Source of the DNA: Candidatus Saccharimonadia bacterium
GTDB taxonomy: Bacteria; Patescibacteriota; SICC01
Direction of reading: 5' to 3'
NCBI GenBank assembly: GCA_025449535.1
Contig: JANWJF010000001.1
Coordinates: 303,344-367,343 of the forward strand
DNA length: 64,000 nt
Shown here: in pieces, positions 1 through 64,000 of the stretch
Numbering within the stretch: the first letter of the stretch is position 1
Layout of the letters: each line of letters opens with the position of its first letter
The notes under the pieces: generated by a model
Database searches by the model: none
Told to the model about the DNA's origin: nothing
What the model saw: the letters and a program-made list of their open reading frames with translations, nothing else
Translations under genes and position numbers: made by a program

Positions 1-3000
1 GTCGCTTTCGACCGGCAGGTCGACCGTTCGTGATCCTCCCGGGTAATCGACCCTGACCCGATAGCTGTCGTACCCCGGAGGCGGCGTGCCGTTCGGGTCG
101 GGGTTCGGTCGGTTGTAATAACCGAGCGTGAGGTCGTACAGACCCGGTTGGACGCCGTCGAGTTGATACGACCAGACCGCCGGAGCGTTGTTGGTACCGC
201 CGCATGCCCCCGGCAAGTTACCCGCTCCACCGCAGAAGAAGGATACGGAGTTGGGGTATGGAGCATAGTTGGTCAAACAGTAGGCATTGGCGCCGCTGCC
301 GAACTGGCAGCTATTGAAGTCACTGCCGTCCTTCGTCACCGACACGTTGTTCAATTGATCCGGATTCGTGCCGAAGTCGAGCTTGTAGCTGGCCTGCCGG
401 TCGTCACCGTTGCTGACCAAGCTCTCCGGGGTGTCGTTGAACCCGTTACTGCGGTTCGGGATCACCCGGGAGACCGTCGGCTGGACCCGCCGTTCCGTCC
501 CGTTATTGTATTGCACGGTGATCGGGAACTGCGGGTTGTCCTGGATCGGCTCGAAGTCACGAACGGAGCCAAGATAGTCGTAGATCTGATACCGCTTGGT
601 CGGCGTCTCGCCGGTGTTCCGGAGCGTCGTCTCCACCTGGACGGTCTGGCCGTCGGTCACGCTGTCCACCACCGCGCCGTTCAGGTCCTTGAACTTCTTG
701 GTGGAACCGGGCGGCAGCAGGTTGGGCCGGCTGTTCTTATGGAAGGTGGCACCGACCGGCGGGCCGAACCGGCGGTAGTTCAACGTGGGTTGGCTGCTGA
801 TCGGTATCGGGTAGCCCGAGTCGACGGTCGCCTGCGGGGTCGAGCGCGACCGGAAGAGGTCGGGGAGGGCGGGCAGCTCCGAGGCGCCGAACCGGTCCTC
901 GCCGCTGGCAGTCCAGGTCACGTCCGCACCTTCCGGCACGTCCTCTTGCAGGAACTGCGTGAGCGTCTTGTTCGGAACGCTCCGGGACGACCCGTTCACG
1001 GTCCAGCTCACGGGGCGCACGTCGTCGCTGGTATAGGTCCGGTTGTTGCCGCTCCCGTAACCGAAGGTACCGAGGTTCTTCAGCCAGCCGCCCCAGCTAT
1101 CACTGTTGAGTCCGCTGCGATTGAAGCTGGTGACGACGTTGGTCTGGCCGTCCTTCGTCCAGCTGATCGCGAAGTATGGCCTGACCTGGTTGTTTTCCGG
1201 GTCTTTCAGGACGATGGCCAGCTTGGAGCAGTTGTAGTTCACGTTGCCCGTGTTGGTAGGATTGTCCGGATCGGCCGAGACGATGGTGGCTACGGGACCC
1301 TTGTTCACGCGGAACTTGATCGCCGTGGTGCATTTTTCGACCGGACCGGGGTTCACGCAGGCCTGCCAGCTGTAATCGGTGTTCGCGCTGAAGGAATTCG
1401 CCTGGATCGGGACGCGGACCTGGTGCGTGCCCGGCTCGACGCTCGTGTTCGACTGGTCCACGCGGGCGACTTCTGCTCCGGTACTGGACTGGTTTACCTT
1501 GACGTAGTGCTTCACCAGCCCGCGGGTCTCCGGCAGCGTGTACTGGAACGCGAAGTCGATGATCGCATCGCCGGCGTTGTTCATCTGGTTGAAGTTCTCC
1601 CGACCGTTATACCGATACTTGCTGGCGTGCGCCTTGGGCGTGTGCGCGGTCACGCTGAAGTCGCTCGTGGCCAGGCACGTCGGCCAGTAGCCCCAGGTGA
1701 ACGGTGCGCCGCCTTGGGCCAGGTTGTTACCGTCGTTCCAGTGGTGGATGTTCAGTCGCCCGCTGAGCTGTTCGTTCGCCCGCCACAGGGGGTTGTAGGG
1801 GCTTCCTGACCCGGCCGGGTCATCAAGGAAAATGGCCCAGCCAGGATATGTCTGCCAAGTACCGCTGATTGAGCCGGAAGCAACTTGTCTCGTGATGCCA
1901 TCCGGCGCGTTATACCCGGAAGTGTTCAGGGTATTATTTTCGTTAAGCGTCCCGACGCGTTCCACCTGCGCGCTGATGTTTTGGTCACCCCCAGGTGGAG
2001 AACCTTCGAAGCCGCCCTTCGGTCCGTCATCCCAGTCGGCATTACCGGCCTTGAAGAGAGCTCCGCCACCGGTGGTTGGGCCGGTCGGTCCTCGATGTGA
2101 CCAATCATCGTTGCGACAACCTGCACCACCGGCCTGGAATCGCAAACCACGATACGACTGCCCGGCCATTTCCTCATACTCATGGTCCTGGCCCGGTTCG
2201 TTCGCCACCCCACCTACCGGACCGTAGCTGATATTGAAGGCAATGCTTGCCGGCGCACTGGCTAGGAACTCCTTGCCACCAGCCAGGTCCTTTGGGGTCC
2301 GCAAGAAATAGCCGTTCTGAACCAGGGGACCGCTAAGGTTGCGGCTCTGGGCGTACCGAAGGATGATTTCCGGACAGCGTAGCGTGTTAAAAGCAGCTGC
2401 GGTCAAGCAGCCATTATTCCAACTACCACTTCTTTGAATGTCATTAACATGTGTTACATACCCGTTAAAGCGGTCTTCAAAGACGACTGCCTTGATGAGA
2501 AACACGTAGTTTCCATTCAGGTTAGGGTAGTACGAACTCAAGAATCGTGCATTCGAATCCACTTGGCTAAAGTTTGCAGAACTCATTGTTCCGCTGTCAC
2601 CCCTAGTCCGGTCATAACAGAAGACGCGGTGCTCGTGTTCCTTGTTGGTGTGCGAACCGGGAACATCGCCGTGACTGTCCCAACCCCAGAAGCAGTTGCC
2701 ACCATCCTCGTAGTTACCAGGACTCCGATTGTAAAAAAGGAGCTTATTCGGATTCAGAAGATAGAAACCAGGGAATTGCTGAAAAGGACTTGCATCCGTA
2801 ATTCCTGAACCGTCCGGGTGGGAATGTGGGTCTCCGTAGTCGACCGGAACGTTATTTTCAAACTGGGCGCAGAAGACCCGGTGCGAATGCCAATTACCCG
2901 CATCGTCGCCAGCGAGAGTATTCGGGCTGTTCCACTCCCAGAAGCAGTTACCGCCACTTTGGTGGTTCGAAGGATGAGTATTGAACTGATCGTGGGCATT

Positions 3001-3909
3001 GTCGTTACGGTTCAACTGGCTCGTGTCTCCGGTTGCACTGCCGGGATTGTGGTGACTGTGCGGAGTATCACCGCTCCCGTGCTCATGACTCCGGCTATCG
3101 TTCTGCCTCACCACCCAAACGTGATCCGCCTCATGGACATGTGATTTATTGCTGTCCCGGCGCACGTTAAAGCATGGATCACTCCCCCCATACCGCCCAT
3201 CACAACTATCCTGTGCGGAGCCATCAAGCGTAATGCGGTTGGTTATTGCGCTACTGGGACCACCTGGTGCGTTAATTTCAAAGGTCCGCCAACAGGGGCC
3301 GTTGGCGCCATTCGAGTACTTGCACCCGTCGTTCGAATTCGGCTGGTTGTCGGTCGTCGGGAATATGTTACGGTCGCGCGGGTTGATGACGCCAAGCAAT
3401 CGGCCATCGCGCGGTCCGCCATTGGATAGCTGATACACCTCGTAGTACACCGGCGAGAGGAATCCGTGCTTCTTGGAAAGGTCGACTATCCCATCCACAT
3501 TCGCCTGGTCGCGGTCGTATCGATCCTGGCCTCCTGAATTATCCTCCGACCAATGCCCGCCACGCAGTTCAAACTTCACATTGGGCGTGGTCGAGCTGAC
3601 GAAGTACTGGTTTGGCATATAGGCCGCGGCCGTTCCGGCCGAGCCGGTCGGTCGATGCACAACTTGGCTCAAGCGCGCGCCGTCGGGAGAAGATCCACCG
3701 GGCGCTGATTGAGGCAATTGGTCCACCGGCGGGTGGATGACGTAATTATTGCGTTGGATCGTGTCACGAAAGTCGCCACCGCCCGTCCCCCACCACTGGT
3801 CACCCATGGCCAACGCGGTAGGTATCATCACGCCCAACACGAGAACGGCAACTGTGAGCAGTCGCCATCGCATGCGAAGTTTTCGTACCTGTAGTAGTTT
3901 TTGTTTCAT
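1..3909 (-). CDS. Very large secreted protein, C-terminus beyond the window edge (at least 1300 aa). N-terminal signal peptide, Asn/Gly-rich, with His-rich patches and repeated Cys/Trp modules (GGNCFWxW...HRVFC).
   Basis: Manual translation of the minus strand from ATG at 3907-3909 (MKQKLLQVRKLRMRWRLLTVAVLVLGVMIPTALA...) found no stop down to position 1. The frame fits the window edge. It is absent from the ORF track only because it lacks an in-window stop. High GC3 in most of the gene. Confidence 0.6.
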   Translation of the reverse strand, partial: MKQKLLQVRKLRMRWRLLTVAVLVLGVMIPTALAMGDQWWGTGGGDFRDTIQRNNYVIHPPVDQLPQSAPGGSSPDGARLSQVVHRPTGSAGTAAAYMPNQYFVSSTTPNVKFELRGGHWSEDNSGGQDRYDRDQANVDGIVDLSKKHGFLSPVYYEVYQLSNGGPRDGRLLGVINPRDRNIFPTTDNQPNSNDGCKYSNGANGPCWRTFEINAPGGPSSAITNRITLDGSAQDSCDGRYGGSDPCFNVRRDSNKSHVHEADHVWVVRQNDSRSHEHGSGDTPHSHHNPGSATGDTSQLNRNDNAHDQFNTHPSNHQSGGNCFWEWNSPNTLAGDDAGNWHSHRVFCAQFENNVPVDYGDPHSHPDGSGITDASPFQQFPGFYLLNPNKLLFYNRSPGNYEDGGNCFWGWDSHGDVPGSHTNKEHEHRVFCYDRTRGDSGTMSSANFSQVDSNARFLSSYYPNLNGNYVFLIKAVVFEDRFNGYVTHVNDIQRSGSWNNGCLTAAAFNTLRCPEIILRYAQSRNLSGPLVQNGYFLRTPKDLAGGKEFLASAPASIAFNISYGPVGGVANEPGQDHEYEEMAGQSYRGLRFQAGGAGCRNDDWSHRGPTGPTTGGGALFKAGNADWDDGPKGGFEGSPPGGDQNISAQVERVGTLNENNTLNTSGYNAPDGITRQVASGSISGTWQTYPGWAIFLDDPAGSGSPYNPLWRANEQLSGRLNIHHWNDGNNLAQGGAPFTWGYWPTCLATSDFSVTAHTPKAHASKYRYNGRENFNQMNNAGDAIIDFAFQYTLPETRGLVKHYVKVNQSSTGAEVARVDQSNTSVEPGTHQVRVPIQANSFSANTDYSWQACVNPGPVEKCTTAIKFRVNKGPVATIVSADPDNPTNTGNVNYNCSKLAIVLKDPENNQVRPYFAISWTKDGQTNVVTSFNRSGLNSDSWGGWLKNLGTFGYGSGNNRTYTSDDVRPVSWTVNGSSRSVPNKTLTQFLQEDVPEGADVTWTASGEDRFGASELPALPDLFRSRSTPQATVDSGYPIPISSQPTLNYRRFGPPVGATFHKNSRPNLLPPGSTKKFKDLNGAVVDSVTDGQTVQVETTLRNTGETPTKRYQIYDYLGSVRDFEPIQDNPQFPITVQYNNGTERRVQPTVSRVIPNRSNGFNDTPESLVSNGDDRQASYKLDFGTNPDQLNNVSVTKDGSDFNSCQFGSGANAYCLTNYAPYPNSVSFFCGGAGNLPGACGGTNNAPAVWSYQLDGVQPGLYDLTLGYYNRPNPDPNGTPPPGYDSYRVRVDYPGGSRTVDLPVESD

Positions 3910-3934
3910 CGGCAGGAACGTGGGAAATTAGGAA

Positions 3935-3963
3935 ACTATACCATCTATCTGCCTTAGTGTCAA
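3935..3963 (-). promoter_or_regulatory. Sigma70-like promoter for the giant secreted protein gene: TTGACA, 17-nt spacer, TATAGT.
   Basis: On the minus strand, TTGACA (3963-3958) and TATAGT (3940-3935) are separated by exactly 17 nt. This places a TSS about 18 nt upstream of the ATG at 3909. Confidence 0.45.
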
Positions 3964-4122
3964 TCTACCTGAATTTCGGCAAAACAAAAACCGCCGCGAC
4001 TCTGGACATCACCTCCTTTCAGGAGAGTAGACGATAAAGAGTGTACTATGCGTCGGTTCTTGCCAGTCGAAGCCCCGTAAATAGGACTGCAACTTAGATT
4101 GACGACCAAGCGGAACGCTTGA

Positions 4123-4923
4123 TCATGCGCGTTTCTTGACTACCCGGTTTGCACCATTCTTTCCCACGACCCACGGGATCTCGATGGCTCGCATGCGTCC
4201 TTGTATGGGGTCGTAATAGGGAACGGACTGTTGGACGCCCATCGACAGCCCGCACCATTTGTACTCGCGGCATAGCCGCTGGACGGCTTTCCGGTTAATA
4301 ACGAGCCGGATGACGTGATGGTTGCCAGCTGGCAATGCAGGCAACTCGACAACCTTTCGCTTTTTCTTGGGGTTGCCGACGAGCCTGCCGCCTTCGCGAG
4401 CACCCAGGGTGAGGTCGAACTCATTCTTGATCGTGGTCCGGCCTTCATAACTGACGATCGCCACGAATTGCTTCTTCGTCCTCACGATCCTGGTCTGGAG
4501 ATTATTCACTGAGCCAAGAGTCGACAGCGGGAAACTGAGGCGACCGACCTCATCCTGTGTAGTGGGACCAGACGCTATGGCCACCATGGTGAATGTGTAG
4601 TCTTCATCGGTTGGCCCTAGATCAGCCACCCAGCGACTCATGCCTCCTGGCGGCCCCTGTTCGACAGGGGTAACGCTTCGGATGACGAGAGACGGACCGG
4701 TAAACCCACCGTATTCCGCCACGGGTTCCGTGAGGTCAAAATATTGCGCCTCCGACACAACCCTGAATTCGAGTGACTTCGGCAGTGTTGTCGGCTGGCT
4801 GACGTCCGTCACCAGACAGATCTTGCCGTCTTCCGAGCACTGTTCGGCCTGGGCCGTACCTGCGAGCGCGATGCTGAGGACGAGCCCCAGCAGCGCGATG
4901 GTCTTGAATCGCTTGCTGCTCAT
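4123..4923 (-). CDS. Secreted hypothetical protein (266 aa) with a signal peptide (MSSKRFKTIALLGLVLSIALAGTAQA).
   Basis: ORF 4123..4986 trimmed to the ATG at 4923, which is preceded by a strong SD (AAAGGAGG). Classical signal peptide. Confidence 0.6.
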   Translation of the reverse strand: MSSKRFKTIALLGLVLSIALAGTAQAEQCSEDGKICLVTDVSQPTTLPKSLEFRVVSEAQYFDLTEPVAEYGGFTGPSLVIRSVTPVEQGPPGGMSRWVADLGPTDEDYTFTMVAIASGPTTQDEVGRLSFPLSTLGSVNNLQTRIVRTKKQFVAIVSYEGRTTIKNEFDLTLGAREGGRLVGNPKKKRKVVELPALPAGNHHVIRLVINRKAVQRLCREYKWCGLSMGVQQSVPYYDPIQGRMRAIEIPWVVGKNGANRVVKKRA

Positions 4924-5203
4924 TTGAGGCCTCCTTTCATCACGAAAGCAGACGGTAGTGCCTGTTTCCTTAGCCTCCTCACACACCCGAACACTCGGGG
5001 TCGCGAGGAGGCCAAGGATATCGCGTGCCTGTTTGTGAAACTGCGGGAACGGGGATTCAGTATATAAAAATCCCGGCCTGTTTTCGCCGGGATATCCCCT
5101 GTCCTCGTTGTAGCCGCACCATATCGCTACTTTTTACCTTTGTCAAGGTGTTTTTAGTCAAAATAGGAACGGTTTTCCACGTATGCGTTGCTAGAATAAC
5201 CCT

Positions 5204-5449
5204 ATGGCCGACGTCGCCAAGCTCATCCTCGCCCTGCATACGGACGTGACCCGCGGCTTCCGGTCGATGAACGTCCGGCTCGACGGGCATGACGACCGGC
5301 TGGATCGCATCGAGGCCAAGCTCGAGCAGCATGACCGGCGGTTCGTGGCTATCGACGACCGGTTCGATCGGGTGGACGAGCGATTCGACGGGATCGATCG
5401 GGAGCTCGAACAAATCAGGCGACGGCTTGGCGTATTAGAAACGACCTGA
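5204..5449 (+). CDS. Small coiled-coil protein (81 aa) with tandem DxRFDRxDERFDGIDRELE-type repeats.
   Basis: High GC3 typical of coding in this genome and balanced composition. Convergent with the FMN reductase gene. No clear SD. Confidence 0.4.
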   Translation: MADVAKLILALHTDVTRGFRSMNVRLDGHDDRLDRIEAKLEQHDRRFVAIDDRFDRVDERFDGIDRELEQIRRRLGVLETT

Positions 5450-6115
5450 CTACTTCTCGACGGTATTCCCCTCAGGCGGAACCGGGTTCGCCTTGAGGAT
5501 CCGGGCGACGTGCACGAGGTTGTGCGCGGTCCACTTGGCCGTACGCACGGTGTACGGATGCTGCTCCCCGCCGGCCTTAATGAAGCTGTCGCCCGGTCCG
5601 GCCGGACCGACCCAATACGTGTCGACGTTCGGTGGCACGGTGAAGCCGAGGTGGCCGAGGTTGTACAGCGTAGTCCCACAGGCGTCGTGCGCGCCGTCCT
5701 CGTTGCCGGTCACCGCCACGCCGGCGACCTTGTTGTACATCGGGAACTGCCCCACGTCGTTCGTCTCCATATACACGCCGTCAAGCCGCTCGATCACCCG
5801 CTGGGCGATGCTCCCGCGCACGCCGAACCAGATCGGCGTACCGAGCACGAAGATGTCCGCCGCCTTGATCTTGTCGAGTAGCTTCGGCCACTCGTCTTGC
5901 TTACCATTGACCTTTCCTTCATCGGAGGTCACGCCCGGCGGCACGTGGTAATCGACCACGCGGACCGTCTCGTGCGTCACGTCGAGGCCGTCGAAGTGCT
6001 TCGCGACCATCTTGAGCAGCGCCTCGGTGTTGGACGTCTCGGGAGACGCCTTGAGCGTGCAGTTGAAGAGGACGGCGGAAAGCTTAGGACTGTTTTCGAC
6101 GGGTCGCTTGGACAT
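5450..6115 (-). CDS. NAD(P)H-dependent FMN reductase / flavodoxin-like fold protein (222 aa).
   Basis: Motif KIKAADIFVLGTPIWFGVRGSIAQRVIERL is typical of the FMN_red/WrbA family. Start moved to the ATG at 6115 (MSKRP...) because the ORF-track N-terminal extension overlaps the tRNA-Pro gene. Confidence 0.65.
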   Translation of the reverse strand: MSKRPVENSPKLSAVLFNCTLKASPETSNTEALLKMVAKHFDGLDVTHETVRVVDYHVPPGVTSDEGKVNGKQDEWPKLLDKIKAADIFVLGTPIWFGVRGSIAQRVIERLDGVYMETNDVGQFPMYNKVAGVAVTGNEDGAHDACGTTLYNLGHLGFTVPPNVDTYWVGPAGPGDSFIKAGGEQHPYTVRTAKWTAHNLVHVARILKANPVPPEGNTVEK

Positions 6116-6165
6116 CGGATACAGCATACTACTAGCCGGGAGCGACAACCTATAAGCTATAGGTA

Positions 6166-6242
6166 CGGGGCGTGGCGCAGTCTGGCAGCGCGTACGGCTG
6201 GGGGCCGTGAGGTCGCCGGTTCGAATCCGGCCGCCCCGACCA
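6166..6242 (+). tRNA. tRNA-Pro (anticodon GGG), CCA encoded.
   Basis: Cloverleaf folded by hand. Acceptor CGGGGCG/CGCCCCG, D-stem GCGC/GCGC, anticodon stem TACGG/CCGTG with loop CTGGGGG (U33, G37), T-arm GCCGG-TTCGAAT-CCGGC, discriminator A then CCA. Confidence 0.85.
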
Positions 6243-6439
6243 AGTTTGCTAGCTCGGTTGACATGTTTTTTATTAGAGGCATAATGTGACTCACGTTCGG
6301 GTGTCCAGGGGCCTGGGTTCCACGGCATGAGGGAGAGTTACCGGAACCTGGGAGTGACAACCGAGCAAGCAGCGGACGATCGTCAGGGTTACACGTCGTC
6401 CGTCACCATCCGCTCCGTCCAATACCAATAGACTACCGT

Positions 6440-6584
6440 ACACCGACACAACGGCGGTCTTAGAAAAACGGGGGGAAATAGCGGAGCGGTAACACAGGGT
6501 CCGGAGCGGCGAGCTGATAAGGGAAACAAGGACCACCTCCCCTTCAGCCAACGCCCCCGGACCCGACTTCTTTGCACTACAAAA
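6440..6584 (+). ncRNA. Candidate structured ncRNA in a 340-nt ORF-free gap. It carries an SRP-RNA domain-IV-like string (CAGGGUCCGGAGCGGCGAGCUGAUAAGGGAAAC versus the E. coli/B. subtilis CAGGUCCGGAAGGAAGCAGC...AAGUGAAAC). Boundaries are uncertain.
   Basis: No credible ORF between 6243 and 6751. A strong intrinsic terminator lies immediately downstream. The motif resemblance to 4.5S/scRNA helix 8 is only partial (apical loop GGAG rather than GGAA). Confidence 0.2.
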
Positions 6585-6615
6585 CCGCGCGCTTCGGATG
6601 AAGCACGCGGTTTTT
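6585..6615 (+). terminator. Rho-independent terminator (CCGCGCGCTTC-GGAT-GAAGCACGCGG followed by TTTTT).
   Basis: GC-rich stem of 11 bp with one mismatch, followed by a 5-U tract, on the plus strand after the tRNA-Pro/ncRNA region. Confidence 0.7.
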
Positions 6616-6751
6616 CCTTGCGTCCGGAACCGGTATTGAAAACCTGGTGATAGCCAGGTGGGTGCCCGCAGTCGTAATCGCCACGGCGACCGACAATCTG
6701 AGGCTCCCGTTAACGAAATGAAGGTTCAATACGCGGCCGGACGCCCCGATA

Positions 6752-7429
6752 TTACACCAAGCCCGCTGGAAAGGCTTTGACGAAATAACCGAAGACGCCG
6801 ATGACCGGATCCAGTATCGTACCGAGGATGCGGGAGTCGAAGACGATCGCGGTCAGGAAGACGGCGATCAGGATGACCGGCCCGACCCGCAGATACTCCT
6901 GATAGGCATGCTGGAACCGGTGCGGCACCAGGATACCGATCGCCTTCGAGCCGTCCAGCGGCGGGATCGGCAGCAGGTTGAAGGCGGCCAGCAGGATGTT
7001 GATATCCGTCACGATGGTCGTGAACTGGAGCCAGGTCTGGTTGACCGCGGTGACGTCGCCGCCGGTGAGGTCGATGATCCGGAGCGGCAGCGCGAAGATG
7101 AACGCCACGACCAGATTGGTGACGATGCCGGCGATCGAGACGTAGAAGTCGCCAAGCTTGCCGTCGCGGAGGTTGGCCGGATTCACCGGGACCGGCTTGC
7201 CCCAGCCGATACCGGCGAAGAGGAACAGTAACGAGCCCGCCGGGTCGAGGTGCGCCTTGGGGTTCAGCGAGACGCGACCGAACATCCGGGCGGTCTGGTC
7301 GCCCTGCCGGGCCGCGACCCAGGCGTGGGCGAACTCATGGACGGTCAGTGCGATTACGATCGCGATCAGCACGAACACCGCCTGGAGCGGGCTGGCCGTG
7401 AAGTAATCGAGGATGAAGATTCCGGTCAC
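6752..7429 (-). CDS. Site-2 protease family zinc metalloprotease (peptidase M50).
   Basis: HEFAHA zinc motif in a transmembrane helix and the NLLPIPPLDG motif. Polytopic membrane protein. Confidence 0.8.
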   Translation of the reverse strand: MTGIFILDYFTASPLQAVFVLIAIVIALTVHEFAHAWVAARQGDQTARMFGRVSLNPKAHLDPAGSLLFLFAGIGWGKPVPVNPANLRDGKLGDFYVSIAGIVTNLVVAFIFALPLRIIDLTGGDVTAVNQTWLQFTTIVTDINILLAAFNLLPIPPLDGSKAIGILVPHRFQHAYQEYLRVGPVILIAVFLTAIVFDSRILGTILDPVIGVFGYFVKAFPAGLV

Positions 7430-7476
7430 GGCCTTTAGTGTACCTGGCGCCTGCGGTCACGCTATACTGGTGCGGT

Positions 7477-7806
7477 ATGTCATCCACGAGAAAGAACGCC
7501 CATCCCAAGAACAACCGGCGCAGCCGCAAGGCCAAGGCGCTGGCGAAGCTCGGTGTCGTCGAGAAGCGGCCGACCTCCGGTCATAACGTCTCGCATGCGC
7601 TGAACCGGACCAAGCGCCTCTTCCGACCGAACCTCCAGAAGACGAAGGTGCTCGTCGACGGCAAGCTGGTCAGCCTGAAGCTGGACGCGAAGACGATCCG
7701 CACCCTGACCAAGCAGCAGAAGGAGCGCACGCCGGTGAAGCCGAAAAAGCGCGCTCCCAAGTGGAACAAGAAAGCGGCCCCGAAAGCTGCTGCTGCCAAG
7801 AAGTAG
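7477..7806 (+). CDS. rpmB: 50S ribosomal protein L28 with basic N- and C-terminal extensions.
   Basis: RPTSGHNVSHALNRTKRLFRPNLQKTKVLVDGK matches the L28 core ([21 protein letters not shown]). Start set at the ATG at 7477. The ORF track begins at the GTG at 7438. Confidence 0.8.
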   Translation: MSSTRKNAHPKNNRRSRKAKALAKLGVVEKRPTSGHNVSHALNRTKRLFRPNLQKTKVLVDGKLVSLKLDAKTIRTLTKQQKERTPVKPKKRAPKWNKKAAPKAAAAKK

Positions 7807-7815
7807 CCGGGTCGT

Positions 7816-8466
7816 TTACTTGCGCGTCAGTTCCTCGTCGGGACGTTCCAGATAGTTCGGCGTACCGGCGGCGTCTTCCGTCCAGACGCGGCCAGCCAGG
7901 TCGTCCTCCTTGGAAAACCGTCCCGGCGTCCCCTTCAACCAGTTCCAGAGGTCCTTCGCCGCAGACGAGACGCTCTTGGTCTCGGTGAACGTCGGCTGGT
8001 GGTCGGCCGGCATGAACATGCCGTTGTCCTGCGGTTCGGGGGCCGGCAGTTCCTCGGGCGCGTTTTCGATCGCCTTGGTGGAGGACTCGCCCGCGATGCC
8101 CGCGGACCCCAGACGCCCACGCAGCTCCTCGAGTCGCTCCGAGACGTGCTCGGCGTCCGCCATCAGCCGATCGTACGTCACCTCGGCGATGAACCCGAGG
8201 TCGCGCGCGACCAGCAGCGAGTACTTCGTCTCTTCCAGCGTCGTGATCGCCTCCGTGATCCGGCTCGAGAACTCGGCCTCGTCCTTGCGGGCGTGTCCGG
8301 CCACGATGCTCGAGGCGACGCCGACGGCCCGCTTGCGCAGGTCCAGTCCCAGCGCCTGCCGCTCGTCCTGCGGAAGCTGGCTGGCCACCTTGTAGACGTC
8401 CAGCGTCAGCCGGTGGGCCAGCTTCCAGGTCTCGACGGCGAATTGGGTGGTCGACGGTTCGGACAT
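7816..8466 (-). CDS. Four-helix-bundle protein (23S rRNA intervening-sequence protein family) with an acidic C-terminal extension.
   Basis: WKLAHRLTLDVYKVASQLP...LRKRAVGVASSIVAGHARKDEAEFSSRITEAITTLEETKYSLLVARDLGFI matches the family. Start trimmed to the ATG at 8466. Confidence 0.6.
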   Translation of the reverse strand: MSEPSTTQFAVETWKLAHRLTLDVYKVASQLPQDERQALGLDLRKRAVGVASSIVAGHARKDEAEFSSRITEAITTLEETKYSLLVARDLGFIAEVTYDRLMADAEHVSERLEELRGRLGSAGIAGESSTKAIENAPEELPAPEPQDNGMFMPADHQPTFTETKSVSSAAKDLWNWLKGTPGRFSKEDDLAGRVWTEDAAGTPNYLERPDEELTRK

Positions 8467-8526
8467 CTGTCCCCGATTGTACATGAGATTCCTACAATCG
8501 AGCACGTTCGGGCCATACACGGGCAA

Positions 8527-8715
8527 TTATTCAGAACTTCTGACGAACGCCGGTAATTCCATGCCCAGTTCGGCAGCGATCTCTTCAAGAGTCCGGTCTT
8601 CCCCGCTCGCGGCTTGTCGCTCCTCAACTGTCCGGATGATAGCCCGGTTCTCCGGTGTATCATCCTCGGGTTTTACAAAGTCGATATCTCCTTCACCTAT
8701 GCTTTCCTCAGGCAT
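8527..8715 (-). CDS. Small acidic protein (62 aa), hypothetical.
   Basis: Perfect SD (AGGAGGTG) 5 nt upstream of the ATG at 8715. High GC3. Confidence 0.45.
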   Translation of the reverse strand: MPEESIGEGDIDFVKPEDDTPENRAIIRTVEERQAASGEDRTLEEIAAELGMELPAFVRSSE

Positions 8716-8778
8716 TTTCACCTCCTAGTGTGAATAACAAGTCAGCATACTCCTATCGGCCGGTTTGCCAAGCGGCCG

Positions 8779-9432
8779 TCAGGGACTGGGAAAGACGACG
8801 ACCTGCGACTCGTTTTCCGGCAGGTCCGAATGCTTCAGCTTGAACGTCTTCTTCTCGAGCTTCCGTACCTTGCCGCCGACCTGCCCCAGGAACTTGTCTA
8901 CCGCGGCCAGCTCCTTCACCTTCAGCTTCGGAACCTGGTAATGCATCGGCACGGTAATCCGCGGTTGGAGCAGCTTCACCACGTCGGCCGCCGCCTTGGC
9001 ATCGATCGTGAAGTGGCCACCGACCGGCACGAACAGCACGTCGACGTCGCCGAGCCGTTCGACGGTGTCCTCGTCGAGGACGTGGCCGAGGTCGCCGAGA
9101 TGCACGAGGTGCATGTCGTCGACATGGAACGAATAGACCGTGTTCCGGCCACGGTCGGCTCCCTGTTTGTCGTCATGGTAGGTCGGGATGCCTTCGATCA
9201 TCACGCCCTTGGACTCGTACTCACCCGGCGTGTCGACCACGTACGGATCGCCGCCCTCGCGACCGGATACCGCCGCGACGTTGGCATGGTCGAAGTGGTC
9301 GTGCGACACGAGCAGCACGTCGGCCTCGAGCTTCGGCTCCTTGAGTCCGATGTCCGCGAACGGGTCGACCGCGACCGTCGCGTCCTTCCCTTTCACTAGG
9401 AAGCAGGATTGTCCGTACCAAGTGATATCCAT
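8779..9432 (-). CDS. Metallo-beta-lactamase-fold metal-dependent hydrolase (UPF0173-like).
   Basis: MDITWYGQSCFLV...VDPF, HxHxDH-type motif (LVSHDHFDHAN) and a C-terminal motif typical of the family. Start trimmed to the ATG at 9432. Confidence 0.75.
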   Translation of the reverse strand: MDITWYGQSCFLVKGKDATVAVDPFADIGLKEPKLEADVLLVSHDHFDHANVAAVSGREGGDPYVVDTPGEYESKGVMIEGIPTYHDDKQGADRGRNTVYSFHVDDMHLVHLGDLGHVLDEDTVERLGDVDVLFVPVGGHFTIDAKAAADVVKLLQPRITVPMHYQVPKLKVKELAAVDKFLGQVGGKVRKLEKKTFKLKHSDLPENESQVVVFPSP

Positions 9433-9524
9433 CAGATTCAGTATACCGTGGCCGCTGGTGACTTTTCTCGTCCGGCGGCCATGAAGGGGAACGTACATGA
9501 TTGCCTGGTGTATCCTTGAGCGGT

Positions 9525-10241
9525 ATGACTTTGACCAGCGCCACCACCCACGTGCTTGCCGGGACCACTCGCCGCAGCGACGGCGATTGGGGCGAACAGC
9601 GCGTCCCCGTCCAGCTCGCCGAGCTGAAGCGGCTGGTGTCCCGCCGGTACGGCGGCGTGCCGCAGCGGATCGTCTGGATGAAGCAGGTCCACGGCGCCCA
9701 GGTGCACCCGATCACCGACGAGGACGGCGAGGTCGAGCCGGGGGACGCACTGATCACGGACCGCCCGGGTGTCCTCCTGACGATCCGGACCGCGGACTGC
9801 GTCCCGGTGTTCCTGGAATCCGAGGACGCGATCGGGATCGTCCACGTCGGCCTGGCCGGCGCCCTCAAGCAGGTCTTCCCGCGGGCCGTCCGGGCGATGC
9901 GCCGCGAGTACAAGGTACGGCCGGAGGAACTGCTGGTCCGGTTCGGTCCGCACATCTGCAGCTCCTGCTACGAGATGTCACCGAACAACCTGGCGCTGCT
10001 CGAGAAGTATCCCGAAGCGAAGCGGTACGCCAGTCCGCGCGGCGACCGGCGGTTCTTCTCACTGATCGACCTACTGGTCTCCCAGGCCGGGGAGCTTGGC
10101 GTGCGGCATCTGGAGGCGGACCCCCGGTGCACGTATCACGACAGCGACCTGTTCTCCGCCCGCCGCGGACATCAGGACAGCCGGCAGCTCTCGTTCGTGA
10201 TGATGACCCGTCCCGGCCAAGGCCAGCCCCCGCATGCTTGA
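9525..10241 (+). CDS. pgeF: YfiH/PgeF (DUF152, polyphenol-oxidase/laccase-domain) family protein.
   Basis: Conserved pattern HGAQVHPI...ADCVPV...IGIVHVGLAG...CYE. Start uncertain (ATG 9525 or TTG 9501). Confidence 0.7.
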   Translation: MTLTSATTHVLAGTTRRSDGDWGEQRVPVQLAELKRLVSRRYGGVPQRIVWMKQVHGAQVHPITDEDGEVEPGDALITDRPGVLLTIRTADCVPVFLESEDAIGIVHVGLAGALKQVFPRAVRAMRREYKVRPEELLVRFGPHICSSCYEMSPNNLALLEKYPEAKRYASPRGDRRFFSLIDLLVSQAGELGVRHLEADPRCTYHDSDLFSARRGHQDSRQLSFVMMTRPGQGQPPHA

Positions 10242-10665
10242 GACGCCACACAGCATCGTCGGCGGCGCGGTCGGGGCGGCCGTCGGCAATCCGGCCGGCG
10301 CCTTCGCGGCCGGGGTCGGCTCGCACTTCCTTGGGGACATGCTGCCGCACTGGAACCCGAACTTCCCGTTCAAATCCAAGGCGCTGTACGCCTTCGTGAT
10401 CGCCGACTTCGTGGTCGCGGAAGCGTTGGTCGTGCTGCTCTGGTTCCTGTTCCCCGACCGCCCGGAGGTCGCGATCGGCGCGTTCGCCGGGACGCTGCCG
10501 GACGTCCTGCTCGGCATCCGGTTCACCTTCAAGGTGCAACGGCTCCGCGCGTACGAGCGGTTCCACAGCCTGGTCCATTGGGAGGTGCCTATCCGCTACG
10601 GCCTCTGGCCGCAGTTAGCGGTTTCTGTACTGGGCTCGTGGTACCTACTCCAGCAGGTACAGTAA
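10234..10665 (+). CDS. Membrane-bound metal-dependent hydrolase, YdjM/DUF457-like.
   Basis: Overlaps the pgeF stop (ATGCTTGA). Hydrophobic protein with the HFLGDMLPHW motif. Confidence 0.5.
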   Translation: MLETPHSIVGGAVGAAVGNPAGAFAAGVGSHFLGDMLPHWNPNFPFKSKALYAFVIADFVVAEALVVLLWFLFPDRPEVAIGAFAGTLPDVLLGIRFTFKVQRLRAYERFHSLVHWEVPIRYGLWPQLAVSVLGSWYLLQQVQ

Positions 10666-10671
10666 AGTCAG

Positions 10672-11250
10672 ATGGCCTACCTCACGTTCCAATATTCCAG
10701 CGTCTACAACCGCTTTATCAAGCAGCGCAGCGACAACCCCGATGCGTATCCTGACCAAGCTACACTGACGAACTACCTCGGCGATGTCGAGAAGCTTTGG
10801 AGGCAGCGCGGTGAAAAAGTGCTGACGATTATCGAAACCCGACTCGGTATTCCTTGGGATAACAAAGAGCACGTCTGTTACGTAATGGGTCTGAAGCGGA
10901 GTTTCTCCAATCCTTTGTCGCTTGGATTCCTTCCCAACACTGAACGGGCATTCGATGTCCTGACCCACGAGATGATCCACCGGTACTTCATTCAGCGGGA
11001 TAGGAAGCTAGTCAAAACGGACGGCTTCCAGCAGTTGATGCAGCAATATGCAGACGAGCCGCTGCCGACCAAGAATCACGTTCCGGTCCACGCCCTACAC
11101 CAGCACGTGTACGAAAAGCTCGACCGTCAAAAAGAAATGCAGGAAGAAATTGCCAACTTAATCCGCGACGAATACAAACGTTCTTGGTACATCGTCCAGG
11201 AAGTCGGCGCGGAAAAGATTCTCGATAGGATTGCGGCCCGGCCTAGATGA
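10672..11250 (+). CDS. Hypothetical protein with an HExxH motif (LTHEMIHRY), a possible small zinc metallopeptidase. Moderately lower GC than its neighbours.
   Basis: HEMIH motif and ORF integrity. Lies 7 nt after the upstream gene. Confidence 0.5.
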   Translation: MAYLTFQYSSVYNRFIKQRSDNPDAYPDQATLTNYLGDVEKLWRQRGEKVLTIIETRLGIPWDNKEHVCYVMGLKRSFSNPLSLGFLPNTERAFDVLTHEMIHRYFIQRDRKLVKTDGFQQLMQQYADEPLPTKNHVPVHALHQHVYEKLDRQKEMQEEIANLIRDEYKRSWYIVQEVGAEKILDRIAARPR

Positions 11251-11881
11251 CTTTCGTCGGGACGCGCGTCTGGACGTTGAGTTCGTCGATGACGACCTTC
11301 TTCGGATCGGAAAGCATCAGGGTCAGGAAACGGTCGAACAGCTGGGTCCGGTAGGCGAACTCCGTCTCGCTCATGATCGTGTAGCGGATCTCGCCGTGCT
11401 TCACCTGGAGTCCCTTGAGGTAATCGGAGAAGAGGTCCTCGTCCGGTTCCCCGACGAGCAACAGGTCGGCCGGCGACTCCTTGGAGTTCACGAACTTCCC
11501 GTTCTGGACGACCAGCTTGACGTTACCGAGCGACGGCGGCGGGGTCGGCTCACCCGGCAGCGCCCCGAGGACCTGTCGCCGCGCGACTTCCTCGGTCTCC
11601 GCGGCCTGCGGCGGCATCTCCGCGAAGAGCAACCGCATCTCGTTGATGCCCGGCGCCGACTGGTCGAGCCGGTAATACAGCTTGCCCTGACTCTTCTTCT
11701 TGCTCACCAAACCGGCCGTCTCGAGGTTGCCGAGCTCGTGCCGGATCGCGTTGATGTGATCCGACAGCATCCTGGTCAGCTCCCGGACATAGTACTTCTG
11801 TCCCGGATCCTTCAGGAAATGACGCAGCAGCTTCACGCGCGTCTTGGAGCCGAAAAGAATGGTCAGTTGTTCGTTGGTCAT
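11243..11881 (-). CDS. Winged-helix DNA-binding protein with a C-terminal domain of unknown function.
   Basis: N-terminal wHTH (YYVRELTRMLSDHINAIRHELGNLETAGLV). Its 3' end overlaps the convergent 10672..11250 gene by 8 nt. Confidence 0.6.
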   Translation of the reverse strand: MTNEQLTILFGSKTRVKLLRHFLKDPGQKYYVRELTRMLSDHINAIRHELGNLETAGLVSKKKSQGKLYYRLDQSAPGINEMRLLFAEMPPQAAETEEVARRQVLGALPGEPTPPPSLGNVKLVVQNGKFVNSKESPADLLLVGEPDEDLFSDYLKGLQVKHGEIRYTIMSETEFAYRTQLFDRFLTLMLSDPKKVVIDELNVQTRVPTKVI

Positions 11882-11970
11882 GGGGTATCAGCGCTACCTA
11901 CGACACCGTAGCATATCGAGTGAATTTCGAATAAGCAAGTTGCGCGGCAACGATATCGCTGAGCAACTGG

Positions 11971-13353
11971 TTACGAAGGAATGCGCTTCACTTGTTCAGT
12001 GAAGAACCGGCCTCGATCAGTATAGCTCTTGAACCAACCGAAGCTGGTGGCGGCCGGCGAGAACAGGACGGTATCCCCTTTCCGGGCCAGCTTGCGGGCA
12101 GCCGGAACGATCTGCTGCTTGCGACGGATGTCGGTGACTTCGGGCATGGGCTTGCCGGCCTTGCGGAAGGCGCGGCGGAACGCCCGGACGATCTTCTCTC
12201 CTTCCAACGGCATGGCCACGATGCCGCGGACATCCTTCCGGGCCGCTTCCTCCGCCAGTCCTTCGAAGCGCAGGCCCTTCTTCTGCCCGCCAACGATGAG
12301 CACCAGCGGCGTGTCGATGCTGGCGACCGCCGGGGTCGCCGCCGTCTCGCTGGTGGCATAGGAGTCGTTGAAGTAGCGGACGCCTCCTTTGGCACCGAGG
12401 TACTCGAGGTGATACGGGAGCCCGCGGAACTCCTTGGCGGCCTTGGTGATCGCGGAGGTGCCGACGCCGCAGGCCGATGCGGCCAGGGCCGCGGCCAGGA
12501 CGTTCGCGCGGTTGTGCTCGCCGGGTACCTGCAGGTCCGATTCCCGGAGCAGCCGCTTGTTCCCGGCGGCCAGCCAGCCGTCTTTGAGCAAAGCGTCGGC
12601 TGGTTTCCGCGTCGAAAACCACCGGACCCGGCCCGGACCGCCCGCGAACGGCTTGCTTCCCGGGTCGTCCGCGTTCAGGACCGCCAGGTCACCGCGGCGC
12701 TGGTACTTCGTGATCGACCGCTTCGCGCCCCGGTACTCCCGGAGGCTGCGATGGTAGTCGAGATGGTCCGCGGTCACGTTAGTGACTACCGCCACTTGGG
12801 GTGACCGGTCCAGGTCTTGGAGCTGGTAACTGGAAAGCTCGAGTACGACCGTATCTCCGGACTTCACGTAGTCCAGGAAGTTCAGCATCGGTCGGCCGAT
12901 GTTCCCGCCGAGCCAGACGCGCTTGCGACCCATGTAGCCGGCCTTGAACATCCGGGCGATCAGCGAGCTCGTCGTGCCTTTCCCTTTGGTACCGGTGACG
13001 CCGACGATCCGTGCCGGGCAGCGTTCGAAGAAGACCTTGGTCTGCGAGGTCACCGTCACGCCTGCCTTCACGGCCCGTTGGATCTCCGGACTGAAGTACG
13101 GCCGGAGCGGCGTCCGGACGACGATCTCATAGTCGGTGATGCCCTTGAGGTAGTCCCGTCCGAACCGGAACGTCGTGATGCCGGCTTTCTGCAGGTCACG
13201 GACGGTCGTCCGGAGCTGGGCGTGCGACATCCGGTCGCCGACCGTGACGTCGGCGCCGTGGCGCTTGAACCAGCAAGCCGAGGACACGCCTTCTCGTCCC
13301 GCGCCCACGACCAAGACCTTCCGGCCGGCGTAGTCGGTCGAGCGGCCCGCCAT
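11971..13353 (-). CDS. murD: UDP-N-acetylmuramoylalanine--D-glutamate ligase.
   Basis: Rossmann-type N-terminus (KVLVVGAGREG), Mur ligase P-loop GVTGTKGKGTT, full length of about 460 aa. Confidence 0.85.
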   Translation of the reverse strand: MAGRSTDYAGRKVLVVGAGREGVSSACWFKRHGADVTVGDRMSHAQLRTTVRDLQKAGITTFRFGRDYLKGITDYEIVVRTPLRPYFSPEIQRAVKAGVTVTSQTKVFFERCPARIVGVTGTKGKGTTSSLIARMFKAGYMGRKRVWLGGNIGRPMLNFLDYVKSGDTVVLELSSYQLQDLDRSPQVAVVTNVTADHLDYHRSLREYRGAKRSITKYQRRGDLAVLNADDPGSKPFAGGPGRVRWFSTRKPADALLKDGWLAAGNKRLLRESDLQVPGEHNRANVLAAALAASACGVGTSAITKAAKEFRGLPYHLEYLGAKGGVRYFNDSYATSETAATPAVASIDTPLVLIVGGQKKGLRFEGLAEEAARKDVRGIVAMPLEGEKIVRAFRRAFRKAGKPMPEVTDIRRKQQIVPAARKLARKGDTVLFSPAATSFGWFKSYTDRGRFFTEQVKRIPS

Positions 13354-13357
13354 GATG

Positions 13358-13567
13358 CTACCGGTTCGCCAGGTAGACGATCTCGAACCCGAACGCCACC
13401 CAGGCCAGGATCATGAAGAACCAGACGATCGGGCTCTTCAACGACGACTTCAACACGGCCTTCGGGTCGTCATCGTGACGGAACCGCTTCAGGAAGATCA
13501 GCCCGAGCACGAACAACGCGACCCCGAACAGGCGGCCGAAGAGCAGAGGGAGCGAGTAGCCGAACAT
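13358..13567 (-). CDS. Small two-helix membrane protein (69 aa).
   Basis: Its start overlaps the ABC ATPase stop (TAATG) and it ends 4 nt before murD, indicating translational coupling in one operon. Confidence 0.45.
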   Translation of the reverse strand: MFGYSLPLLFGRLFGVALFVLGLIFLKRFRHDDDPKAVLKSSLKSPIVWFFMILAWVAFGFEIVYLANR

Positions 13568-14394
13568 TACTTCTTCTTTCGGTTCTTAGGCGCCAGCTTC
13601 CGAGGCTTCGTGGCGGGCCGCTTGCGTGGGGCCTGCCGCTTCTCGGGAACGACCTTGCCGTCGTCCATGTTTAGGACCCGGTCGGCGCGGTCGGCCACCG
13701 AATGGTCATGCGTCACGATCACGAACGTCTGGCCGGTCTGTTCGTTGAGTTCCTGGAGCAGGTCCATCACATCATCGGAAGTCTTGTGGTCGAGCTCGCC
13801 GGTCGGCTCGTCGGCCAGGACCACCGCCGGCGACAGCACCAGCGCCCGGGCCACGGCCACCCGCTGCTGCTCCCCGCCGGAGAGCTGGTTCGGCAAGTGG
13901 TTCTCCCGTTCCAGCATCCCCACCAGGCGCAGCGCCTCGCGGGCCTGCTCGCGGCCGGCCTTCCGCTTGCCACGGGCGTAGCGGAACGGCAGGTAGACGT
14001 TCTCGAACGCCGTCAGCGACGGGATCAGGTTCTTCTGCTGGAAGATCATGCCGACCTCGTTCTGCCGGAACAGCGGGACCTTCCGACGCTTCAGGTCGGT
14101 CACGTCGATTCCTGCGAACTTCACGGTCCCGGAGTCCGGCGTATCCAACAGGCCGATCACGTTGAGCAACGTGGTCTTACCGGAACCGGACGGTCCCATC
14201 AGCGCGACCATCTCGCCCCGTTGGACCTTCAGGCTCACGCCCTTGAGGACGCGGACTGGCTCGGCGCCGCTCTCGTACGTCCGGTGGACGCCGGTGACCT
14301 CCACCATCGGCGGCAGGTCCTTAAGGTCATCCTGCTTGGTGAAGAGCTTGCCCTTCATCCGTTGCGGCTTCTTCTTGCGGAACAAGGCCATCAC
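13567..14394 (-). CDS. ABC transporter ATP-binding protein (MacB/LolD/FtsE-like) with a basic C-terminal tail.
   Basis: Walker A GPSGSGKTT, signature LSGGEQQRVAVARAL, Walker B VLADEPTGELD, H-loop. Start either the ATG at 14394 (ATGA overlap with the permease stop) or 14307 (MVEV...). Confidence 0.85.
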   Translation of the reverse strand: MMALFRKKKPQRMKGKLFTKQDDLKDLPPMVEVTGVHRTYESGAEPVRVLKGVSLKVQRGEMVALMGPSGSGKTTLLNVIGLLDTPDSGTVKFAGIDVTDLKRRKVPLFRQNEVGMIFQQKNLIPSLTAFENVYLPFRYARGKRKAGREQAREALRLVGMLERENHLPNQLSGGEQQRVAVARALVLSPAVVLADEPTGELDHKTSDDVMDLLQELNEQTGQTFVIVTHDHSVADRADRVLNMDDGKVVPEKRQAPRKRPATKPRKLAPKNRKKK

Positions 14395-15593
14395 TCCTCC
14401 CTCAGCACCTTAACCGGCTTGATCCGCGTCGCCCGCCAGGCCGGGTAGAGTCCCGCCAGCACCCCAAGTACCACCGCAAAGCCGATCGACATGACGGCCA
14501 GCTCTGGCGTAAGCAGGAACAGCTCGAGGCCTTGCTGCTTGGTGATCGCATTGACGACGGCGGTCAGCGCCGCGCTGCCGAGGAACCCGAGGACGCCGCC
14601 GATCAGTCCGATCAATCCGGTCTCCGTGACCGTCTCCTTGAGGATGTGTCGCGCCCGGGCGCCGACCACCCGCTTCACGCCGATCTCCTTGCGCCGTTCG
14701 GTCACGCTCATGATCATCGTGTTGATCACGGACAGGCTGCCGACCAGCACCGCGATCAGGGCGCTGCCGAGGACGATCAGGTTGAACACCGCCGAGGCGT
14801 CCTCCAGCGTCTTCTTCAGTTGGTCCGGCGGCGTGCCGTCCACCCCGCTGATCGTCGACTCGATCTTCTCGGTCAGCTTCGTCGAGTCCACGCCCTCCTC
14901 CGGGAAGACGTTAATGTTCGTCACCAGTTCCTCGGTGCTGGTCGTGAACGAGGTGATATCCCGGGAGAGCGCCAGGGCGTCCGTCAGGGTGACCATGTAG
15001 AAGGAGTCCGGATCGGCGGTAGTCCGCTTCAGGATGCCGACCACTTCGAACTGCTTGCCGCGCAACGTGACCGTGTCGCCGACGTCGAGCTGCTTCTTCT
15101 GGACGACGTTCGAGCCGATCACCGTCTTGCCGGTGTCGCCGGCCTTCAGGGCCCGGCCTTCGCCGACCTCAAGCTGGAACTTGTCCTTGGCGGCCTCGGC
15201 TGGCGGCGCACCCTGGATCGTCTCCGGCGAGGACGCCACCGAGAACTCCGCGTCCGGTTCGGCCAGCAGCGACAACGTCGGATACGCCCGGTCCACGCCG
15301 TCGATCACCTCGATCCGGTCGGTGATACTGGACGGCAGCTGCGGCCCCACCGCGAACGGCCCGCCGAAGCCACCGCTGTCCTTAGTGACCAGGATCCGGC
15401 TGCTGAAGTAATCGATGCCGACCTGGATCGACTTGCTGAGGCTCTGCGACAACGCGCCCATCGTGGTCAGCGCGAAGATGCCGATCCCGATACCGAAGAT
15501 GGTCAGGGCGGATCGTGCCTTGCGGCGCCAGATGTTCCGGAGCGCTTCTCTCACAAGGGTTATTGTACCAAGTGGCGTATGATTGGTGCGCAT
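14391..15593 (-). CDS. ABC transporter permease, MacB/FtsX family, with a large periplasmic domain.
   Basis: N-terminal TM helix, a roughly 230-aa extracytoplasmic domain, then the C-terminal FtsX 3-TM bundle ending YPAWRATRIKPVKVLREE. An alternative GTG start lies at 15554. Confidence 0.8.
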   Translation of the reverse strand: MRTNHTPLGTITLVREALRNIWRRKARSALTIFGIGIGIFALTTMGALSQSLSKSIQVGIDYFSSRILVTKDSGGFGGPFAVGPQLPSSITDRIEVIDGVDRAYPTLSLLAEPDAEFSVASSPETIQGAPPAEAAKDKFQLEVGEGRALKAGDTGKTVIGSNVVQKKQLDVGDTVTLRGKQFEVVGILKRTTADPDSFYMVTLTDALALSRDITSFTTSTEELVTNINVFPEEGVDSTKLTEKIESTISGVDGTPPDQLKKTLEDASAVFNLIVLGSALIAVLVGSLSVINTMIMSVTERRKEIGVKRVVGARARHILKETVTETGLIGLIGGVLGFLGSAALTAVVNAITKQQGLELFLLTPELAVMSIGFAVVLGVLAGLYPAWRATRIKPVKVLREE

Positions 15594-16074
15594 GAATGGT
15601 CAAACTGTCGAGATGGCGAACGTTCCAGATAGGACCCGACTGACCTTAGACGTTGTCCGTCAATTAGAAATCATCGCCCTCGCCGAGGCCCTGGTGAATG
15701 CGCGGAGGATCGAGGACGAAGAGTCCCATGATTATTTCATTGAGCAGATTGCCAGGAGCGCGGCCAGTTCCGGTGAATACGAAGTCGCACGGTCCATCGC
15801 CCGGGAAGCCAAAGAATCACAGGTGACCGCATCGCTTGAAGCAAGCTTCGCGCGACAGGAGACCGATAGCGCGACGGAGGAAAATGACGAGGTGTTCGTA
15901 CCGGAACCGACGGATCCGGAACGGGATACCAATCGTTGGTTGGAAATCGCGACGCTGTTCGGAAGTCCTCGCGAAGAAGATGGCACCGTGGCGGCCATCG
16001 CCGACCTGATTCCAACAGATGACATGACCGGCTTGGAGCTATTCCAGACGGTGCTTGAGGCGGAAACGGCATAA
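15589..16074 (+). CDS. Acidic hypothetical protein (about 160 aa).
   Basis: ORF with high GC3, divergent from the ABC operon. No recognisable domain. Confidence 0.4.
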   Translation, partial: RMNGQTVEMANVPDRTRLTLDVVRQLEIIALAEALVNARRIEDEESHDYFIEQIARSAASSGEYEVARSIAREAKESQVTASLEASFARQETDSATEENDEVFVPEPTDPERDTNRWLEIATLFGSPREEDGTVAAIADLIPTDDMTGLELFQTVLEAETA

Positions 16075-16093
16075 GAAGAGCGAGAGGCGCTTT

Positions 16094-16741
16094 TTACTCC
16101 ATTAGACCAAGGGCCGTAGCATCCCGCAGGACCCGGTTCCGGACATTGCTGTCGCCGGACTTCTGAGCCCGACTTAGACATCGTTCCCGGATCGCGGAAT
16201 GCTTGGACCGCAAACCTTCCCGCAGGATCCGGCCGATCCGTTGCTCGCTGTCAAACGTCCGGGCGATATTCAATGCGAGGTTGGCTACTCCCTCGTTCTC
16301 GTTCCGGATACCGGCGCCCACCACCATACTTTGGTTGACGTCCCGCTTAATGTCGTCCACAGCGACCAGGGCCGCATGGGCGACGTACGTATCCGGGGAG
16401 CCGGCGGCGACCATCAAACCATCGCTGCGGTCATTCTCGCCTTCCACCTTGAGCAGGTGTCCGATCGCTTCCCGTCGGAGATCGGGATCTTCCGATGTCC
16501 GGATGACGTGAGTGAACACGTTCGCCCGGTGCTTGTCCAGCTCGAAGAACCGCGCCAGCTGCATACCCTCGCGCGTCGCGTCGCCGCCCTGCTCCACCAA
16601 CTGCCGCGCCATCGGCAGCAGGACCTTGCCCTCCTGCTCGGCACTCCACTTCCCGCCGTCCACGATGTCCTTAAAGAGTAATCGTTCTGCGTATACGAAT
16701 GCCTCGGTGCGAAGCGGGTGGTCGCCTAGTGGTTCGCTCAT
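16094..16741 (-). CDS. HEAT/PBS-lyase-like repeat protein.
   Basis: Repeated alpha-helical pairs of about 30 residues with conserved R/A/G positions, typical of HEAT-like repeats. Confidence 0.55.
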   Translation of the reverse strand: MSEPLGDHPLRTEAFVYAERLLFKDIVDGGKWSAEQEGKVLLPMARQLVEQGGDATREGMQLARFFELDKHRANVFTHVIRTSEDPDLRREAIGHLLKVEGENDRSDGLMVAAGSPDTYVAHAALVAVDDIKRDVNQSMVVGAGIRNENEGVANLALNIARTFDSEQRIGRILREGLRSKHSAIRERCLSRAQKSGDSNVRNRVLRDATALGLME

Positions 16742-16800
16742 AGCGCTGTATTGTCTCGGTCAAACCAGTGAGTGTCAACGAAAAAGAGCGAGGGGCGCGG

Positions 16801-17019
16801 TTACAGACCCTTAAACAGTTCCTCGGCCCTAATTCCCAATCCCTTACATATCGAGTAGACCGTGTTAAGGCTTGGCTTTGCGTTTCCCTGCTCTATGGCC
16901 GCGACATGTTTTTCCGCGAGTCCCGCCAAGTCCGCCAGACGAGCTTGTGTATACCCCTTCTCTTTGCGGTATGTAGCAATTCTTAGCGCAACCTCACTAA
17001 AGAAGTTCCCTCGGTCCAT
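16801..17019 (-). CDS. XRE-family (Cro/CI-type) HTH transcriptional regulator, 72 aa. Low-GC gene with atypical codons.
   Basis: Canonical HTH_3 (YRKEKGYTQARLADLAGLAEKHVAAIEQGNAKPSLNTVYSICKGLGIRAEELF). AGA/AGG/ATA codons are rare elsewhere in the window. Confidence 0.8.
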   Translation of the reverse strand: MDRGNFFSEVALRIATYRKEKGYTQARLADLAGLAEKHVAAIEQGNAKPSLNTVYSICKGLGIRAEELFKGL

Positions 17020-17054
17020 GCCCTAAGGGTAGGCAGATAGGTTGCCAGCTATGC

Positions 17055-17066
17055 TGTAATATTACA
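17055..17066. promoter_or_regulatory. Perfect 12-bp palindrome TGTAATATTACA in the divergent promoter region between the XRE gene and the small secreted-protein gene. Candidate operator.
   Basis: Seen directly. It sits between divergent start codons (17019 and 17108), the usual position of an XRE/Cro operator. Confidence 0.45.
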
Positions 17067-17107
17067 TACTTCCATCAAGAACTATTAATCAACTATAAGG
17101 AGGCTAC

Positions 17108-17485
17108 ATGGGCGAGGAAGTTAAAAAGAATTGGTTCGCGCGCCATAAAGTGCTGACTGGTATCGTCGGGGTAATACTGTTGTTGGGAATCGGTAGCGCA
17201 ATGAGTTCTACTGGGTCGGTAAGTACCGATACAGCAGATCAAAATCAGGGAGCAACACAAGAAGCACCAGTGAAGAAAGAGTCAAAAAAGCTCAGCTCTC
17301 AGGAAATTTATGAAAAAGTTCAGCCAGGCATGACCAAGGAAGAGGTTATCAAAATCGCCGGTCACGATCCGGACAACTGCATTAACTCTGACAGTGGTAC
17401 GTTTGGCTCCTCGGAAACCTGCTCATATGGGACCTTGTCTCTAATTTTCATGAATGGCGAATTAGAGAGTAAGACAAAGCTCTAA
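17108..17485 (+). CDS. Small membrane-anchored/secreted protein with a BamE/SmpA-OmlA-like (DUF3862-type) C-terminal domain. Low GC (about 43%).
   Basis: Strong SD AAGGAGG 5 nt upstream of the ATG. N-terminal TM/signal (VLTGIVGVILLLGIGSA). Motif GMTKEEVIKIAGHDPDNC. Confidence 0.7.
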   Translation: MGEEVKKNWFARHKVLTGIVGVILLLGIGSAMSSTGSVSTDTADQNQGATQEAPVKKESKKLSSQEIYEKVQPGMTKEEVIKIAGHDPDNCINSDSGTFGSSETCSYGTLSLIFMNGELESKTKL

Positions 17486-17497
17486 CTCTCTTTTAAG

Positions 17498-17547
17498 CAA
17501 GCTGCTAATATACAAAGGTGCAGCTTGGTAAGGTTGGTTTTTGTTTT
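17498..17547 (+). terminator. Stem-loop (CAAGCTGC ... GCAGCTTG) followed by a T-rich run between the convergent 17108..17485 (+) and 17546..18733 (-) genes.
   Basis: 8-bp stem with a 14-nt loop, then GTAAGGTTGGTTTTTGTTTT. Weaker than the other terminators here. Confidence 0.35.
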
Positions 17548-18733
17548 ACGACTCCGGCGTCGCGGTCGGGCTCGGGGACGGGGTCGGCGACGGGGTCGCG
17601 TTCTCGCCAGGGATCGGTGCGAACGGATCGCGGCGGCTGGTGGTGGCGGGCTTCAGCGGCGCACCGTACCGGTCGCGTGAAAGGATGCTCCGCCGTTCGT
17701 CGGCACTGAGGTCGATCGCCGGCGGGTTGTAGCCGGCGCCTTCCACGTCCGCCTGGGCCTTCTGGTTGAAGTACCAGAGCGTCCCGTAGGTCGACGTGAC
17801 GACGAGGACGGTCACGCCGGTCACCATCAGCGAGACCACGTGGCGCGAGGCGAACATCCGCGGAGTCAGCCGATTGTACTGCTTGAAGAAGTACAGCACC
17901 GCCCCCGGGATGAACAGGAACGTGACGACCAGCCGCCACTGGGTCTGTTCGACGGCCGTCGGATAGTCGCGGCGATAGCTGTCACGTAGCATCCGGACCC
18001 AGAAGGCCGTCGCGGCGAACGCCAGCACGGCCAGTGCGGCCACGACCGTCAGCTTCAGCGGAGAGAACGAGAGCACCATATCCCAGGCCTGCGCCGGCAG
18101 GCCGGCCAACGACCCGAGGTCCATGCCGCCCGCCTGTCGCAGGCCGAAGTGTTCTCCGGATACCACGGTGGCGCCGGCGACCAGCAGAACGCCTGCTCCC
18201 AGCAACGCCAGAAGTTCCCGATGCGCCTTATGGTCCGGGGTCATCGTGATCGAATCAAGCGCCTGCCGCTTCGCCCGCCTGGCGACGCGTTTGCGAACCG
18301 GCGTGGCAGCCCAGAGCGCGATCCGGCCGAGGAAGGACCAGGCGCCGAGCGCCCAGTAGGCAACGAGGGCCTCGACGGCCCGTCCGGACCGACCAGGTGT
18401 GCAGAAGACCGTGCCAGCCACCGAAGCGACCTCGGAGGCGATCTGCTTCAGTAGACCTTCTCCTGCCCGCGCGGTGCGCCGGGCAGGCTCGGCGACGGCG
18501 CGTTCCGCCGCGACCGCCTTGCGCGCGACGTCTCGCTCCACGGATGCGACCGCCCGGGTCGCCTTCCGTTCGTCCCGCCGGATCTGTCGAACTACGCGCG
18601 CGAACGCGCGCTCGGCGGCTTCGACGAACCCGACGACGCCGGCGTCCGCCTTGGCGACCAGCGCCTCCACGGAACGGTCGAACCGACGGAGTGTCCGTTT
18701 GGATGCCCTGCCGATCTGTGCGAACGGTCTCAT
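17546..18733 (-). CDS. Polytopic membrane protein (395 aa) immediately downstream of pilO. It has N-terminal amphipathic Arg/Ala repeats and a C-terminal Pro/Thr/Ser tail.
   Basis: Start is 2 nt after the pilO stop, so it is probably co-transcribed. Several predicted TM helices. No recognisable domain. Confidence 0.5.
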   Translation of the reverse strand: MRPFAQIGRASKRTLRRFDRSVEALVAKADAGVVGFVEAAERAFARVVRQIRRDERKATRAVASVERDVARKAVAAERAVAEPARRTARAGEGLLKQIASEVASVAGTVFCTPGRSGRAVEALVAYWALGAWSFLGRIALWAATPVRKRVARRAKRQALDSITMTPDHKAHRELLALLGAGVLLVAGATVVSGEHFGLRQAGGMDLGSLAGLPAQAWDMVLSFSPLKLTVVAALAVLAFAATAFWVRMLRDSYRRDYPTAVEQTQWRLVVTFLFIPGAVLYFFKQYNRLTPRMFASRHVVSLMVTGVTVLVVTSTYGTLWYFNQKAQADVEGAGYNPPAIDLSADERRSILSRDRYGAPLKPATTSRRDPFAPIPGENATPSPTPSPSPTATPES

Positions 18734-18734
18734 G

Positions 18735-19325
18735 TCATTTCCCCAAATACAGCGACTGCGCGGTGATGGTCGCCTTCACTTCTCCTGACGAATCCTCCTG
18801 GACGAACTCCAGCGCCGTGACCCGGGTGAAACGATTCATGGTCTCGAGCCGGTTCACGAAGTCCAGGACGTTAGCGTAACTGCCGACGATGTCGATGCTG
18901 ACCGGAAAGGCCGGGAATCCGCCGACGTTCAGCTTGGTCTGCGCTTGGCCGGGGTTCCCGCCTTCCTGCTCGCCGCTGGTATCCACGGTAACGAGGTCCA
19001 CCCTGGTGAGCTGGGCCAGCGCCTCGAGCTCGGTTTGGTACCCGGCGATGTCCTCATGCTTCGGGACGCTCTGAAGTACCGGCGCGTAGACGGCCTCCGT
19101 CGCCGGGAGCGTCTTCTTCACCTCACGCAGGGTGTCGGTCTTCTGCCGGGCGGCGGCGATGTCCGCCTTGGCCGCGGTAATCTGGTCGGCGTGTTCCGCA
19201 AGCAAGCCCATGACCGGCCGCAGGACGAAGAAGCCGATCAGCGCGAGCACAAGGACATTCCCCGCGATCAGGTAGTAGAACCGCTGTTCGGGCTTGATCC
19301 GGAAACCGCTCAGCGCGACCTTCAT
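18735..19325 (-). CDS. pilO: Type IV pilus assembly protein PilO.
   Basis: N-terminal TM, coiled coil and C-terminal ferredoxin-like region with the PilO-typical pattern. ATGA overlap with pilN. Confidence 0.7.
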   Translation of the reverse strand: MKVALSGFRIKPEQRFYYLIAGNVLVLALIGFFVLRPVMGLLAEHADQITAAKADIAAARQKTDTLREVKKTLPATEAVYAPVLQSVPKHEDIAGYQTELEALAQLTRVDLVTVDTSGEQEGGNPGQAQTKLNVGGFPAFPVSIDIVGSYANVLDFVNRLETMNRFTRVTALEFVQEDSSGEVKATITAQSLYLGK

Positions 19326-19915
19326 GACTGCGACCCTTCCAGTTCCTTGGTGTTCACCTTGATCCCGACCGTATACCGGATGACTTTGCCTTCACGGGTC
19401 GTGTTCAGGATCTGTGCCTCCTTGATGAACGGCGACTGGGCCAGTGCCAATTGGAACTGGCCGAGCGCCCGGCGGCTCTCGGTCACGCCGGTAATCTCAC
19501 TGGGATCGCCGTTCCCAGGCTGCGCGGCCTGCGCACCCGTCTGTTGTCCTTGGAACTTGACCGTCTTGATCGAGACGCCGTCGGGCGTCAGGCTCCGGAG
19601 AGCGGAGACGAGCGCCGCCCAACGGGTCGTCTCGCCTTCGGCTTTCTTGAGCTCTCCCAGCTGGAGCGCGAGCTGGTCGGCGTCCTTCTCCACGTCGAGA
19701 TATTCCGCCGCCTGGGCCTCCGCGAGCTGCTGCTCCGCCTGAAGGCTGGTCAGGTTGGCCTTGTAGACCTGGTCGAAGATCAGGAGCAGTCCGGCCATCA
19801 CCAACGCCCCGGTCACGGTCGCGATACCCGCGACGAGCGTGTAATAGTTGAGCAGGTCCGTCTTCCGGCGGCGTTGCTCCTTGTGCGGAAGCAGGTTTAG
19901 CGTGTGTGAATACAT
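19322..19915 (-). CDS. pilN: Type IV pilus assembly protein PilN.
   Basis: NLLP motif right after the start (MYSHTLNLLPHKEQRRRK), one TM helix, coiled coil. Start trimmed to Met21 of the ORF-track model (TTG at 19975). Confidence 0.7.
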   Translation of the reverse strand: MYSHTLNLLPHKEQRRRKTDLLNYYTLVAGIATVTGALVMAGLLLIFDQVYKANLTSLQAEQQLAEAQAAEYLDVEKDADQLALQLGELKKAEGETTRWAALVSALRSLTPDGVSIKTVKFQGQQTGAQAAQPGNGDPSEITGVTESRRALGQFQLALAQSPFIKEAQILNTTREGKVIRYTVGIKVNTKELEGSQS

Positions 19916-20012
19916 GCGTGTGTGTTTACGGGTGGTTGCTGCAAAATTAGACAACCATAACATTATCGGGCCCAAATGTCAATGCTCTCGCGTGCGGTAC
20001 AATGGGTCCAAT

Positions 20013-20756
20013 ATGTCCGGACACAGTAAATGGAGCACCATTAAGCGAAAAAAAGGTGCAGCCGACGCGAAGCGCGGCGCGGCCTTCACTCGCTTGGCAA
20101 ACCTGCTTTCCGTCGCGGCGCGCGAAGGCGGCGGCGACCCGGAGATGAACGTCCAGCTCCGCATGGCGATCGACCAGGCCCGGGCCGAGAACATGCCGAA
20201 CGCCAACATCGACCGCGCGATCAAGCGCGGCACCGGCGAACTGCCCGGCCAGCGACCCCCGGAGTCCGTCACCTACGAGGCCTACGGCCCCGGCGGAGTG
20301 GCGTTGCTCGTGGATTGCCTGACGGACAACAAGAACCGGACCGTCTCCGACGTCCGGTCCGCGGTCACCAAACGGGGCGGTTCGCTCGGGGAGACCGGCT
20401 CGGTCGCGTACCTCTTCGACGAGAAAGGGATTCTCAAGGTGGGCAAGACCGCCGACGAGGACGAACTGATCCTGGCGGCCGCGGATGCCGGCGCGACCGA
20501 CGTGGCGGTCGCCGAAGACGCGTACGAAGTGGAGACGAGCCGGCAGGACCTGGCGAAGGTCCGTGACGCCTTGGCTGCTGGCGGATTCACGGTGCAGGGC
20601 GCGGAGTTGGCGAAGGTGCCGAAGACCGAGGTCCCGGTGACGGACGCCAAGACGGCCGAGGCCGTGGTATCGCTGGTCACCGACCTCGAATCGCTCGACG
20701 ACGTGTCCGACGTCTCGACCAACGCGGACATCGAGCCGGAGCTGGTCGGTGGCTGA
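20013..20756 (+). CDS. yebC: YebC/PmpR family DNA-binding transcriptional regulator.
   Basis: MSGHSKWSTIKRKKGAADAKRG...AIKRGTG is highly conserved in this family. Start trimmed to the ATG at 20013. Confidence 0.85.
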   Translation: MSGHSKWSTIKRKKGAADAKRGAAFTRLANLLSVAAREGGGDPEMNVQLRMAIDQARAENMPNANIDRAIKRGTGELPGQRPPESVTYEAYGPGGVALLVDCLTDNKNRTVSDVRSAVTKRGGSLGETGSVAYLFDEKGILKVGKTADEDELILAAADAGATDVAVAEDAYEVETSRQDLAKVRDALAAGGFTVQGAELAKVPKTEVPVTDAKTAEAVVSLVTDLESLDDVSDVSTNADIEPELVGG

Positions 20757-21243
20757 GTTGCGGGTCGCTGGGTTCGACCCGGGGAACGCCCGGACCGGTT
20801 ATGCCATCCTCGACGTCGACGGCAAGGACCTCCGGCTGGTGGAGGCGGGACTCATCTCCACGGAGAGCGGCGAGACCCCGGAGCGACGCCTCGCCCATAT
20901 CGCCCGCGACGTCGAGGCGGTGCTGAAGAAGCACCGGCCGCACGGGGTCGCGGTGGAGGAGTTGTTCTTCTCGAAGAACGTGACGACCGCGATCCGGGTA
21001 GCGGAAGCGCGCGGCGTCATCCTGGCGGCGGTGGCGGCAGCCGGCCTGTCCGCCGCGGAGTACGGCCCGGGGACCGTCAAGCAGCAGCTGACCGGGTTCG
21101 GCCGGGCTTCCAAGGACCAGGTCTCGACGATGGCCTGCCGTCTGGTGGGACTGCAGGAAGCGCCCAAGCCGGACGACGTCACTGACGCCATCGCCGTGGC
21201 GATCTGCCACGCGTTCCGGTTCAAGCTGGCAGCGACGGGTTAG
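20749..21243 (+). CDS. ruvC: Crossover junction endodeoxyribonuclease RuvC.
   Basis: RVAGFDPG...TGYAI with catalytic acidic residues. GTG start overlaps the yebC stop. Confidence 0.85.
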   Translation: MAELRVAGFDPGNARTGYAILDVDGKDLRLVEAGLISTESGETPERRLAHIARDVEAVLKKHRPHGVAVEELFFSKNVTTAIRVAEARGVILAAVAAAGLSAAEYGPGTVKQQLTGFGRASKDQVSTMACRLVGLQEAPKPDDVTDAIAVAICHAFRFKLAATG

Positions 21244-21638
21244 TCCGTCTCCCGGAGCCACTCGATCGCCCTGGACTCGTCCTCGAAGACCTCGATCCGG
21301 TCCTGCCGGTTCGCCATCTTCACCATGAAGTGGAGGACCACCCGCAGCGTCGGGTTCATATGGACGATCGCCATCCGCTTGAAGTCGCGAGTAGCCATCA
21401 GGCGTCGCCAGGCCTGCACCTCCGGCTCTCCGAAGGCGCCGAGCTCTCCGACGTCGACGAGGATCATCACCGGCTCTCCCTGTTCCCGGAGCTGCTCGGC
21501 GAACTCGTCGGACTGCTCGCTGAGCTTCACGATGCCCTCCGCGGTCTGCTTGCCACGATAGTACATCCGCATGATGCCGTCGCGCCCCATCGTGACCTCG
21601 TTCTTGCCAGGTTGTTTCGTTCCGTCGGTCATGGTCAT
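21240..21638 (-). CDS. STAS-domain (SpoIIAA-like anti-sigma-factor antagonist fold) protein.
   Basis: PVMILVDVGELGAFGEPEVQAWRRL...RMAIVHMNPTLRVVLHFMVKMANRQDRIEVFEDESRAIEWL follows the STAS pattern. Confidence 0.5.
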   Translation of the reverse strand: MTMTDGTKQPGKNEVTMGRDGIMRMYYRGKQTAEGIVKLSEQSDEFAEQLREQGEPVMILVDVGELGAFGEPEVQAWRRLMATRDFKRMAIVHMNPTLRVVLHFMVKMANRQDRIEVFEDESRAIEWLRETD

Positions 21639-22642
21639 GAATCCTGTCTCAGTGCGTGCGCCGCGTCCTCGGGAAATACCGTCACTACGATGATCCCGGT
21701 GGAGATTTCCAGCCCGCCGGGAATCGCCAGGTGCGGCAGGATGTCGATATGCCAGCGGAAGCCCCGCAGTTCCTTCTCGGTGACGTCCACCGGCGCCGTC
21801 CGGATATACGCGTTGTACGGCGGGACGCCCGCGATCCGGTTCAGTCGGCGGGACACCAGGTTGAGGATCCGCGCCAGGTGCTCGAGCTGCTCCTGCGTGA
21901 TCTCGTGGAAGTGCGATCCCGCTTGCTTCGGCATGATCCGGATATGGTAATCGGCGTAGGGCGCGAACGGGCAGTACACCAGGAACTTCGAGTTCTCGTA
22001 GATGACCCGGGACGCGTCGTGGATCTCCCGCTGGACCTCGTCCTCACCCAGTTTGCCGCGGCTCCGGTCGTAATGTTCGGCCGCGGCCTTGACCAGCCCC
22101 TCGATGTACGGCGGGACGACCGGCAATGCCACGATCTGGGTGTGCGGGTGCACGACCGAGGCGCCGGCGTCCTTGCCACGGTTGGTGAAGATTTGCACGT
22201 GCTTGATGTGCGACATGTGCGAGATGTGGTTGTACCGCTTCAGGTAGAGCTCCAGGACCGCCTGGGTCTGTTCGGGCGTGAACGAATCGAAGTCCTGGTC
22301 GGGGTCCGGCGAGTGGATGACGATCTCGTGCACACCGAAACCGTCGCGGACGTGTCCCGTATCCCGCGGCTTCCCGCCGCCGCCTTTGCCCACGAACGGG
22401 TACAGGTTCTTGATCGCCATCGCTTTCCAAGTGCTCGGCGTCCCGTACGTGGTACCGTCGTTGTTCGGGATTACGTCGACGATATCCTCCTTTCGGATGT
22501 TCTCAGGCGAGAAGGGATCGCGCCGGACCTTGGGCGACGCATGGTCGACATAGTCCTGCGGCCGCTCGGCTCGTCCCGAGGCGATCAGGACCCAACGCTT
22601 GTCCATGTGGCCGCGACGCAGTTCTGAGGGAAAGTTTTCCAT
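21635..22642 (-). CDS. galT: Galactose-1-phosphate uridylyltransferase (HIT superfamily).
   Basis: N-terminal ELRRGHMDKRWVLIASGRAERP and the HPHxQ active site (VHPHTQIVALP). Start trimmed to the ATG at 22642. Confidence 0.8.
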   Translation of the reverse strand: MENFPSELRRGHMDKRWVLIASGRAERPQDYVDHASPKVRRDPFSPENIRKEDIVDVIPNNDGTTYGTPSTWKAMAIKNLYPFVGKGGGGKPRDTGHVRDGFGVHEIVIHSPDPDQDFDSFTPEQTQAVLELYLKRYNHISHMSHIKHVQIFTNRGKDAGASVVHPHTQIVALPVVPPYIEGLVKAAAEHYDRSRGKLGEDEVQREIHDASRVIYENSKFLVYCPFAPYADYHIRIMPKQAGSHFHEITQEQLEHLARILNLVSRRLNRIAGVPPYNAYIRTAPVDVTEKELRGFRWHIDILPHLAIPGGLEISTGIIVVTVFPEDAAHALRQDS

Positions 22643-22700
22643 GGTTTGAAAATTGCTTAACCATAACACAATAGTGCTTAATAGTCAAGACTCGAGGTCG

Positions 22701-23834
22701 TTATCGTGCGAGCGTCCGGTAGGCCTGAAGATACTCCCGGCCCATCTTTTCCCATGAGAACCGCTTCGTCCGGCGCTTCCCGAGCCGTTCCAGTTCCCGC
22801 CGCCGCGTCTCATCTGTGGCCAGCCGACGCATGGCGGCTGCGATCGAGTCCGGGTCGCCTGGATCCGTAAACTCAGCGGCATCGCCGGCCACTTCACGGA
22901 ACGGGAGGATATCGGAACACACTACCGCCCTGCCGAGACTCATCGCTTCCAGTAAAGGAAGTCCGAAACCCTCGTATCGGGATGGATAGACGAAAAAATC
23001 AGCTTCGTTCAAAAGGACCGTCTTGTCCACGTCATCCACGTAACCGGTACACACCAACCGATCGGACTTTCCCGCTGCGGCGAAGGCCGATTCGACCACC
23101 TTGCGCGTCTTGAGCGTTTCCGGACGGTCGAATTTGGATATGAGCACCAGTTGGTGCGGAATGGAATCCGCTATCTTGAGAAACGATTCCGCGAGCATCG
23201 GAAGGTTCTTGCGTCTCGTCCCACTGCCTACGTACAACACGAACGGTTCCGTGATGGCGTACCGTTTTTGCAGCTTCAGGAACTGGTCATGTGACTTGGG
23301 CGGCGTCAGCGAATCGAATCCGTTATGGATGACGGATACTTTACTCGCCGGGAAATCCGGACATAGCGCCGACAACTCACGCTTGGTGAATTCGGTGATA
23401 CAGACAACACTGTCGGCATTGTCGAGCGACCGGCCGAATGATTCCTTGAACGTCGCCACCTGCTGGCCGCTCAATTCGTCTTCTCCGCGCAGCGGGATCA
23501 GGTCGTGGACCGTCAGTACCGTAGGTATGGAAAGCGCGGGCGGCAGGCCGAATCCGAACGGGTTATGGAAGGCGTCGGGCCGGTCCCGCTCGATCACCGC
23601 CGCGAACCGGTCCTTCTCATATGTCGCGTTCTTGCCGGAAAGGAAGGCGGTATCGAACGGGACGAACCGCAGGTCTTTCCGGGCGATCCCGGGAAGATTG
23701 GCTGCGTACGCCTCCTGGCAGTAGACGACGAGCTCCAGGTCCTGCTTGCTCAATTCCGCGAGAAGGTTCCGGACATAGTCGTTCAACCCGCTGGTGCGAT
23801 CCGTAACGTTACGTGCGTCGACCCCTACTTTCAT
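22701..23834 (-). CDS. Glycosyltransferase family 4 (GT-B, RfaB-like).
   Basis: EGFGLPLLEAMSLGRAVVCSD motif and GT4 architecture. 4-nt overlap with the upstream GT4 gene. Confidence 0.85.
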   Translation of the reverse strand: MKVGVDARNVTDRTSGLNDYVRNLLAELSKQDLELVVYCQEAYAANLPGIARKDLRFVPFDTAFLSGKNATYEKDRFAAVIERDRPDAFHNPFGFGLPPALSIPTVLTVHDLIPLRGEDELSGQQVATFKESFGRSLDNADSVVCITEFTKRELSALCPDFPASKVSVIHNGFDSLTPPKSHDQFLKLQKRYAITEPFVLYVGSGTRRKNLPMLAESFLKIADSIPHQLVLISKFDRPETLKTRKVVESAFAAAGKSDRLVCTGYVDDVDKTVLLNEADFFVYPSRYEGFGLPLLEAMSLGRAVVCSDILPFREVAGDAAEFTDPGDPDSIAAAMRRLATDETRRRELERLGKRRTKRFSWEKMGREYLQAYRTLAR

Positions 23835-24943
23835 GCGAGCTTTCGATAGACGTTTTCATAACCGTCGATCATGCGTTCCATCGAGAACCGCTCCCGGACC
23901 TTGGCATGGGCGGACTCGCGTATCGTCCGGTACTCTTCGCCCGGCAACGAATACACCCGCTCGATCGCTTCTTGAAGCCCCTGGATCCCGGTCGCCTTGA
24001 CTTGCCAATCGCCACGGATGTCCGCGTCCGACGGGTTCACGAGGAAGCCGGTCTTCCCGTCCTCGATAATCTCGGGAGCAGCGCCGCGGGCGAACGTGAT
24101 CACCGGGGTGCCGGCGGCCATGCTCTCGATGAACGTCAGCCCGAACGGCTCTTCCCACTGGATCGGGAGCAGCGCCGCCTTGGCATCCGCGTATTGCCGC
24201 ACCCATCGCTCGCTACCAAGGTCCAGGGCTCCCGCGAATTCGATTTTTTTCGATACATGGGGGGTGATTTCCTTCTCGATGAATTCTTCCCTGCCGACGC
24301 CGGAGACCCGGAGCGAGCGCCCCGTTCCCTTCGCAGCCTGGATCGCTTCCGCGACGCCTTTCTGCTCGACCAGGCGTCCGGCGAACACGAGTTTTTCGGA
24401 ACCGTTTCCGGCCGAGTCCGGAAACCCGTCGAAGCGCATGCCATTATAGACCGTGGCGGCGTAGTTAAGATCCGGAAACAATTTCCGTTGATAATCAGAT
24501 ATGGTCACCAAGGGTTGCTTCCGGAAATAGTCCAGAATCCGCTTTTGTTCCGATCGGAACGCGTTATGCACGGTGATGACGGTGGGAGTGCGAGACAGGG
24601 AGGCCAGGGGCATGCCGAGGTATACCGGTTCGGTATGGAGGTGGATGACGTCGAACTCGTCCGCGCGCTTGTACAGTTCGGTCAGGTACATGGTCTTCTC
24701 GCCCATGCTGTCCTTGGAGTCCCATTCCTGGTGCGTCAACGAGAAGTCGAAGTCGCTTGGCGGGAGTCCCAGATCCCGTACTTCCGCCTTGGACGTGGAA
24801 CCTTCCGGGGCAAACAACGTGACCTCGTGGCTTCGCTCCGCCAAGCCGTCCGCCAGCTCACCGGTCAACGCGGCGCTGGCGGCGACCATGCTCGGGTCCG
24901 GCGGGACGGTCGTCCGGTTGCTGGCGAACAGCGCGATCCTCAT
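23831..24943 (-). CDS. Glycosyltransferase family 4.
   Basis: EPFGLTFIESMAAGTPVITF motif. 4-nt overlaps on both sides. Confidence 0.85.
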   Translation of the reverse strand: MRIALFASNRTTVPPDPSMVAASAALTGELADGLAERSHEVTLFAPEGSTSKAEVRDLGLPPSDFDFSLTHQEWDSKDSMGEKTMYLTELYKRADEFDVIHLHTEPVYLGMPLASLSRTPTVITVHNAFRSEQKRILDYFRKQPLVTISDYQRKLFPDLNYAATVYNGMRFDGFPDSAGNGSEKLVFAGRLVEQKGVAEAIQAAKGTGRSLRVSGVGREEFIEKEITPHVSKKIEFAGALDLGSERWVRQYADAKAALLPIQWEEPFGLTFIESMAAGTPVITFARGAAPEIIEDGKTGFLVNPSDADIRGDWQVKATGIQGLQEAIERVYSLPGEEYRTIRESAHAKVRERFSMERMIDGYENVYRKLA

Positions 24944-26220
24944 CGGGCCGCCAACGTCGCGTATAATTCTTTGAACTGGCCGCTGATCTTCTCCCAGGGG
25001 TAATGGTTCCGGATGGTGTAGGCGGCATTGTCGGCGACCTTGCTCCGTTTCTTCTTGTTACGCAACAGCACCTTGACGGTCTCGGCCAACGCCGCACGGT
25101 CCCCCGTGTCGACGATGAATCCGTTCAGCTCGTCGACGACGATCTCGCGGCTACCCGCCACGTCCGAAACGATCGGGGGCGTACCACAGGCCATGGCCTC
25201 GATGGTGGTCAGGCCGAACGGTTCGTACCGGCCGGCCAGTATGAACAACTGGGCCTGTCGGTATAGCGCCGCCAGCTCCTTACCGTGCGCCACGTTCCCG
25301 AGGAACGTCACCCGCCGCTCCAGCTTGTGCTTCTTGATCAGCCGTCCCAGCTGCTTCTCCGTCAATCGCTCCTCCTCGCTCTGGAACTCGTCGTGGATCG
25401 ACCCACCCATGTAGAGATGGAACGGCAACTGCTTCGGCAACCGGGCGAGCGCTTCCACGACCCGGTCCAGCCCCTTGGAGGGGACCATCCGGCTCATGGT
25501 CAGGATCGCGTTCGGCCGCAAGCCGAGCTTCTTATCCGCCGCCCTGGGCTTGGGATTGAAGACCGCGGTATCTACTCCGGGGTAGATCACGTGCAGACGC
25601 TCAAACTGCACGTCGTAATGCTGCAGCAGTTGGATCCGGTTGGTCTCGCTCAGCACCACGGTGGCGTCGGCCTGCTTCAAAATCCGCTGCTCGATCTGGT
25701 TCCGCACCTGAAACCGATACATCGACCGCAGTTCCGCCGGCGGAGTGCCTTCTGCCCGCATCTCGAGGTTCTTCACCTTGCCGGACGAGTGGGGGGTGTG
25801 GACGTGCGGTATCCGCTCGGAACGCGACAACAGCATACCGGCATACCCCCCGTCCCAGTAATGGGAATGCACTACGTCGTACCGGATCCGCTTCCGTTTC
25901 ATCCAGACCCGGACGCCTTTCACCAGCGCGGGCACGGTCTCGAAGATCTTCTCCTTGGGGATAAAATCCGTCCCATGGGCTTCTATCCGAACGATCCGGA
26001 CATCCTTACCAATAGGTTCCAACGCCGGAAGGTCGCCGAGCTGTCGGGTGAAGATGTCCACCTTGATTCCCTGCTTAGCCAGGGCTTTGGCCAACTGGAA
26101 CACGTAGATGGTCTGCCCGCCGGTGTCGGTCTTGCCGAGCGGTGGCGGATACTCCACGTGCCCGTGGGGATGGAGCATCATGGCCCGTTTCGGATGTCTC
26201 GTTTTTCTTTTGGCAGCCAT
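24940..26220 (-). CDS. GT4 glycosyltransferase of the sucrose-phosphate-synthase-like subfamily.
   Basis: N-terminal LHPHGHVEYPPPLGKTDTGGQTIYVFQLAKALAKQG is the hallmark of SPS/mannosylfructose-P-synthase-like GT4 enzymes. An alternative start lies at the ATG at 26181. Confidence 0.8.
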   Translation of the reverse strand: MAAKRKTRHPKRAMMLHPHGHVEYPPPLGKTDTGGQTIYVFQLAKALAKQGIKVDIFTRQLGDLPALEPIGKDVRIVRIEAHGTDFIPKEKIFETVPALVKGVRVWMKRKRIRYDVVHSHYWDGGYAGMLLSRSERIPHVHTPHSSGKVKNLEMRAEGTPPAELRSMYRFQVRNQIEQRILKQADATVVLSETNRIQLLQHYDVQFERLHVIYPGVDTAVFNPKPRAADKKLGLRPNAILTMSRMVPSKGLDRVVEALARLPKQLPFHLYMGGSIHDEFQSEEERLTEKQLGRLIKKHKLERRVTFLGNVAHGKELAALYRQAQLFILAGRYEPFGLTTIEAMACGTPPIVSDVAGSREIVVDELNGFIVDTGDRAALAETVKVLLRNKKKRSKVADNAAYTIRNHYPWEKISGQFKELYATLAAR

Positions 26221-26291
26221 CTTTTAGGCCCTTATTCTACCTCGCGGGCCGGAAACCGGCACGGCGGATACACTACACTAGTATCATAATC

Positions 26292-27476
26292 GTGGAAACG
26301 GACAAGAAAACCCGGGAAGCGGCGACCTCCCTCAAGGGCACCCGCGTGCTTCATCTGAACGCGACGGCCAACGGCGGCGGCGTGGCCGAGATCCTCCGCT
26401 CCGAGGTGCCGATGCTTCAGGCGCTCGGCATCAAGGCGGACTGGCAGGTGATCAAACCGCCGGCCGGGTTCTTCGAGGTCACTAAGAAGGTCCATAACGC
26501 GTTGCAGGGCGACCACACCGGGCTGACTCCCACGGAATGGAAGTACTACGAGGACGTCAGCAAGGAACTCGCCGAGCGGGTCACGCCCGGGGATTGGGAC
26601 GTGATCATGGTCCACGATCCCCAGCCGGCCGCCATTCCCTACTTCCGGACGGACGCCAGCGACACTAAGTGGATCTGGCGGTGCCACGTGGACAGCTCCT
26701 CGCCGCATGACGGCGTCCGTAAGCGGATGACGAAGTACCTGCTGCCGTACAGCGGCGGCATCTTCAGCCTGGATTCCTACCGCCTGCCGGGCTTCCAGCC
26801 GGAACACCTGGCGATTATCCCGCCGGCGATCGACGCGGAATCACCTAAGAACCGGCCGATGGACGAGGACGAGGCGCAGGAACTGCTCCGCGCGTACAAA
26901 CTGGACCTGTCGCGGCCGTTCGTGGTGCAGGTCTCACGGTTCGACCAGTGGAAGGACCCGCTCGGGGTGCTCGAGGCCTGGCGGCTGGCCAAGCAGACCG
27001 TGCCGGAGCTGCAGCTGGTGTTGGTCGGCGACAGCGCCGACGACGATCCGCAGGCACCGATGATCCTGAAGGAGCTCCGGAGCGTCCAGGAGGCCCAGGA
27101 CGACGGCTTGCTGATCGTGGCCGACGAGGCGGACGATCGGACCGTCAAGGCGTTCCAGACATTGGCGGTGGCGGCGGTCCAGAAGTCGCTGCGGGAGGGT
27201 TTCGGCCTCACGGTGACCGAGGCGCTTTGGGCGGGAACGCCGGTGGTGGGCAGCAACGTCGGCGGCATCCCCCTGCAGGTACGGGACGGAGAGGATGGTT
27301 ACTTGGTGGAAACGATTCCCGAGGCCGCCGATCGGATCGCCGAACTGGCCGGCGATCCCGCTTTGGCCAAGCGCATGGGTGCCGCGGGACGGCGGATCGT
27401 CGAGGAAAAGTTCCTGATGCCGCGACTGGTGCGGGACGACCTGCGCATCATCAAGGCCGTGCTCGAGGACGCCTGA
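26292..27476 (+). CDS. Trehalose-synthase (TreT)-like GT4 glycosyltransferase, divergent from the GT4 operon.
   Basis: LHLNATANGGGVAEIL near the N-terminus and SRFDQWKDPLGV, which resemble TreT family signatures. The GTG start at 26292 is inferred; the ORF-track start at 26142 overlaps the divergent gene. Confidence 0.7.
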   Translation: METDKKTREAATSLKGTRVLHLNATANGGGVAEILRSEVPMLQALGIKADWQVIKPPAGFFEVTKKVHNALQGDHTGLTPTEWKYYEDVSKELAERVTPGDWDVIMVHDPQPAAIPYFRTDASDTKWIWRCHVDSSSPHDGVRKRMTKYLLPYSGGIFSLDSYRLPGFQPEHLAIIPPAIDAESPKNRPMDEDEAQELLRAYKLDLSRPFVVQVSRFDQWKDPLGVLEAWRLAKQTVPELQLVLVGDSADDDPQAPMILKELRSVQEAQDDGLLIVADEADDRTVKAFQTLAVAAVQKSLREGFGLTVTEALWAGTPVVGSNVGGIPLQVRDGEDGYLVETIPEAADRIAELAGDPALAKRMGAAGRRIVEEKFLMPRLVRDDLRIIKAVLEDA

Positions 27477-27492
27477 GGCCTATACTGGAACC

Positions 27493-28059
27493 ATGATCGC
27501 CCAACTCCGAGGAACGCTGCTGAGCAAGGAACCGTCCGGGGTCGTCCTCGAGACCGGCGGCGTCGGCTACCTGGTGACGGTACCCGTCTCCACGCTGACG
27601 GAGCTGCCCGCGGTCGGCGGCGAGGCGACGCTGCACACCCACCAGTACGTCCGCGAGGATGTGCTGGCGTTGTACGGTTTCGCGACCACCGCGGAACGGC
27701 GCCTGTTCACCCAGCTGATCGGAGTTTCCGGCATCGGCCCGAAGGTCGCGCTGGCGATCCTCTCGCTCTCGAATCCCGACGATATCCGCGCGGCGATCGC
27801 CTCCGGGGATGCGGAGTTCCTGGCCTCCGTGCCGGGCATCGGCAAGAAGACGGCCGAACGCGTCGTGGTCGACCTGCAGGACAAGATGGACATGGTGACC
27901 AGCGAGGGCGCGCCCCGCGGCCAGGACGAGGCCGTCGAGGCGTTGGTGTCCCTCGGCTACTCGAACGCCGAGGCCCGCAAGGCGGTGTCTGCCGTGGCCG
28001 CCGGCGCCGACTCCACCGAGGCCGTGATCAAGGCCGCGCTGAAGGAGCTGTCGTCATGA
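27493..28059 (+). CDS. ruvA: Holliday junction branch migration complex subunit RuvA.
   Basis: MIAQLRGTL...GVGY, HhH motifs (LIGVSGIGPKVALAILS), domain III. Confidence 0.9.
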   Translation: MIAQLRGTLLSKEPSGVVLETGGVGYLVTVPVSTLTELPAVGGEATLHTHQYVREDVLALYGFATTAERRLFTQLIGVSGIGPKVALAILSLSNPDDIRAAIASGDAEFLASVPGIGKKTAERVVVDLQDKMDMVTSEGAPRGQDEAVEALVSLGYSNAEARKAVSAVAAGADSTEAVIKAALKELSS

Positions 28060-29087
28060 GCGACCAGCCCGCCGAGGACCGGCTGCTCTCCCCGGCGACC
28101 TCCGAGACCGACGTGGCGCTCGACGTGGCGCTCCGCCCGAAGACGCTTAAGGATTACGTCGGCCAGGGGGACATCAAGGAATCGCTCGGGATCATGATCG
28201 AGGCGGCCAAGGGACGCAAGGAGACGATCGACCACCTGCTCTTCTACGGTCCGCCGGGACTCGGCAAGACGACGCTGGCCGGGGTGATCGCCCACGAGAC
28301 CGAGGCGTCGCTGACCACCACTAGCGGGCCGGCGATCGAGCGGGCCGGCGACCTGGCCTCCATCCTCACCAACCTCGGACCAGGAGACGTGCTGTTCATC
28401 GACGAGATCCATCGGCTGCCCAAGGTCGTAGAGGAGATGCTCTATCCGGCGATGGAGGACCGTAAGATCGACATCGTGCTCGGCAAGGGCCCGGGCGCCC
28501 GCTCGGTACGGCTCGACCTGGAACCGTTCACGATCATCGGCGCGACCACCAAGGTCGGGGCACTGAGTTCGCCGCTGCGCGACCGGTTCGGCGCTACGTA
28601 CCAACTGGCGTTCTACTCGGACGACGAGATGCGGAAGATCCTGGCCCGCTCCGCGAAGATCCTCGGCGTGCAGTCGGACGCGGCGGCGCTAAAGGCCCTG
28701 TCCGGACGCAGCCGCAGCACGCCACGCGTGGCGAACCGCCTACTCAAGCGCGCCCGCGACTGGGCGCAGACCCGAGGGAACGGGACGGTGGACGGCCCGG
28801 CCGCGGAGGAATCGCTCAAACTGGAAGGCGTGGACGAGCTCGGCCTGGACGCCACGGACCGACGCCTGCTCGAGACGGTGATCAAGAAGTTCAAGGGCGG
28901 ACCGGTCGGACTGGGCACGTTGGCGGCCGCCGTCAGCGACGAGGCGGAGACGATCGAGGAAGTCTACGAGCCCTTCCTGATCCAGCTCGGACTGATCGAA
29001 CGCACCCCGCGCGGCCGGAAGGCCACGGAGCGGGCGTTCTCCCACCTCGGCATCCAGGCACCGACGGGTCAGAAGAAACTGATCTAG
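28056..29087 (+). CDS. ruvB: Holliday junction branch migration DNA helicase RuvB.
   Basis: AAA+ Walker A (LLFYGPPGLGKTT), LRPKTLKDYVGQ, sensor motifs, C-terminal winged helix. Confidence 0.9.
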   Translation: MSDQPAEDRLLSPATSETDVALDVALRPKTLKDYVGQGDIKESLGIMIEAAKGRKETIDHLLFYGPPGLGKTTLAGVIAHETEASLTTTSGPAIERAGDLASILTNLGPGDVLFIDEIHRLPKVVEEMLYPAMEDRKIDIVLGKGPGARSVRLDLEPFTIIGATTKVGALSSPLRDRFGATYQLAFYSDDEMRKILARSAKILGVQSDAAALKALSGRSRSTPRVANRLLKRARDWAQTRGNGTVDGPAAEESLKLEGVDELGLDATDRRLLETVIKKFKGGPVGLGTLAAAVSDEAETIEEVYEPFLIQLGLIERTPRGRKATERAFSHLGIQAPTGQKKLI

Positions 29088-29126
29088 GTTGCTAATCCCG
29101 GCCGGCGGCGGTACGCTCGTAAAACC

Positions 29127-29330
29127 ATGGCAACTGTCATCATTTCTTACCTGGTGTACCTGCTCGCCATTGCCGGATTCGCGGTCGCCGGGATTTACCA
29201 CGCCCGGAAGTTCGGATTCCCTGGGGACAAGACCACCCTGGCCTCCGGTATCTACCTGTTCGCGCTGATCGTCATCATCATCGGCACCTTCGTCACCCTG
29301 GGCGGCGTCCAAGTCTCGGGAGGAGTTTGA
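29127..29330 (+). CDS. Small two-TM membrane protein (67 aa).
   Basis: Overlaps the next gene by 4 nt. Hydrophobic. Confidence 0.5.
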   Translation: MATVIISYLVYLLAIAGFAVAGIYHARKFGFPGDKTTLASGIYLFALIVIIIGTFVTLGGVQVSGGV

Positions 29331-30043
29331 TGGAGTACTTCCCCGGCCAACGCCCCGACGAGAAGATCCTGACGATCGCCCGGCCCCACTGGCTGAACCT
29401 GCTGCCCGCCATCCTGATGACCCTCCTATTGGCCCTGGCGCCGATCGGCGCCTTGATAGTGATCTCGGTGAGCGGCTTCGAACTGGACGGCCTGGACAAT
29501 GCCGTGGCCACGGCGGTCGTTTCTGCGTACTACCTGGCGTTGGTCACGTACTTCTACATCCGCTGGCTCGACTTCTACCTCGACGTCGCGATCGTGACCT
29601 CGGACCGGATCGTGGACATCGACCAGAACGGCCTGTTCCGCCGGACCATCGATGAACTCGACTGCAAGATGATCCAGGACGTCAGCGCCGCCAAGCACGG
29701 CATCCTGCAAACGCTCTTCAATTTCGGCACCGTGGAGATCCAGACCGCCGGCGAACGCCGGAACTTTACCTTCGACGGCGTACCGGACCCCAACCATGTA
29801 CAGCAACTCGTGGCCAAGGCCCAGGGCATGGGCGAGGCCGAGGAACAGGCGGATACCGCCAAGGAGAACGCGGAAGCCGCGGCGGCCAAGGCCAAGGAAG
29901 CCGCGGAAGCGGCGAAAGCGGCGGCCCGGGCTACTAAGGCAAAGGCCGCAGCCGATCAGCCCGCTTCTCCGGCGGACGGAACGAAGAAGCCGGAAAGCTC
30001 GAAGTCGCTCGACTCGCAGGACCTGCCGCGAGAATTCGAGTAG
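29327..30043 (+). CDS. Bacterial PH-domain (bPH_2/YdbT-like) membrane protein with an Ala/Lys/Glu-rich C-terminal tail.
   Basis: Two TM helices followed by the bPH_2-like segment (VAIVTSDRIVDIDQNGLFRRTIDELDCKMIQDV). Confidence 0.55.
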   Translation: MMEYFPGQRPDEKILTIARPHWLNLLPAILMTLLLALAPIGALIVISVSGFELDGLDNAVATAVVSAYYLALVTYFYIRWLDFYLDVAIVTSDRIVDIDQNGLFRRTIDELDCKMIQDVSAAKHGILQTLFNFGTVEIQTAGERRNFTFDGVPDPNHVQQLVAKAQGMGEAEEQADTAKENAEAAAAKAKEAAEAAKAAARATKAKAAADQPASPADGTKKPESSKSLDSQDLPREFE

Positions 30044-30862
30044 CTACCGTTCCGTCGAAAAACTGATCCCGGAACTGGAGATCGTCGCCGTGACGGTCCC
30101 GTGCCGGTCCGTCCGCACTACCCGACAACCAGACGCGCCCAACCGCCGTACGGTATCCGGATTAGGATGACCATAAGTATTGCCCGTGCCGGAAGAAACG
30201 ATACACCACGTTGGGCTTGTCTCCTTGATGAACTCATCGGTCGAGGACGTCCGACTGCCATGATGCGGCACTTTCAGCACCTCGGTGTCCAACCCGGGGC
30301 GGCCGAGCAAACGACGTTCCTCGGCTTCTTCCGCGTCTCCGGGAAAAAGGAACGAACGACCATGCAGCGTGACTCGGACCACGACCGACGCGTCATTCGC
30401 GTTTTCGTAGCGTCTTCGTTGCCGGGCCGTCGGTTCGAGTATCTCGACCGTGCCGCCATGGATTCCCACCCGCTGTCCCGCCGCCGTAACGAGTCTGCTA
30501 TGTGAGTCGGCCTCCACGACCAAACGTTCGTACGGCCCGTCTCCCGCCTGGTTCACGAGCACCGTCCCGACGTCGTACCGGGCGATGACGTCGACCAAGC
30601 CGCCATAATGATCCAGGTGCGGGTGGCTCAGGATGACCAGCTCTATCCTCCGATCGAACCGCGGCATCGCCTTGCCTAGACCGCGCAATACGGCACGGTC
30701 AGGCCCGCCGTCGATCAAGATTTGCGTTCCGTGGCCGTCATCCACCAAGGCGGCATCCCCCTGTCCGACATCAAAGAAACGGACGGTGGCCCGCGAATCG
30801 GAAGCTGTTGTCCAGATACTGAACGCCAAGACGCCGACGATCGCGATGGCTGCCTTAAACAT
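30044..30862 (-). CDS. comEC: ComEC/Rec2 C-terminal metallo-beta-lactamase domain as a separate ORF with its own N-terminal TM helix.
   Basis: ILSHPHLDHYGGL and KVPHHGSRTSS motifs. Overlaps the upstream ComEC membrane-domain ORF by 8 nt in a different frame. Confidence 0.75.
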   Translation of the reverse strand: MFKAAIAIVGVLAFSIWTTASDSRATVRFFDVGQGDAALVDDGHGTQILIDGGPDRAVLRGLGKAMPRFDRRIELVILSHPHLDHYGGLVDVIARYDVGTVLVNQAGDGPYERLVVEADSHSRLVTAAGQRVGIHGGTVEILEPTARQRRRYENANDASVVVRVTLHGRSFLFPGDAEEAEERRLLGRPGLDTEVLKVPHHGSRTSSTDEFIKETSPTWCIVSSGTGNTYGHPNPDTVRRLGASGCRVVRTDRHGTVTATISSSGISFSTER

Positions 30863-32234
30863 GCGCCCTTGGCCTCAGGCGGACCGCACAAAGCCCGACG
30901 GTCGCGGCGAGCAGCAACGCTATCGGACCTTTCAGGTTCCCGAACGAGACGGATGCTACCGGTAACGCGGCGGTACGTTCTACGCCAGCCAGCAACAGCT
31001 CCGTAGCCGCGGCAACGAGTACCGCTGGCCACGCGGCCACCCCCGGCAAGACGAACGAGATAGCGGTACCGACGAACCCGCCGAGCATGAGCAAAGGGAT
31101 CGCCGGCACCACGAACAGGTTCGTCAAAGGAGCCACCAGGCTGGCCGTCCCGAACGTCAGGGCGATGAGCGGCGCGGTCGTGATGCCGGCGGCCAACGTC
31201 CCAGAGACGATGCCGCTGACGGAGTCCGGAACCCATGGCAGACGGGTTCGGATCCCCGGTTCCAGCCACAGGATGCCGAGCGTGGCCAAGAAGGAAAGGT
31301 CGAATCCCAGGTCGTATCGCAACGCATGGGGTTGCAACAGCAACATTCCCGCGGCCGTCAGGACCGTGGCGAACATCGCCGCTTGGGGACGCCCAAAAAG
31401 CTGACCTAACAACAGGAAACCTCCCATCAGTGCGGCCCGTGCCACCGATGCGGAAGGTCCCACCATGAGCACGAAGCACGCTATCAAGAGCAACGAGATG
31501 ACCAGCGCCGCTGGCTTCCGACCCAGTACCCAGACGATCGCCGTGATGATGATACTGATATTGAACCCGGACAGCGCGAGGATATGCGTGGTGCCGGTCC
31601 GGCGGAACGCCTCGATGTGAGCGTCCGACAACGTCGACCTTTCGCCTATCAGGATACCCAGCATGAAGCCGGCCGTCGGTTCGGGAAAAGTACGCTCGAC
31701 TTGCCGTACCCAGGTCCTGCGGACGGCATAGAACAAACGGCTGACCGTGAGATGGCTTCCTTCGACCCGGACGTCGGCTCGGCGCAGTATCGAATGGATA
31801 CCGTCCTTCGCAAGGTAGCTACGATAGTCGAACTCATCGTCAGCCTTCGGCTCGGTCAGCTGCCCCGTCACCGATACCCGGTCACCCGGTGATAACTCGG
31901 AAAACGGATCAGTCCTGACTAATGTCCTGCCGTTCCGTCCCATCGTCTCGCCGGTCACCACGAACTGCTGGTACTCACCGCGATGCTCGGGGAACGAATC
32001 GACAACGCCGAGTATCGTTCGTTCCGTTCCCGCCACCGTGACAAGGTCGGAGACCGGCGGATCCAAAGGACTTACTAGTATCCGTAGTGCGCCGATCGCC
32101 ACACCCAGGGCCGCCAACGGGCGCCAACCCAGCAGAACCAAGCCCATCCCGACTGCGACGGCGGCCGGCAACCAGGACGCCAAGGCCACGCCGATAATCA
32201 CACCTGATGCCAATAGTAAGGCTGGTTGCTTCAT
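30855..32234 (-). CDS. comEC: ComEC/Rec2 N-terminal part: DUF4131 and the competence membrane channel domain.
   Basis: GFMLGILIGERSTLSDAHIEAFRRTGTTHILALSGFNISII is the conserved competence-domain core. Multiple TM helices. Confidence 0.8.
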   Translation of the reverse strand: MKQPALLLASGVIIGVALASWLPAAVAVGMGLVLLGWRPLAALGVAIGALRILVSPLDPPVSDLVTVAGTERTILGVVDSFPEHRGEYQQFVVTGETMGRNGRTLVRTDPFSELSPGDRVSVTGQLTEPKADDEFDYRSYLAKDGIHSILRRADVRVEGSHLTVSRLFYAVRRTWVRQVERTFPEPTAGFMLGILIGERSTLSDAHIEAFRRTGTTHILALSGFNISIIITAIVWVLGRKPAALVISLLLIACFVLMVGPSASVARAALMGGFLLLGQLFGRPQAAMFATVLTAAGMLLLQPHALRYDLGFDLSFLATLGILWLEPGIRTRLPWVPDSVSGIVSGTLAAGITTAPLIALTFGTASLVAPLTNLFVVPAIPLLMLGGFVGTAISFVLPGVAAWPAVLVAAATELLLAGVERTAALPVASVSFGNLKGPIALLLAATVGLCAVRLRPRAHV

Positions 32235-32363
32235 GCAACCATCTTACAGTACGGCAGCTTGCTAATCAGTCACGCAAGATTGCACGGATCGTCTCGTCCG
32301 CCAGCCGCTTGGTCCCCGGTTCGTCCCGGACCGTCTCCGGGGAGTCCGTCCTTTCACCCATGG

Positions 32364-35300
32364 TTACAGCGTACCGACGCTGGCGCCGGTGTAGTAGAAC
32401 TGCAGGATCTGGGCGTAGCTCTGTCCGCTCAAGGCGCGACGGTAGGCTCCCCACTGGCTCATGCCGATGCCGTGGCCGAAGCCCTTCCCGTTGAACACGA
32501 AGTTGTTCCCGCTCTTGCTGACGCTGGTCACCTGCGAGGACGGCAGTCCGAGGCGACTGCGGTGGGTATCCGCGGTCAGGGTGTAGTCGTGGTTACCGCA
32601 GCTGCCGGCCAGGCGGACCGTCCGCATTCGGTCGCCCGGGTGCTTGGAGATGATACCGACGCCGGTCACCGTGCAGCCGAAGCCGTAGTTCGAACGGATC
32701 GTCTCGCGCGAGGTAGTGTCCGGCCAGAGATGGTCGGTGTCACCGACCTGCGAGAAGGAGTCGGCCTTGCCGCGGAGATAGCTGATCGGCGAGCCGCCCC
32801 AGACGTCCTCGTTGTCCGCGGTATGACCGGCCGCGTTCGAGCTGTAGAACGCTTGCACCAGCGAGCCGCTGTACTTGACCACCTTGCCGTTGGTGGCGCC
32901 GACCGCCGTGACGTGGTTCGGCTTGGCGGTCTCGTTGTTGTACCCGTTGTAGACCTGGTCCCGGGTATCATCGTAAAGATCGAAGCTGTCCGCACGTGGA
33001 CTTTGGATCTTCCGAGCCGCGTAGGTCCGGGCCGCCGTCACCTGCGCCTTGATCGCCTCTATCGGCCAGCCGTCCGGGACTTCGCCGAGGCCACGCAGGT
33101 ACTCCTCGAGGTTGACCGAGTTCACCAGGTGAGTGCCGGCGCTGCCGGTACGGATCGCCATCGACCCGCGGAAGTAGTCCTGGCTGGCGTTGTCCGCCAG
33201 GTTCGTCACCACGAACCGGTTGCCCGGCGCCTGCTCGGCCGTGAGGATGCAGCAGGAGTTGACCGTCCCGCTCGGCAGGACCGCCTGGTAGTTCGAACCG
33301 TCCTTGCGCAGGGTGAAGTTCGTGGCCGGGGCGACGGTGCCGCGATTGGCCCCGTTGATGTCACGGATGGTGACGGTGTTCGTGCCCCGCATGGTGGCGC
33401 TGGACTGCGCGGTCAAGGCGACATCGATCGGGTTCTCGATCGTGATCGACCAATGGATGCCGATGTCCTTCATCCAGCCGACGCCGTTCACGACCGGCCG
33501 GAAGTACTCCTTGTACGTACCCGGACCGGGGTTGGCGACAATGTCGAACTCGAACTCACCGATCTCGCCCGGTGCCACGCTGGTCTCGCCGCCGACGTTC
33601 TTGGCGGGATCGGTCACGTTGCTCCCCAGCTTCACCCGGTTGGAACTGAGCCAGCCGGCCGCCGTGCCGCCGTCGGAGAAACCGCTGCCGCGGTCCTGCG
33701 GACGGTCGGTCCCTAGCCGGACCGGCGTATCGCCGTCGGACTGCCAAGTGGTATACCCCATGTTCCGCAAGCGGATGAAGAGGGTATCGGTCTCATCCTG
33801 CGACAGATACCGGTAATGCGAGGCCTTGCTCACGTAGTCGTAGTCGTAGGCACGCGTCGGCACCGTCTGCGTCCAGGACAAGCCCAGGTCGTGCTGCCAG
33901 CCGAAGTTCTCGATGACCGAGCTAAAGTATTCGGTGTACTTTCCGCCCTTGGCCGGTGCTTTCAAATCGAACGACCAACGGGCAGTCTCCCCCGGAGCGA
34001 TCGCGTTGCCCGGCGTCACCGTGCCGTCCTCGACCTTACCGACAAACTTGCCGAGCCGATTACGTGACTGCCAGGTCGCGCTGTCGTACCACGCGCTATT
34101 GTGGTCCATCGGCTTGATGGTCCCGATGTTCATGTCATAAGCCGTGTCGTTGCGCCAGGTGGCGGTGCCGATGTTCTTCACGTCCGCCGTGACCGTGCTC
34201 TTCTCTCCCGGGGTAACAACCGAAGGCGGGTTGGTCTTGTCGACCAGCTGTCCGCGGTAGAACCGGCCCGGCACCGTCGTGGTGATGTACTTCGAATGGT
34301 CTTCGAGCCAGGTGACGCCGTCGATCACCGGCTGGAAGTACTCGCGCAGGGTCGCGGTGGAGGTCCGCGGCGGCGAGGTCATCGTGAAGGCGAACCGGGC
34401 GGTCTCCCCGGACTGGATGGTATCGGTCGTCGTGACACTACCGTTACTCTCGACCCGTCCCGTGAAGCTGGTGACGCGGTTCTTGGACTGCCAAGAAGCG
34501 TTGTAGAACGGCGACTTGTGGTCCTTGGGGTGGCTAGTGCCGAGCCGGATCGCGTCCGCACCGGTGTTCGACCAGGGTTCCAGGCCGACGTTCTTGTAAT
34601 CAACGTAGACCGATCGGTCGGTACCGGAGGTCGCGGAAGCGGACGCCGACTGCCGCACCCACTCCGCGGAGTATTCCTTCACCATGGCTTGCGCCCCGTT
34701 GGCGTCCAGCCGGCCATGACCGTAGAGGTTCGTCCGGGACGCGCCGTTCATCCCGGACACCGTGTCCGCGGAACTCCGCAGGACGGTCCGGACCCGCGAC
34801 CAGGAGATGTCCGGATCCAACGCCCGGAGCAGGCCCGCTACGCCGGCCACGTGCGGCGCGGCCAGGGAGGTACCCGATGCCGAGACGTAGCTGGTGTTCC
34901 CGAGCCCCGCGCCACGAACGCTGGAACCGGGAGCGACCAGGTCCAGCTGCGAGCCGCCGTTCGAGTACCCCGCCCGGGCGTCCGAGGATCCGGTCGCGCC
35001 GACGGAGATCACGCTCGGGTTGATCGCCGGGTAGTTAATCGAGTTCGTGTACCCGTCGTTGCCGGACGCCGCCACGAGGATCGTCCCGTCCGCGATCGCC
35101 TCGGTGATGGCCTGGTCGGTCATCGCTTCGGAAGTGAGTCCGTCCGCACCGAGGCTCATGTTCGCTACGTCCGCACCGACGACTCCCGCGTACCGGACGC
35201 CTTCCGCGACATCCGAGAAGAACCCGTTGCCGGCGGAGTTAAGCACCTTGATCGCGATGATCTTCGCGTTCCAGTCGACGCCGGCAACGCCGAGGCCGTT

Positions 35301-36053
35301 GTCCGTCTCAGCGGCAAAGACGGACGCCGTCAGCGTCCCGTGGCCGTTGTCGTCGGTAGGACCGTTCGCGTCGTTCTTGAACACGCTGAGCACGTGGGTC
35401 CCGTTAACGAAGTCCATGCCGTCGTGATCGTCGATATATCCGTTGCCGTCGTCGTCGAGGTTGTTATCGGGAGTCTCGTCGTCGTTCGTCCACATCTTGG
35501 CGGTAAGGTCCTGGTGCGAGGCGTTCACGCCGGTGTCGATGCTGGCGATGGTCGTCGAGCTCGACCCCACGGTACGGTCCCAGGCGGCCGGCGCCTTGAT
35601 CTTAGGCAGGGCCCACTGGTTCGGGTAATGTGGATCGTCCGGGGTACGGGAAGCGGTGACGACGAAGTCCGGCGTCGCGCTGCGGACACCCGGCAGCGCC
35701 GAGACCCGGTCGTCGGCTTGCTCGACCGGTTCGTCGATGGACAGTAAATACGTATCGGGAATAGTAGTCCCGGTCAGGCGGTCGCCGAACTGCTGCTTCG
35801 CCGCTTCATCCCGCAGACGGACGACCAGCCGACCCTTCGCGGCCTTGGTCCGCTTGCCGTTCTTGAGCGTGACCGTCTCCAGCGGCTGGCCGTGTACTTC
35901 GGTCAACTTGTTGATTGCGTCGCCTGCCTGCCGGACGGACGGTTCCTTCTCGACCGGTGCGTCGGGAGCCTTTCCGAGTACCGTGATGGCCGCTATGCCC
36001 ATTAGCCCGACGACGGCCGCGGTGAATACCTTCTGTAGGACGTTTGTTTTCAT
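32364..36053 (-). CDS. Giant secreted multidomain protein (1229 aa): N-terminal subtilisin-like S8 peptidase, about five repeated beta-sandwich domains, and a C-terminal SpoIID/LytB domain.
   Basis: Signal peptide. S8 catalytic Asp/His/Ser motifs: IDTGV, HGTLTASVFAAE, GTSLAAPHVAGVAGL. Repeated segments of about 100 aa. C-terminal SpoIID motifs LEEYLRGLGEVP...AIKAQVTAARTYA...VYNGYNNE...FYSSNAAGHTADNEDVWGG. Confidence 0.85.
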   Translation of the reverse strand: MKTNVLQKVFTAAVVGLMGIAAITVLGKAPDAPVEKEPSVRQAGDAINKLTEVHGQPLETVTLKNGKRTKAAKGRLVVRLRDEAAKQQFGDRLTGTTIPDTYLLSIDEPVEQADDRVSALPGVRSATPDFVVTASRTPDDPHYPNQWALPKIKAPAAWDRTVGSSSTTIASIDTGVNASHQDLTAKMWTNDDETPDNNLDDDGNGYIDDHDGMDFVNGTHVLSVFKNDANGPTDDNGHGTLTASVFAAETDNGLGVAGVDWNAKIIAIKVLNSAGNGFFSDVAEGVRYAGVVGADVANMSLGADGLTSEAMTDQAITEAIADGTILVAASGNDGYTNSINYPAINPSVISVGATGSSDARAGYSNGGSQLDLVAPGSSVRGAGLGNTSYVSASGTSLAAPHVAGVAGLLRALDPDISWSRVRTVLRSSADTVSGMNGASRTNLYGHGRLDANGAQAMVKEYSAEWVRQSASASATSGTDRSVYVDYKNVGLEPWSNTGADAIRLGTSHPKDHKSPFYNASWQSKNRVTSFTGRVESNGSVTTTDTIQSGETARFAFTMTSPPRTSTATLREYFQPVIDGVTWLEDHSKYITTTVPGRFYRGQLVDKTNPPSVVTPGEKSTVTADVKNIGTATWRNDTAYDMNIGTIKPMDHNSAWYDSATWQSRNRLGKFVGKVEDGTVTPGNAIAPGETARWSFDLKAPAKGGKYTEYFSSVIENFGWQHDLGLSWTQTVPTRAYDYDYVSKASHYRYLSQDETDTLFIRLRNMGYTTWQSDGDTPVRLGTDRPQDRGSGFSDGGTAAGWLSSNRVKLGSNVTDPAKNVGGETSVAPGEIGEFEFDIVANPGPGTYKEYFRPVVNGVGWMKDIGIHWSITIENPIDVALTAQSSATMRGTNTVTIRDINGANRGTVAPATNFTLRKDGSNYQAVLPSGTVNSCCILTAEQAPGNRFVVTNLADNASQDYFRGSMAIRTGSAGTHLVNSVNLEEYLRGLGEVPDGWPIEAIKAQVTAARTYAARKIQSPRADSFDLYDDTRDQVYNGYNNETAKPNHVTAVGATNGKVVKYSGSLVQAFYSSNAAGHTADNEDVWGGSPISYLRGKADSFSQVGDTDHLWPDTTSRETIRSNYGFGCTVTGVGIISKHPGDRMRTVRLAGSCGNHDYTLTADTHRSRLGLPSSQVTSVSKSGNNFVFNGKGFGHGIGMSQWGAYRRALSGQSYAQILQFYYTGASVGTL

Positions 36054-36142
36054 GTGTGGAAAATTGCCTTAATATAGCAAAAAATGAACCCTCTGTCAAG
36101 CCCCCAGACGCCCGGGGCGTCTCGTATTGGTATCCTGGTCCC

Positions 36143-36685
36143 GTGACTGATAAACCGACCATCCTCTACGGCCTGGGCGTAATCGTCTTAGACGATCTCT
36201 CGCTCAGCGTCGACGACATCGCCGAGGGACTCGAGCGCTCTCCCGATGACGTCGCCGCGGCGATCGCGGATTCCAAGCCCGCTTACGACCGCGGGGAGAT
36301 CACGCAGGTCGAGCACTGGGGTCGCGCGGCGCTGAAGCTCGCCCTGGAGGACGTGGACGTCCTGCAGGCGTTCGCGATCAACGCCGCGACCGTGGACCAA
36401 CAGGTGCTCGGGAAGATCCGGGTCCAGTCGGCGAGCCATGTGCTCGGGCTGGTCTCCGACGCCACGCCGGACTTCGTCGGGCAGTTCCGGAAGCGCTATC
36501 AGCTGGACGAGCTGCTGCACGTCCATGTGATCGGTTCCGAACTGGACGAGGAGCGCGACTACGCGGGTTTACTCCGGCTCTCGGCCGAGCGGCTACAGGC
36601 GACACCGGGCGACATCACGTTCGTCGATCGGAAGCCCGCGCACGTCGAAGCTGCCCGGACGCTCGGGTTCCGGGTTCCGGGCTAG
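36143..36685 (+). CDS. HAD-superfamily hydrolase-like protein (short).
   Basis: Motif I-like ILYGLGVIVLDD and C-terminal ITFVDRKPAHVEAARTLGF. The GTG start at 36143 is inferred. The ORF-track start overlaps the convergent giant gene. Confidence 0.5.
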   Translation: MTDKPTILYGLGVIVLDDLSLSVDDIAEGLERSPDDVAAAIADSKPAYDRGEITQVEHWGRAALKLALEDVDVLQAFAINAATVDQQVLGKIRVQSASHVLGLVSDATPDFVGQFRKRYQLDELLHVHVIGSELDEERDYAGLLRLSAERLQATPGDITFVDRKPAHVEAARTLGFRVPG

Positions 36686-36691
36686 GAGTTC

Positions 36692-37402
36692 CTACCGCAA
36701 CCGTCGGCCGACTCGCCTGATGCGTTCAAGCTCGGCGGCTTCCTTGTCCTCCTCGTAGACAGGCTCGCCATCGGGGTCGGGCGCTTCGCTGCAATTCGGG
36801 CAGTACGGTTTTTGTTCCGTGACCACGCGACCCGGTCCGGCCAGGGGCATCGCCTTCAGGCGGACGGGGTGGCGTACTTCCGCGGCGGCGACCATGGTGC
36901 CGCAGTGATGCATCCAACGGGAGGTCTCCGGATCGAACACCGACTCCGCCAGCACCGGATCCTCGGTATCGACGTCATCCGGGGTGCCCTCGAACTCCTT
37001 GTGGACGCTCTGCGCGTCGATCTCCTGGATGCCCAGGATCTCCGAGGCACGGACGCCGACCCTGCGCGTCACTTCGTCACGGTCGGTGGTGGCATCCGCC
37101 GGCTGCTCGACGGTCGGGTCGAAATACCCGTTCGGAGGCATCGGAGCCTGCTCGGCAAAGTCCTCCAGCTCCTCCTCGACGGACGTACCGAGCCGCGAGG
37201 AGAACCGGGCGACCTCTTGTCCGGTCTTCATGACGCAGAACGGGCCGACGTCGCCCGGATTCAGCACGGGACAATCATGCGGGAAGAACCGGCATGGCTC
37301 CCGTTCGTCCATGCGCTCCCGATGCTGGGCCACGGTGTCGACGCCGTCCATGAAGTCCCCTTCACAGACGCTGCCATCCTCGATGAGTTTCTTGTCGCGC
37401 AT
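36692..37402 (-). CDS. Cysteine-rich hypothetical protein (236 aa) with N-terminal C-x21-C-x6-C-x10-C and C-terminal HHCG...CPNC clusters. Probably metal-binding.
   Basis: Cys spacing, acidic central region. Start trimmed to the ATG at 37402. Confidence 0.5.
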   Translation of the reverse strand: MRDKKLIEDGSVCEGDFMDGVDTVAQHRERMDEREPCRFFPHDCPVLNPGDVGPFCVMKTGQEVARFSSRLGTSVEEELEDFAEQAPMPPNGYFDPTVEQPADATTDRDEVTRRVGVRASEILGIQEIDAQSVHKEFEGTPDDVDTEDPVLAESVFDPETSRWMHHCGTMVAAAEVRHPVRLKAMPLAGPGRVVTEQKPYCPNCSEAPDPDGEPVYEEDKEAAELERIRRVGRRLR

Positions 37403-37412
37403 GGCGAACGAG

Positions 37413-37892
37413 TTACGACTCGTACCAGAACGCGTCGGTCCGGCGGATGGTGAACGCGTAGGCGCCGGCCAGCCCGGATACCACGAGCAGCATCCAAAGC
37501 GGCCAGAGCGGCTGCGGCTCCCTTGTCGCACCGGCTACTTCCACCTTGGTCGTAGCGGGATTGACCGTGGCTGGCTTCTTTTCCTTGACTGCCGACTTCT
37601 TCTTTTCAGGCTCGCTCACGGCCTGCTGGTCAGTCTGGGATGCGGATTGTACTTGGCTTGAATTGAAATTCGTTTGGGGCGGTGCTGCTTGAGCATTCTT
37701 TTGTACAGCATGGCTGGTACTACCAGTACTTGGAGGTCGGCCACTGCAGTCAGGAGGACCGTAATACACTGGGTCACCCCCACAGTTCGTCACGAATTGA
37801 ACCGGCTCCTCGGCTTGCGCCGTACCCACGCCGACTACCCCCGCGAGCAGGAACGCGAAAAGGACGGCAGATATGTTTCGGGCTTTCTTCAT
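37413..37892 (-). CDS. Secreted protein (159 aa) with a signal peptide, a Cys-containing N-terminal module and a C-terminal TM anchor.
   Basis: Signal peptide MKKARNISAVLFAFLLAGVVGVGTAQA. C-terminal hydrophobic segment plus RRTD. Immediately upstream of the Cys-rich gene. Confidence 0.55.
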   Translation of the reverse strand: MKKARNISAVLFAFLLAGVVGVGTAQAEEPVQFVTNCGGDPVYYGPPDCSGRPPSTGSTSHAVQKNAQAAPPQTNFNSSQVQSASQTDQQAVSEPEKKKSAVKEKKPATVNPATTKVEVAGATREPQPLWPLWMLLVVSGLAGAYAFTIRRTDAFWYES

Positions 37893-37965
37893 CTGTCGGT
37901 CGTCATCAGGCCATTTATGCCTGAGCAATGGGACTATACGCTCGTGTTCACGCGATTGCAAGGGA

Positions 37966-38553
37966 CTATTCGACGGGTACCGCGCGCACTACGAACCGCT
38001 TAGAGTCCAACCAGCCCGAGCAGGTGTAGACCGTCAGGACTTCCTTCTTGGTCGGCGCCAGGACGCCCACCTGGTCGGTCGTCACTTCCTTCAGGCTCGT
38101 AATCCGGTACTCGTGCTTCCGACCGCCCTTGGTCGTGAGTACGACACGCTCGTTCCCCTCCAGGCCGAGGAGCGGCCCGAAGACGTCCTTCGTGTTGTGT
38201 CCGTAGACGATGATGTTGCCCTTCTCGTCCGGTTTGGCGGAACCGTTCATGTAAGAGCCGGCGTGCTTGGCGACGGTCCACTCCCCGTTCTCGTACTTCT
38301 GCGGTTCGAGCTTCTCGTCCACCACGCCAGAAATCCGCAGTCGGACCGGTCGGGTCGAATCAGTCGATTCCGCGGCTACCGGCGCTGCCACTCTAGGCTG
38401 GAGCGCTCGGTCATAATAATAGTTGTTAGCGCCGCTATAGAGCAGTAGCGCCAAACCGACGACGATCAGCACTATCGGCCAGTGCCGCAGGAAGAACTTC
38501 GGAGCTGAATCCAAAGAGCGTCCTTTGCGTCGCGAGCGGGAACGCTTCGCCAT
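37966..38553 (-). CDS. Sortase (transpeptidase), class E-like.
   Basis: N-terminal TM anchor, catalytic His (IIVYGHN), TLxTC-type active-site Cys (LTVYTCSG) and a conserved Arg. Start trimmed to the ATG at 38553. Confidence 0.8.
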   Translation of the reverse strand: MAKRSRSRRKGRSLDSAPKFFLRHWPIVLIVVGLALLLYSGANNYYYDRALQPRVAAPVAAESTDSTRPVRLRISGVVDEKLEPQKYENGEWTVAKHAGSYMNGSAKPDEKGNIIVYGHNTKDVFGPLLGLEGNERVVLTTKGGRKHEYRITSLKEVTTDQVGVLAPTKKEVLTVYTCSGWLDSKRFVVRAVPVE

Positions 38554-38557
38554 GGAC

Positions 38558-39397
38558 TCAGTTCCGGAGTCGCCGTCGCGTGGCTGCGTACGCGCCGATG
38601 GAAACCAGCGTGGTGCCCAGACCGGCCAGCGAACCAAGTCCCGTGTCCGCAAAGCTGAGCGGGACAATGCTGCCGCCCGTGGCCGGGTCTGACGGATCAC
38701 TCACGCTTCCTTGGGAGTTCACGCCCGGATCATCGGTCGGATCGGGACTCCCTTGGGGATCCACGGTCGGGTCGGGATCAGGACTTCCCTGCGGGTCTGC
38801 GGTGGGATCCGGAGTCGGGGTGGGATCAGGACTTCCCTGCGGGTCTGCGGTCGGGTCAGGGGTAGGAGTGTCCGAGGGGGTTTCGGTGGGGGTCGGGGTC
38901 GGTTCCGGAGTCGGGGTACTTTCCACCTCTACCGTAGGAGTCGGGGTGGGGGTTTCGGTTGGAGTAGGAGTGTCGCTCGGTGTAGGCGTGGCAGAGGGAG
39001 TCGGGGTCGCAGAGGGACTCGGCGTGGTATAGATCAGGCAGTAGTGGATGTGGCTCAGCGCAGGAACCTGATTGCCACCATTCAGGGGAGTCACGCCAAT
39101 ACCAACCAAATAGTCGTACGTAGCTCCATTACCCCCTCCGTACAACTCGACCGTGCCGCTGATTCCGTCCTCCACGTTCCAAACCACTGTACCGGAGCCG
39201 GCCGGGGTCTCAGTGAACGTTATCGTAACCCCGTTGATTACTATCGAACCGTCGCCGCTCTCGGCCACCTTCGCGCAGCCGGGCCGGGTCTCGTTGTGGG
39301 CAAACGCGATCGTTCCAAACATTGTCGCCCCTACAAACACGGCGGCTGCCAGCAAGGCAGGCACCAACCGCTTTCGATATATCGCTCGTTCGCTCAT
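38558..39397 (-). CDS. Sortase substrate: secreted protein with a Thr/Pro-rich stalk and a C-terminal sorting signal (LSFADTG, then a hydrophobic helix, then RRRLRN).
   Basis: Signal peptide. About 90 aa of (TP)n repeats. The LAxTG-like FADTG motif precedes a TM segment and a cationic tail. Confidence 0.75.
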   Translation of the reverse strand: MSERAIYRKRLVPALLAAAVFVGATMFGTIAFAHNETRPGCAKVAESGDGSIVINGVTITFTETPAGSGTVVWNVEDGISGTVELYGGGNGATYDYLVGIGVTPLNGGNQVPALSHIHYCLIYTTPSPSATPTPSATPTPSDTPTPTETPTPTPTVEVESTPTPEPTPTPTETPSDTPTPDPTADPQGSPDPTPTPDPTADPQGSPDPDPTVDPQGSPDPTDDPGVNSQGSVSDPSDPATGGSIVPLSFADTGLGSLAGLGTTLVSIGAYAATRRRLRN

Positions 39398-39435
39398 AAA
39401 AATAAAAAACCGCCCAACGACATTCTTTTGGGCGA
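39398..39435 (-). terminator. Intrinsic terminator (CGCCCAA...TTGGGCG stem followed by a U-tract) downstream of the 39521..39868 gene.
   Basis: 7-bp GC-rich stem with a T-run on the minus strand (complement of AAAATAAAAAA). Confidence 0.5.
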
Positions 39436-39520
39436 CTTCCTTATTGCTCAGGTATTCTGTCCCCGATACGGCTGATTGTCAACAGATACCGTCACAAAGG
39501 GATTTTGAATCATTGGCCGC

Positions 39521-39868
39521 TTACCGCGCTTCCCCGACGGCCCGACGCTCGATCATGGACAGTACCTCTTCCTTGCTGGCGTATGCCCGATGCTTCAGCA
39601 GCTCGCGCACCTGCTCCTCGACGAACGGATAGCAGACGGCCGGCACCACGACCGCCCACTCCCGGCGCCCCGGGTCGCCTGGCGGCATGGAGATGACGCG
39701 CAGGGCCTCGTCGGGCCTGCACTGCGCATGGCCCATCAGCTCCAAGGCCCGGTCCGGCGAAGCGACGAGTGCGAATACGCATACTTCGGCCGCATCCGCG
39801 GTCTCGACGCCGTTCTCGGCGACTCGTTCGATCAAGGATTGGTGGGGTTCTCGTTCCATGAAAATCAA
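39521..39868 (-). CDS. Hypothetical protein (115 aa).
   Basis: ORF with high GC3. No domain recognised. Confidence 0.4.
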   Translation of the reverse strand: MIFMEREPHQSLIERVAENGVETADAAEVCVFALVASPDRALELMGHAQCRPDEALRVISMPPGDPGRREWAVVVPAVCYPFVEEQVRELLKHRAYASKEEVLSMIERRAVGEAR

Positions 39869-39871
39869 AAA

Positions 39872-39895
39872 ACCGCCTGGTGGCGGTCGATGAGC
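39872..39895 (-). terminator. Intrinsic terminator (CGACCGCC-ACCA-GGCGGTTTTTTGATTTT) downstream of the PurH-like gene.
   Basis: GC stem CCGCC/GGCGG with a U-tract on the minus strand. Confidence 0.55.
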
Positions 39896-40012
39896 GGCTA
39901 CTGGTCAGTACGCGCGTCTCACCGCCGCCGGAGGCGGGTGGCGAGCAGCCCGAGCTGGCGCGTGCGTGTCATACGCACACGATACGGGGTAGCACGCGGG
40001 AAGTAAAACGAC

Positions 40013-40747
40013 TCAGGATTCCTGCAGGGCGGTATCCGGGCCCTCGGCTTCGTCCCCAGGCTCCAGCCACTTCGCGATCTGATCGTCATGCCTGGCGGTG
40101 CATTTGAACGCGTCCACCGCCAAGCGGCGGCTGATGCTGGGATGGACCCCGCCGGTCCGCTCCAGCGCGGCGATGACTCGGTGATAATCGAGCAGACTGG
40201 AGACCGGAACCACGCATTCGTGGTTCTTGCCGGCCGCCCGCAGCATCGCGGACCCGCCGATATCGATCTTCGCGGTCGGGTCACCGTCTTCTTGGTACTG
40301 GACGTGCTGCTCGAACGGGTACAGGTGGACGCAGACCAAGTCGATCGGCTCGATGCCCGCCTCCGCCAGTTCCCGCATATGGCCGGGGTCGTCGCGGTCC
40401 GCGAGGATGCCGATGTGGATGCTCGGATGCAGCGTCTTTACCCGGCCGTCGAGGGTCTCCGTGAACCCGATGACCTCCTCCAGGGACTTCACGGGGATTC
40501 CCGCCGCCTGCAAGTCCCGACAGGTGCCCCGCGTGGCAATTAACTCAGCGCCGTGGCGGACCAGATCACGGGCGAACTGCAGGAACGCCTCGTCCCGCTC
40601 GGAGACGCTGAGCAAAGCACGCTGGACCGGCAACTCAGAGCCATCCTTTTCGGGAATCTCCGGCTGCTCCTCGGTCGGCACCTCCGGCTCTTCCACACCG
40701 GGCCGATCGACGACGGGAACTGGCTGTCTGGATCCGTTCATGACCAA
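40013..40747 (-). CDS. PurH-like protein containing only the N-terminal MGS-like IMP cyclohydrolase domain, with an acidic Pro/Glu-rich N-terminal extension. No AICAR transformylase domain.
   Basis: RALLSVSERDEAFLQFARDLVRHGAELIATRGTCRDLQAAGIPV...TLDGRVKTLHPSIHIGILADRD matches the PurH N-domain. The ORF ends after the linker, at about half the length of bifunctional PurH. Confidence 0.65.
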   Translation of the reverse strand: MVMNGSRQPVPVVDRPGVEEPEVPTEEQPEIPEKDGSELPVQRALLSVSERDEAFLQFARDLVRHGAELIATRGTCRDLQAAGIPVKSLEEVIGFTETLDGRVKTLHPSIHIGILADRDDPGHMRELAEAGIEPIDLVCVHLYPFEQHVQYQEDGDPTAKIDIGGSAMLRAAGKNHECVVPVSSLLDYHRVIAALERTGGVHPSISRRLAVDAFKCTARHDDQIAKWLEPGDEAEGPDTALQES

Positions 40748-40783
40748 TCATGCTACCACCGCCGCACGCATGGCAGGCAACCG

Positions 40784-41290
40784 CTACGCGGACTCGGCCG
40801 GCGTTTCACGCGCATAATCATCCGCCAGACGAACGATGTCGTCCTCATCCGATGGATGCTCCGGATCGGTGTGCGTCCAGATCTCGGCCACGATACCCCA
40901 ACTATCCAAGCCGATCAGACGGTGCCGCTCGCCCTGGACGATCTCGACTTCCTCACCTTCCTGCAGGACCCGCGGTTCGACTTCATCGTCCGTTTCCGAG
41001 ACCGCTACGCCGACCGGCCCGCGCAGGACATGCCAATGCTCGCTCCGCCGGTGATGGAACTGCCAGGACAACCGTTCGCCGGGACCGACGATCAGCAGCT
41101 TGGGGCTTCGTTTGAGGTCATCGCCAGGCAGCTCGAGCTTCGGAAAGAACGCCGTGGCAAATTCCCTGACCTCCGATTCACCAAACACCAGGAACCCGCC
41201 CCAGGGACGTTCCAGGTCTCGGTCCACGACCTTCACGCCGGCATCAGCGGCGATCTTTTCGGCTTCGGAAAGCGTTTTCTGTTCAACCAT
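40784..41290 (-). CDS. Cupin-domain protein related to the mannose-6-phosphate isomerase C-terminal domain (ManC-like).
   Basis: RPWGGFLVF...KLLIVGPGERLSWQFHHRRSEHWHVLRGP is the type II PMI cupin signature. Confidence 0.65.
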   Translation of the reverse strand: MVEQKTLSEAEKIAADAGVKVVDRDLERPWGGFLVFGESEVREFATAFFPKLELPGDDLKRSPKLLIVGPGERLSWQFHHRRSEHWHVLRGPVGVAVSETDDEVEPRVLQEGEEVEIVQGERHRLIGLDSWGIVAEIWTHTDPEHPSDEDDIVRLADDYARETPAESA

Positions 41291-41358
41291 GGCTACCCGG
41301 CCATTCTACACGCATCGCGGAGACGGTTCCGGACCCGAAGCGGGTATACTGGACCGTT

Positions 41359-42279
41359 ATGAATCCTGGCGATAAAACAACCGAACTCGACGAACGCCGG
41401 TTCGCGGCGGCGCTGGAAGGCGACGCACCGACGCGGGCCGACGCGGCGGCCGCGCTCGTCGAACAGGGGGATTACGAGCGTGCCGAGCAGCTTTTGGCAC
41501 CGTTGTTCGACGATTGGGCCGAGGAGTCGGACCGCTGCGAGCACATGCTGAACCTGATGCTGCTCGACGAATCTTACTTTCCGCCGGAGGTCGAGCGGGA
41601 TGAGGACGATTGCCTGGTCTTCGTGACGAAAGGCCGGATCAGCGCGCTGATGGCCGAATGCGTCACGCAGACCCGGTCATACGGCTCCGACGACTTCCAG
41701 GTACGGGAGACCTGCCGCTACCTCTGGTACCGGGCCGCCGAGCACTACAGCGGCGCCATGGGGTACGAGTTCGACGACGGGAACTTCGAGTTCCACCCTT
41801 TGCAGCACGAGGCGGCGCTGGGAGCGGTCCGGGCCGCGCACGCGCGGTTGGGTTCGTTCGTGGAACATCCCGACGATGACTCTGCGTGGGACCGCATCGG
41901 CTTGAACCAGATCGGCCGCCTGATCGGCAACCCGCCGCCTGAGATCGTCAAGCTCGAACAGGAAGGGAATTATCCGCTGACCCGCGCCTGGGTAGCGTAC
42001 ATCGTCGAATCCCGCGACTTCGGCGTCGCCCGACGTGCTGACGGGGCTATCTCGGCAAAAGAGCTACGATTCGACCAACTGGAGGGGGCTGCCTGGATGC
42101 TGGACGGTGCACTGAGCCGGACAGGTTACGAAGTCGCCGAGTCGCTCAGGCAACCGGTCTGCGAACGATTAGGCGAGATCATCGCCGAACTGGAGGCATC
42201 GGATCGGTACGGCGGTATCGAGCCGTACCGGCGCGACATGATTGAAAAGGCCAAACGGGAGATAGCCAAGTTGCTATAG
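41359..42279 (+). CDS. Hypothetical acidic protein (306 aa).
   Basis: ORF with high GC3. No domain recognised. Confidence 0.45.
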   Translation: MNPGDKTTELDERRFAAALEGDAPTRADAAAALVEQGDYERAEQLLAPLFDDWAEESDRCEHMLNLMLLDESYFPPEVERDEDDCLVFVTKGRISALMAECVTQTRSYGSDDFQVRETCRYLWYRAAEHYSGAMGYEFDDGNFEFHPLQHEAALGAVRAAHARLGSFVEHPDDDSAWDRIGLNQIGRLIGNPPPEIVKLEQEGNYPLTRAWVAYIVESRDFGVARRADGAISAKELRFDQLEGAAWMLDGALSRTGYEVAESLRQPVCERLGEIIAELEASDRYGGIEPYRRDMIEKAKREIAKLL

Positions 42280-42293
42280 GTACGGTTTGGGTG

Positions 42294-42366
42294 TGCCCCG
42301 GGAGGGTCTCGAACCCCCGACACATGGGTTAAAAGCCCACTGCTCTGCCAACTGAGCTACCGGGGC
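42294..42366 (-). tRNA. tRNA-Lys (anticodon UUU). CCA not encoded.
   Basis: Folded by hand from the reverse complement. Acceptor GCCCCGG/CCGGGGC, D-arm GCTC-AGTTGGCA-GAGC, anticodon stem GTGGG/CCCAT with loop CTTTTAA, T-arm GGGGG-TTCGAGA-CCCTC, discriminator A. Confidence 0.85.
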
Positions 42367-42496
42367 AGCCGTTTCATCTTACCTCAAGCGCCGGCTACCT
42401 CGTGTCAGGAAACGCTTAGTATCCAGAAATAAGGAATTCCCTCGGTCAAAAAAACGCCGAGAAGGCGTTTCCAGCACGACGGTAGCTGGCGCGACC

Positions 42497-43024
42497 TTAC
42501 TCTTCTTCGGGATCGTTCACGAACATCATCACGACGATCGGCAGCACCGCCCATATGAAGAGCGCCGTGTTCGTGGCGAAGAGGTTGCTCGTGAACGGCA
42601 GCAGTCCGGCCTGTCGCGCCTCAGGCACGAACGACAGCACTATCGCCACCAGCAGACCGGCGTGCAGGATCGAGAACGCGATGATCTGCCAGGCCTTGCC
42701 TTGGACTTCCTGGGCCGCGAAGGCCTTGCGGAGCGCCGAGTTGGACAGGAAGAAGAAGATCAGGAGCATCGTGGCGATGAACGCCGTGATCTGGACGATG
42801 AAGAACGGGCTGGAGCCGACCGTCACCGATTGGGAGCCTTGCAGGAACGGCGCCGTCTCGACCAGCGCCAGCGCCATGTAGGTGCTGATCAGCAGTACCA
42901 TGATCCGCGACCGCCCCAGCGTGAAGCCGTAGACGAACGTCGCGACGATGAAGAACAAAAAGATGAACAAATCCCAGCTGGGGCTGTTTACATCAAGTCC
43001 GGTCAAGAATTGTACGGGTATCAT
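42497..43024 (-). CDS. Polytopic membrane protein (175 aa).
   Basis: Five to six hydrophobic helices, high GC3. Confidence 0.55.
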   Translation of the reverse strand: MIPVQFLTGLDVNSPSWDLFIFLFFIVATFVYGFTLGRSRIMVLLISTYMALALVETAPFLQGSQSVTVGSSPFFIVQITAFIATMLLIFFFLSNSALRKAFAAQEVQGKAWQIIAFSILHAGLLVAIVLSFVPEARQAGLLPFTSNLFATNTALFIWAVLPIVVMMFVNDPEEE

Positions 43025-43107
43025 GTTTCTTTTTGCCCCTGGGCGGTTTTCCCAAAGTTAGTCTCATACTATACGCCTGAGGCGCCAAAGCACAACAACC
43101 GAACAAG

Positions 43108-43194
43108 AGAACAAAATCAAGAAGCGTCCAAGAGCCGCGGGAGCGATGATGGACGCTTCGGGGTGGCTTCCCCGGCCGGATTGCCGGGGAAGCC
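43108..43194 (-). terminator. Tandem hairpins followed by a U-tract downstream of the 43204..43836 gene: a perfect 11-bp stem GGCTTCCCCGG/CCGGGGAAGCC, then GAAGCGTCC...GGACGCTTC, then TTGATTTTGTT.
   Basis: Seen directly on the minus strand immediately after the stop at 43204. Confidence 0.55.
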
Positions 43195-43203
43195 GAAAGG
43201 CCG

Positions 43204-43836
43204 CTATTGGTGCTTGATGGCAAGATAGTCGATGTCCGGTTTCACCATGTCGGCACTACCAACATGCAGGCTTGAACCTTTCATGATGGGTATGGCGCGA
43301 GATCCCCCTTTGGATCCCGGCAACGTCCCTACCGTTCCCAACACACCGACGGGCTTTCTGTCGAACATCCAGGGATGTTCGATGTAGCAAAAGATCAGCT
43401 CCTCGAGCACTGCCGGACGCAATTTATGACGTACCGTTTCTTCTCGCAGTTGCTTTGACTCGATCGAACCTGATCGAACTGTTACCAGCCTGGCCCTGTG
43501 CCACCCAGGACTCACAACGAAGGGCGCTGCGTCTGGCCAGTCGTGCTTTCGGAACTCGTCCGTTAGCTCGATTCCAGGCGTTCGAAGCAATCGTGCCAGT
43601 TCGTCATGAGGGGGTCCCTCTACCGGGAACGCGAACGGGTCGTCGGCGGTCGCTAGTACCAACAGGTCCGCGATTTTCTCAGCAAGACCCTCCTCGCTGC
43701 GCAATCGCAGAAAGTGCTCCCCCGTGCCGCCGAGGTCGCTGACCGCATGAGCAATTCTTCTCGCAACTTCGTAGTCTGCACCGAAGCCGAGTTCCTTCAG
43801 GATAGATATTCCTGTGTCAGGCATTTCTTTCTCCAC
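43204..43836 (-). CDS. Hypothetical protein (210 aa) with atypical composition and codons (AGA, ATA, about 54% GC).
   Basis: Intact ORF with its own terminator and an upstream repeat array. No domain recognised. Confidence 0.45.
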   Translation of the reverse strand: MEKEMPDTGISILKELGFGADYEVARRIAHAVSDLGGTGEHFLRLRSEEGLAEKIADLLVLATADDPFAFPVEGPPHDELARLLRTPGIELTDEFRKHDWPDAAPFVVSPGWHRARLVTVRSGSIESKQLREETVRHKLRPAVLEELIFCYIEHPWMFDRKPVGVLGTVGTLPGSKGGSRAIPIMKGSSLHVGSADMVKPDIDYLAIKHQ

Positions 43837-43844
43837 TCTCAGGC

Positions 43845-43935
43845 GTACTGCGTGCCCTACACGAGGGTTACAGCGTACCTGTTCCGATACTTTCGCTGCG
43901 TACTCCGTGACTACAGGAGCGTACAGCCTATTGTT
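43845..43935. repeat. Four tandem iteron-like direct repeats of about 22-26 bp sharing a GCGTAC-N9-10-TAC core, immediately upstream of the 43204..43836 gene.
   Basis: GCGTACtgcgtgcccTAC, GCGTACctgttccgaTAC, GCGTACtccgtgacTAC, GCGTACagccTAT. Spacing of about two helical turns. Confidence 0.5.
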
Positions 43936-44044
43936 GCCTTGGCGGTTGCCGCAGCGGTCGACGAACGAGACTCGCGCGCCCGCCGCTACGGCTTCGCGAT
44001 GTTAACGAGCCGATAAAAATACCACCACTTGGCTTTTTTATCAA

Positions 44045-45187
44045 TCAGAGCCCGAGCTTGTCCAGGAAGCCCTTCTTCGGCTTGGGTCCTTCCTTCTTCC
44101 CGAGCTCCTCGACCAACCGCTTTTCCTCGGCCGTCAGCTTCTTCGGCACGGAGACGTGGACCGTCACCTTGAGGTCGCCCGCGCCGGCCGCGTTCAGCTT
44201 GGGCATGCCCGCCCCCTTGATCGTGAACGTCTCGCCGCTCTGGGTGCCGGCCGATATCTTGAGCTCCGTCTTGCCGGTGGCCGTCGGTACCTCGACCCGG
44301 TCGCCGAGCACGGCCTGCGGGAAGCTGATCGGGACGGTCACGCCGAGCGTAAAACCGTTACGCTCGAACATCTTCGACGGCTTCACGTGGACGATCACGT
44401 AGGCGTGGCCGGACGGCGCGCCGCGCTGACCCGCCTCGCCGGCGCCCTGGATCCGGATCGTCTGACCCTCGTCGATGCCGGGCGGGATCTCCACGGTCAG
44501 CGTCTCCTTCTTCTGCTTCCGGCCTTCGCCGCCGCAATCCGGGCACGGCTTCTCCGGCCGCTTGCCCTCGCCATGGCACTCCGGGCACTCCGTGACCTGT
44601 GCCATCGTGCCCAGCACCGTCCGCCGGGTGACCTGGACCTGCCCCTGGCCGCCACAGCGTTCGCAGGTGACGATCTTCGCTCCCTTCGCCGCGCCGGTGC
44701 CGCCGCAGGTCTCGCAGGTCGTCCGCCGGTCGATCGTGAGCTCCTTGGTCGTGCCTTTGACGGCCTCGTCGAAGCCGATGGTGACCGTCATCTGGAGGTC
44801 GGAGCCGCGGGACGGTCCGCGCTGCCGCGTGCCGCCGCCGAACCCGCCGGTGAACATCTGCTCGAAAATGTCGCCGAGGTTGCCGAAGTCGAATCCCTGG
44901 GCATTGAAGTCGTTCGGATTGAATCCGCCGAATCCCGCGCCGCCCGGCCCACCGCCGGCGCCCTGGGCACCGGTTTTGCCGAACTGGTCGTAGGCCGACC
45001 GCTTCTGCTGGTCGGACAGCACCTCGTAGGCTTCCTGTACCTCTTTGAACTTGCGTTCGTCTTCCTTGGTACCGCCCTTGTCCGGGTGGTACTTGTGGGC
45101 GAGCTTCCGGTACGCCTTTTTGATGTCGGCGACGGAGGCGTCCTTGCCGACGCCCAAGATATCGTAATAATCCCTGCTGGTAGGCAT
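44045..45187 (-). CDS. dnaJ: Chaperone DnaJ (J domain, G/F region, four CxxCxGxG zinc-finger repeats, C-terminal domains).
   Basis: DYYDILGV...HPDK, Gly/Phe-rich linker, CETCGGTG / CERCGGQG / CPECHGEG / CPDCGGEG. Confidence 0.95.
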
Positions 45188-45226
45188 AGCGTTCCCAGTC
45201 TACGGAAAAACCGCCGCGCAGTCAGG

Positions 45227-46264
45227 TCAGAACGGCAAGCCGAGGATCTTCGGGTCCACTACCATCCCGAACAGCATCCCGACCACCAGCGCCGCCAGGA
45301 CCATCAGCACGATGATGATGTTCTTCACGGACGCCGAGGCGTAGCTGGCGTAGGCCGCCAGGTTGGGCGGCTTGATTGAGCCGGCGATCATACCGATCAC
45401 GAATCCAGTGAACGCGCTCCAGCCGAAGGCGGCAGCGGGTTGGCCGGAAGCGGTCAGGATCACGCCGAGTCCGGCGCCGACGAACGCGCCCACTGCGCCG
45501 ACCTCGGCGCCCCGGACCAGCGTGTAGAACAGGTTGAACCGGCCGGCCCCGGAGCGGAGCTTGTCGACCGTGTCGCCGTCGGAACCGGCCACCGCGCCGG
45601 CCAGCACGCCGAGCAGGATTAGCGGCAGGGTGAACGCCTTGGTATCCGCGGCGGCGTCGATCGATCCGCCGAGCAGCCCGCCGTAGTACGCCAGGCCGAG
45701 GCTCATCAGGATCGTCCGCGCCAAGGTGTAGCTCCGTCCCAGCCAGCCCGTCCCCAGGAACGACTCCACCTTGAAGTTGTAGTCCGCTCCCCACAGCAAG
45801 CCGACCAAGAGGCCCGGGATCGCGCCCTGCACCGCTTCCGACACAAGCAGCTTGGATTCGGTCAGGAATCCGAGCGCCGCCGCTAGCAGACCGCCGGCCA
45901 GCGCCGCGATCAGCCCGAACATGAACGTCCGGAGCAACGCCGCGCGGAGCAACGCCCGGCGGTACGGGCTTTCCGCCGCCGCCGCCTCGGCCTGGGTCGC
46001 CCCGGACGGAGCGCCGCCGGCCGGGGCGGGTCCGCCATGCCGGACACCGGTATCGGAGAGCGACTGGTCGTAGTCGGCACGCTTCAGTGAATCCGACAGC
46101 GTGCCATACGCCTCGTTGATCTTCTTGAACCGCTCCTCAGCCTCCGGTCCTTTGTTGACGTCGGGATGGTACTCTCGCGCCAACGTCCGGTACGCCTTCT
46201 TGATGTCGTCTTCCGTGGCTGTCCGTGAGACGCCGAGAATGCCGTAATAGGTTTCCTTCGCCAT
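45227..46264 (-). CDS. J-domain protein fused to a Gly/Ala/Leu-rich polytopic membrane domain. A DnaJ-like membrane co-chaperone.
   Basis: N-terminal J domain ([34 protein letters not shown]) followed by about 250 aa of hydrophobic helices. Confidence 0.8.
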
Positions 46265-46274
46265 TACTTACAGC

Positions 46275-46706
46275 CTACCGTACTTGGCCGGGCCATTTGA
46301 TCGCCGGGCTATAGGTCTCGTGGTTCCGCGCGTAACACAGACGGCCGAGCCCGACCAGGATCGTCGCGTCGATCCGTAACCCATGTTCCTCGCTGGCACC
46401 GAACAGTTCGCGGAGCCGTTCGGAGAGCCGGACTTTGGTAGGAGGATTTTCCTCGCGTAAGAACGGGACCCCCGCATCCCGGAACGTTTGCCCCATGAGC
46501 GATCCTCTCCTGATCTTTCGGTCGATCGCCGGGTAGGCAGCGGCGCCCGCCGGGTCGAACGAGACGACCGCGTATTCCAGGACTTGCCCGGTGCGCCGTA
46601 CCTTGACCGCTACTTCGCGCCGTCGGCGGGTCTGCGAGAGCACCTCGGCATGCACCGGTCCGAACTGGGCTTCCATGATATCGGTCGTGAGTAAGTAAGG
46701 ATTCAT
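46275..46706 (-). CDS. Hypothetical protein (143 aa), downstream partner of the oxygenase/FolE genes.
   Basis: ORF with high GC3, 10 nt after the upstream gene. Confidence 0.45.
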   Translation of the reverse strand: MNPYLLTTDIMEAQFGPVHAEVLSQTRRRREVAVKVRRTGQVLEYAVVSFDPAGAAAYPAIDRKIRRGSLMGQTFRDAGVPFLREENPPTKVRLSERLRELFGASEEHGLRIDATILVGLGRLCYARNHETYSPAIKWPGQVR

Positions 46707-46715
46707 AGTTAGTCA

Positions 46716-47354
46716 TTATGCTGGTGCTTCCATCCGGAACACCAGTGCCGTGCGACTGCCTCCCGCGTTGCCACCGCTGACCTGGTGGAGCGGCCGGCCG
46801 TCCTCCATCCCCGCGAATCCCGGGGCGCGCATCAGCATCAGGTCCCCCGGCGTGGTCTCCCAGCTGCGTATGATCGGCGCGGCGCGGCGCGCGTTCACCA
46901 CCTTGTGCGAGGGCAGCTTCCGTTTCGGATCCGGGTCCTCGACAAGCGAGAACTCGGCCGATCCGTGGACGGTCAGGGCCGCGATCAGGACGCGGTACTT
47001 CTTGAGGTCGTAATGCGGCGTGATCCCGACCTCCCCCGCCGCGTAACGGTGTACCGACACGTGTTCCGGATCGTAGTCCTCGAACCATTGAAGGCTTTCG
47101 GCGATCGCGCGCACGATCGGATGACGTGGGAACGGCGGATGCAGCTCGTAGCTCTCGATGTTCTGGATCGACCTCCCATAGTCCCGTTCCTGCGGCTCGA
47201 ACTCCGCGGCGGCCAGCTCTACCAGTAAGGGATGGAGCAGCTCCTCGGGAACGTAGCCCGGCAAGAACGCCGCCCCGTCGCGCCGCAGGCCTACCCAGGC
47301 CTCCGCGAACGTCCCGCGTTCGGGCAGCGGGAACTCGGCCTGTCGGTCAGGTAC
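46716..47354 (-). CDS. Fe(II)/2-oxoglutarate-dependent oxygenase-like protein.
   Basis: HxD...H triad candidates (ITPHYD ... LTVHGSAEF). The ORF-track N-terminus is Arg/Ser-rich junk, so the start is trimmed to a GTG at about 47354 that overlaps the folE stop by 8 nt. The start is uncertain. Confidence 0.45.
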   Translation of the reverse strand, partial: VPDRQAEFPLPERGTFAEAWVGLRRDGAAFLPGYVPEELLHPLLVELAAAEFEPQERDYGRSIQNIESYELHPPFPRHPIVRAIAESLQWFEDYDPEHVSVHRYAAGEVGITPHYDLKKYRVLIAALTVHGSAEFSLVEDPDPKRKLPSHKVVNARRAAPIIRSWETTPGDLMLMRAPGFAGMEDGRPLHQVSGGNAGGSRTALVFRMEAPA

Positions 47355-47826
47355 GGTATCGGTCCCCCTTTCTCGATTCGACGGTCTTCGTGACGATACC
47401 CGCCTGCCGCACGCCGCGCATCCGCATACAGAAGTGCTCCGCCGCGACCTCGACCCGCAACGCTCTCGGCTCCAGGGTCCGTTCCAACGCATCGGAAATC
47501 TGCCGGGTCAGCCGTTCCTGCGTCTGCAGGCGTCGGCCGAAGATCGAGACGACCCTCGCGAACTTCGACAGGCCGAGGATCCGGTCTGCCGGTTCGTACC
47601 GGACGGTCACCTCGCCCGCGAACGGCAGGACGTGGTGCTGGCACAGGCTCGTGAACGGGATCGGCCCGACCGTCAGCTCGCCGGAGAACCCGGCGGCGTC
47701 GAAGGTCCGGACCTGGTCCTCGGTCCGTTCCCGGTACCCGCCGACCAGCTCGCGATACGAATCCGCCACGCGGGCGGGCGTGGCGTCGGGTAATTCTGAT
47801 TGGGGAACTCCGGAGCGTTGCAGCAA
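47347..47826 (-). CDS. folE: GTP cyclohydrolase I (FolE, type I).
   Basis: CQHHVLPF...GLSKFARVVSIFGRRLQTQERLTRQISDAL is the conserved FolE active-site region. Confidence 0.8.
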   Translation of the reverse strand: MLQRSGVPQSELPDATPARVADSYRELVGGYRERTEDQVRTFDAAGFSGELTVGPIPFTSLCQHHVLPFAGEVTVRYEPADRILGLSKFARVVSIFGRRLQTQERLTRQISDALERTLEPRALRVEVAAEHFCMRMRGVRQAGIVTKTVESRKGDRYRT

Positions 47827-47964
47827 TTCGCGGACGAGATCCGCGGTCGAAAGGAAGTTCAGCTTGGCGTGTGCGTGCCCATTGAAAGTATCTCCAGCTT
47901 ACCATGGCGCTTCGTGCGAGGGACCTCGTACGGTACGCTTATTGGACGGGGGCAAGGATACGTC

Positions 47965-48834
47965 ATGCCCAAGAAGCCCCAAAAAGACCTGTTTTCCGAC
48001 GCTGCCGTCCCCGAGACGGAAGCTCTGGCCGCCGACCGGCGGCAGGCGGAGCTATGGGAGTACGCCGAACTGCCGCTAGGGGCCTCGGTGGCACGGGTCC
48101 TCCGCGAGACCCCGACCCGAGAATGCTTACGTCATGCCAGGATGGCGCTCCGGGCCGGAGCCCCGGAACTAGCGTACGAGATTTACCGCGTCGCGATCGA
48201 ACATGCGTGGGGCTTCGAGAAGACGGCCGGCGAGCATGATCCGGTCGAACGGGCCTGGGGCCACGCGGGATGCGCCGCCTGCTGCGAAAAGCTCGGCTGG
48301 TCCGGACTGAAGGAGGACCACCTGCTGCTCGGATTGCAGGACCTGGCCATCGGGACCCAGGGACGGCATCCCCGCTACCGCCACGTATTGCCCGCCCGGG
48401 ACATCGAGCAGGACCGGTACGCCGCCCGGGTCTGCTTCGTGGCCGTGAAGCTGACGGGCGACGGCGCGGTATACGAGCGGTACGAGGAGATCTGCGAAGC
48501 GCTCCAGGACTTTTGGACGAAGCGGTACCGCGGATCCAACGCCGAGCAGGAACTGTACGACCGGATCGGCGAAGTCTCTCAGTGGGCCGAATGGACGAAC
48601 CGCTCCGACGAGCCCGGGCAGAAGACGATCTTTCCCGAAAGCGAGGCGCACCGCACGCCGCAACGACAGCGCGAGCCCTCGGAACTGATCAGGAGCGAAT
48701 CGGCGGACCGGGCGGACGGTCCCGTGCCGCAGCTCGAGCTGTTCGAACGCGCGGAGCTCCCAGCCTTGAACCACGTATCCACCGCACTAGAGCAGGCGGA
48801 GGGAGCGGAGCCGGCCGGGCCCGACGGCGGATGA
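47965..48834 (+). CDS. Hypothetical protein (about 290 aa).
   Basis: ORF trimmed to the ATG at 47965 (MPKKPQ...). No domain recognised. Confidence 0.45.
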   Translation: MPKKPQKDLFSDAAVPETEALAADRRQAELWEYAELPLGASVARVLRETPTRECLRHARMALRAGAPELAYEIYRVAIEHAWGFEKTAGEHDPVERAWGHAGCAACCEKLGWSGLKEDHLLLGLQDLAIGTQGRHPRYRHVLPARDIEQDRYAARVCFVAVKLTGDGAVYERYEEICEALQDFWTKRYRGSNAEQELYDRIGEVSQWAEWTNRSDEPGQKTIFPESEAHRTPQRQREPSELIRSESADRADGPVPQLELFERAELPALNHVSTALEQAEGAEPAGPDGG

Positions 48835-48838
48835 CGCC

Positions 48839-49471
48839 CTAGGGCCGCTTCGACTGCTTCTTGAAGTCTATCGCCTCGGTCTCGGCGTTCACGTAGATCT
48901 CCAACCGGGCCTTGGTGCCATCCCCGGCGTCGTACTGGAAGAACCACTGCAAGGGGTGGGCGCCGACCTTGGAAAGCTGCTGGAGCAACGTATAGCCGGC
49001 CAGGTGCTGCTCGCGGAAGGCCTCGCCGCCGGCTTCCTCGGCGAGCCGCAACGCATCGTCCGGCGCCACCTTCCACTGGGCCACGTTAATCGGGTTGAAG
49101 AGCAGCTCGAACGGCTGCTTCTTCGTCGTGCGTTCGCTGACGTCGTCGCCCTGATAGACCACCTCGAATGTCGACTTGGGATCGGCCAGGGAAGAGAACG
49201 CGTACATCAGCGGCGTCGGTGAGGACGGCGCCAGGGTTCCCGAGAATTTCCGGTGGACACGGACCAGTTCCGCGTTGCTCTGCCAGCGCTTGGCGCGTTC
49301 CAGCGACTCGGTGTAGCGTTCCTTCGATTGCTCGATCGGGCTTGGCGTCTTGGTCGCGATCACGTCCGGGGACGGCTTGTCATCCGGCTGCTTGCCGCAA
49401 CCGGCGATGCCGAGTGCCGCCGCCGCCGCGACGGTGATTCCGGTGATGCGCGCTGCCTCCCTTATCCGCAT
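48839..49471 (-). CDS. Lipoprotein (signal peptide with lipobox LGIAGC), hypothetical.
   Basis: MRIREAARITGITVAAAAALGIAGCGK is a type II signal. Confidence 0.6.
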   Translation of the reverse strand: MRIREAARITGITVAAAAALGIAGCGKQPDDKPSPDVIATKTPSPIEQSKERYTESLERAKRWQSNAELVRVHRKFSGTLAPSSPTPLMYAFSSLADPKSTFEVVYQGDDVSERTTKKQPFELLFNPINVAQWKVAPDDALRLAEEAGGEAFREQHLAGYTLLQQLSKVGAHPLQWFFQYDAGDGTKARLEIYVNAETEAIDFKKQSKRP

Positions 49472-49527
49472 GGGATTATCGTATCTCGCGGTCCGGTGCT
49501 CGGCGAGCGCCGGACCGCTGCGACCGG

Positions 49528-51534
49528 TTACTTCTGCTCTTCCTTGCCGTCCGCCTCGGACGTGTCATCCTCGGGCTTCGCGTCGTCCGAGCCGGACTGG
49601 TCGTCGGAAGCGTCGGCGTCGGAACCATCGGACGCGCCTTCTGATCCATCGTCCGTGCTCTGGTCGGCCGAGGTCGTATGGTCCACGCCGTCTCCGGAGG
49701 ACTCTTCCGTCTGTCCCTGCTCAGTGCCACCACTCTGCTGGTAGATCGCTGCGCCAACCTTCTGGATCGACTCGGACAGCTCGTTCGTCTTCGTCTTGAT
49801 CGCCTCGACGTCCTCGCCGTCCATTACCTCGCGAAGCGCTTTGATCTTCTCGTCGACCTCGTTCTTATCGGTCTCCGAGACCTTGGCGCCGGCGTCCTTG
49901 ACCGTCTTCTCGCTGGAATACACGAGATTGTCGGCCGCGTTCCGGGCTTCGATCAGTTCCGCCTTCTTGGCGTCGTCGGACTCGTGCTCCTGCGCCTCCT
50001 TGCGCATGTTCTCGACCTCCGTGTCGGAAAGGCCGCTGGAGCCCTGGATCGTGATCTTCTGCTCCTTGCCGGTGCCCTTGTCCTTGGCAGAGACGTTCAG
50101 GATGCCGTTGGCATCGATGTCGAAGGTGACCTCGATCTGCGGCACGCCGCGCGGGGCCGGCGGGATTCCGTCCAGTACGAACCGTCCGAGCGACTTGTTG
50201 TCCCCGGACATCTTGCGTTCGCCCTGGAGGACGTGGACGTCCACCGAGTTCTGGTTGTCGGCCGCTGTCGAGAAGACTTGGCTCTTGCTGGTCGGGACGG
50301 TGGTGTTCCGTTCGATCAGCGGCGTGGACACGCCGCCGAGCGTCTCAATTCCGAGCGTCAGCGGGGTTACGTCCAGAAGCAGCAGGTCCTTCACGTCGCC
50401 GGAGAGGACGCCGCCCTGGATGGCCGCGCCGAGCGCGACCGCCTCGTCGGGATTCACGTTCTGGTTCGGCTCCTTGCCAAAAATCTCCTTCACCGCCGCG
50501 TGGACCGCCGGCATCCGGGTCATGCCGCCGACCAGGATCACCTCGTCGATGTCGCTGGTCTTGAGACTCGCGTCCTCGAGCGCCTTCTTGCAGGGCTCCT
50601 GGGTCCGCTTCACGAGGTCCGCGGTGAGCTGCTCGAGCTTCGCCCGGGTCAGCGTCAGGTTGAGGTGCTTGGGACCGGAGTCGTCCGCGGTGATAAACGG
50701 GATGTTGATCTCGGATTCGCCGGTGGTGGAGAGCTCGATCTTCGCCTTCTCCGCGGCTTCCTTGAGCCGCTGCAGGGCCTGCCGGTCCTGCGACAGGTCC
50801 ACTCCCTGGTCCTTCTTGAACTCCGCCACCAGGTGGTCGATGATCGCCTGGTCGAAGTCGTCGCCGCCGAGGTGGGTGTCGCCGTTAGTCGACTTCACCT
50901 CGAAGACCCCGTCGCCGAGCTCCAGGATGGTGATGTCGAAGGTCCCGCCGCCGAGGTCGAACACGGCGATCTTCTCTTCCTTCTTCTTATCGAGTCCGTA
51001 GGCCAGCGAGCTCGCCGTCGGCTCGTTGATGATCCGCTTCACGTTCAGTCCGGCGATCTTGCCGGCGTCCTTGGTGGCGTTCCGCTGCGAGTCGTTGAAG
51101 TACGCCGGAACGGTCACCACCGCGTCGGTGACCTTCTCTCCGAGGTACGCTTCGGCGTCCGTCTTGATCTTCTGCAGGATCATCGCGGAGATCTCCTGCG
51201 GCGAGTAGGACTTCTCGCCCATCTTCACCTTCACGTCGCCGTTGGACGCCTCCTCCAGCTTGTACGGAAGCAGCTTCGCCTCCTTCTGGACGATCGGGTC
51301 CTTGAACTTCCGGCCCATCAGCCGCTTCACGGAGAATATCGTGTTCTCCGGGTTGGTGACCTGCTGCCGCCGGGCGACCTGCCCGACCAGCCGTTCCTTG
51401 TTCTTCCCGAGCGCGACGACGGACGGGGTCAGCCGGCCGCCTTCCTTGTTCGGGATGATCTTCGACTCGCCGCCCTCAAGCACGGCCGCCGCCGAGTTGG
51501 TGGTACCGAGGTCGATACCGATGATTTTAGTCAT
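49528..51534 (-). CDS. dnaK: Chaperone DnaK (Hsp70) with an acidic Asp/Ser/Glu-rich C-terminal tail.
   Basis: [41 protein letters not shown]. The SD AAAGGAG lies within the 3' end of the upstream small gene. Confidence 0.95.
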
Positions 51535-51535
51535 A

Positions 51536-51871
51536 TTAACTAGCTCCTTTCTCTAATGGTGCCATGACTCCGAATTCTCTCATGGCCTCAATAATACGAA
51601 TCTTTTGTAATTCCAAACCCTTTCCTGTTCTTTCGGCCTGTTTTAAAGCCGGAATAATTTCTTGAAGACTTCTTGTGAACCTGCCTCCGCCCATTACTTC
51701 ATTCAGGGTAGGGTCACCTCCGGAGTGAGCAGCTTGGCCTACCATTTCTTGGAAGTGTTCTGACCAACTCTGGCCTTTCTCCTTGATTCTTTCTTCAACC
51801 GCTTCTAACAGGGAAGCCACAGCCCGGGCTTCTAGCAGAGCTTCTTCTGATCTTTCACTATCTTCGCTCAT
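51536..51871 (-). CDS. Small protein (111 aa) of unknown function, encoded by a low-GC (about 48%), atypical-codon segment between grpE and dnaK.
   Basis: Overlaps the grpE 3' end by 14 nt and ends 1 nt before the dnaK ATG. AGA/TTA/AAA/ATA codons contrast with the flanking 65% GC genes. Confidence 0.55.
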
Positions 51872-52490
51872 TTTCCTTCTTTCCGCTTGATACTTGCACC
51901 TTCGCCGGGCGGACGACCTTGTCGCCCATCCTGTACCCGGCCGCGAACTCCTTGCTCACGACGTCCTTGTCGTACTCGTCGCTCGGCTCGTGGCCGAGCG
52001 CCTCATGGAGTTCGGGGTCGAACGGCTGCCCGACGGCTTCGACCCGTTCGATCCCGAGTTCCGTGAGAATGTCCGCGAACTGCTTCCGGATGCCTTCGAT
52101 GCCCGCGTACCATTGGTCTCCCTTGATCGCCTCCGGCACATGTTCCGCCGCCCGGTCGAAGTTGTCGATCACCGGCAGCAACTGCACGGCAAGATCGCCG
52201 TGGGCATCCTGGACCATCTGCAGGCGTTCCTTCTCCATCCGCTTCTTGAAGTTCGTGAAGTCGGCCTGGAGCCGCGCCATCTGCCCGCGCAGATCCTCCG
52301 CTTCGGGAGACGGACCGGCGTATCCGGCGGCTTGGTTGGCCTGGTCGGCCGTTTTCCCGGTCCGCTTGTCCGAGTCCTTGGCCGGATCGCGCTCGAGGCG
52401 TTGGCCCTTCTTCTTGATCGTGACCTTCGGACCCTTGGGCTGGTTCTGATCCCCCGGCTCGGAGGCCGGGCGGTGCTTATCCGTAGACAC
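51858..52490 (-). CDS. grpE: Nucleotide exchange factor GrpE with a basic N-terminal extension.
   Basis: RLQADFTNFKKRMEKE, LLPVIDNFDRA, C-terminal beta domain. 14-nt overlap with hrcA. Confidence 0.9.
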   Translation of the reverse strand: MSTDKHRPASEPGDQNQPKGPKVTIKKKGQRLERDPAKDSDKRTGKTADQANQAAGYAGPSPEAEDLRGQMARLQADFTNFKKRMEKERLQMVQDAHGDLAVQLLPVIDNFDRAAEHVPEAIKGDQWYAGIEGIRKQFADILTELGIERVEAVGQPFDPELHEALGHEPSDEYDKDVVSKEFAAGYRMGDKVVRPAKVQVSSGKKENERR

Positions 52491-53181
52491 GGGTAAGCTC
52501 CTTCCTGCCGTAATCGAACAGCGCGGTCAGTCGCTGATATGGCATCCGGGTGGAGCCGATCACGCCGACGCGCGACTCGTAGTGCTTGGCGGACTTCAGC
52601 TTGAGCCCGAGGATCGCGACGGCCCGGGCCCGGAAGTCCTCGTGCTCGGCGCCGATCCGGATGCCCAGCCGGGTGGTCCGGCCCGCCAGCTTCGGGAACC
52701 AGTCCTTCGCCCGATCGAGCAGTTCCGCCAGGTACGACGCCACGTGCGGATCCTGGAATTCCGGTTGGCCGAACACGTTGGCCAGGTTGAACAGCTGCAC
52801 GCCGTCGGCATCCAGATGGATGCCCGCCGCGCCGGCCGTCTCCGACAGCTGCTCGGTCAGTCGTCGGCTGGCCTGTGGAGCGGAGCCGGCCTGCTCGATC
52901 CGGCGCGTCAGCTTCTGCTGCTCGGAGAGGGCCGGATCCTTGGTGGGCGCGCTCTCCATGAACAGCCGGAACGCCCGGTCCGTCGGCACGCGGCCGGCAG
53001 AGACGTGCGGCTGCTCCAGGAAGCCCGCCTCGGTCAGGGCGGCCATCACGTTGCGGATCGTGGCCGGGGACACGCCGAACCCGTACCGTACGCGCAGCAC
53101 CCGCGAACCGACCGGCTGGGCCGAGTTCAGGTACTCGTGGACGATCGCCCGCAATATCTGATTTTCGCGTGCACTGAGCAT
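52477..53181 (-). CDS. hrcA: Heat-inducible transcription repressor HrcA (short form, 234 aa).
   Basis: N-terminal wHTH (LSARENQILRAIVHEYLNSAQPVGSRVL) and C-terminal VGVIGSTRMPYQRL motif. CIRCE lies 24 nt upstream. Confidence 0.8.
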   Translation of the reverse strand: MLSARENQILRAIVHEYLNSAQPVGSRVLRVRYGFGVSPATIRNVMAALTEAGFLEQPHVSAGRVPTDRAFRLFMESAPTKDPALSEQQKLTRRIEQAGSAPQASRRLTEQLSETAGAAGIHLDADGVQLFNLANVFGQPEFQDPHVASYLAELLDRAKDWFPKLAGRTTRLGIRIGAEHEDFRARAVAILGLKLKSAKHYESRVGVIGSTRMPYQRLTALFDYGRKELTRVYG

Positions 53182-53204
53182 GCTAGGGCCAACCTATCAG
53201 ATTC

Positions 53205-53231
53205 TTAGCACTCTGTCAATGAGAGTGCTAA
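53205..53231. promoter_or_regulatory. CIRCE operator (TTAGCACTC-N9-GAGTGCTAA), a perfect match to the consensus, upstream of hrcA-grpE-dnaK.
   Basis: Seen directly: ttagcactc tgtcaatga gagtgctaa. Confidence 0.9.
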
Positions 53232-53321
53232 AAAGCTAAAATACTGGACATGTTGACGTGCCCTAGCCTGCCTGCGCACAATAGGAGCAGCAACAAGGCG
53301 TAACCAAAGGAGGAGTAACTT

Positions 53322-53570
53322 ATGCCGCATCGTACCGTATTTCAGTGGGGAAAGAACCACGCCCATCCGTTCACGACGTTCCTGGGTGGATTCATCGTCG
53401 GAGGACTGGTGGTAGGCGCCGTCGTCTACGCCTGGCAACTGGCCGACGAGACCAGCGACGTCGAGATCGAAAGCACCGTCGTCGAGCCGGTGGTTGACGA
53501 GACGGCCGCTCCGGAAGCGTCCGTCGAGCCGTCGCCGCAGGCCACGGCCGCTGCGGACGTCCAGTTCTGA
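53322..53570 (+). CDS. Small membrane protein (82 aa) with an acidic C-terminal tail.
   Basis: Strong SD AAAGGAGGAG 5 nt upstream of the ATG. One TM helix (FLGGFIVGGLVVGAVVYAW). Confidence 0.65.
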   Translation: MPHRTVFQWGKNHAHPFTTFLGGFIVGGLVVGAVVYAWQLADETSDVEIESTVVEPVVDETAAPEASVEPSPQATAAADVQF

Positions 53571-53592
53571 TTCCGGTTTATCTTGCCTTGAT

Positions 53593-53625
53593 GACAGCCC
53601 GCTTCGGCGGGCTGTCTTAGTTCTG
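53593..53625 (+). terminator. Stem-loop GACAGCCCGC-TTCG-GCGGGCTGTC followed by a T-rich run, between convergent genes. It abuts the lepA stop codon.
   Basis: 10-bp GC-rich perfect stem with a UUCG loop. The T-tract is modest (TTAGTTCTGCTT). Confidence 0.5.
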
Positions 53626-55416
53626 CTTCAGCACGGCCACAAACGCCTCCGGCGGCACCCGGACGCTGCCTTCGGCCTTCATCCGGGCCTTGCCCTTCTT
53701 CTGCTTCTCCTGGAGCTTCCGCTTCCGCGTGACGTCGCCGCCGTACAGCCCGGCGGTCACGTCCTTCTTGCGCGGGCTGATGTTCTCGCGAGCGATCACC
53801 TTGCCGCCGATCACGGCCTGTAAGGCGATCTGGAACATCGCCGGCGGGATGACTTCCTTCAGCTTCGCCAGCACCACCCGTGCCCGGCGCTCGACTTCGT
53901 CGCGGTGTACGATCACCGATAGACCGGAGACCGCGTCTCCGGCCACCAAGAAGTCCAGACGGACCAGCGGCGCAGCACGGAAGTCCCGAAGTTCGTACGA
54001 GAGCGAACCGTAGCCGGCGGTCGCGCCCTTCAGCTGATCGTAGAAGTCCGCCACCAGGTTCGCCAACGGCAGCTCCGCCCGCACGATCACCTGCTCCGCG
54101 GCGGCGAAGCTCGTGTCCGCGAACGTCCCGCGCCGATCGGCGACCAGCTGCTGGACGGCGCCGAGGTCCTGGGACCGACAGACGATCTCCAGCTCCGCCC
54201 AGGGCTCGCGGATCTCGGAGATCCGGGTGACGTCGGGCAGCTCGGCCGGGTCGGTCAGGGTCAGTCCGCTGCCGTCGGTCAGCTCTAGCTCGTACGGGAC
54301 CGTCGGCGCGGTGACCACCAGCTCGAGGTCGAATTCGCGCGTCAGCCGCTCCCGGATGATGTCCAGGTGGAGCAAGCCGAGGAAGCCGGCCCGGAAGCCC
54401 TGGCCGAGCGCCTGCGACTGCACCGGCTCATAGCTGAGCGACGCGTCGTTCAACGCGAGCTTGCCGAGCGCCTCGCGAAGCTTCCCGAAGTCGCCACTTG
54501 AGCCACTGGCGGATACGCCAGACGACTCCAGGAAGATTCCCGCGAAGACCATCGGCGAGACCTCGCGGTAGCCGGGCAGCGGTTCGGAAGCCGGGGCCGC
54601 GGCCAGGGTGACGGTGTCGCCGACCCGGACCTCCGCGATCGACTTGAAACCGGTCACCAGATAGCCAATCTCTCCCGTCTCCAGGCCTTTCCGGGCCTCC
54701 GGCTGCGGCTTGAGCACGCCGACGTCGTTCGCCTCCGCGGCCTTACCGGCGGCCATCAGCTTGATCTTCGTCCGCCCGGGCAGCGCGCCGTCGACCACGC
54801 GCACCGACGCGACTACTCCCTGGTAGGAATCGTACCGCGAGTCGAAGACTAGCGCCCGGAGCGGCGCGGCAGCGTCTCCTTTCGGCGTCGGGACCCGGTC
54901 GACGATTGCCCGCAGGACCTCGTCGACCCCTTCGCCGGTCTTGGCGGATATGAATAGCACGTCGTCCTCGGGCAGCTCCAGCGTCTTGGCGACCGCCTTG
55001 GCGGCGTCCTCCGGCTCCGCGGCCGGCAGGTCGATCTTGTTGACGACGGGAATCAGCGTCAGTCCCTGGGCCTTGGCCTGCGTCGCGTGCGCCAGCGTCT
55101 GGGCCTGGATGCCCTGGGTGGCATCCACCAGCAGCAAGGCGCCTTCGCAGGCAGAGAGCGTCCGCGAGACCTCGTACGAGAAGTCGACGTGGCCCGGCGT
55201 GTCGATCAGGTTCATCACGGTATCCTCGAACCGCATGGTCACCGGCTGAAGCTTGATCGTGATGCCCCGTTCCCGTTCGAGTTCCATCGAGTCCAGCAGT
55301 TGCTCCTGCATGTCCCGCTTCTCGACCGTACCGGTCAGCTCGAGCAGGCGGTCGGCCAACGTCGACTTACCGTGGTCGATGTGGGCGATGATGCAGAAGT
55401 TGCGGATATTGCGCAT
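53617..55416 (-). CDS. lepA: Elongation factor 4 (LepA).
   Basis: FCIIAHIDHGKSTLADR, DTPGHVDF, NKIDL, LepA-specific C-terminal domain. Confidence 0.95.
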   Translation of the reverse strand: MRNIRNFCIIAHIDHGKSTLADRLLELTGTVEKRDMQEQLLDSMELERERGITIKLQPVTMRFEDTVMNLIDTPGHVDFSYEVSRTLSACEGALLLVDATQGIQAQTLAHATQAKAQGLTLIPVVNKIDLPAAEPEDAAKAVAKTLELPEDDVLFISAKTGEGVDEVLRAIVDRVPTPKGDAAAPLRALVFDSRYDSYQGVVASVRVVDGALPGRTKIKLMAAGKAAEANDVGVLKPQPEARKGLETGEIGYLVTGFKSIAEVRVGDTVTLAAAPASEPLPGYREVSPMVFAGIFLESSGVSASGSSGDFGKLREALGKLALNDASLSYEPVQSQALGQGFRAGFLGLLHLDIIRERLTREFDLELVVTAPTVPYELELTDGSGLTLTDPAELPDVTRISEIREPWAELEIVCRSQDLGAVQQLVADRRGTFADTSFAAAEQVIVRAELPLANLVADFYDQLKGATAGYGSLSYELRDFRAAPLVRLDFLVAGDAVSGLSVIVHRDEVERRARVVLAKLKEVIPPAMFQIALQAVIGGKVIARENISPRKKDVTAGLYGGDVTRKRKLQEKQKKGKARMKAEGSVRVPPEAFVAVLKQN

Positions 55417-55484
55417 AGCTATCAGTATACTGGTTCCCCGCTCCGCGACGGTCCCAAACTCGCTTATACTTGGGACGAAAACAA

Positions 55485-55967
55485 ATGATCACAACGGATA
55501 ATCGGGGTTATACGCTGATCGAGGTCCTTACGGTCGTAGCGATCATCGGGATCGTTACCGTAGTCGCTTTCAGCCTGGCCGGCGGTGATAAGACCGCGCG
55601 GTTCGGGCAGGACTTCGACGAACTGGCAGCCAATCTTCGTGACCTCCAAGCGAATGCCCGGGCAGCCAAGGACAATCGCGAGTACGGGATGTGCCTACGG
55701 TCCGACGGTTGGTCATCGTTCGCGGTCCAGAGCGATACGACGGCCGATCCCTGCGCGACCGGATATCCAGAGCAGATTAAACCGGTGAACTTCGAAGTCG
55801 CGTCGATGAGCGCGGCCGTGAGTCCATCCACCGACCGGGTCGTATTCGAACGCGTCACTGGTCGGACCAAGGACGGCAGCACCGCCACGCTTACGCTCAC
55901 GCTCGACAATCCGGCCCGGACCCGTACGTTAAGGATCGAAACCAACGGAGCGATCCATGAGCAGTAG
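55485..55967 (+). CDS. Type IV (pseudo)pilin with an N-terminal prepilin cleavage/methylation motif (leader MITTDNRG, mature start YTLIEVL).
   Basis: Gly(-1) and Glu(+5) rule satisfied, hydrophobic N-terminal helix. Start trimmed to the ATG at 55485. Confidence 0.7.
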   Translation: MITTDNRGYTLIEVLTVVAIIGIVTVVAFSLAGGDKTARFGQDFDELAANLRDLQANARAAKDNREYGMCLRSDGWSSFAVQSDTTADPCATGYPEQIKPVNFEVASMSAAVSPSTDRVVFERVTGRTKDGSTATLTLTLDNPARTRTLRIETNGAIHEQ

Positions 55968-56466
55968 GGTCGCGCAGCGTGGATTTACCTTGCTCGAGGC
56001 GGTGGTCGCGATCACCGTCTTCACGATCGGAGTGGTGGGAATGGTCCAGATCGTCCTGGTGGCCCGATCGACCTCCGACCAGGGATCGGACCTCGTAATG
56101 GTCAGTGGCTACCTGAAGGAAGGCATTGATGCCGTCCGGATCATCCGGGACGACGATTGGGAAGCTATCGCTGTCGACGGTTCATACCGTCTTTCGGCCC
56201 AGCCCGGCACCACGCCACCCTGGACCTTGCGGAACGGCAGCGAGACGATCGGCAAGTTCACCCGTCGCGTCGGCATCGCATCGGTCCGGCGTAGCGATAC
56301 CGACGGCAACGGAACCTTGTCCGCGGGCGATCTCATCTGCCAGGGGACGAACTGCGGCAGCTTTGAAGACCCTGAGACCAAGAAGGTCGCTGTCACGGTG
56401 ACTTGGCAGCAGGGCTCCCAGCAGAAATCGCGAAACGTATTCGGTTACCTCACCAACTGGCAATGA
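55957..56466 (+). CDS. Type IV minor pilin (prepilin-type N-terminal domain: QRG|FTLLEAVVAITVF).
   Basis: Leader, cleavage motif, Glu+5, C-terminal beta-rich region with a Cys pair. Confidence 0.7.
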   Translation: MSSRVAQRGFTLLEAVVAITVFTIGVVGMVQIVLVARSTSDQGSDLVMVSGYLKEGIDAVRIIRDDDWEAIAVDGSYRLSAQPGTTPPWTLRNGSETIGKFTRRVGIASVRRSDTDGNGTLSAGDLICQGTNCGSFEDPETKKVAVTVTWQQGSQQKSRNVFGYLTNWQ

Positions 56467-56957
56467 AACGCCATCTCCAATCCGGCCTTACTCTGGTCGA
56501 ACTGCTGGTCGCGATCTCGATCCTGACGCTACTGATCCTGGCAGCCGGAACGCTTTATGTGACCGTGATCCGGCAACAGGTCGGTGACCGGCTCGTCCAG
56601 AACCTGCAACGCGAGGTCGATCGGATGACTGCCCATGTCGAACGGAACGTCGCCACGAGCACGGAGGTTTCTGGTAGTACGACCTGCAATCTGCAGGCGA
56701 CCGACCGGATCGATCTCGACTCGCCGGACGGTATGCTCAGTTACCAGCGGAACGGCAGCCGACTGGAATTCAGCAAGGCGGGATCCATCGAAGAGGTCTC
56801 CTCGCCAGGTATAGCGGTAAGCGGGGTACGCTTCTTCCCGACCTGTGATGGTACGAGGTTGGTATCGGTCAAGTTCGAGGCGACCTTGACGAAGTCAGCG
56901 GGCGGCCAGACCAAAACGACTAGCATATCCACTACGACCGGGACGAGGCCGCAATGA
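56463..56957 (+). CDS. Type IV minor pilin (QSG|LTLVELLVAISIL).
   Basis: Start trimmed to the ATG at 56463, which overlaps the previous stop (ATGA). Prepilin motif present. Confidence 0.7.
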   Translation: MKRHLQSGLTLVELLVAISILTLLILAAGTLYVTVIRQQVGDRLVQNLQREVDRMTAHVERNVATSTEVSGSTTCNLQATDRIDLDSPDGMLSYQRNGSRLEFSKAGSIEEVSSPGIAVSGVRFFPTCDGTRLVSVKFEATLTKSAGGQTKTTSISTTTGTRPQ

Positions 56958-58771
56958 CGCAGCATCTCAGAGGACAGTCCGGCGTCATAGGCATCTTGGC
57001 CGTGCTGATCTTCTCGGCGCTGATCGTGGTCATCGGCAGCGCCATGGTGGCAACCTCCGTGCTGACGTTCCAGCAAAGCCAGGAGCGGATCGATTCGACC
57101 CAGAGCATCGTGGATGCCGAGAGCGGCGTGGAAGACGGGTTGCTCCAAGTCAGGCGGAATCCGAACTTCGGAGCAAACGACGCCACGGTGAGTATGTCCT
57201 TCGATACCCGGAATCGCACCGAATATACTATCAGCACGGTCGACACCCAATCGTGTCAGGACGCCCGGCGGGTCACCGCCTCCGGATTCCTGGACACGCT
57301 GGTTCGGCGAGTCCAGGTGGATAACTGCCCCCAGCCGTCCGTCGATGCCGACTTCGTATACGCCCTGCAAGCCGGGAGCGGCGGCATCGACATGTCCAAC
57401 AATTCCCGGATTATCGGCAGTACGTACTCGAACGGCAACCATACCGGCGGCAACGGGGCTAGCGTGACGGGAGACGTGTGGGTGGCGGGTGCGGCAGCTC
57501 CGAACCCCACGCCTCAGTACGACCCCGCGACGGTGACCGACTTCCTCTTCGGGTCATCCACGAACCCGAACGCCATTGACGTAGCGCAGTCATTCGCTGC
57601 CGATACCACGCAAAGCAATAAGTTGGTCAAAGTGGCACTCAAGGTGAAGAAGATCGGCAACCCGGCGAACGCGACGGTCCGGATCGTTACCGATAACAGC
57701 AATCAACCCTCCGCGACCCAGGTCGCCAGCGGAACTTTGAACGCCTCTTCCGTCGGGTCTGCACTGCAATTCATTGACGTGAGCTTAAGCACGCCGCCGA
57801 CCCTGGCCAACGGTCAGAAATATTGGATCGTCGTAGACGCGTCTTCTTCCGGATCGAACTATTGGTCCTGGGGCATCGCGGACGACAATGGGTACCCTGG
57901 TGGCAGCGGCAAGAACTCCGACCGCTGGCGGAGCAGCGGGGCAATGAGCTGGTATCCCGTCGGCAAGGATTTCGCTTTCAAGGCTTTCATGGGGAGCCCG
58001 CCGACGTACGCCCAAAGCCTTACGGTCGGTGGTGACGTCCATGCCAACACCATCACCAGCCTCAGCGTTGCCAAGGATGCCTACTTCCAGACGAATAATG
58101 GATCCACCGTCGCAGGCAGCAACTTTCCCGGCAGCCAGGACCCACCCCAGCGCGATCTGCCGATCACCGATGCAAACATCAATGACTTCAAGACACAAGG
58201 GACTTCCGGAGGCACACAGACAGGAGACGTGACGGTCCCACTTGGCAGCACTGCCACGATGGGACCACTGAAAATCAACGGCGACCTGGTCGTCGAGAAT
58301 AATGCGACCCTGCGGATTACCGGCACGCTTTACGTGACCGGCACGATGCTGTTCTCGAACAACGCCAAGATCATCCTGGACCCTGGATACGGTTCAGACA
58401 GCGGAGTCATCGTAAGCGACGGTGCCATCACCATTTCTAACAACGTGACTTTCACGGGTAGCGGATCGGCAAACAGCTTCCTGCTGCTGGGCACTACCAG
58501 CACGTCGGACGCTGCGATCGATGTCTCTAACAACGCCACCAATATCATCCTGGCAGCTCCGAACGGGACGATCCGCCTGCATAACAACGCTGGAGCCAAC
58601 GCCCTGACCGCCAACCGCCTGATGCTTGATAACAACGCGGTAGTGACCTACGTCTCCGGCCTGGCCGATATCCACTTCACCAACGGACCGGGCGGCAGCT
58701 TCGCCGCGAACGGCTGGCGCGAGATCGTCTGCGACACCGACAGCGGACCGTGCACACCAGTCGTCGAGTAA
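56954..58771 (+). CDS. Large pilus-associated protein (605 aa, PilX/PilY1-like role). N-terminal pilin-like TM helix and a C-terminal beta-helix-like array of Asn-rich repeats.
   Basis: N-terminus MTQHLRGQSGVIGILAVLIFSALIVVIGSAMVA. C-terminal repeats (NNATLRITGTLYVTGTMLFSNNAKIILDP...NNVTFTGSG...NNATNIILAAPNGTIRLHNNAGAN). Last gene of the minor-pilin operon. Confidence 0.6.
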   Translation: MTQHLRGQSGVIGILAVLIFSALIVVIGSAMVATSVLTFQQSQERIDSTQSIVDAESGVEDGLLQVRRNPNFGANDATVSMSFDTRNRTEYTISTVDTQSCQDARRVTASGFLDTLVRRVQVDNCPQPSVDADFVYALQAGSGGIDMSNNSRIIGSTYSNGNHTGGNGASVTGDVWVAGAAAPNPTPQYDPATVTDFLFGSSTNPNAIDVAQSFAADTTQSNKLVKVALKVKKIGNPANATVRIVTDNSNQPSATQVASGTLNASSVGSALQFIDVSLSTPPTLANGQKYWIVVDASSSGSNYWSWGIADDNGYPGGSGKNSDRWRSSGAMSWYPVGKDFAFKAFMGSPPTYAQSLTVGGDVHANTITSLSVAKDAYFQTNNGSTVAGSNFPGSQDPPQRDLPITDANINDFKTQGTSGGTQTGDVTVPLGSTATMGPLKINGDLVVENNATLRITGTLYVTGTMLFSNNAKIILDPGYGSDSGVIVSDGAITISNNVTFTGSGSANSFLLLGTTSTSDAAIDVSNNATNIILAAPNGTIRLHNNAGANALTANRLMLDNNAVVTYVSGLADIHFTNGPGGSFAANGWREIVCDTDSGPCTPVVE

Positions 58772-58774
58772 CGG

Positions 58775-60022
58775 TCAGGCGAAGACCGGCCCTTCCTGGC
58801 CGACTTCAGTCTCCTCGTCCTCGATAAGTACCCGCATCGGGGTGCCGGCGTACGTCTCGGCGACGCGATCCCGCGGGATCGCGACCGGCACTTCGCCGGA
58901 CTCGTTCAGTCGGAAAGCCCGCACGAAGAATTCTATGGTGTCTGGATTGCAGATGCGCATCAGAGCCAGGCCGATCTTGCGGTTGTACCGCGTGTCGAAG
59001 GCGATTCGTCGGACGGACTGCTTCTTGCCTATCTTCACCTTTGCTTCCTTGGAAATATCAAGCAGAGTCCGTTGCTCTTCGTGGATCCTGGCAGAGCGAT
59101 CATTAAGACGCTTCCTGGCTTTCTTCATCTCGTCATACGCCTCGTCGCCGGTCCGCTGACGGGAGATATATTTGACGTAGTGACCGGCCAAGTTCTCGTG
59201 CCGCGGGTCGTCAGGCTCGATGACGTTATCGTACTTGAACCAGTGATGGTAGGCCTGCGACTCCGCGCCGGCACGGAACAGCAGCGCGGCGATGAACTCG
59301 CGGTCCTCTAGGAATTGCGCGTCCTGGAAGCTGCCTTCCACCCATTCCGCGTTCCTGAGGGCTTCCGTAATCCGTTCCTGGAAGCGCTCCACCAGGAACT
59401 GCACCTGCTCCTCACAGGTCCGCAGGTTCCCCTTTTCCGAATCCTTGAGGTCCTTGTACCCCCGCGGCCGGCCTTCGACCGCCTCGTCCCATTCCGGATC
59501 GTGCGGAAAACGGAACCGGTCCAGTTCGAGGCACAGCTCCTCCGTGATGAACGCTTCTGCCTCCTCGGAATCAAGATCGGCGGTCTGCCCGAGAATCTCC
59601 GCGTACCGTTTACGGGCTTCCTTCTTCCAATCCTTGTCTTCCGGCTGCGGGTCCTCCTGGAGGTCCTCGAAAGTCGGGAATCGGTCGTATGGCAGAGGCT
59701 CTACCTCGCATGAAGCCAGCGCTCGGTCCGCTTCCAGGGGGTCGTCGGGTCCCTGCTGGGCGGTATCTCCAACCGCCAGCCCGTCGTCCGCGGGGTCATA
59801 GCGCGGCCATTCGTGGTCGCTGCCGTCGTCGGGTTCCCTGGTCCGCTCCGGAGTAGAGCCGAAGAAGCCGCTGGCCCTTTCCGTCCATGCACGGAGTTCC
59901 TCGACGCTCGCGCCCTCGCGTAGTCCGTCTGTGCGAGGATGGCCGTCAAAAACAGGAGCTTCTGCCCCTGCTCTTCCCTCCATCGCGCCCCGTTCGATGT
60001 CTGTCTTTACGTTTGTTTCCAT
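58775..60022 (-). CDS. Acidic hypothetical protein (415 aa).
   Basis: ORF with high GC3, downstream of rnj. No domain recognised. Confidence 0.45.
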   Translation of the reverse strand: METNVKTDIERGAMEGRAGAEAPVFDGHPRTDGLREGASVEELRAWTERASGFFGSTPERTREPDDGSDHEWPRYDPADDGLAVGDTAQQGPDDPLEADRALASCEVEPLPYDRFPTFEDLQEDPQPEDKDWKKEARKRYAEILGQTADLDSEEAEAFITEELCLELDRFRFPHDPEWDEAVEGRPRGYKDLKDSEKGNLRTCEEQVQFLVERFQERITEALRNAEWVEGSFQDAQFLEDREFIAALLFRAGAESQAYHHWFKYDNVIEPDDPRHENLAGHYVKYISRQRTGDEAYDEMKKARKRLNDRSARIHEEQRTLLDISKEAKVKIGKKQSVRRIAFDTRYNRKIGLALMRICNPDTIEFFVRAFRLNESGEVPVAIPRDRVAETYAGTPMRVLIEDEETEVGQEGPVFA

Positions 60023-60089
60023 GAGGCGACTTTGTTGTTACGAATCCATTATCGCACCAACGGAGAAGCCGAGGGAAGCAAGCGACAAC

Positions 60090-60116
60090 GAAGGCCTGTG
60101 GTTTCCACAGGCCTTC
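60090..60116. other. Perfect 11-12-bp GC-rich stem-loop (GAAGGCCTGTGG-TTTC-CACAGGCCTTC) in the rnj-downstream intergenic region, without a U-tract.
   Basis: Seen directly. Lies between the rnj stop (60133) and the next gene start (60022). Confidence 0.5.
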
Positions 60117-60132
60117 GTACCGGATGGACGGT

Positions 60133-62139
60133 TCAGACCTCGATGATGACCGGAATCACCATCGGCCGGCGTTCGGTCTGGTCGTAGAAGAAGTCACCCA
60201 GGTCGTCGCGTAACTTGTTCTTAAGCACGTCTCGTTCGGGTTGCCGACTGCCGGAAGCCTGGGCGATCTTCTTGATACGGTTCCTGGCCTGGCCGATCAG
60301 CTTGCCGGATTCCTTCAGGTAGACGAAACCGCGGGAAATGATGTCCGGGCTGCCGATCAGCTTGCCGTTCCGCCGGTCGATCGTGGCAATCGCCACCACC
60401 ATGCCGTCCTCGGCCATGTGCTTGCGGTCACGCAGCACCACTTCGCCGATGTCGCCCACCCCGAGTCCATCGATCAGTACCAGTCCGCCGCCGACCCGCT
60501 CCTTGCTGAGCCGGACGTCATCCGGACCGCGGACCTCGAGCACCTTGCCGTTGTCGAGGATATGCACGTTCGCGGTCGGAATGCCTTCCTCGTTCGCCAA
60601 CCGCCCGTGGAGGACGCGTTTGCGGTATTCGCCGTGGATCGGCATGAGGTGCTTCGGCTTGAGCATCCGGAGCATCTCGCGGAGCTCGTCTTGCTGGGCA
60701 TGTCCGGAGGTGTGGATGTCGTAAATCTTGTTATAGATCACGTCGGATCCGAGCCGGAACAGGTCGTCCATCATCTCCTCGACGGCACGCTCATTGCCGG
60801 GCACCGGCGAACTGGAGAGAATCACCGTATCACCGGCTTTGATCTGGATCTGCTTGTGCTCGCCCGTCGACATCCGCAGCAACGCGGAGTACTCGGTGGC
60901 CTGCGAGCCGGTGCAGATCACCAGCAATTCGCGGTCCGGGATGTTCTTGAGCTTCCGGACGTCGACCGTGATCCCCTTCGGGATCTTGATGTAGCCAAGC
61001 CGTTGGCAAGTCTCGACGTTCTTGAGCATCGAGCGACCGACGATGCAGACCTTGCGGTTCGTCTTCTCCGCGGCGTCGATCGCTTCCTGCAGCCGCGCGA
61101 CCAAGGAGGAGAACGTCGACATGATCACGCGGCCAGGGGCCTTGCGGATCTGTTCGGTGAGTTCCTTCTCGATCTCGATCTCGGACACGGTATGTCCGGG
61201 CTTCTCGACGTTCGTGGAGTCGTTCAGCGACATCAGCACGCCGCGCTCGCCGATGCGCTTGATCTTGTCGAACTGCGCCGGCGTATCCGCGATCGGCGTC
61301 TCGTCGAACTTGAAGTCGCCGGAGTGAGTGATAACTCCGACCGGCGTGGTGATCGCAAACCCGACGCCTTCGGGGATGTTGTGGTTCACATGGAACGCCT
61401 CGACGCTGAAGACGCCCGCCTTGAGCACGTCGTCGAACTTAAAGCGGGTCACTTCCACGCGGCGGTCGAGCTTATGCTCCTCGAGTTGGTTCTTGATGAA
61501 CCCGTCCGTCAGCTTGGTCGCGTACACCGTCGGGAAGCCGAGCTTCGGAATCAGGTACGGCGCGCCGCCGATGTGGTCGAGATGCGCGTGAGTGATGAAG
61601 ATCCCGCGGATCCGATCCTTCCGGGCCTCCAGATAGGAGATGTCCGGAATCACGTAGTCGACGCCCGGCATCGTCTCGTCCGGGAACATGAAGCCCACGT
61701 CGATGATGATGATGTCGTTGCCGAACTCCAGCGCGGTGCAGTTCATGCCGATTTCGCCGAGACCGCCCATCGGGATGATCCGCAGGTGGTTCGGTCCCGG
61801 CGGAGCCGGCTTGTTCGTATCGATCTCGGCTCGGCTGAGGTTCAGTCCGGTCGATCGGTTCGGCGGCGGGCCGTTGCGGCGGCGGCGGTTCTTGGATCCG
61901 CCTCCGCCCGGACGTCCGCCCGGTTTGCCGGGAGTGTTCCCCCGCCCGCCCGGGTTCCCGGAACGGTTAGGTCGGCCGGGACGGTTGTCGCGTCCGGGGC
62001 CGCCCGGTTTGCCGGACCGGCGAGGTTGGCCCGAACGGTCCGAGCGTCCTCCGGACGGTTGCCCGGGGGCATCGGAACGGCCGGCTTGGTCAGGCCGGTT
62101 CGGCTGGTTAGGTTGATTCGATTGGCTAGGTTGGTTCAT
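60133..62139 (-). CDS. rnj: Ribonuclease J (beta-CASP metallo-beta-lactamase RNase) with a low-complexity N-terminal extension of about 115 aa (Gly/Pro/Arg/Asn-rich).
   Basis: HAHLDHIGG zinc motif, beta-CASP and C-terminal domains. Confidence 0.9.
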   Translation of the reverse strand: MNQPSQSNQPNQPNRPDQAGRSDAPGQPSGGRSDRSGQPRRSGKPGGPGRDNRPGRPNRSGNPGGRGNTPGKPGGRPGGGGSKNRRRRNGPPPNRSTGLNLSRAEIDTNKPAPPGPNHLRIIPMGGLGEIGMNCTALEFGNDIIIIDVGFMFPDETMPGVDYVIPDISYLEARKDRIRGIFITHAHLDHIGGAPYLIPKLGFPTVYATKLTDGFIKNQLEEHKLDRRVEVTRFKFDDVLKAGVFSVEAFHVNHNIPEGVGFAITTPVGVITHSGDFKFDETPIADTPAQFDKIKRIGERGVLMSLNDSTNVEKPGHTVSEIEIEKELTEQIRKAPGRVIMSTFSSLVARLQEAIDAAEKTNRKVCIVGRSMLKNVETCQRLGYIKIPKGITVDVRKLKNIPDRELLVICTGSQATEYSALLRMSTGEHKQIQIKAGDTVILSSSPVPGNERAVEEMMDDLFRLGSDVIYNKIYDIHTSGHAQQDELREMLRMLKPKHLMPIHGEYRKRVLHGRLANEEGIPTANVHILDNGKVLEVRGPDDVRLSKERVGGGLVLIDGLGVGDIGEVVLRDRKHMAEDGMVVAIATIDRRNGKLIGSPDIISRGFVYLKESGKLIGQARNRIKKIAQASGSRQPERDVLKNKLRDDLGDFFYDQTERRPMVIPVIIEV

Positions 62140-62140
62140 A

Positions 62141-62986
62141 TCAGAGTAAACTTTCTTGGTTAGTAGTATCTTGTTTTGCCAGCTCGACCGGTGCGGTCGG
62201 CTTGGCGTCCTGGTTCAACATCTTGCGCACTTTCAGCTTGAAGACCGGTTCGATCTCCGGACTTTCTTCCGGCAACTCCCCGATCTTCTCAAGCAACTTC
62301 GGGATTTGCTTGAAGTCGTCGAGCAACGTGTCCTTCAGCGAGCCCGTGTAGAGCGCGGCGGCGGGATGGTACACCGGAAGGTAGGCTTGGCCGCGGAACC
62401 GCTTCGCCCGGCCGTGGTCGGCCGAGATCTTGAGGTCGGGCAGGAACCAGTCCATCGCGTGGCGGCCCAACAGCACGATCAGCTTCGGCCGGATGGCCGT
62501 AATCTGGTCGCGCAGCCAGGGCCAGGAGTGCTCGATCTCCTCCGGCTTGGGATCGCGGTTCCCCGGCGGCCGGCCCTTCAGGACGTTGGCAATGAACACG
62601 TCGTCCCGCTTCATGCCGATCGAGGCGATCAGCTCGTCGAGCAGTTTTCCCGCCGCGCCGACGAACGGCCGGCCCTGCAGGTCTTCGTTCTTGCCCGGCG
62701 CCTCGCCGATGAACAGCACGTCCGCGTTCGGGTTGCCTTCGCCCGGTACCATGTTCGTGGCCTTTTCACACGGCTCGAACCCGCACCCCTTGTGGGCGCG
62801 GATTTCGTCCGCGATCTGGTCGATTGTCTTCAACTGCTTCTGTTCCGCCCCGCACGACGGACCAGCAACATATCCTCCTACTTGAGGAGGGCGTTGTCGG
62901 TTGCCGTAGCTGATGGCGTCGGAGTCTTCCTGGAGAAGGACCCCGTCGCCGCGAGGCTGTGAGCGAGCGCGGTGCTTGGAAACCAA
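62141..62986 (-). CDS. Uracil-DNA glycosylase, family 4 (4Fe-4S type), with N- and C-terminal extensions.
   Basis: GEAPGKNEDLQGRPFVGAAGKLLDELI and a Cys cluster (CGAEQ...CGFEPC). Ends 1 nt before the rnj start. Confidence 0.8.
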   Translation of the reverse strand: MVSKHRARSQPRGDGVLLQEDSDAISYGNRQRPPQVGGYVAGPSCGAEQKQLKTIDQIADEIRAHKGCGFEPCEKATNMVPGEGNPNADVLFIGEAPGKNEDLQGRPFVGAAGKLLDELIASIGMKRDDVFIANVLKGRPPGNRDPKPEEIEHSWPWLRDQITAIRPKLIVLLGRHAMDWFLPDLKISADHGRAKRFRGQAYLPVYHPAAALYTGSLKDTLLDDFKQIPKLLEKIGELPEESPEIEPVFKLKVRKMLNQDAKPTAPVELAKQDTTNQESLL

Positions 62987-63180
62987 GTGACGGCGCTCCT
63001 GTTAAGTGATGCCATGGTACCCCATCAGGCCTTTCGTGTCAATGAAGGAGTTTATCCGAATAGAACATTTTTCCGCTAACCCCATGCAAGAAGGAAGCCA
63101 GATGACTTCCCGTAATCGTCATACGTTTGACAACCGGAGTAGAAGCCCATATTAAGTAAGCAGCCGGAACATCTCAAAAA

Positions 63181-64000
63181 ATGAAAAACGCCATCGAACG
63201 AATACGCACGATACGCTTTCCCTTCCGGGCGTCGATTGCCGCTGTCATCGCGATAGGCATTACTGCCGCAATCGTGACATTTGCCGCCCCGGGGCAATAT
63301 CAGAACAAGTACCCCAACATCATTTACGTGATCACGGATGACCAGACGTTCGAGTCGCTCAACAAGATGAAGTTCCTCACCCAACAACCGGATTGGATCA
63401 AGTTCAGCAGGGCGTATGCGAACACCCCAATCTGTTGTCCCGCCCGCGCTACGCTGTTGTCCGGTCAGTATTCCCACCACACGGGGGTAGAAACCAACAA
63501 GGAAGGCTGGAAGTTCAACGACCGATCGACCGTCGCCACTTGGCTCAAGGTCGTCGGGTACCGGACGGGCTTCGTCGGCAAGTACTTGAACGAATACCCG
63601 TGGAGCGAGCCGGGTACTTTCGTACCGCAAAGCGCGGTAAGGCCGGCCAACTACCGCCCACCGGGGTGGAATACATGGGTCGCGTTTTCCGGACCGCCCG
63701 GCTACTTGAACTACACGCTCAATATAAATGGCACACTGGTCAATAAGGGTGGCGAGGAGGCGGACTACTCCACCGATGTCCTGACTGACCAAGCGGCCCG
63801 GTTCATCTACGACAACAGCCGCGGACCGGCTCGCGAGCAACATCTGTTCCTGGTGTATGCCCCGTACGCGCCGCATACTCCGTCCACGCCGGCCGAACGT
63901 CATAGCGGTCTGTTTAAAGGCCTGAGCATTCCGCACGCTCCGAACTACAACGAGACGGACATTAGTGATAAGCCGAAGTGGTTACAGGAAAACCACGCGC
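63181..64000 (+). CDS. Sulfatase (formylglycine-dependent arylsulfatase family), 5' part only. The gene continues past the window edge.
   Basis: Manual translation from the ATG at 63181 found no stop to 64000. Signal peptide/TM, YVITDDQ, CCPARATLLSG (C-x-P-x-R FGly motif). Absent from the ORF track for lack of an in-window stop. Confidence 0.7.
   Translation, partial: MKNAIERIRTIRFPFRASIAAVIAIGITAAIVTFAAPGQYQNKYPNIIYVITDDQTFESLNKMKFLTQQPDWIKFSRAYANTPICCPARATLLSGQYSHHTGVETNKEGWKFNDRSTVATWLKVVGYRTGFVGKYLNEYPWSEPGTFVPQSAVRPANYRPPGWNTWVAFSGPPGYLNYTLNINGTLVNKGGEEADYSTDVLTDQAARFIYDNSRGPAREQHLFLVYAPYAPHTPSTPAERHSGLFKGLSIPHAPNYNETDISDKPKWLQENHA

Follow-up and report, generated by a model that had tools for sequence, protein, structure and literature searches.

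Monoderm bacteria assemble and anchor type IVa pili (T4aP) although they have no PilP, PilQ or other outer-membrane components, and the means by which they do so is still debated (PMC6916266). The episymbiotic way of life of Patescibacteria depends centrally on such pili (PMC11623550). The patescibacterial locus analyzed here encodes PilN and PilO, followed at once by a 395-aa membrane protein (hereafter gene X), and raises the question of whether that protein belongs to the pilus machine.

Layout of the pilN–pilO–X unit

The window is the whole 64-kb stretch of DNA that was analyzed, from a contig of ~0.81 Mb. The features of the locus are as follows.

17546–18733, minus strand: gene X, 395 aa, membrane protein restricted to the clade (HEY8108775.1 at NCBI, as a hypothetical protein)
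18735–19325, minus strand: pilO, 196 aa, one transmembrane (TM) helix, PilO domain; overlaps the end of pilN
19322–19915, minus strand: pilN, 197 aa, LNLLP motif, one TM helix, PilN domain
19954–19982, minus strand: promoter-like site upstream of pilN (TTGACA, 17-nt spacer, TG-extended TATGGT)
20013–20756, plus strand: yebC (TACO1/YebC family, Pfam), divergent from pilN
20749–21243: ruvC (Pfam), downstream of yebC
55470–56954, plus strand: three consecutive prepilin-type genes (Pfam N_methyl and GspH; motif scan)

We found that pilN, pilO and X form one compact unit on the minus strand. The first two genes overlap by 4 nt, ATGA holding both the start of pilO and the stop of pilN, and the pilO stop runs into the X start as TGA-C-ATG; X had been placed 2 nt downstream in the original prediction, and one base lies between the two codons. 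Shine-Dalgarno-like sequences are present in the unit, including GGGGA upstream of the X ATG. The divergent intergenic region between pilN and yebC (97 nt) contains the promoter-like site, which has 10 of 12 matches, and the region holds four such sites against 0.7 expected; as a consensus match, its role as a promoter is putative. Rfam and repeat scans of 15–22 kb returned no matches.

The public annotation already names the first two genes: the NCBI records call PilN a “PilN domain-containing protein” (HEY8108777.1, 197 aa) and PilO a “type 4a pilus biogenesis protein PilO” (HEY8108776.1). Both assignments held in Pfam, with 33.7 bits for PilN (PF05137; gathering cut-off, 22.8) and 39.2 bits for PilO (PF04350; cut-off, 22). 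Hydropathy places the single TM helix of PilN at about residues 25–50 and that of PilO, which is N-terminal, at about residues 15–44. The cytoplasmic N-terminus of PilN reads MYSHTLNLLP, with N7, L8 and P10 invariant across seven genomes. Translation of pilN almost certainly starts at the ATG at 19915 and not at the TTG at 19975: homologues begin at the same Met, NCBI and JGI both give 197 aa, and the promoter-like TTGACA-17-TG-TATGGT occupies 19982–19954. The TTG was therefore rejected. In diderms, the N-terminal [IL]NLLP of PilN binds PilM (PMC11525922, PMC6916266). As this diderm-type motif is kept here, a PilM-containing machine is to be expected.

The pilM gene does not adjoin pilN. Both here and at every related locus (15 loci), the upstream place is taken by yebC, and the divergent yebC–ruvC arrangement is the same in all relatives. 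Domains of PilM, PilB, PilC and PilT were absent from the Pfam-scanned open reading frames of the 64-kb window. The nearest pilin genes in the window lie ~35.5 kb from pilN; the three carry N-terminal motifs of the form G[FYL]TL[ILV]E, and the first is GspH-like. The original prediction had thus described the locus correctly: an NLLP-bearing pilN overlapping pilO by 4 nt, pilO directly after it, no pilM in front, yebC divergent, and pilins encoded about 36 kb away. With pilM, pilB, pilC and pilT not found in the 64-kb window, a pilus function for the orphan pilNO pair is putative.

Architecture and relationships of gene X

The start of X at 18733 is backed by homologues and by NCBI, whereas the JGI model is 21 codons shorter. 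GC content by codon position (0.69/0.54/0.84) is typical of genes here, and 44 columns of the family alignment are invariant, concentrated in the membrane core and tail. This conservation and the codon-position GC led us to dismiss a spurious open reading frame; by these sequence measures, X is a real, constrained protein. Its parts, all on the minus strand, are listed below.

18239–18733, residues 1–165: Arg/Ala-rich amphipathic helix region with hendecad periodicity, predicted cytoplasmic
18152–18217, residues 173–194: first TM helix (Kyte-Doolittle 2.3)
17873–18076, residues 220–287: PLDc_N-like two-helix membrane hairpin (helices 2–3)
17771–17842, residues 298–321: hydrophobic helix 4, with the invariant STYGxLxYFN belt at its end
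17603–17731, residues 335–377: conserved tail with a short predicted helix (344–351)
17549–17602, residues 378–395: Pro/Ser/Thr-rich C-terminal end, TPSPTPSPSPTATPES

The protein begins as a basic helix without a hydrophobic signal sequence (MRPFAQIGRASKRTLRR). Residues 1–165 contain 36 Ala and 27 Arg, with a net charge of about +20, and their hydrophobicity repeats with a period of 3.66 residues (power 209, against 9 in shuffled sequences), as anticipated by the description of an amphipathic Arg/Ala-repeat region in the original prediction. The autocorrelation of the region peaks at lags 11 and 22, which identifies an 11-residue hendecad repeat; this hendecad nature is an additional observation. 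No other part of X is conserved so little: homologues differ here in both sequence and length, and the 215-aa homologue P0016 lacks the region. An exhaustive profile search with it matched only long hendecad-repeat proteins (E 1e-16 to 1e-6). Apolipophorin-III/apolipoprotein-like and Baculo_PEP_C-type repeat proteins have a 3.67-residue periodicity in common with it, but the matching is limited to the repeat region, and the polar face of X is unusually Arg-rich. These matches probably reflect a common periodic composition rather than common descent.

Four hydrophobic segments follow by hydropathy, in agreement with the polytopic membrane protein that had been proposed. The first TM helix is preceded by a conserved TPDHxSHxEL motif, with T165, D167 and E173 conserved, and the hairpin reads SP..., FWxRMLRDSYRRxYPTxxExTxW, FIPGAvlYFfkxYN. 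The loop before helix 4 has ~3.3 basic and no acidic residues; averaged over 30 family members, charge is +20 for the N-terminus, +3.3 for this third loop and ~0 for the tail. The tail carries the invariant motif YGxPL...RxDPFAPxPG, and its Pro/Ser/Thr-rich end, also foreseen, is found in all homologues. AlphaFold2 (AF2) models were all-helical, both at full length (pLDDT 54, too low for use) and for the core of residues 162–395 (pLDDT 68), the latter being confident for the hairpin only (pLDDT 82–95). In the core model, helix 3 is one continuous helix.

No family was found for X in Pfam or NCBIfam. Searches with the tail against Pfam (E ≤10) and PDB sequences gave chance-level matches only, and Foldseek comparison of the core model with PDB folds gave nothing below E = 3. 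Across these four resources (Pfam, NCBIfam, PDB sequences and PDB folds), X resembles no known pilus component in sequence or in fold. Several identities could be set aside on this basis. A PilP was rejected, as X has no PilP domain, lipobox or beta domain and its AF2 models are all-helical; a secretin PilQ, as Pfam gives no match and the protein is helical, with four hydrophobic segments; the platform protein PilC (T2SSF, PF00482), as neither Pfam nor NCBIfam gives a match; and PilM, for which no domain speaks. A transporter was likewise rejected for want of a supporting domain: homology to one, which would have counted against the original prediction, was absent from the same four resources and from the exhaustive profile search.

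The membrane core did yield a relationship, which the original prediction had not described. Aligned by hhalign to bona fide PF13396 proteins, residues 220–287 matched with a probability of 98.5% (E 3e-15). These small proteins had been retrieved with the X profile itself, which among 1.84e9 proteins found five (P0096, P0124, P0135, P0143 and P0178) at E 1e-8 to 1e-6, all of which pass PF13396; X and the PF13396 proteins have the signature FW..M..D...(10-12)...W.....PGA..YF in common. The Pfam PLDc_N model itself (gathering cut-off, 23.3 bits) does not list X at E ≤0.1. On these profile comparisons, helices 2–3 of X are a remote homologue of the PLDc_N membrane hairpin. We know of no PF13396 member that acts with pili, and literature searches on PLDc_N or PF13396 returned only irrelevant plasmid-name matches. 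Pfam describes the family as small membrane proteins of unknown role and the N-termini of cardiolipin-synthase-type enzymes; X, by contrast, has no PLD catalytic domain, and its hairpin is flanked by two further TM helices, the 165-aa hendecad domain and the conserved tail.

Linkage of X to pilO and its competing explanations

We sought relatives of pilO by a word-index search, in 185,579 GTDB species genomes and in JGI metagenomes. Each of the 15 related loci recovered had X as the gene immediately after pilO, down to ~44% identity in PilO and 33–35% in X, so that the gene is not missing from the pilNO loci of relatives. In each of the 11 genomes analyzed in detail, the two genes either overlap by 4 nt or are separated by 1 nt. 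No locus among the 15 had this pilO without X, or X elsewhere; a scan of JGI metagenomes with a PilO profile for pilO loci lacking X returned one locus, with X present, and a second word-index search with the X family profile added one member only. The family is small: a collection of 1.84 billion proteins contains 19 of its cluster representatives, only 7 of the 185,579 GTDB species have it, and it is not traceable outside its clade of ultrasmall Patescibacteria. Three related metagenome-assembled genomes bear the submitters’ label “Candidatus Saccharibacteria”.

This adjacency is not independent evidence, because the whole neighborhood of 15–20 kb is syntenic across the clade (galT, STAS, ruvC, yebC, pilNO–X, macB/ABC and murD). 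X could hence be a membrane protein unrelated to pili, with an envelope, lipid-associated or regulatory role of the PLDc_N kind, that follows pilO through tight packing and block inheritance; we regard this as doubtful, although it deserves serious weight. PLDc_N (PF13396) is the sole detectable homology, amphipathic hendecad regions of basic charge bind membrane surfaces generically, and overlaps between neighboring genes are common in this genome, STAS/galT and others near the unit also being joined by 4–8 nt. However, block inheritance fits poorly with the way in which the neighborhood changes. In the relatives, a gene for an M23 peptidase separates X from macB; the window lacks it, together with a convergent gene. 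Glycosyltransferases and an IS differ as well, yet pilN–pilO–X stays constant, the pilO–X junction is always −4 or +1 nt, and no locus separates this pilO from X even at identities of 33–35%.

Alternatively, the orphan PilN–PilO pair and X may be a module re-used outside the pilus, the true pilus machine having its own pilMNO elsewhere, which we consider unlikely. The detachment of pilNO from pilM, pilB, pilC, pilT and the pilins in the 64-kb window would fit such re-use, but T4P genes are commonly scattered in small genomes. Cultivated Saccharibacteria keep pilM, pilN and pilO together and can carry two sets (PMC11623550), and the flagellar motor of Helicobacter has a cage made up of homologues of PilM, PilN and PilO, a documented co-option by another machine (PMC10823254; also PMC11525922). 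Conversely, the PilM-binding N-terminal motif is retained in PilN, and no second pilNO or alternative machine was seen within the 64 kb of ~0.81 Mb. It is highly improbable that X replaces PilM, its basic N-terminal domain forming the cytoplasmic layer of the machine after pilM loss. Such a replacement would account for the lack of pilM next to pilN (0 of 15 loci) and for the ~165-aa region predicted to be cytoplasmic; the region, though, is a simple amphipathic repeat instead of an actin-like ATPase fold, and it is poorly conserved, variable in length and absent from P0016. PilN has kept the motif for PilM, and pilM is reported to be widely conserved in Patescibacteria (PMC11623550).

Judged by gene context alone, X is probably an extra part of the pilus machine. 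The original prediction of a lineage-specific T4P component stands insofar as a role tied to PilN/PilO is plausible, because X lies downstream of every related pilO (15 of 15 loci) and has no transporter homology; the accompanying idea of a functional analog of PilP/PilQ is hypothetical.

A proposed accessory of the PilN/PilO subcomplex

We give an even chance to the reading that pilN, pilO and X are one transcription unit and that X serves the T4aP PilM–PilN–PilO subcomplex of this monoderm Patescibacteria clade as an inner-membrane accessory specific to the lineage. X would be made together with PilN and PilO and would lie next to the one TM helix of each in the cytoplasmic membrane. The conserved helical core of X, comprising the PLDc_N-like hairpin and helix 4 with the STYGxLxYFN belt, would do the membrane siting, and the basic hendecad region would lie flat on the cytoplasmic face, on anionic lipids, and would anchor or position the complex. 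The loop that leads into helix 4, with a charge of +3.3 and not one acidic residue, would be cytoplasmic under the positive-inside rule, leaving the C-terminal tail outside. There, the short helix and RxDPFAPxPG may dock on the external coiled-coil or ferredoxin-like domains of PilN/PilO, and the Pro/Ser-rich end may reach into the wall. If X instead makes four full membrane crossings, the tail is cytoplasmic and the docking idea fails; the continuous helix 3 of the AF2 model was counted against an external tail.

The docking is likened to that of PilP, whose membrane-anchored, unstructured N-terminal part stabilizes PilN–PilO in diderms. That part is an extended segment with a short helix packing on the PilN–PilO coiled coil (PMC11525922), and PilP is required for PilN–PilO stability in diderms and absent from monoderms (PMC6916266). 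Like X, PilP (PF04351) is encoded right after pilN–pilO and is anchored in the membrane; its extended segment with a short helix may have a counterpart in the tail of X. Myxococcus PilP (3jc8) has KRDPFRSPI ahead of its beta domain, against RRDPFAPIP in X; this RDPF-type motif is the only PilP resemblance of X, and it is short and also present in an unrelated GalT-like protein of the window. A PilP domain was not detected in X by Pfam, either with the whole protein (E ≤0.1) or with the tail (E ≤10). PilP also differs in having a lipobox and a beta-sandwich (HR) domain, while X has neither, is anchored by TM helices, has an extensive cytoplasmic domain and, at 395 aa, exceeds the ~175 aa of PilP. 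Furthermore, PilP has a secretin partner, and X, in a monoderm, has none. X would thus supply the PilN/PilO-stabilizing half of the job of PilP without the secretin-binding half, which would be needless in a monoderm. In its fullest form, with an external tail in the stabilizing role of PilP, a hendecad domain tying the machine to the membrane and a PLDc_N core, the proposal that X is an unrecognized structural component of the T4P machine is tentative, and we would not expect all of it to hold.

Other monoderms offer partial parallels. The enlarged PilO of monoderm Firmicutes (such as Streptococcus sanguinis PilO/PilH, 56.6 kDa) also adds mass, without an assigned function, to the PilN/PilO pair; one speculation is that this mass aids passage through the wall or attachment to it (PMC6916266). 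In the present locus, PilO is of canonical size (196 aa) and the extra mass would correspond to a separate, tightly coupled gene, X, a likeness by analogy only. Among cultivated Saccharibacteria, Nanosynbacter lyticus TM7x is a patescibacterium with T4aP-type PilN/PilO (loci 1 and 2), as in the locus described here. Both genomes are of the monoderm, episymbiont type, and the pilin loci are scattered; in TM7x, pilM, pilN and pilO stand together with pilB and pilC, plus pilT in locus one (PMC11623550). No X-like gene is described in TM7x, whereas the present pilNO pair stands apart from pilM and is joined to X.

With a family confined to a handful of uncultured species, X is narrower in reach than a general component of the machine. 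If X is a pilus-machine component, it would give the PLDc_N domain family its first functional context. As a clade-specific protein locked to pilN–pilO, X is a candidate for the stabilizing or anchoring function that is missing from monoderm T4aP.

The pilN-pilO-X unit and its conservation in relatives

The window has a G+C content of about 62%, and a Patescibacteria (CPR) metagenome-assembled genome encodes proteins that match those of the window exactly. As the original prediction held, a pilN-pilO pair is followed on the same strand by a gene for a 395-aa membrane protein, hereafter X.

Features of the pilN-pilO-X unit and related genes (window positions)
19982-19954: promoter-like TTGACA-17-(TG)TATGGT
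19322-19915, minus strand: pilN, first of three consecutive ORFs (Pfam PilN, 33.7 bits; cut-off 22.8)
18735-19325, minus strand: pilO, second ORF (Pfam PilO, 39.2 bits; cut-off 22)
17546-18733, minus strand: X, third ORF, 395 aa
20013-20756, divergent: yebC, upstream of pilN
Upstream of pilN, divergent together with yebC: ruvC
55470-56954, plus strand: prepilin-type genes, three in a row, of which the first is GspH-like

Both pilN and pilO are typical of their families and already carry these names in the public record. X matched no family in Pfam or NCBIfam and constitutes an undescribed family, publicly annotated as "hypothetical protein"; its conservation and codon-position G+C exclude a spurious ORF. 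ATGA is common to the pilN stop and the pilO start, giving the predicted 4-nt overlap, and the pilO/X junction is as tight as had been proposed: a single C separates the pilO stop from the X ATG. Shine-Dalgarno-like GGAAGGG and GGGGA occur upstream of starts in the unit. The proposed TTG start of pilN at 19975 did not stand: the promoter-like site, the orthologues (seven-sequence alignment) and the gene calls of both NCBI and JGI all place it at the ATG at 19915 (MYSHTLNLLP, 197 aa). For X, the JGI call begins 21 codons further downstream (374 aa, P0001), and the NCBI PGAP call gives 395 aa (HEY8108775.1); the longer call is favored by homologue N-termini and by the 1-nt spacer after pilO.

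With one genome per GTDB species (185,579 species), X was present in 7 species, labeled "Patescibacteria group bacterium", "bacterium" or "uncultured Candidatus Saccharibacteria bacterium". We compared 15 related loci, some reached via X, some independently via PilO, and one by scanning metagenomes with a PilO profile. Divergent yebC and then pilN-pilO-X occurred in the same order in all 15, so X was absent from none of these pilNO loci. The pilN/pilO overlap was always 4 nt, whereas pilO and X either overlapped by 4 nt or stood 1 nt apart. This held even at identities as low as 44-46% for PilO and 33-35% for X. The adjoining genes vary, whereas the unit itself never does; an IS and different glycosyltransferases are found elsewhere in the neighborhood. 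The context argument for X is limited by three things: synteny spans the whole neighborhood (glycosyltransferases, galT, STAS, ruvC, yebC, pilNO-X, then macB/ABC and murD), the PilO relatives reached all belong to one and the same clade, and 4-8-nt overlaps are common among other gene neighbors in this genome (e.g., yebC/ruvC, STAS/galT and GT4/GT4).

In relatives, X is separated from macB/ftsX by a convergent gene for a secreted/TM protein of 170-235 aa, followed by a Peptidase_M23 gene of 430-664 aa. Both are missing at this place in the window, where an HTH gene and other ORFs are found.

Genes following X in the window
17108-17485, plus strand: 125-aa lipoprotein-like ORF
16801-17019, minus strand: XRE-type HTH gene
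16094-16741, minus strand: 215-aa HEAT-like ORF
15583-16074, plus strand: 163-aa acidic ORF

G+C falls to 0.567 over 16-18 kb, and the stretch at 15583-17500 has the look of a local replacement or insertion.

Anatomy, relatives and topology of X

The N-terminal region of approximately 165 residues, predicted to be helical, contains 36 Ala and 27 Arg, in line with the Arg/Ala-rich amphipathic region first described, and its net charge averages about +20 across 30 family members. Hydrophobicity along this region shows a sharp 3.66-residue periodicity (power 209 vs. 9 in shuffles), with autocorrelation maxima at lags of 11 and 22; the region is a hendecad amphipathic repeat, variable in length and the least conserved part of the protein. 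Four hydrophobic helices follow (approximately residues 173-194, 226-248, 266-283 and 298-321), and the tail comprises a short helix predicted at 344-351, the invariant motif YGxPL...RxDPFAPxPG and the anticipated Pro/Ser/Thr-rich end. The membrane core and tail hold nearly all of the 44 invariant columns in a 15-sequence alignment.

A word-index search of 5.8 billion proteins yielded 15 X clusters, and a profile search one more. Exhaustive HMMER profile searching of 1.84 billion cluster representatives recovered 19 full-length members (E ≤1e-82), with the next matches only at E 1e-16. Weaker matches were of two kinds. Hundreds of long hendecad-repeat proteins (P0048-P0177; 800-3300 aa, 11-residue amphipathic repeats, E 1e-16 to 1e-6) aligned to the N-terminal region only; those scanned were Baculo_PEP_C, DUF7217 or apolipophorin-like, and their similarity to X reads as periodic composition in common. 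The second kind comprised 76-106-aa proteins aligned to profile positions 240-306, and all five scanned were bona fide Pfam PLDc_N (PF13396). Profile-profile comparison matched the X family to these five over X residues 220-287 (probability 98.5%, E 3e-15), with a common signature, FW..M..D...W...PGA..YF; therefore, helices 2-3 form a remote PLDc_N-type membrane hairpin. This hairpin is the sole confidently modeled part of X (pLDDT 82-95) in an AF2 prediction of residues 162-395. A Foldseek search of the X model against PDB returned nothing, and no homology of X to a transporter was found.

The basic N-terminus must lie in the cytoplasm. If all four helices crossed fully, the tail would be cytoplasmic too, but loop 3, the most basic loop (3.3 Lys/Arg, no Asp/Glu), would be left outside. 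Helix 3, the second helix of the hairpin, has 16-18 hydrophobic residues and a conserved Pro-Gly mid-helix; if it does not fully cross, all loops fit the positive-inside rule and the tail lies outside, which would suit its Pro/Ser-rich end. The AF2 model draws helix 3 as one continuous helix, and the outside tail is the weakest step of the mechanism proposed below.

Pilus, competence and envelope genes in the window

No pilM precedes pilN and the prepilin-type genes lie far from pilNO, both as originally stated; Pfam scans covering 57 predicted ORFs of the window gave no PilM, PilB, PilC, PilT or PilD. A 605-aa ORF without a Pfam match comes after the prepilin-type genes (together 55470-58771, plus strand) and could be a large tip or minor pilin without a canonical prepilin motif. 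A ComEC gene (DUF4131 and Competence domains, 459 aa) and, directly downstream, a separate metallo-beta-lactamase-fold gene (272 aa) occupy 30044-32234 (minus strand), approximately 11 kb from pilNO. ComEC is present in the same neighborhood at one related locus (L014), and this setting would fit pilus-linked uptake of DNA in the group. A 1229-aa protein (32364-36053, minus strand) combines Peptidase_S8, Ig-like and SpoIID domains and lies near a sortase gene (37966-38700, minus strand); these are envelope-remodeling genes in a very small genome. Two adjacent DnaJ-domain genes (44045-46264, minus strand) encode a complete DnaJ of 380 aa and a protein of 345 aa that has the J domain only, and four genes without a Pfam match separate them from hrcA-grpE-dnaK (49528-53181, minus strand).

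A candidate partner of PilN and PilO

The locus is a variation on the familiar pilMNO(P) order, separated from pilM and with a clade-specific membrane protein in the PilP slot. Published Saccharibacteria pilus loci have PilM/N/O with PilB/C/T, and nothing X-like is mentioned (PMC11623550). In diderms, the N-terminal part of PilP is a lipid-anchored extended segment, and its short helix packs against the coiled coil of PilN and PilO (PMC11525922). PilN-PilO stability requires PilP, whose C-terminal domain binds the secretin, and monoderms lack PilP (PMC6916266). The original prediction of a lineage-specific type IV pilus component, analogous to PilP/PilQ, is partly supported: X is clade-specific and pilO-adjacent, but it is not a member of the PilP or PilQ family, nor of PilC or PilM, as it lacks features that define them. 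We give an even chance to a mechanism in which X would be made together with PilN and PilO, its conserved core would join their TM helices within the membrane, its basic hendecad domain would rest on the cytoplasmic membrane surface, and its external tail would dock onto their ectodomains, by analogy with PilP. Myxococcus PilP (3jc8) has YVYNPVGKRDPFRSPI ahead of its beta domain and X has SRRDPFAPIPGE, a short-motif resemblance and not homology; Pfam PilP did not match the X tail even at E ≤10, and the string RDPF also occurs in the GalT-like protein of the window.

X may instead be a PLDc_N-type membrane protein unrelated to pili that travels with the syntenic block, which we hold to be possible but rather unlikely. 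We attach a still smaller probability to an orphan PilNO-X module re-used outside the pilus, with the true pilMNO elsewhere in the genome; PilMNO homologues serve in the Helicobacter flagellar cage (PMC10823254), and TM7x has two pilMNO sets (PMC11623550). Replacement of PilM by X is very improbable: the N-terminal [IL]NLLP motif, the peptide that binds PilM in diderm-type systems (PMC11525922, PMC6916266), is invariant in PilN, and its retention argues that PilM exists elsewhere and that X is no substitute for it. The X family is very narrow and its functional link to PilN and PilO rests on gene context; as their putative membrane partner, X is a specific and testable candidate for the factor that lets a monoderm stabilize PilN/PilO without PilP.

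Follow-up and report, generated by a model that had tools for sequence, protein, structure and literature searches.

A probably dedicated sortase and its adjacent candidate substrate in a locus of Patescibacteria

Introduction

CPR bacteria (Patescibacteria) are enriched in only a few envelope enzymes of the Gram-positive type, and sortases are one of them. The locus described here raises the question of which genes belong together with such an enzyme, which protein it may attach to the cell surface, and whether it falls into one of the known sortase classes. It lies in a 64-kb stretch of DNA, called the window throughout this report, and a first-pass annotation made from the sequence had treated it as a module of four co-directional genes. 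We consider it likely that the functional unit is smaller, namely a two-gene unit of an uncultured, ultra-small member of the Patescibacteria in which the gene of a secreted surface protein is directly followed by that of a dedicated, membrane-anchored sortase. In a full-text literature search of incomplete coverage, neither a CPR sorting signal nor a substrate or such a gene pairing was found described.

The homologues and the 80 genomic loci used for comparison come from Patescibacteria, i.e., Saccharibacteria, Woese-, Gottesman-, Levy-, and Pacebacteria, and an identical protein is also present on contigs of 681–813 kb. Judging from taxonomy and Pfam, the window sortase almost certainly represents fam000526 (Meheust et al., 2019, PMC6744442). 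This family is likewise a PF04203 sortase of Patescibacteria, and our 80 loci show the same distribution, although the published survey gives presence and absence only. A sortase family occurs in over half of the CPR genomes, and among Microgenomates it is near-ubiquitous (PMC6744442).

Orientation and boundaries of the locus

The four open reading frames (ORFs) fill positions 36692..39397 (Table 1). They do share a strand as first read, but it is the minus strand, so that the genes are read toward lower coordinates, beginning with the substrate and the sortase, followed by gene 3, and with the seven-cysteine gene (gene 4) last. Only 4 nt separate the substrate stop codon from the sortase start. 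The latter is the ATG at 38553 (MAKRSR...) and not the GTG at 38700 that opens the ORF, and the homologues begin at the same point. Within the window there is one sortase only, and only one ORF has a C-terminus made of a pentapeptide, a hydrophobic segment, and a basic stretch; the search for further signal-bearing proteins that had been suggested was run on the 64-kb window and gave no second substrate. No terminator-like site was seen 3' of gene 4, where the end of a convergent plus-strand gene lies 6 nt from that of gene 4. The link once drawn to the gene of an S8-SpoIID protein is not supported, as a promoter-like site of its own is present there and a convergent gene (according to the source annotations) intervenes.

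Table 1. Features of the sortase locus in the window.
Feature	Coordinates	Strand	Remarks
Promoter-like site TTGACA, 17 nt, CAGAAT	39454..39482	minus	10/12 matches; upstream of substrate gene
5' leader hairpin: A-tract, GC stem CGCCCAA/UUGGGCG, U-tract	39400..39444	minus	-16.7 kcal/mol, z = -3.4
Sortase substrate gene (predicted), 279 aa	38558..39397	minus	signal peptide, small beta domain, Pro/Thr linker, sorting signal
Signal peptide, residues 1-33	39299..39397	minus	predicted cleavage between AFA and HNE; basic n-region, hydrophobic core, AxA, read from sequence
N-terminal globular domain, residues 34-121 (~90 aa)	39035..39298	minus	predicted all-beta, lineage-restricted; invariant columns
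Pro/Thr/Asp/Ser-rich linker ("stalk"), residues 122-246	38660..39034	minus	composition
Sorting pentapeptide F-A-D-T-G (putative), residues 249-253	38639..38653	minus	predicted cleavage T252/G253
Hydrophobic segment LGSLAGLGTTLVSIGAYAAT and basic tail RRRLRN	38561..38638	minus	end of sorting signal
CPR-type sortase, 195 aa	37966..38553	minus	basic N-tail, one TM helix, catalytic domain
Sortase His119	38199..38197	minus	
Sortase Cys178	38022..38020	minus	
Sortase Arg186	37998..37996	minus	
Gene 3, 159 aa	37413..37892	minus	secreted: CxnC motif, polar linker, C-terminal TM anchor; neighbor, outside conserved core
Gene 4, 236 aa	36692..37402	minus	acidic, 7 invariant Cys; neighbor, outside module

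The locus had also been described as closed by an intrinsic terminator. The A-tract, GC-hairpin, and U-tract, at about 39437..39400 on the minus strand, are real, but they lie 5' of the substrate gene and not at the end of the module: the hairpin ends 3 nt before the substrate ATG, and because it stands immediately 5' of this codon it cannot terminate the module. Three related loci (L001, L002, and L003) have hairpins at the equivalent position with differing stem sequences (z = -3.1 to -4.3), and in L001 a separate terminator serves the preceding gene. These relatives also keep the -35 box together with the flanking TTTGTGAC, with the layout TTTGTGAC..TTGAC(A/G) in L002 and L003 and a TTGACA box in L001. 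From this comparison, the supposed terminator appears to be a conserved 5' leader element downstream of a conserved promoter. The leader matches no known RNA family in Rfam, where the window as a whole yields two tRNAs only.

The sortase and its class

The call of a sortase made in the first-pass annotation was borne out. The protein matches PF04203 with 70.4 bits (threshold 26.6; E 1.5e-19) and contains the motifs YGHN, LTVYTCSG, and RFVVRA, and the His, Cys, and Arg of the triad are invariant in 26 homologues. An AF2 model (pLDDT 85; TM helix 18-49) has the sortase fold, and a Foldseek search of the PDB with this model relates it to solved sortases at probability 1.0, with 108 matches at E <= 0.001. 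By domain, triad, and modeled fold the enzyme is a genuine sortase (PF04203, MEROPS C60) with predicted activity.

It had further been called "class-E-like" and "housekeeping-type," which the sequence of the enzyme does not support. The window sortase stays below every curated class model (24–39 bits against cut-offs of 140–166), and none of the 26 family members reaches any NCBIfam class cut-off; for the class E model NF033747 the scores are 31.3 bits against 160 in the window and below the cut-off in all 26 members, with a best E-value of 5e-10. The class E likeness of the enzyme thus lies only in the type of signal, which shares Ala at P3 and Thr-Gly at P1/P1' with the LAxTG of Streptomyces coelicolor SrtE1 and Thermobifida fusca SrtE. 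In further agreement with class E systems, the enzyme is anchored in the membrane by its N-terminus and has a basic tail on the cytoplasmic side, the genome is GC-rich, and the substrates combine Pro/Thr linkers with hydrophobic segments rich in Gly and Ala. However, P4 is L/Y/F/M here (Leu in 24 of 56 sequences; Phe in the window) instead of Leu, and the window sortase is paired with one adjacent substrate, whereas class E enzymes serve many scattered substrates. In a profile search of solved structures, the chains 9m5j and 9m5i reach only about 33 bits, below Clostridium perfringens SrtD (CpSrtD); Foldseek labels these chains T. fusca SrtE, but their deposited title is "Peptidase C60, sortase A and B."

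Of the solved structures, CpSrtD (4d70) in fact matches best by sequence (53 bits), and class D also gives the best NCBIfam class score at 39 bits (36–39 bits for NF033746 and NF058671, with cut-offs of 165 and 140). The SrtD enzymes of C. perfringens and Bacillus are similarly small and have few substrates. On the other hand, the score is far under the 140–165 cut-off, the signal is xAxTG here and LPxTA(TN) there, and CpSrtD does not cleave LAETG (PMC5148588). Assignment of the class by Foldseek was tried and rejected: the sortase fold is recovered, but the classes are inseparable, with E-values of 7.5e-10 for class C and 1e-8 to 1e-7 for classes A, D, and E, and TM scores of about 0.55 throughout. 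Class E sortases possess a conserved Tyr in the beta3/beta4 loop, at the S3 subsite, whose counterpart in CpSrtD is Phe (PMC5148588). The present family has a Y/H column in its motif ...S(Y/H)(L/M/V)xxSAxPGExGN; in a HMMER alignment to CpSrtD this column falls one residue before the Phe equated with the class E Tyr. A search of solved structures with a 54-aa fragment, made for a SrtE alignment, returned noise only. By these profile comparisons, the enzyme appears to belong to a CPR-wide sortase clade outside classes A–F.

The sorting signal

The substrate C-terminus reads ...PLSFADTG-LGSLAGLGTTLVSIGAYAAT-RRRLRN and has a tripartite anatomy of FADTG, 20 hydrophobic residues, and RRRLRN; the hydrophobic segment is rich in Gly, Ala, Ser, and Thr, and its hydrophobicity is only moderate, a point against the reading as a sorting signal. 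Upstream sequence was available for 76 related genomic loci. In 55 of them, the ORF that stops just 5' of the sortase has [LFYM]AxTG in its final 50 aa, followed by a hydrophobic stretch and then a basic tail; among 2,895 other ORFs, just 11 show the same signal. Because of this difference, FADTG can be regarded as the probable cognate signal of the clade. Several of the 11 ORFs (e.g., in L006, L011, L034, and L045) share the whole C-terminal arrangement of motif, hydrophobic stretch, and basic tail, and for this reason look like extra substrates. The signal logo of the family, made from 56 sequences, shows Leu 24, Tyr 14, Phe 11, and Met 7 at P4, Ala in 53 at P3, Thr in all 56 at P1, and Gly in 55 at P1'. 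FADTG is thus the putative sorting pentapeptide of the window sortase, resembling LAxTG, and Phe at P4 seems to be normal for this clade, in which Phe, Tyr, or Met often stands in place of Leu. Both the LAxTG-like signal and the sortase with an adjacent substrate had been proposed for the window, and both are now found across the family.

Curated anchor models are of little help for such proteins: neither PF00746 nor TIGR01167 matches the window substrate, which also counts against the sorting-signal reading, and among 10 related substrates only that of L022 matches PF00746, at a sub-threshold 17.8 bits against 20.

The substrate and its proposed route to the surface

The signal peptide of the substrate is MSERAIYRKRLVPALLAAAVFVGATMFGTIAFA, followed by HNE, and the MSERAI start is kept in L001. 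The orthologues P0027, L001, L002, and L003 have the N-terminal domain and (S/K)FADTG in common. Two Cys (C41 and C120) and one Lys (K43) of the N-terminal domain are invariant across orthologues; the mature protein has exactly one Lys, located within C-A-K-V. An AF2 model of the domain built from two sequences has seven strands at pLDDT 60, and Foldseek with this model found no match at E <= 0.001. Similarly, a word-indexed homologue search with the head domain gave no matches, and an exhaustive search of 1.84 billion representatives gave four, namely one orthologue and three weak matches to repeat proteins (two PKD and one ankyrin). Since the searches and the AF2 and Foldseek analyses gave no fold match, we name the predicted fold no further than "small all-beta." The Thr/Pro stalk noted at first reading is a linker of about 125–128 aa, and the last 128 residues of the mature protein contain 37 Pro (29%), 28 Thr (22%), 16 Asp, and 15 Ser. 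The P0027 orthologue matches the Pfam PT repeat, and that of L002 contains two SdrD_B/SpaA domains, a typical feature of proteins anchored by sortases.

These parts suggest the following pathway. The precursor would be exported by Sec and retained in the membrane by its C-terminal hydrophobic segment and RRRLRN tail. The sortase (Cys178, His119, and Arg186) would then cut F-A-D-T/G after Thr to form a thioacyl intermediate, and would pass the protein to a nucleophile, presumably an amine of the peptidoglycan precursor, attachment to the cell wall being favored here over other kinds of attachment. The product would be a disulfide-clamped beta domain of about 90 aa displayed on a Pro/Thr stalk of about 125 aa.

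Alternative readings

A different outcome would be expected if the enzyme were a class C-like polymerase that joins copies of its single dedicated substrate into a covalent fiber or pilus, the nucleophile being K43 or else the N-terminus of the mature protein; such joining could precede wall anchoring or replace it. The strict one-substrate/one-sortase synteny is indeed like that of pilin-sortase clusters, the top Foldseek matches are class C pilus sortases, the sole Lys of the mature substrate is invariant, and the L002 orthologue with its SpaA/SdrD_B domains weakly matches a major-pilin model. However, the structures of classes A, D, and E match nearly as well, and the class C model NF033745 scores 24.4 bits against 160. 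The sortase has no lid DP(W/F/Y) motif between its TM helix and first strand, and it ends 9 residues past the catalytic Arg without a C-terminal TM; neither a YPKN-type pilin motif nor an E-box was found in the substrate. Grouping with class C, which the first-pass annotation had named as evidence against its own reading, was therefore not observed. Moreover, in one cultured Saccharibacterium the pili whose structure was solved arise by donor-strand exchange, with no part played by a sortase (10.64898/2026.03.03.709456). We therefore regard polymerization as unlikely.

The original proposal of a four-gene module, in which the anchored and the Cys-rich proteins are companions of a class E housekeeping sortase and a terminator closes the set, is quite unlikely. 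The ORFs are co-directional and close (8 nt from the gene 3 stop to the gene 4 ATG), and Ala at P3 is found as in the LAxTG of class E (PMC5148588), but the class E score and the hairpin 5' of the first gene argue against it. Gene 3 does encode the secreted, C-terminally anchored protein that had been described, and it contains no sortase motif. Its N-terminal 55 aa are conserved in L002–L004, and in these loci at most 2 kb separates the homologue from the sortase. This linkage is loose, as a sigma-70 gene separates the two in L003, and L001 has neither a tblastn match to gene 3 nor such an ORF after its sortase. The C-terminal TM of gene 3, which recalls PamC/D, suggested a link to the CPR Pam pilus; this link was rejected, since Pam assembly is sortase-independent and homology was not seen. 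The gene 4 product had been called Cys-rich; it has 7 Cys in 236 aa, is acidic, has no signal peptide, and is probably metal-binding. Its homologues adjoin clpB/radA or a CCA-adding enzyme with no sortase nearby, and the absence of a signal peptide together with these other contexts removes it as a secreted disulfide-rich companion. The conserved core thus appears, from the gene neighborhoods compared, to consist of substrate and sortase only, and four genes are too many.

That the substrate C-terminus is a mere tail anchor, with the sortase processing other proteins and FADTG a chance resemblance, would fit the lack of curated anchor model matches but is highly improbable, because 55 of 76 loci keep a constant spacing between the motif and the hydrophobic segment, with the motif always lying in the gene next to the sortase, and FADTG is invariant in five orthologues despite the diverging linker.

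Implications

The window therefore holds an ordinary sortase-substrate pair with corrected boundaries. One could go further and propose that the CPR clade is a distinct seventh sortase class, co-evolving with one adjacent substrate and reading an extended signal (VLGAsT-[LYFM]AxTG in Microgenomates and P(L/I)(S/K)FADTG in this lineage), and that the substrate builds the main wall-spanning or covalently polymerized fiber by which these ultra-small episymbionts would present a variable head domain to hosts; we put this forward as a speculative and rather doubtful extension. For the sortase-substrate pair itself, the consequences are more immediate. LPXTG-based scans and curated anchor models miss the sortase substrates of CPR bacteria, and the simple rule of a gene just 5' of the sortase and ending in [LYFM]AxTG would allow the annotation of CPR surface proteins now labeled hypothetical. 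The natural P4-variant signals, each paired with its enzyme, could aid the understanding and engineering of sortase specificity. As the head domains are diverse and lineage-specific, and these organisms live attached to cells, the CPR substrates are candidates for host-contact or envelope functions.

A sortase-substrate pair and its annotation

Four open reading frames (ORFs) lie co-directionally, as the first-pass annotation had it, all of them on the minus strand, and the first two in transcription order encode a secreted substrate and its sortase. The sortase ORF opens at GTG 38700; in the homologue alignment all relatives begin at the position of ATG 38553 (MAKRSR...), which follows the substrate stop codon with a spacing of 4 nt. 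Neither a second sortase nor a second ORF with a substrate-like C-terminal tail was found elsewhere in the 64-kb window. In the public records of this genome (L084/L085) the source annotation shortens three of the genes: the substrate call begins at Met26 and so lacks the signal peptide, the JGI sortase call has 119 aa from an internal start, and gene 3 is called at only 68 aa; homologue alignments support preferring the longer versions. A stand-alone PurH-like protein in the same window aligns with PurH only over the N-terminal MGS/IMP-cyclohydrolase portion (NCBIfam PRK00881 positions 4-201 of 510), and the AICAR formyltransferase part is absent from its ORF.

Coordinates of the features discussed; L001 to L003 and L084/L085 are related loci and public records of the same genome, respectively
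Feature	Sequence	Position	Strand	Description
Substrate	window	39397..38558	minus	279-aa secreted protein, first
Sortase	window	38553..37966	minus	195 aa from ATG, second
Gene 3	window	37892..37413	minus	159-aa secreted protein, C-terminal membrane anchor, third
Gene 4	window	37402..36692	minus	236-aa acidic protein, fourth
Conserved leader	window	39400-39482	minus	-35 box, hairpin, start codon
Leader hairpin	window	about 39444..39400	minus	A-tract, GC-hairpin, U-tract
Conserved leader	L001	1758-1843		-35 box, hairpin, start codon
Conserved leader	L002	4461-4567		-35 box, hairpin, start codon
Conserved leader	L003	5053-5143		-35 box, hairpin, start codon
S8-SpoIID gene	window	32364-36053	minus	1,229-aa secreted fusion
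Promoter-like site of S8-SpoIID gene	window	36099..36071		TTGACA-17-TATATT with TG
PurH-like gene	window	40013-40747	minus	244 aa
Gene before substrate	L001	1148-1654		secreted protein
Shortened gene calls	L084/L085	8081-8845, 9078-9437, 9784-9990

Sortase class and taxonomic range

The window sortase matches Pfam Sortase at 70.4 bits and carries the motifs YGHN, LTVYTCSG and RFVVRA, whose His, Cys and Arg do not vary across 26 aligned homologues. The AlphaFold model built on their alignment (mean pLDDT 85) consists of an N-terminal helix (18-49) and a beta-barrel, and matches solved sortases in Foldseek at probability 1.0. Its earlier description as class-E-like is not borne out by the NCBIfam class models, of which E reaches 31 bits, D 36-39, GN 30, F 26 and C 24 against cut-offs of 140-166, and all 26 family members likewise miss every class model by a wide margin. 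By profile the nearest solved structure is the class D enzyme C. perfringens SrtD (53 bits), and the Thermobifida SrtE chains, as labelled by Foldseek, are weaker at about 33 bits. Foldseek itself places class C on top, with A, D and E within two orders of magnitude and at equal TM-score, yet neither the class C lid motif nor a C-terminal transmembrane segment was found in the alignment or the model. We therefore count the protein among the sortases but assign it to none of the curated classes.

The homologues come from Patescibacteria (CPR), and a sequence-identical sortase is present on contigs that measure 681-813 kb. With one genome scanned for each species, 80 loci were obtained in Saccharibacteria, Woesebacteria, Gottesmanbacteria, Levybacteria, Pacebacteria and other Patescibacteria, which agrees with a published report of a sortase family in over half of the CPR genomes and almost everywhere in Microgenomates (PMC6744442). 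Many metagenome-assembled genomes (MAGs) among loci L006-L080 are titled uncultured Pseudomonadales or Gammaproteobacteria, and one Bathyarchaeia; these are probably mislabelled Patescibacteria bins, since sortase, substrate and synteny in the Pseudomonadales and Gammaproteobacteria records match those of Patescibacteria loci.

The sorting signal

The window substrate ends in PLS-FADTG-LGSLAGLGTTLVSIGAYAAT-RRRLRN, and at related loci the ORF that immediately precedes the sortase nearly always has a C-terminus made up of a pentapeptide, a hydrophobic segment and a Lys/Arg tail. Under a strict pattern, [LFYM]AxTG occurs in the last 50 residues of the upstream ORF at 55 of the 76 loci having upstream sequence, and in only 11 of 2,895 other six-frame ORFs. 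Several of these 11 (e.g., at L006, L011, L034 and L045) look like additional substrates because they share motif, hydrophobic stretch and basic tail. A logo of 56 signals gives L24/Y14/F11/M7 at P4, Ala in 53 at P3, a variable P2, Thr in 56 at P1 and Gly in 55 at P1', where signal extraction was biased toward A, T and G, the strict-pattern comparison being the unbiased test. Phe at P4 is found in the window's own clade (L001-L004 and the orthologous substrate P0027) and at L007, L017, L025/L026, L029, L045 and L047, loci with Woesebacteria and Saccharibacteria MAGs among their record titles, and (S/K)FADTG is retained in orthologues of the window substrate although the linker diverges. FADTG is thus normal for this sortase family: the term non-canonical holds against LPXTG but not within the family, and its reading as an LAxTG-like signal with Phe for Leu stands. 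The family signal is LAxTG-like with a less strict P4, which may be hydrophobic or aromatic, and its pairing as the cognate signal of the adjacent enzyme is very probable.

Microgenomates-type loci (within L005-L074) also have a conserved (Q/E)VLGA(S/T)T before the pentapeptide, often duplicated (e.g., GQVLGASTEGQVLGATTYAETG), and an acidic residue pair between the pentapeptide and the hydrophobic segment. Classical sortase signals are not known to be conserved upstream of P5.

The substrate and its leader

The substrate begins with a signal peptide ending AFA|HNE, followed by a domain of about 90 residues and a linker of 128 residues in which Pro, Thr, Asp and Ser predominate. Only close relatives share the head domain, in which a Cys towards each end and one Lys are invariant; when 1.84 billion representatives were searched exhaustively, a single orthologue was recovered alongside weak hits to proteins with PKD repeats, and the structure model is all-beta at low confidence, with no significant fold match found. 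Two SdrD_B/SpaA domains, a hallmark of sortase-anchored proteins, are inserted in the L002 orthologue. Upstream substrates in Microgenomates have different heads, some with weak, sub-threshold Ig-like or carboxypeptidase-regulatory-like matches and one with collagen repeats. Curated anchor models gave no above-threshold match on the window substrate or the related upstream substrates examined, which is probably why these proteins stay unannotated.

The hairpin previously taken as a clear intrinsic terminator closing the module is real (z = -3.4), but it lies 5' of the substrate ATG, ending 3 nt before it, and downstream of a TTGACA-17-CAGAAT site. In the window and L001-L003 the layout is a TTGAC(A/G) -35 box, a -10-like hexamer 17-18 nt on, a terminator-shaped hairpin with U-tract and the start codon, and no Shine-Dalgarno sequence was found between hairpin and start codon in these four; TTTGTGAC precedes the -35 box in the window, L002 and L003. 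The stems of L001-L003 differ in sequence from that of the window and fold alike, and L001 has a separate terminator for the gene preceding the substrate. As the layout recurs just 5' of the start codon, the hairpin belongs to the 5' leader of the substrate mRNA, where it is conserved, and is not the module end; it may act as an attenuator or as an mRNA-stabilising 5' hairpin.

Neighbouring genes

Gene 4 does not accompany the sortase in relatives and gene 3 does so only loosely, and the proposed four-gene module is not supported. L002-L004 share the N-terminus of gene 3 (signal peptide and CxnC motif); in L003 a sigma-70 gene stands between gene 3 and the sortase, and in L001 tblastn gave no match, a membrane protein following the sortase there instead. 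In gene 4, supposed to be a Cys-rich companion, seven Cys and two His are invariant (C13, C37, C44, C56, H165, C167, H178, C201, C204), and neither a signal peptide nor a match in Pfam or NCBIfam was found. The protein is lineage-restricted, with only five homologues (55-62% identity). In relatives its gene lies between clpB and radA or after a CCA-adding enzyme, with no sortase nearby. We read its adjacency as accidental and the protein as probably cytoplasmic and zinc/metal-binding.

The S8-SpoIID giant (subtilase S8 domain, Ig-like N_BRCA1_IG/CARDB repeats, C-terminal SpoIID/LytB domain) is transcribed separately from the pair, contrary to the suggested link: it has its own strong promoter-like site, and in between lies a convergent gene that two source annotations report independently of each other. 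In L001, the closest genomic relative, the C-terminal region of the protein encoded before the substrate is Rpf/transglycosylase-like by eye (QRESGGDYRAQNPNSSASGAYQ..), which suggests that wall-remodelling genes adjoin the pair there.

Proposed anchoring route

Sortases in CPR bacteria are already known. We found no published account, within incomplete literature coverage, of a CPR sortase signal, a conserved substrate-sortase pair or a position outside classes A-F. It is improbable that the sortase polymerises its substrate, a role to which the strict one-to-one substrate-sortase synteny and the single invariant Lys would point. Cell-wall anchoring, inferred by analogy, is likely and the best-supported reading overall: Sec would export the precursor, the C-terminal segment would retain it, and the adjacent sortase would cleave after Thr252 and transfer the substrate to a peptidoglycan precursor, so that the head domain would be displayed on its Pro/Thr stalk.

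Follow-up and report, generated by a model that had tools for sequence, protein, structure and literature searches.

A single-gene cassette for a predicted C-type-lectin-like protein at the dnaJ/TM175 site of Patescibacteria, with a structured leader and a probable relationship to diversity-generating retroelement targets

We read positions 43100..44044 of the window, that is, of the whole 64,000-nucleotide stretch of DNA that was analysed, as a single-gene cassette for a protein of the C-type-lectin type (CLec), which lies at the site between dnaJ and the gene TM175 in a high-GC genome of the Patescibacteria (CPR). On this reading, to which we give a probability of about 60%, the cassette is related to diversity-generating retroelements (DGRs) and carries a structured leader, not iterons. 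It is directly supported by the fold prediction, the protein family, the DGR linkage of relatives, the shared position, the empty sites, the hypervariability of the coding sequence (CDS) and the covariation of the hairpins. The sequence-only reading from which this work started had described a self-contained module, and the cassette indeed has its own promoter-like element, leader and terminator, a patchy presence and an atypical composition. The features are listed in Table 1.

Table 1. Features of the cassette and its borders, in the order of transcription except where features overlap
Feature	Position	Strand	Description
Promoter-like element	44016..44044	-	-35 TTGATA, 17-nt spacer, -10 TATTTT preceded by TGG; consensus scan; directly after the dnaJ stop
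AT-rich imperfect palindrome I5	44012..44042	-	13-nt arms, 85% complementary; overlaps the promoter-like element
HP-0	43948..43992	-	GCCGUAGCGG ... CCGCUGCGGC; minimum-free-energy leader fold
"Repeat array"	43843..43931	-	GTACGC four times (43919-24, 43898-903, 43873-78, 43843-48) and a degenerate ATAGGC (43926-31)
HP-A	43895..43927	-	GCUGU-AC-GCUCC...GGAGU-AC-GCAGC; copies 43919-43924 and 43898-43903 pair
HP-B	43840..43881	-	CAGGU-AC-GCUGU-AA-CCCU...AGGG-CAC-GCAGU-AC-GCCUG; copies 43873-43878 and 43843-43848 pair; in the full-leader fold
Shine-Dalgarno GGAG	43831..43834	-	read from the sequence; same place in L004, L010 and L011
CDS of P0001, 206 aa	43204..43824	-	N-terminal three-helix domain (about residues 16-59) and C-terminal C-type-lectin-like domain (predicted)
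Hairpin 1	43165..43194 (43165-43176/43183-43194)	-	perfect 12-bp stem, 6-nt loop AAUCCG; GC-rich; begins 9 nt past the stop
Hairpin 2, intrinsic terminator	43100..43159 (stem 43121-43130/43150-43159)	-	10-bp perfect stem GAAGCGUCCA/UGGACGCUUC and U-rich tail
TM175 promoter	43068..43095	-	TTGTGC-16-TATAGT, read by eye; marks the 3' boundary, outside the module

The open reading frame at 43204..43836 on the minus strand, with 210 codons and a GTG start, stands as first described. We prefer the ATG at 43824 as the start, which is also that of the public annotation, has the GGAG 6 nt 5' of it and gives a protein of 206 aa, P0001. The GC content of the gene was measured as 56.4%, not the 54% or so estimated earlier, with 0.64/0.43/0.61 at the three codon positions. 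The impression of atypical codons was borne out, because the third-position GC (GC3) of 0.61 compares with 0.8-0.9 in the neighbours. In all four lineages compared, the cassette gene, here called X, has a GC3 of 0.58-0.65 vs 0.76-0.90 for neighbouring genes. P0001 has no obvious signal peptide and no obvious membrane segment.

P0001 matched nothing in the curated families of Pfam, NCBIfam, PHROGs, PADLOC and PDB sequences. The same five databases gave no usable match for the 33-member family to which P0001 belongs and nothing usable for the two neighbouring proteins. Similarity to Rep, ParB, KfrA or regulator families, which the sequence-only reading had proposed to look for, was thus found neither for P0001 nor for the family. 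A word-indexed protein search retrieved P0001 alone; relatives surfaced only in an exhaustive search, which gave five remote ones, each of about 200 aa. Profile search then extended the set to 31 proteins, of which the few with names are mostly from Patescibacteria and one is from Rokubacteria, and a profile of the subgroup added no further members of the family. AlphaFold run on the single sequence was unusable (pLDDT 34) and became confident only once the family alignment was supplied (pLDDT 85.8), when it gave a three-helix N-terminal domain followed by a C-type-lectin-like C-terminal domain. Foldseek comparisons point to the same fold with weak E-values of 0.03-0.3. The C-terminal domain is therefore predicted, on the model, to have a CLec-type fold able to hold a variable region.

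The relatives connect this family to DGRs. Three of the five typical members examined adjoin a DGR, with template repeat, Avd accessory gene and reverse transcriptase. In one of them, P0007 at locus L006, variable and template repeats of 136 nt are found, and 19 of their 22 mismatches fall at template adenines. P0007, P0009 and P0025 each adjoin bAvd and RVT_1 in loci that are arranged alike (L006, L028 and L029), and profile search ties P0001 to all three, so that it is homologous to variable-repeat proteins. CLec-fold variable proteins of DGRs include Mtd of a Bordetella phage, TvpA of Treponema, AvpA of an archaeon and TaqVP of Thermus (PMC5006420, PMC6328139). CPR bacteria are unusually rich in DGRs, and small, domain-less targets have been reported from them, the function of which is not known (PMC8144416).

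It is decidedly unlikely that the window gene is itself an active target of a DGR elsewhere in the genome, with its 3' end as the variable repeat and hairpin 1 as the homing hairpin. Such a role would agree with the typical family members being DGR targets and with the C-terminal 40 residues, which are among the least conserved (mean identity 20%). It would also agree with the GC-rich hairpin that begins 9 nt past the stop codon, since DGR-linked relatives have a hairpin at the equivalent position after the variable repeat and efficient homing in phage BPP-1 depends on a hairpin located 3' of the variable repeat (PMC3240598). However, the 64-kb window holds no trace of the machinery: tblastn with the reverse transcriptase and Avd of L006 gave chance matches only (E above 1), RVT_1 and bAvd are absent from the called genes within ±10 kb of the P0001 gene, and a search of the window for DGR-associated RNA was negative. 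Blastn of 43101-44044 against the same 64 kb, in a genome of about 0.8 Mb, found no second copy that could be a template repeat. The 90% cluster of P0001 consists of one sequence on 6-11 contigs, with no variation between populations, and the locus DNA from three samples (L001-L003) is 100% identical to the window; the clusters of the DGR-linked relatives hold 1 to 6 variants (P0007 3, P0009 6, P0025 1). Furthermore, the family signature W..W...RFAAVRK is gone from the C-terminus of P0001, and divergence between its orthologues spans the whole CDS, not the 3' end alone.

The cassette occupies a fixed chromosomal site. The gene order dnaJ, X, TM175 is found in four other lineages (L004, L010, L011 and the contig of P0004), where TM175, a conserved gene for a 175-aa membrane protein, is the 3' neighbour of the cassette. 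In the window, the chaperone cluster hrcA-grpE-dnaK...dnaJ lies directly 5' of the cassette. The comparison for presence or absence proposed by the sequence-only reading showed, besides these occupied sites, an empty one in a close relative, L015 (94% identity to L004 in TM175), and further empty sites in more distant relatives, L012, L013 and L016-L020. The empty site of L015 places the cassette between the dnaJ stop and the TM175 promoter. A recent acquisition does not agree with the homologue at the same position in four other lineages.

The gene at this site is extremely variable. Any two X proteins share 27-33% identity, vs 93% for TM175 (L004/L010). L004 and L010 have 70-90% of their nucleotides in common in the flanks, 26-51% in the CDS and 58-80% in the 3' hairpins. 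Over the five lineages compared, the divergence among X alleles fits allele replacement and rapid change in place equally, and the distribution of the cassette fits both gain and loss.

A decaying or non-functional remnant, with the leader motifs as neutral leftovers of local duplications, might also diverge extremely, have a low GC3, occur patchily and lack a known domain; the numbers of motif copies and hairpins do vary by lineage. We consider this the least probable of the explanations. Five lineages have an uninterrupted reading frame of comparable length (197-210 aa), and the GC pattern at first and second codon positions is coding-like. The orthologues keep the N-terminal domain and an ARL...E.ER..LRPA..EL core, while the confident fold prediction means that the sequence is still compatible with the fold of the family. 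The ribosome-binding site (RBS), HP-B and the terminator are retained with compensatory changes.

The most conspicuous feature upstream of the gene is the hexamer GCGTAC, which starts at 43843, 43873, 43898 and 43919, always on the + strand, and is read in the transcript as GUACGC. When the window was simulated 300 times with a first-order Markov model, four copies within 82 nt never occurred. The four same-strand copies described by the sequence-only reading are therefore there, but not its tandem units of 22-26 bp with N9-10-TAC: essentially only the hexamer is shared and the spacing is uneven (30, 25 and 21 nt). The strict pattern GCGTAC-N9-10-TAC has two matches only, a repeat search returned only a 12-nt family of two copies, and Tandem Repeats Finder reported nothing in the region. 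In L004 all four copies have changed together to GTAGGC. This C-to-G change is not demanded by simple base-pairing, and it would also fit a sequence-specific trans-factor that binds RNA or DNA. Two other readings of the hexamer were rejected: a downstream promoter with its -10 boxes in the GTAsGCT copies would lack a conserved -35 at the right spacing, and GUACGC as a tetraloop of the UNCG type has flanks without local pairing, L004 having UAGG, which is not UNCG.

In the transcript, the copies pair with one another. Leader hairpins are present in the folds of all four leaders (the window, L004, L010 and L011). HP-B, the 3' end of which lies 5 nt before the Shine-Dalgarno GGAG, has 14 pairs and is conserved in 4 of 4 orthologous leaders: 96% of cells are paired, and at 5 of the pairs both partners have changed. 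None of 500 shuffles reached the observed score, and slid controls were 28-42% paired with zero compensatory pairs. These figures come from four sequences that also served to derive the structure, and the covariation statistics are thin because there are no more than four full leaders; when genomes and metagenomes were scanned with TM175, the only further loci within the clade were L014 and L015, so that the leader alignment remains at n=4. One of the compensatory pairs falls inside the motif (AUACGC/GUACGU in L011). HP-A has a counterpart in L011, GCUGU-CC-GCUCUC...GAGAGU-AC-GCAGC. HP-0 has one in L004, at the same place and with the same base and another interior, and is absent from L010 and L011. 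The loops are symmetric 2x2 internal loops, AC/AC or, in L004, AG/AG. Their closing pairs, U·G and G·U, are invariant, and the structure therefore exists on the sense strand only. Folding energies of whole leaders are unexceptional, with z-scores from +0.1 to -1.9.

These observations bear on the proposal that the repeats are DNA sites, either iterons or a multi-site operator, for P0001 or another regulator, within the remnant of a replicon or mobile element integrated at tRNA-Lys. The same-strand copies far above chance, the spacings, 21-30 nt for the window and 21-23 nt for its orthologues, which are near two helical turns, and the joint change to GTAGGC in L004, as expected of a co-evolving sequence-specific binder, would suit such sites, and the three-helix N-terminal domain of P0001 has no assigned role. 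Nevertheless, we judge the proposal very improbable. P0001 shows no similarity to replication, partition or regulator families and has a lectin-like predicted fold, and the repeat units have the hexamer alone in common. The copies are quasi-palindromic and form hairpins in the sense strand, the flanks of paired copies are complementary, compensatory changes reach even inside the motif, and the invariant G·U pairs give a strand-specific symmetry. Such upstream repeats are missing in the DGR-linked relatives. The neighbouring genes include no integrase, and the tRNA is not directly adjacent to the cassette. The tRNA-Lys gene (42293..42366) is nearby as first stated, about 840 bp away instead of 900, with TM175 in between, an order also seen in L004 and L010, where a tRNA follows TM175; the empty site of L015, between dnaJ and the TM175 promoter, shows that it is not the insertion site. 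The repeats are better read, from the aligned sequences, as paired arms of conserved leader hairpins than as replication or partition sites.

A transcribed leader with a conserved riboswitch structure had been named in advance as the finding that would speak against iterons. A conserved structure is indeed what we found, and it is not that of a known riboswitch: in Rfam only the tRNA passes in the window, and the leaders of L004, L010 and L011 have no match. The Rfam family sul1 came up on hairpin 1 (43148-43193, +) and was rejected, being on the wrong strand with 21.6 bits vs a gathering threshold of 36.2 and an E-value of 0.97. A CIRCE or HAIR heat-shock operator, sought by eye in the leader, was likewise rejected, as TTAGCGTTC has no matching right half.

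The position of the cassette immediately 3' of dnaJ in the chaperone cluster hints that its expression could be tied to the heat-shock genes, with the leader hairpins acting as an RNA thermometer or pH sensor. The tandem non-canonical pairs weaken the hairpins beside the RBS, and A·C mismatches can pair once protonated. We regard this coupling as unlikely, since the Shine-Dalgarno lies outside HP-B and its predicted accessibility is inconsistent among orthologues: the computed unpaired probability, a weak indicator, is 0.20-0.60 at 37 C, the partners differ per orthologue, and there is little change over 20-45 C. A block, GCGUUCCUUAA, which is kept in L004, L010 and L011 but missing in the window, is predicted to pair with different partners from leader to leader; when masking of the Shine-Dalgarno by this block was looked for, no partner shared across the leaders was found. 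ROSE, fourU and the other Rfam families were unmatched. The chaperone neighbourhood may be coincidental, because the cassette is an insertion at the dnaJ-TM175 site.

Both ends of the module are marked by conserved elements. At the place equivalent to the promoter-like element, the pattern TTGnnn-17/18-TAnnnT is found in L004 (TTGCGC/TACGGT), L010 (TTGTCG/TACGTT) and L011 (TTGCTG/TATTAT), with the -35 placed differently in L004 and L010. From this pattern we infer that 44016..44044 acts as a promoter. The I5 palindrome is specific to the window, being absent from L004, L010 and L011, and could be a weak terminator of dnaJ. At the 3' end, both hairpins of the tandem terminator described by the sequence-only reading are there, with a perfect stem of 12 bp instead of 11. 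A consensus terminator scanner called neither of them. Throughout the family, hairpins are conserved 3' of the gene. Hairpin 2 is conserved with compensatory changes in L004, L010, L011 and L014. Hairpin 1 is kept in L004 and L010 with the loop AACCCG and covarying outer stem pairs, and is absent from L011. By analogy, hairpin 1 may be a vestige of a DGR homing hairpin. Beyond the module, the TM175 promoter is near-identical in L004, L010, L014 and the empty-site L015.

The following picture would bring these findings together. P0001 would be a ligand-binding protein on the scaffold that DGR variable proteins use. Its alleles probably differ by a route other than a DGR, most likely replacement of the whole CDS by way of the conserved non-coding flanks, or else very strong diversifying selection, and the cassette would be lost now and then. 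The leader with HP-A and HP-B may control mRNA stability or translation, probably via a factor that recognises the non-canonical loops. Hairpin 1 is a family-wide element at the position of the homing hairpin, possibly vestigial, and hairpin 2 is the terminator.

A bolder version is possible but doubtful, namely that this is a DGR-independent hypervariable locus in which alleles are swapped with the leader on one side and hairpin 1 with the terminator on the other as handles, and in which expression is gated by a new leader motif. In that case, a CLec-fold binding protein would have descended from DGR targets. The motif would consist of a pair of nested hairpins with UACG/UACG (or UAGG/UAGG) loops, each of four consecutive non-Watson-Crick pairs, and would be read by a lineage-specific factor, by protonation or by temperature. 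To our knowledge, the symmetric UACG/UACG or UAGG/UAGG loop is not a recognised motif.

CPR bacteria are episymbionts with tiny genomes. Under the DGR-related reading that we prefer, the locus would be a branch of a DGR-target family that has no retroelement and is still extremely variable between close relatives, at a fixed site and with conserved regulatory flanks. If so, it offers a natural comparison between diversification driven by a retroelement and diversification driven by recombination or selection on the same scaffold. It would also point to a gene possibly involved in host interaction, from a lineage not yet cultured, and to a small RNA motif, a candidate for cis-regulation, whose tandem non-canonical pairs are unusual. 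In addition, a false lead is removed, in that 43100..44044 is neither a replicon nor a tRNA island.

Compared with known systems, the locus resembles plasmid iterons with their Rep initiators in that a short motif recurs several times on one strand ahead of a small gene. It differs from them in that P0001 has no Rep homology, the units are unconserved beyond 6 nt, the spacing is irregular, and the GCGTAC copies are complementary to one another through their flanks. With ROSE and fourU thermometers and with protein-binding leader hairpins it shares conserved hairpins with non-canonical pairs and compensatory changes directly 5' of the RBS, whereas here there is no Rfam match, the Shine-Dalgarno is outside the hairpin and is not predicted to be masked consistently. 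The C-terminal domain of Bd2740 of Bdellovibrio bacteriovorus (PDB 8oks) is 12% identical to P0001; it forms the tip at the end of a long, fibre-like protein, whereas P0001 is a stand-alone protein of 206 aa with a helical N-terminal domain.

The hairpin of BPP-1 reportedly has a stem of about 8 bp and a 4-nt loop, so that hairpin 1 is longer (12 bp, 6-nt loop). Hairpin 1 has no known partner DGR and is missing from L011. It is nevertheless like the target-site hairpin/cruciform of DGRs described by Guo et al. 2011 (PMC3240598) in being a GC-rich stem-loop directly after the 3' end of a gene, and its stem covaries around a near-constant loop (AAUCCG vs AACCCG; window, L004 and L010). From the variable proteins of DGRs P0001 differs in three respects: its gene has no template repeat, Avd or reverse transcriptase within 64 kb; it is invariant between samples and has lost the C-terminal signature of the diversified members; and its orthologues diverge over the whole gene, not just in a variable repeat. 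In other respects it resembles them. P0001 has a predicted CLec-type C-terminal domain, is small and without a recognisable domain or obvious signal peptide like the DGR targets of CPR bacteria, has a hairpin after its stop codon, and is homologous in sequence to CPR proteins that carry a 3' variable repeat beside a template repeat, Avd and a reverse transcriptase.

The cassette between dnaJ and TM175, a gene for a 175-aa membrane protein, is best described as a hypervariable member of a family of target proteins of diversity-generating retroelements (DGRs) in Patescibacteria (CPR), with a predicted C-type-lectin (CLec) fold; it has no DGR within the 64-kb window. The same description includes a conserved structured leader and, at the cassette's 3' end, the pair of hairpins typical of the family. 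The cassette gene, designated X in any lineage, has a GC content of 56.4% and the window 62%. Its codon-position GC is 0.64/0.43/0.61; positions 1 and 2 are typical of real genes in the window, and position 3 (GC3) is far under the 0.8-0.9 of its neighbours. GC3 of X is 0.58-0.65 in 4/4 lineages vs 0.76-0.90 in neighbouring genes. Translation probably starts at the ATG at 43824, with GGAG 6 nt upstream, and the product in the public annotation, P0001, has 206 aa; there the identical protein belongs to a MAG named "Patescibacteria group bacterium", on contigs of up to 813 kb.

Unusually low GC3 (0.52-0.63 vs the usual 0.8-0.9) is also seen in other long ORFs of the window, namely 63076-63936 (-), 15583-16074 (+) and 37413-37961 (-); they too may be atypical or acquired genes. 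Directly upstream of the canonical dnaJ is the gene for a second, 345-aa J-domain protein (45227-46264, -). Since the C-terminal two-thirds of this protein is long, glycine/alanine-rich and hydrophobic, it looks membrane-embedded; both the Saccharibacteria locus L012 (1203-2225) and the contig of P0004, a relative of P0001, retain it. An imperfect direct repeat at 38756-38870 (48-nt offset, 83.6% over 67 nt) with GGGATC and CTGCGG clusters lies inside a minus-strand gene, was not called by Tandem Repeats Finder, and probably reflects a repeated peptide segment.

P0001 matched no Pfam, NCBIfam, PHROGs or PADLOC model and no PDB sequence, and a word-indexed search of 5.8 billion proteins returned the self-match alone. 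Five remote relatives (197-210 aa, 31-35% identity to P0001) emerged when 1.84 billion cluster representatives were searched exhaustively with HMMER, and a profile search gathered 31 proteins of about 200 aa each, all hypothetical; the few named members are mostly Patescibacteria, with one Rokubacteria MAG. The family consensus ends in ...W....W....RFAAVRK. This ending is lost in P0001 and its four closest relatives (P0002-P0005), which retain the N-terminal block LAHAVSD.GG...H.RRL..E.L...IA..LV and the central motif ARL...E.ER..LRPA..EL. The predicted fold of P0001 is the CLec scaffold, which is known from DGR variable proteins (PMC5006420, PMC6328139). With no family match and this modelled fold, the Rep- or ParB-type function proposed in the sequence-only reading finds no support.

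The order dnaJ, X, TM175 is found in all four closest relatives (P0003 in locus L004, P0002 in L010, P0005 in L011, and the P0004 contig), and locus L014 carries the 3' end of the module. A TM175 search of genomes and metagenomes found empty sites, in which dnaJ is directly followed by TM175 (L015, L012, L016, L013, L017-L020). TM175 of L015 is 94% identical to that of L004 and 93% to that of L010, so L015 falls inside the X-bearing clade; the gap from its dnaJ stop to its TM175 start is only 95 bp. The cassette is thus old enough to be common to lineages with TM175 proteins 76-78% identical. Within the clade, the cassette has been lost or independently gained. These present and empty sites, together with low GC3, bear out the earlier view of a self-contained, compositionally odd module subject to gain or loss. 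Related genomes differ in presence or absence of the cassette at the dnaJ–TM175 site and not at tRNA-Lys: TM175 stands between cassette and tRNA, a tRNA follows TM175 in L004 and L010 too, and the insertion point is flanked by the stop codon of dnaJ on one side and the promoter of TM175 (TTGTGC-16-TATAGT) on the other. The module of L010 is flanked by a short direct repeat, ctaTTTGTCG ... gctaTTTGTGCG. Short direct repeats TTTGTsCG, which belong to the -35 regions of the promoters of X and TM175, bracket the cassette. The empty site of L015 looks as though it arose by deletion between the bracketing repeats, and a repeat such as that of L010 could have mediated this loss.

The coding sequence of X was compared among five lineages. 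Between L004 and L010, TM175 is 93% identical and the X proteins only 29%, and pairwise X identity is 27-33% in 10/10 pairs, whatever the relatedness of the hosts. Nucleotide identity between these two loci runs at 70-90% in the flanking genes, falls to 26-51% over the coding sequence of X and recovers to 58-80% at the 3' hairpins. Conservation within the protein is strongest in the N-terminal domain (38% mean identity) and weakest in residues 61-105 (14%) and 166-206 (20%). Ordinary point substitutions accruing only as fast as in the flanks cannot yield this pattern. X may instead diversify through whole-allele replacement by recombination via the conserved non-coding flanks, or under very strong diversifying selection.

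Features of the cassette and of related loci (window coordinates unless a locus is named)
Feature	Locus	Coordinates	Strand	Detail
tRNA-Lys	window	42293-42366
TM175	window	42497..43024		between tRNA-Lys and cassette
Hairpin 2	window	43121-30/43150-59		perfect 10-bp stem, then T-rich run on sense strand; stem GAAGCGUCCA/UGGACGCUUC
Hairpin 2	L004, L010			stem GAAGCGCUC/GAGCGCUUC
Hairpin 2	L011			stem GAAGCGCCCA/UGGGCGCUUC
Hairpin 1	window	43165-76/43183-94		perfect 12-bp stem
Cassette ORF	window	43836..43204	minus
GCGTAC copies	window	43843, 43873, 43898, 43919	plus
HP-A (second hairpin of HP-B kind)	window, L011	43895..43927 (window)
HP-0 (further hairpin)	window, L004	43948..43992 (window)
HP-B	window			CAGGU-AC-GCUGU-AA-CCCU(cgugu)AGGG-CAC-GCAGU-AC-GCCUG
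HP-B	L004			AGGU-AG-GCUGU-AG-GCUUCGGA(agc)UUCGGAGU-AG-GCAGU-AG-GCCU
HP-B	L010			GAGGU-AC-GCUGU-AC-GCCU(uaccgu)AGGU-AA-GCAGU-AC-GCCUC
HP-B	L011			CGGAU-AC-GCCGC(ccc)GCGGU-AC-GUCCG
Promoter-like element	window	44044..44016		TTGATA-17-TATTTT
TTGnnn-17/18-TAnnnT	4 orthologous regions	right after dnaJ stop
Conserved block	L004, L010, L011			GCGTTCCTTAA
GTAsGC	4 orthologous regions		sense	3-5 copies per leader; last copy a few nucleotides before GGAG ribosome-binding site
Bracketing repeats	L010	82-92, 952-962
Bracketing repeats	L004	1877-1886, 2783-2790
Bracketing repeats	L015	925-937
~210-nt element	L006	5728-5945
~210-nt element	L028	4718-4940
~210-nt element	L029	4735-4960
~210-nt element	L009	5686-5905

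The GCGTAC array upstream of the gene had been read as iterons. The observation itself is mostly correct and beyond chance. In 300 Markov simulations of the window, four copies never fell within 82 nt; the full GCGTAC-N9-10-TAC pattern matches only twice. The copies have little in common beyond the hexamer, their spacing is uneven (30, 25 and 21 nt), and Tandem Repeats Finder called nothing in the array. Comparison of the dnaJ–X regions of four orthologues gave the common leader features listed in the table; in L004 all four motif copies are GTAGGC. When each leader was folded as RNA, the motif copies paired with one another, and the sequences flanking paired copies were complementary; two antiparallel copies of 5'-GUACGC-3' form G-C, U·G, A/C, C/A, G·U and C-G. 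In hairpin HP-B, directly 5' of the ribosome-binding site, standard pairs fill 96% of the cells of the four-sequence alignment and both sides have changed in 5/14 pairs; when the 3' partners were slid by 1-3 columns, 28-42% were paired with zero compensatory pairs. One compensatory change, AUACGC with GUACGU in L011, lies within the motif and is predicted by base-pairing, not by a protein-binding consensus. The U·G and G·U pairs closing each 2x2 loop are invariant and would be C/A mismatches on the opposite strand, so the hairpin forms on the sense strand only, which points to RNA and not to a DNA operator. Thus, the four direct repeats are not iterons; they make up both arms, 5' and 3', of the hairpins HP-A and HP-B. 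An AT-rich 13-nt inverted repeat at 44012-44042, after the dnaJ stop and overlapping the promoter-like element, is window-specific and absent from L004, L010 and L011.

None of the leaders matched an Rfam family, and the energies of the whole-leader folds do not stand out (z from +0.1 to -1.9). A simple RNA thermometer is unsupported, because the ribosome-binding site is outside HP-B and its predicted accessibility is inconsistent among orthologues and nearly temperature-independent. Both loops change from AC/AC to AG/AG in L004; pairing alone does not explain this, which hints at recognition by a factor. As a working model, a protein- or condition-sensitive leader would set mRNA stability or translation.

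Relatives of P0001 link the family to DGRs. The gene of P0007 (locus L006) is followed by bAvd and then by an RVT_1 reverse transcriptase. Its last 136 nt recur 463 nt downstream at 84% identity, and 19/22 mismatches coincide with adenines in that second copy, which is the signature of a DGR. The target-Avd-RT layout also occurs at P0009 (L028) and P0025 (L029, L030) and, among the loci inspected, not at P0019 (L009) and P0023; three of the five typical family members examined are therefore DGR-linked. This fits the published description of CPR DGR targets as small and lacking recognisable domains (PMC8144416). In the 64-kb window, tblastn with the reverse transcriptase and Avd of L006 gave chance matches only, a second copy of the cassette gene region was found nowhere, and the RNA-like element that precedes CPR DGR template repeats is absent. 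P0001 occurs as a single sequence variant across 11 contigs and the window matches three independently assembled loci at 100% identity over 10-20 kb, so there is no sign of current diversification.

In CPR DGR cassettes, the template repeat is directly preceded by a conserved element of about 210 nt, apparently with its own promoter. RNAalifold predicted 51 pairs in it, 22 with compensatory changes, from only four sequences; the elements of L006 and L009 had no Rfam match at E <= 0.1. This element may constitute a structured 5' portion of the RNA of CPR DGRs. L009 (4744-6076) shares the gene order glycosyltransferase, family gene, triose-phosphate isomerase with L006 (4786-7427) and retains the structured element, without Avd, reverse transcriptase or a detectable template repeat. 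L009 looks like DGR loss from a target locus in the typical branch of the family.

Every family member examined, DGR-linked or not, has the same 3' layout, in which the stop codon is followed by hairpin 1 and then by a terminator hairpin and its U tract. Hairpin 2, an intrinsic terminator of the conventional type, is conserved with compensatory changes among the window, L004, L010 and L011. An Rfam match to sul1 RNA at 43148-43193 (+), on the strand opposite to hairpin 1, was judged to be chance (21.6 bits vs a gathering score of 36.2; E 0.97). Hairpin 1 is absent from L011; in the window, L004 and L010 its inner stem is kept, the outer pairs covary, and the loop is AAUCCG vs AACCCG. In phage BPP-1, efficient DGR homing requires a hairpin/cruciform that directly follows the variable repeat; its stem matters as a structure and its loop is sequence-specific (PMC3240598). 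By analogy with BPP-1, hairpin 1 may be a vestige of a DGR homing hairpin.
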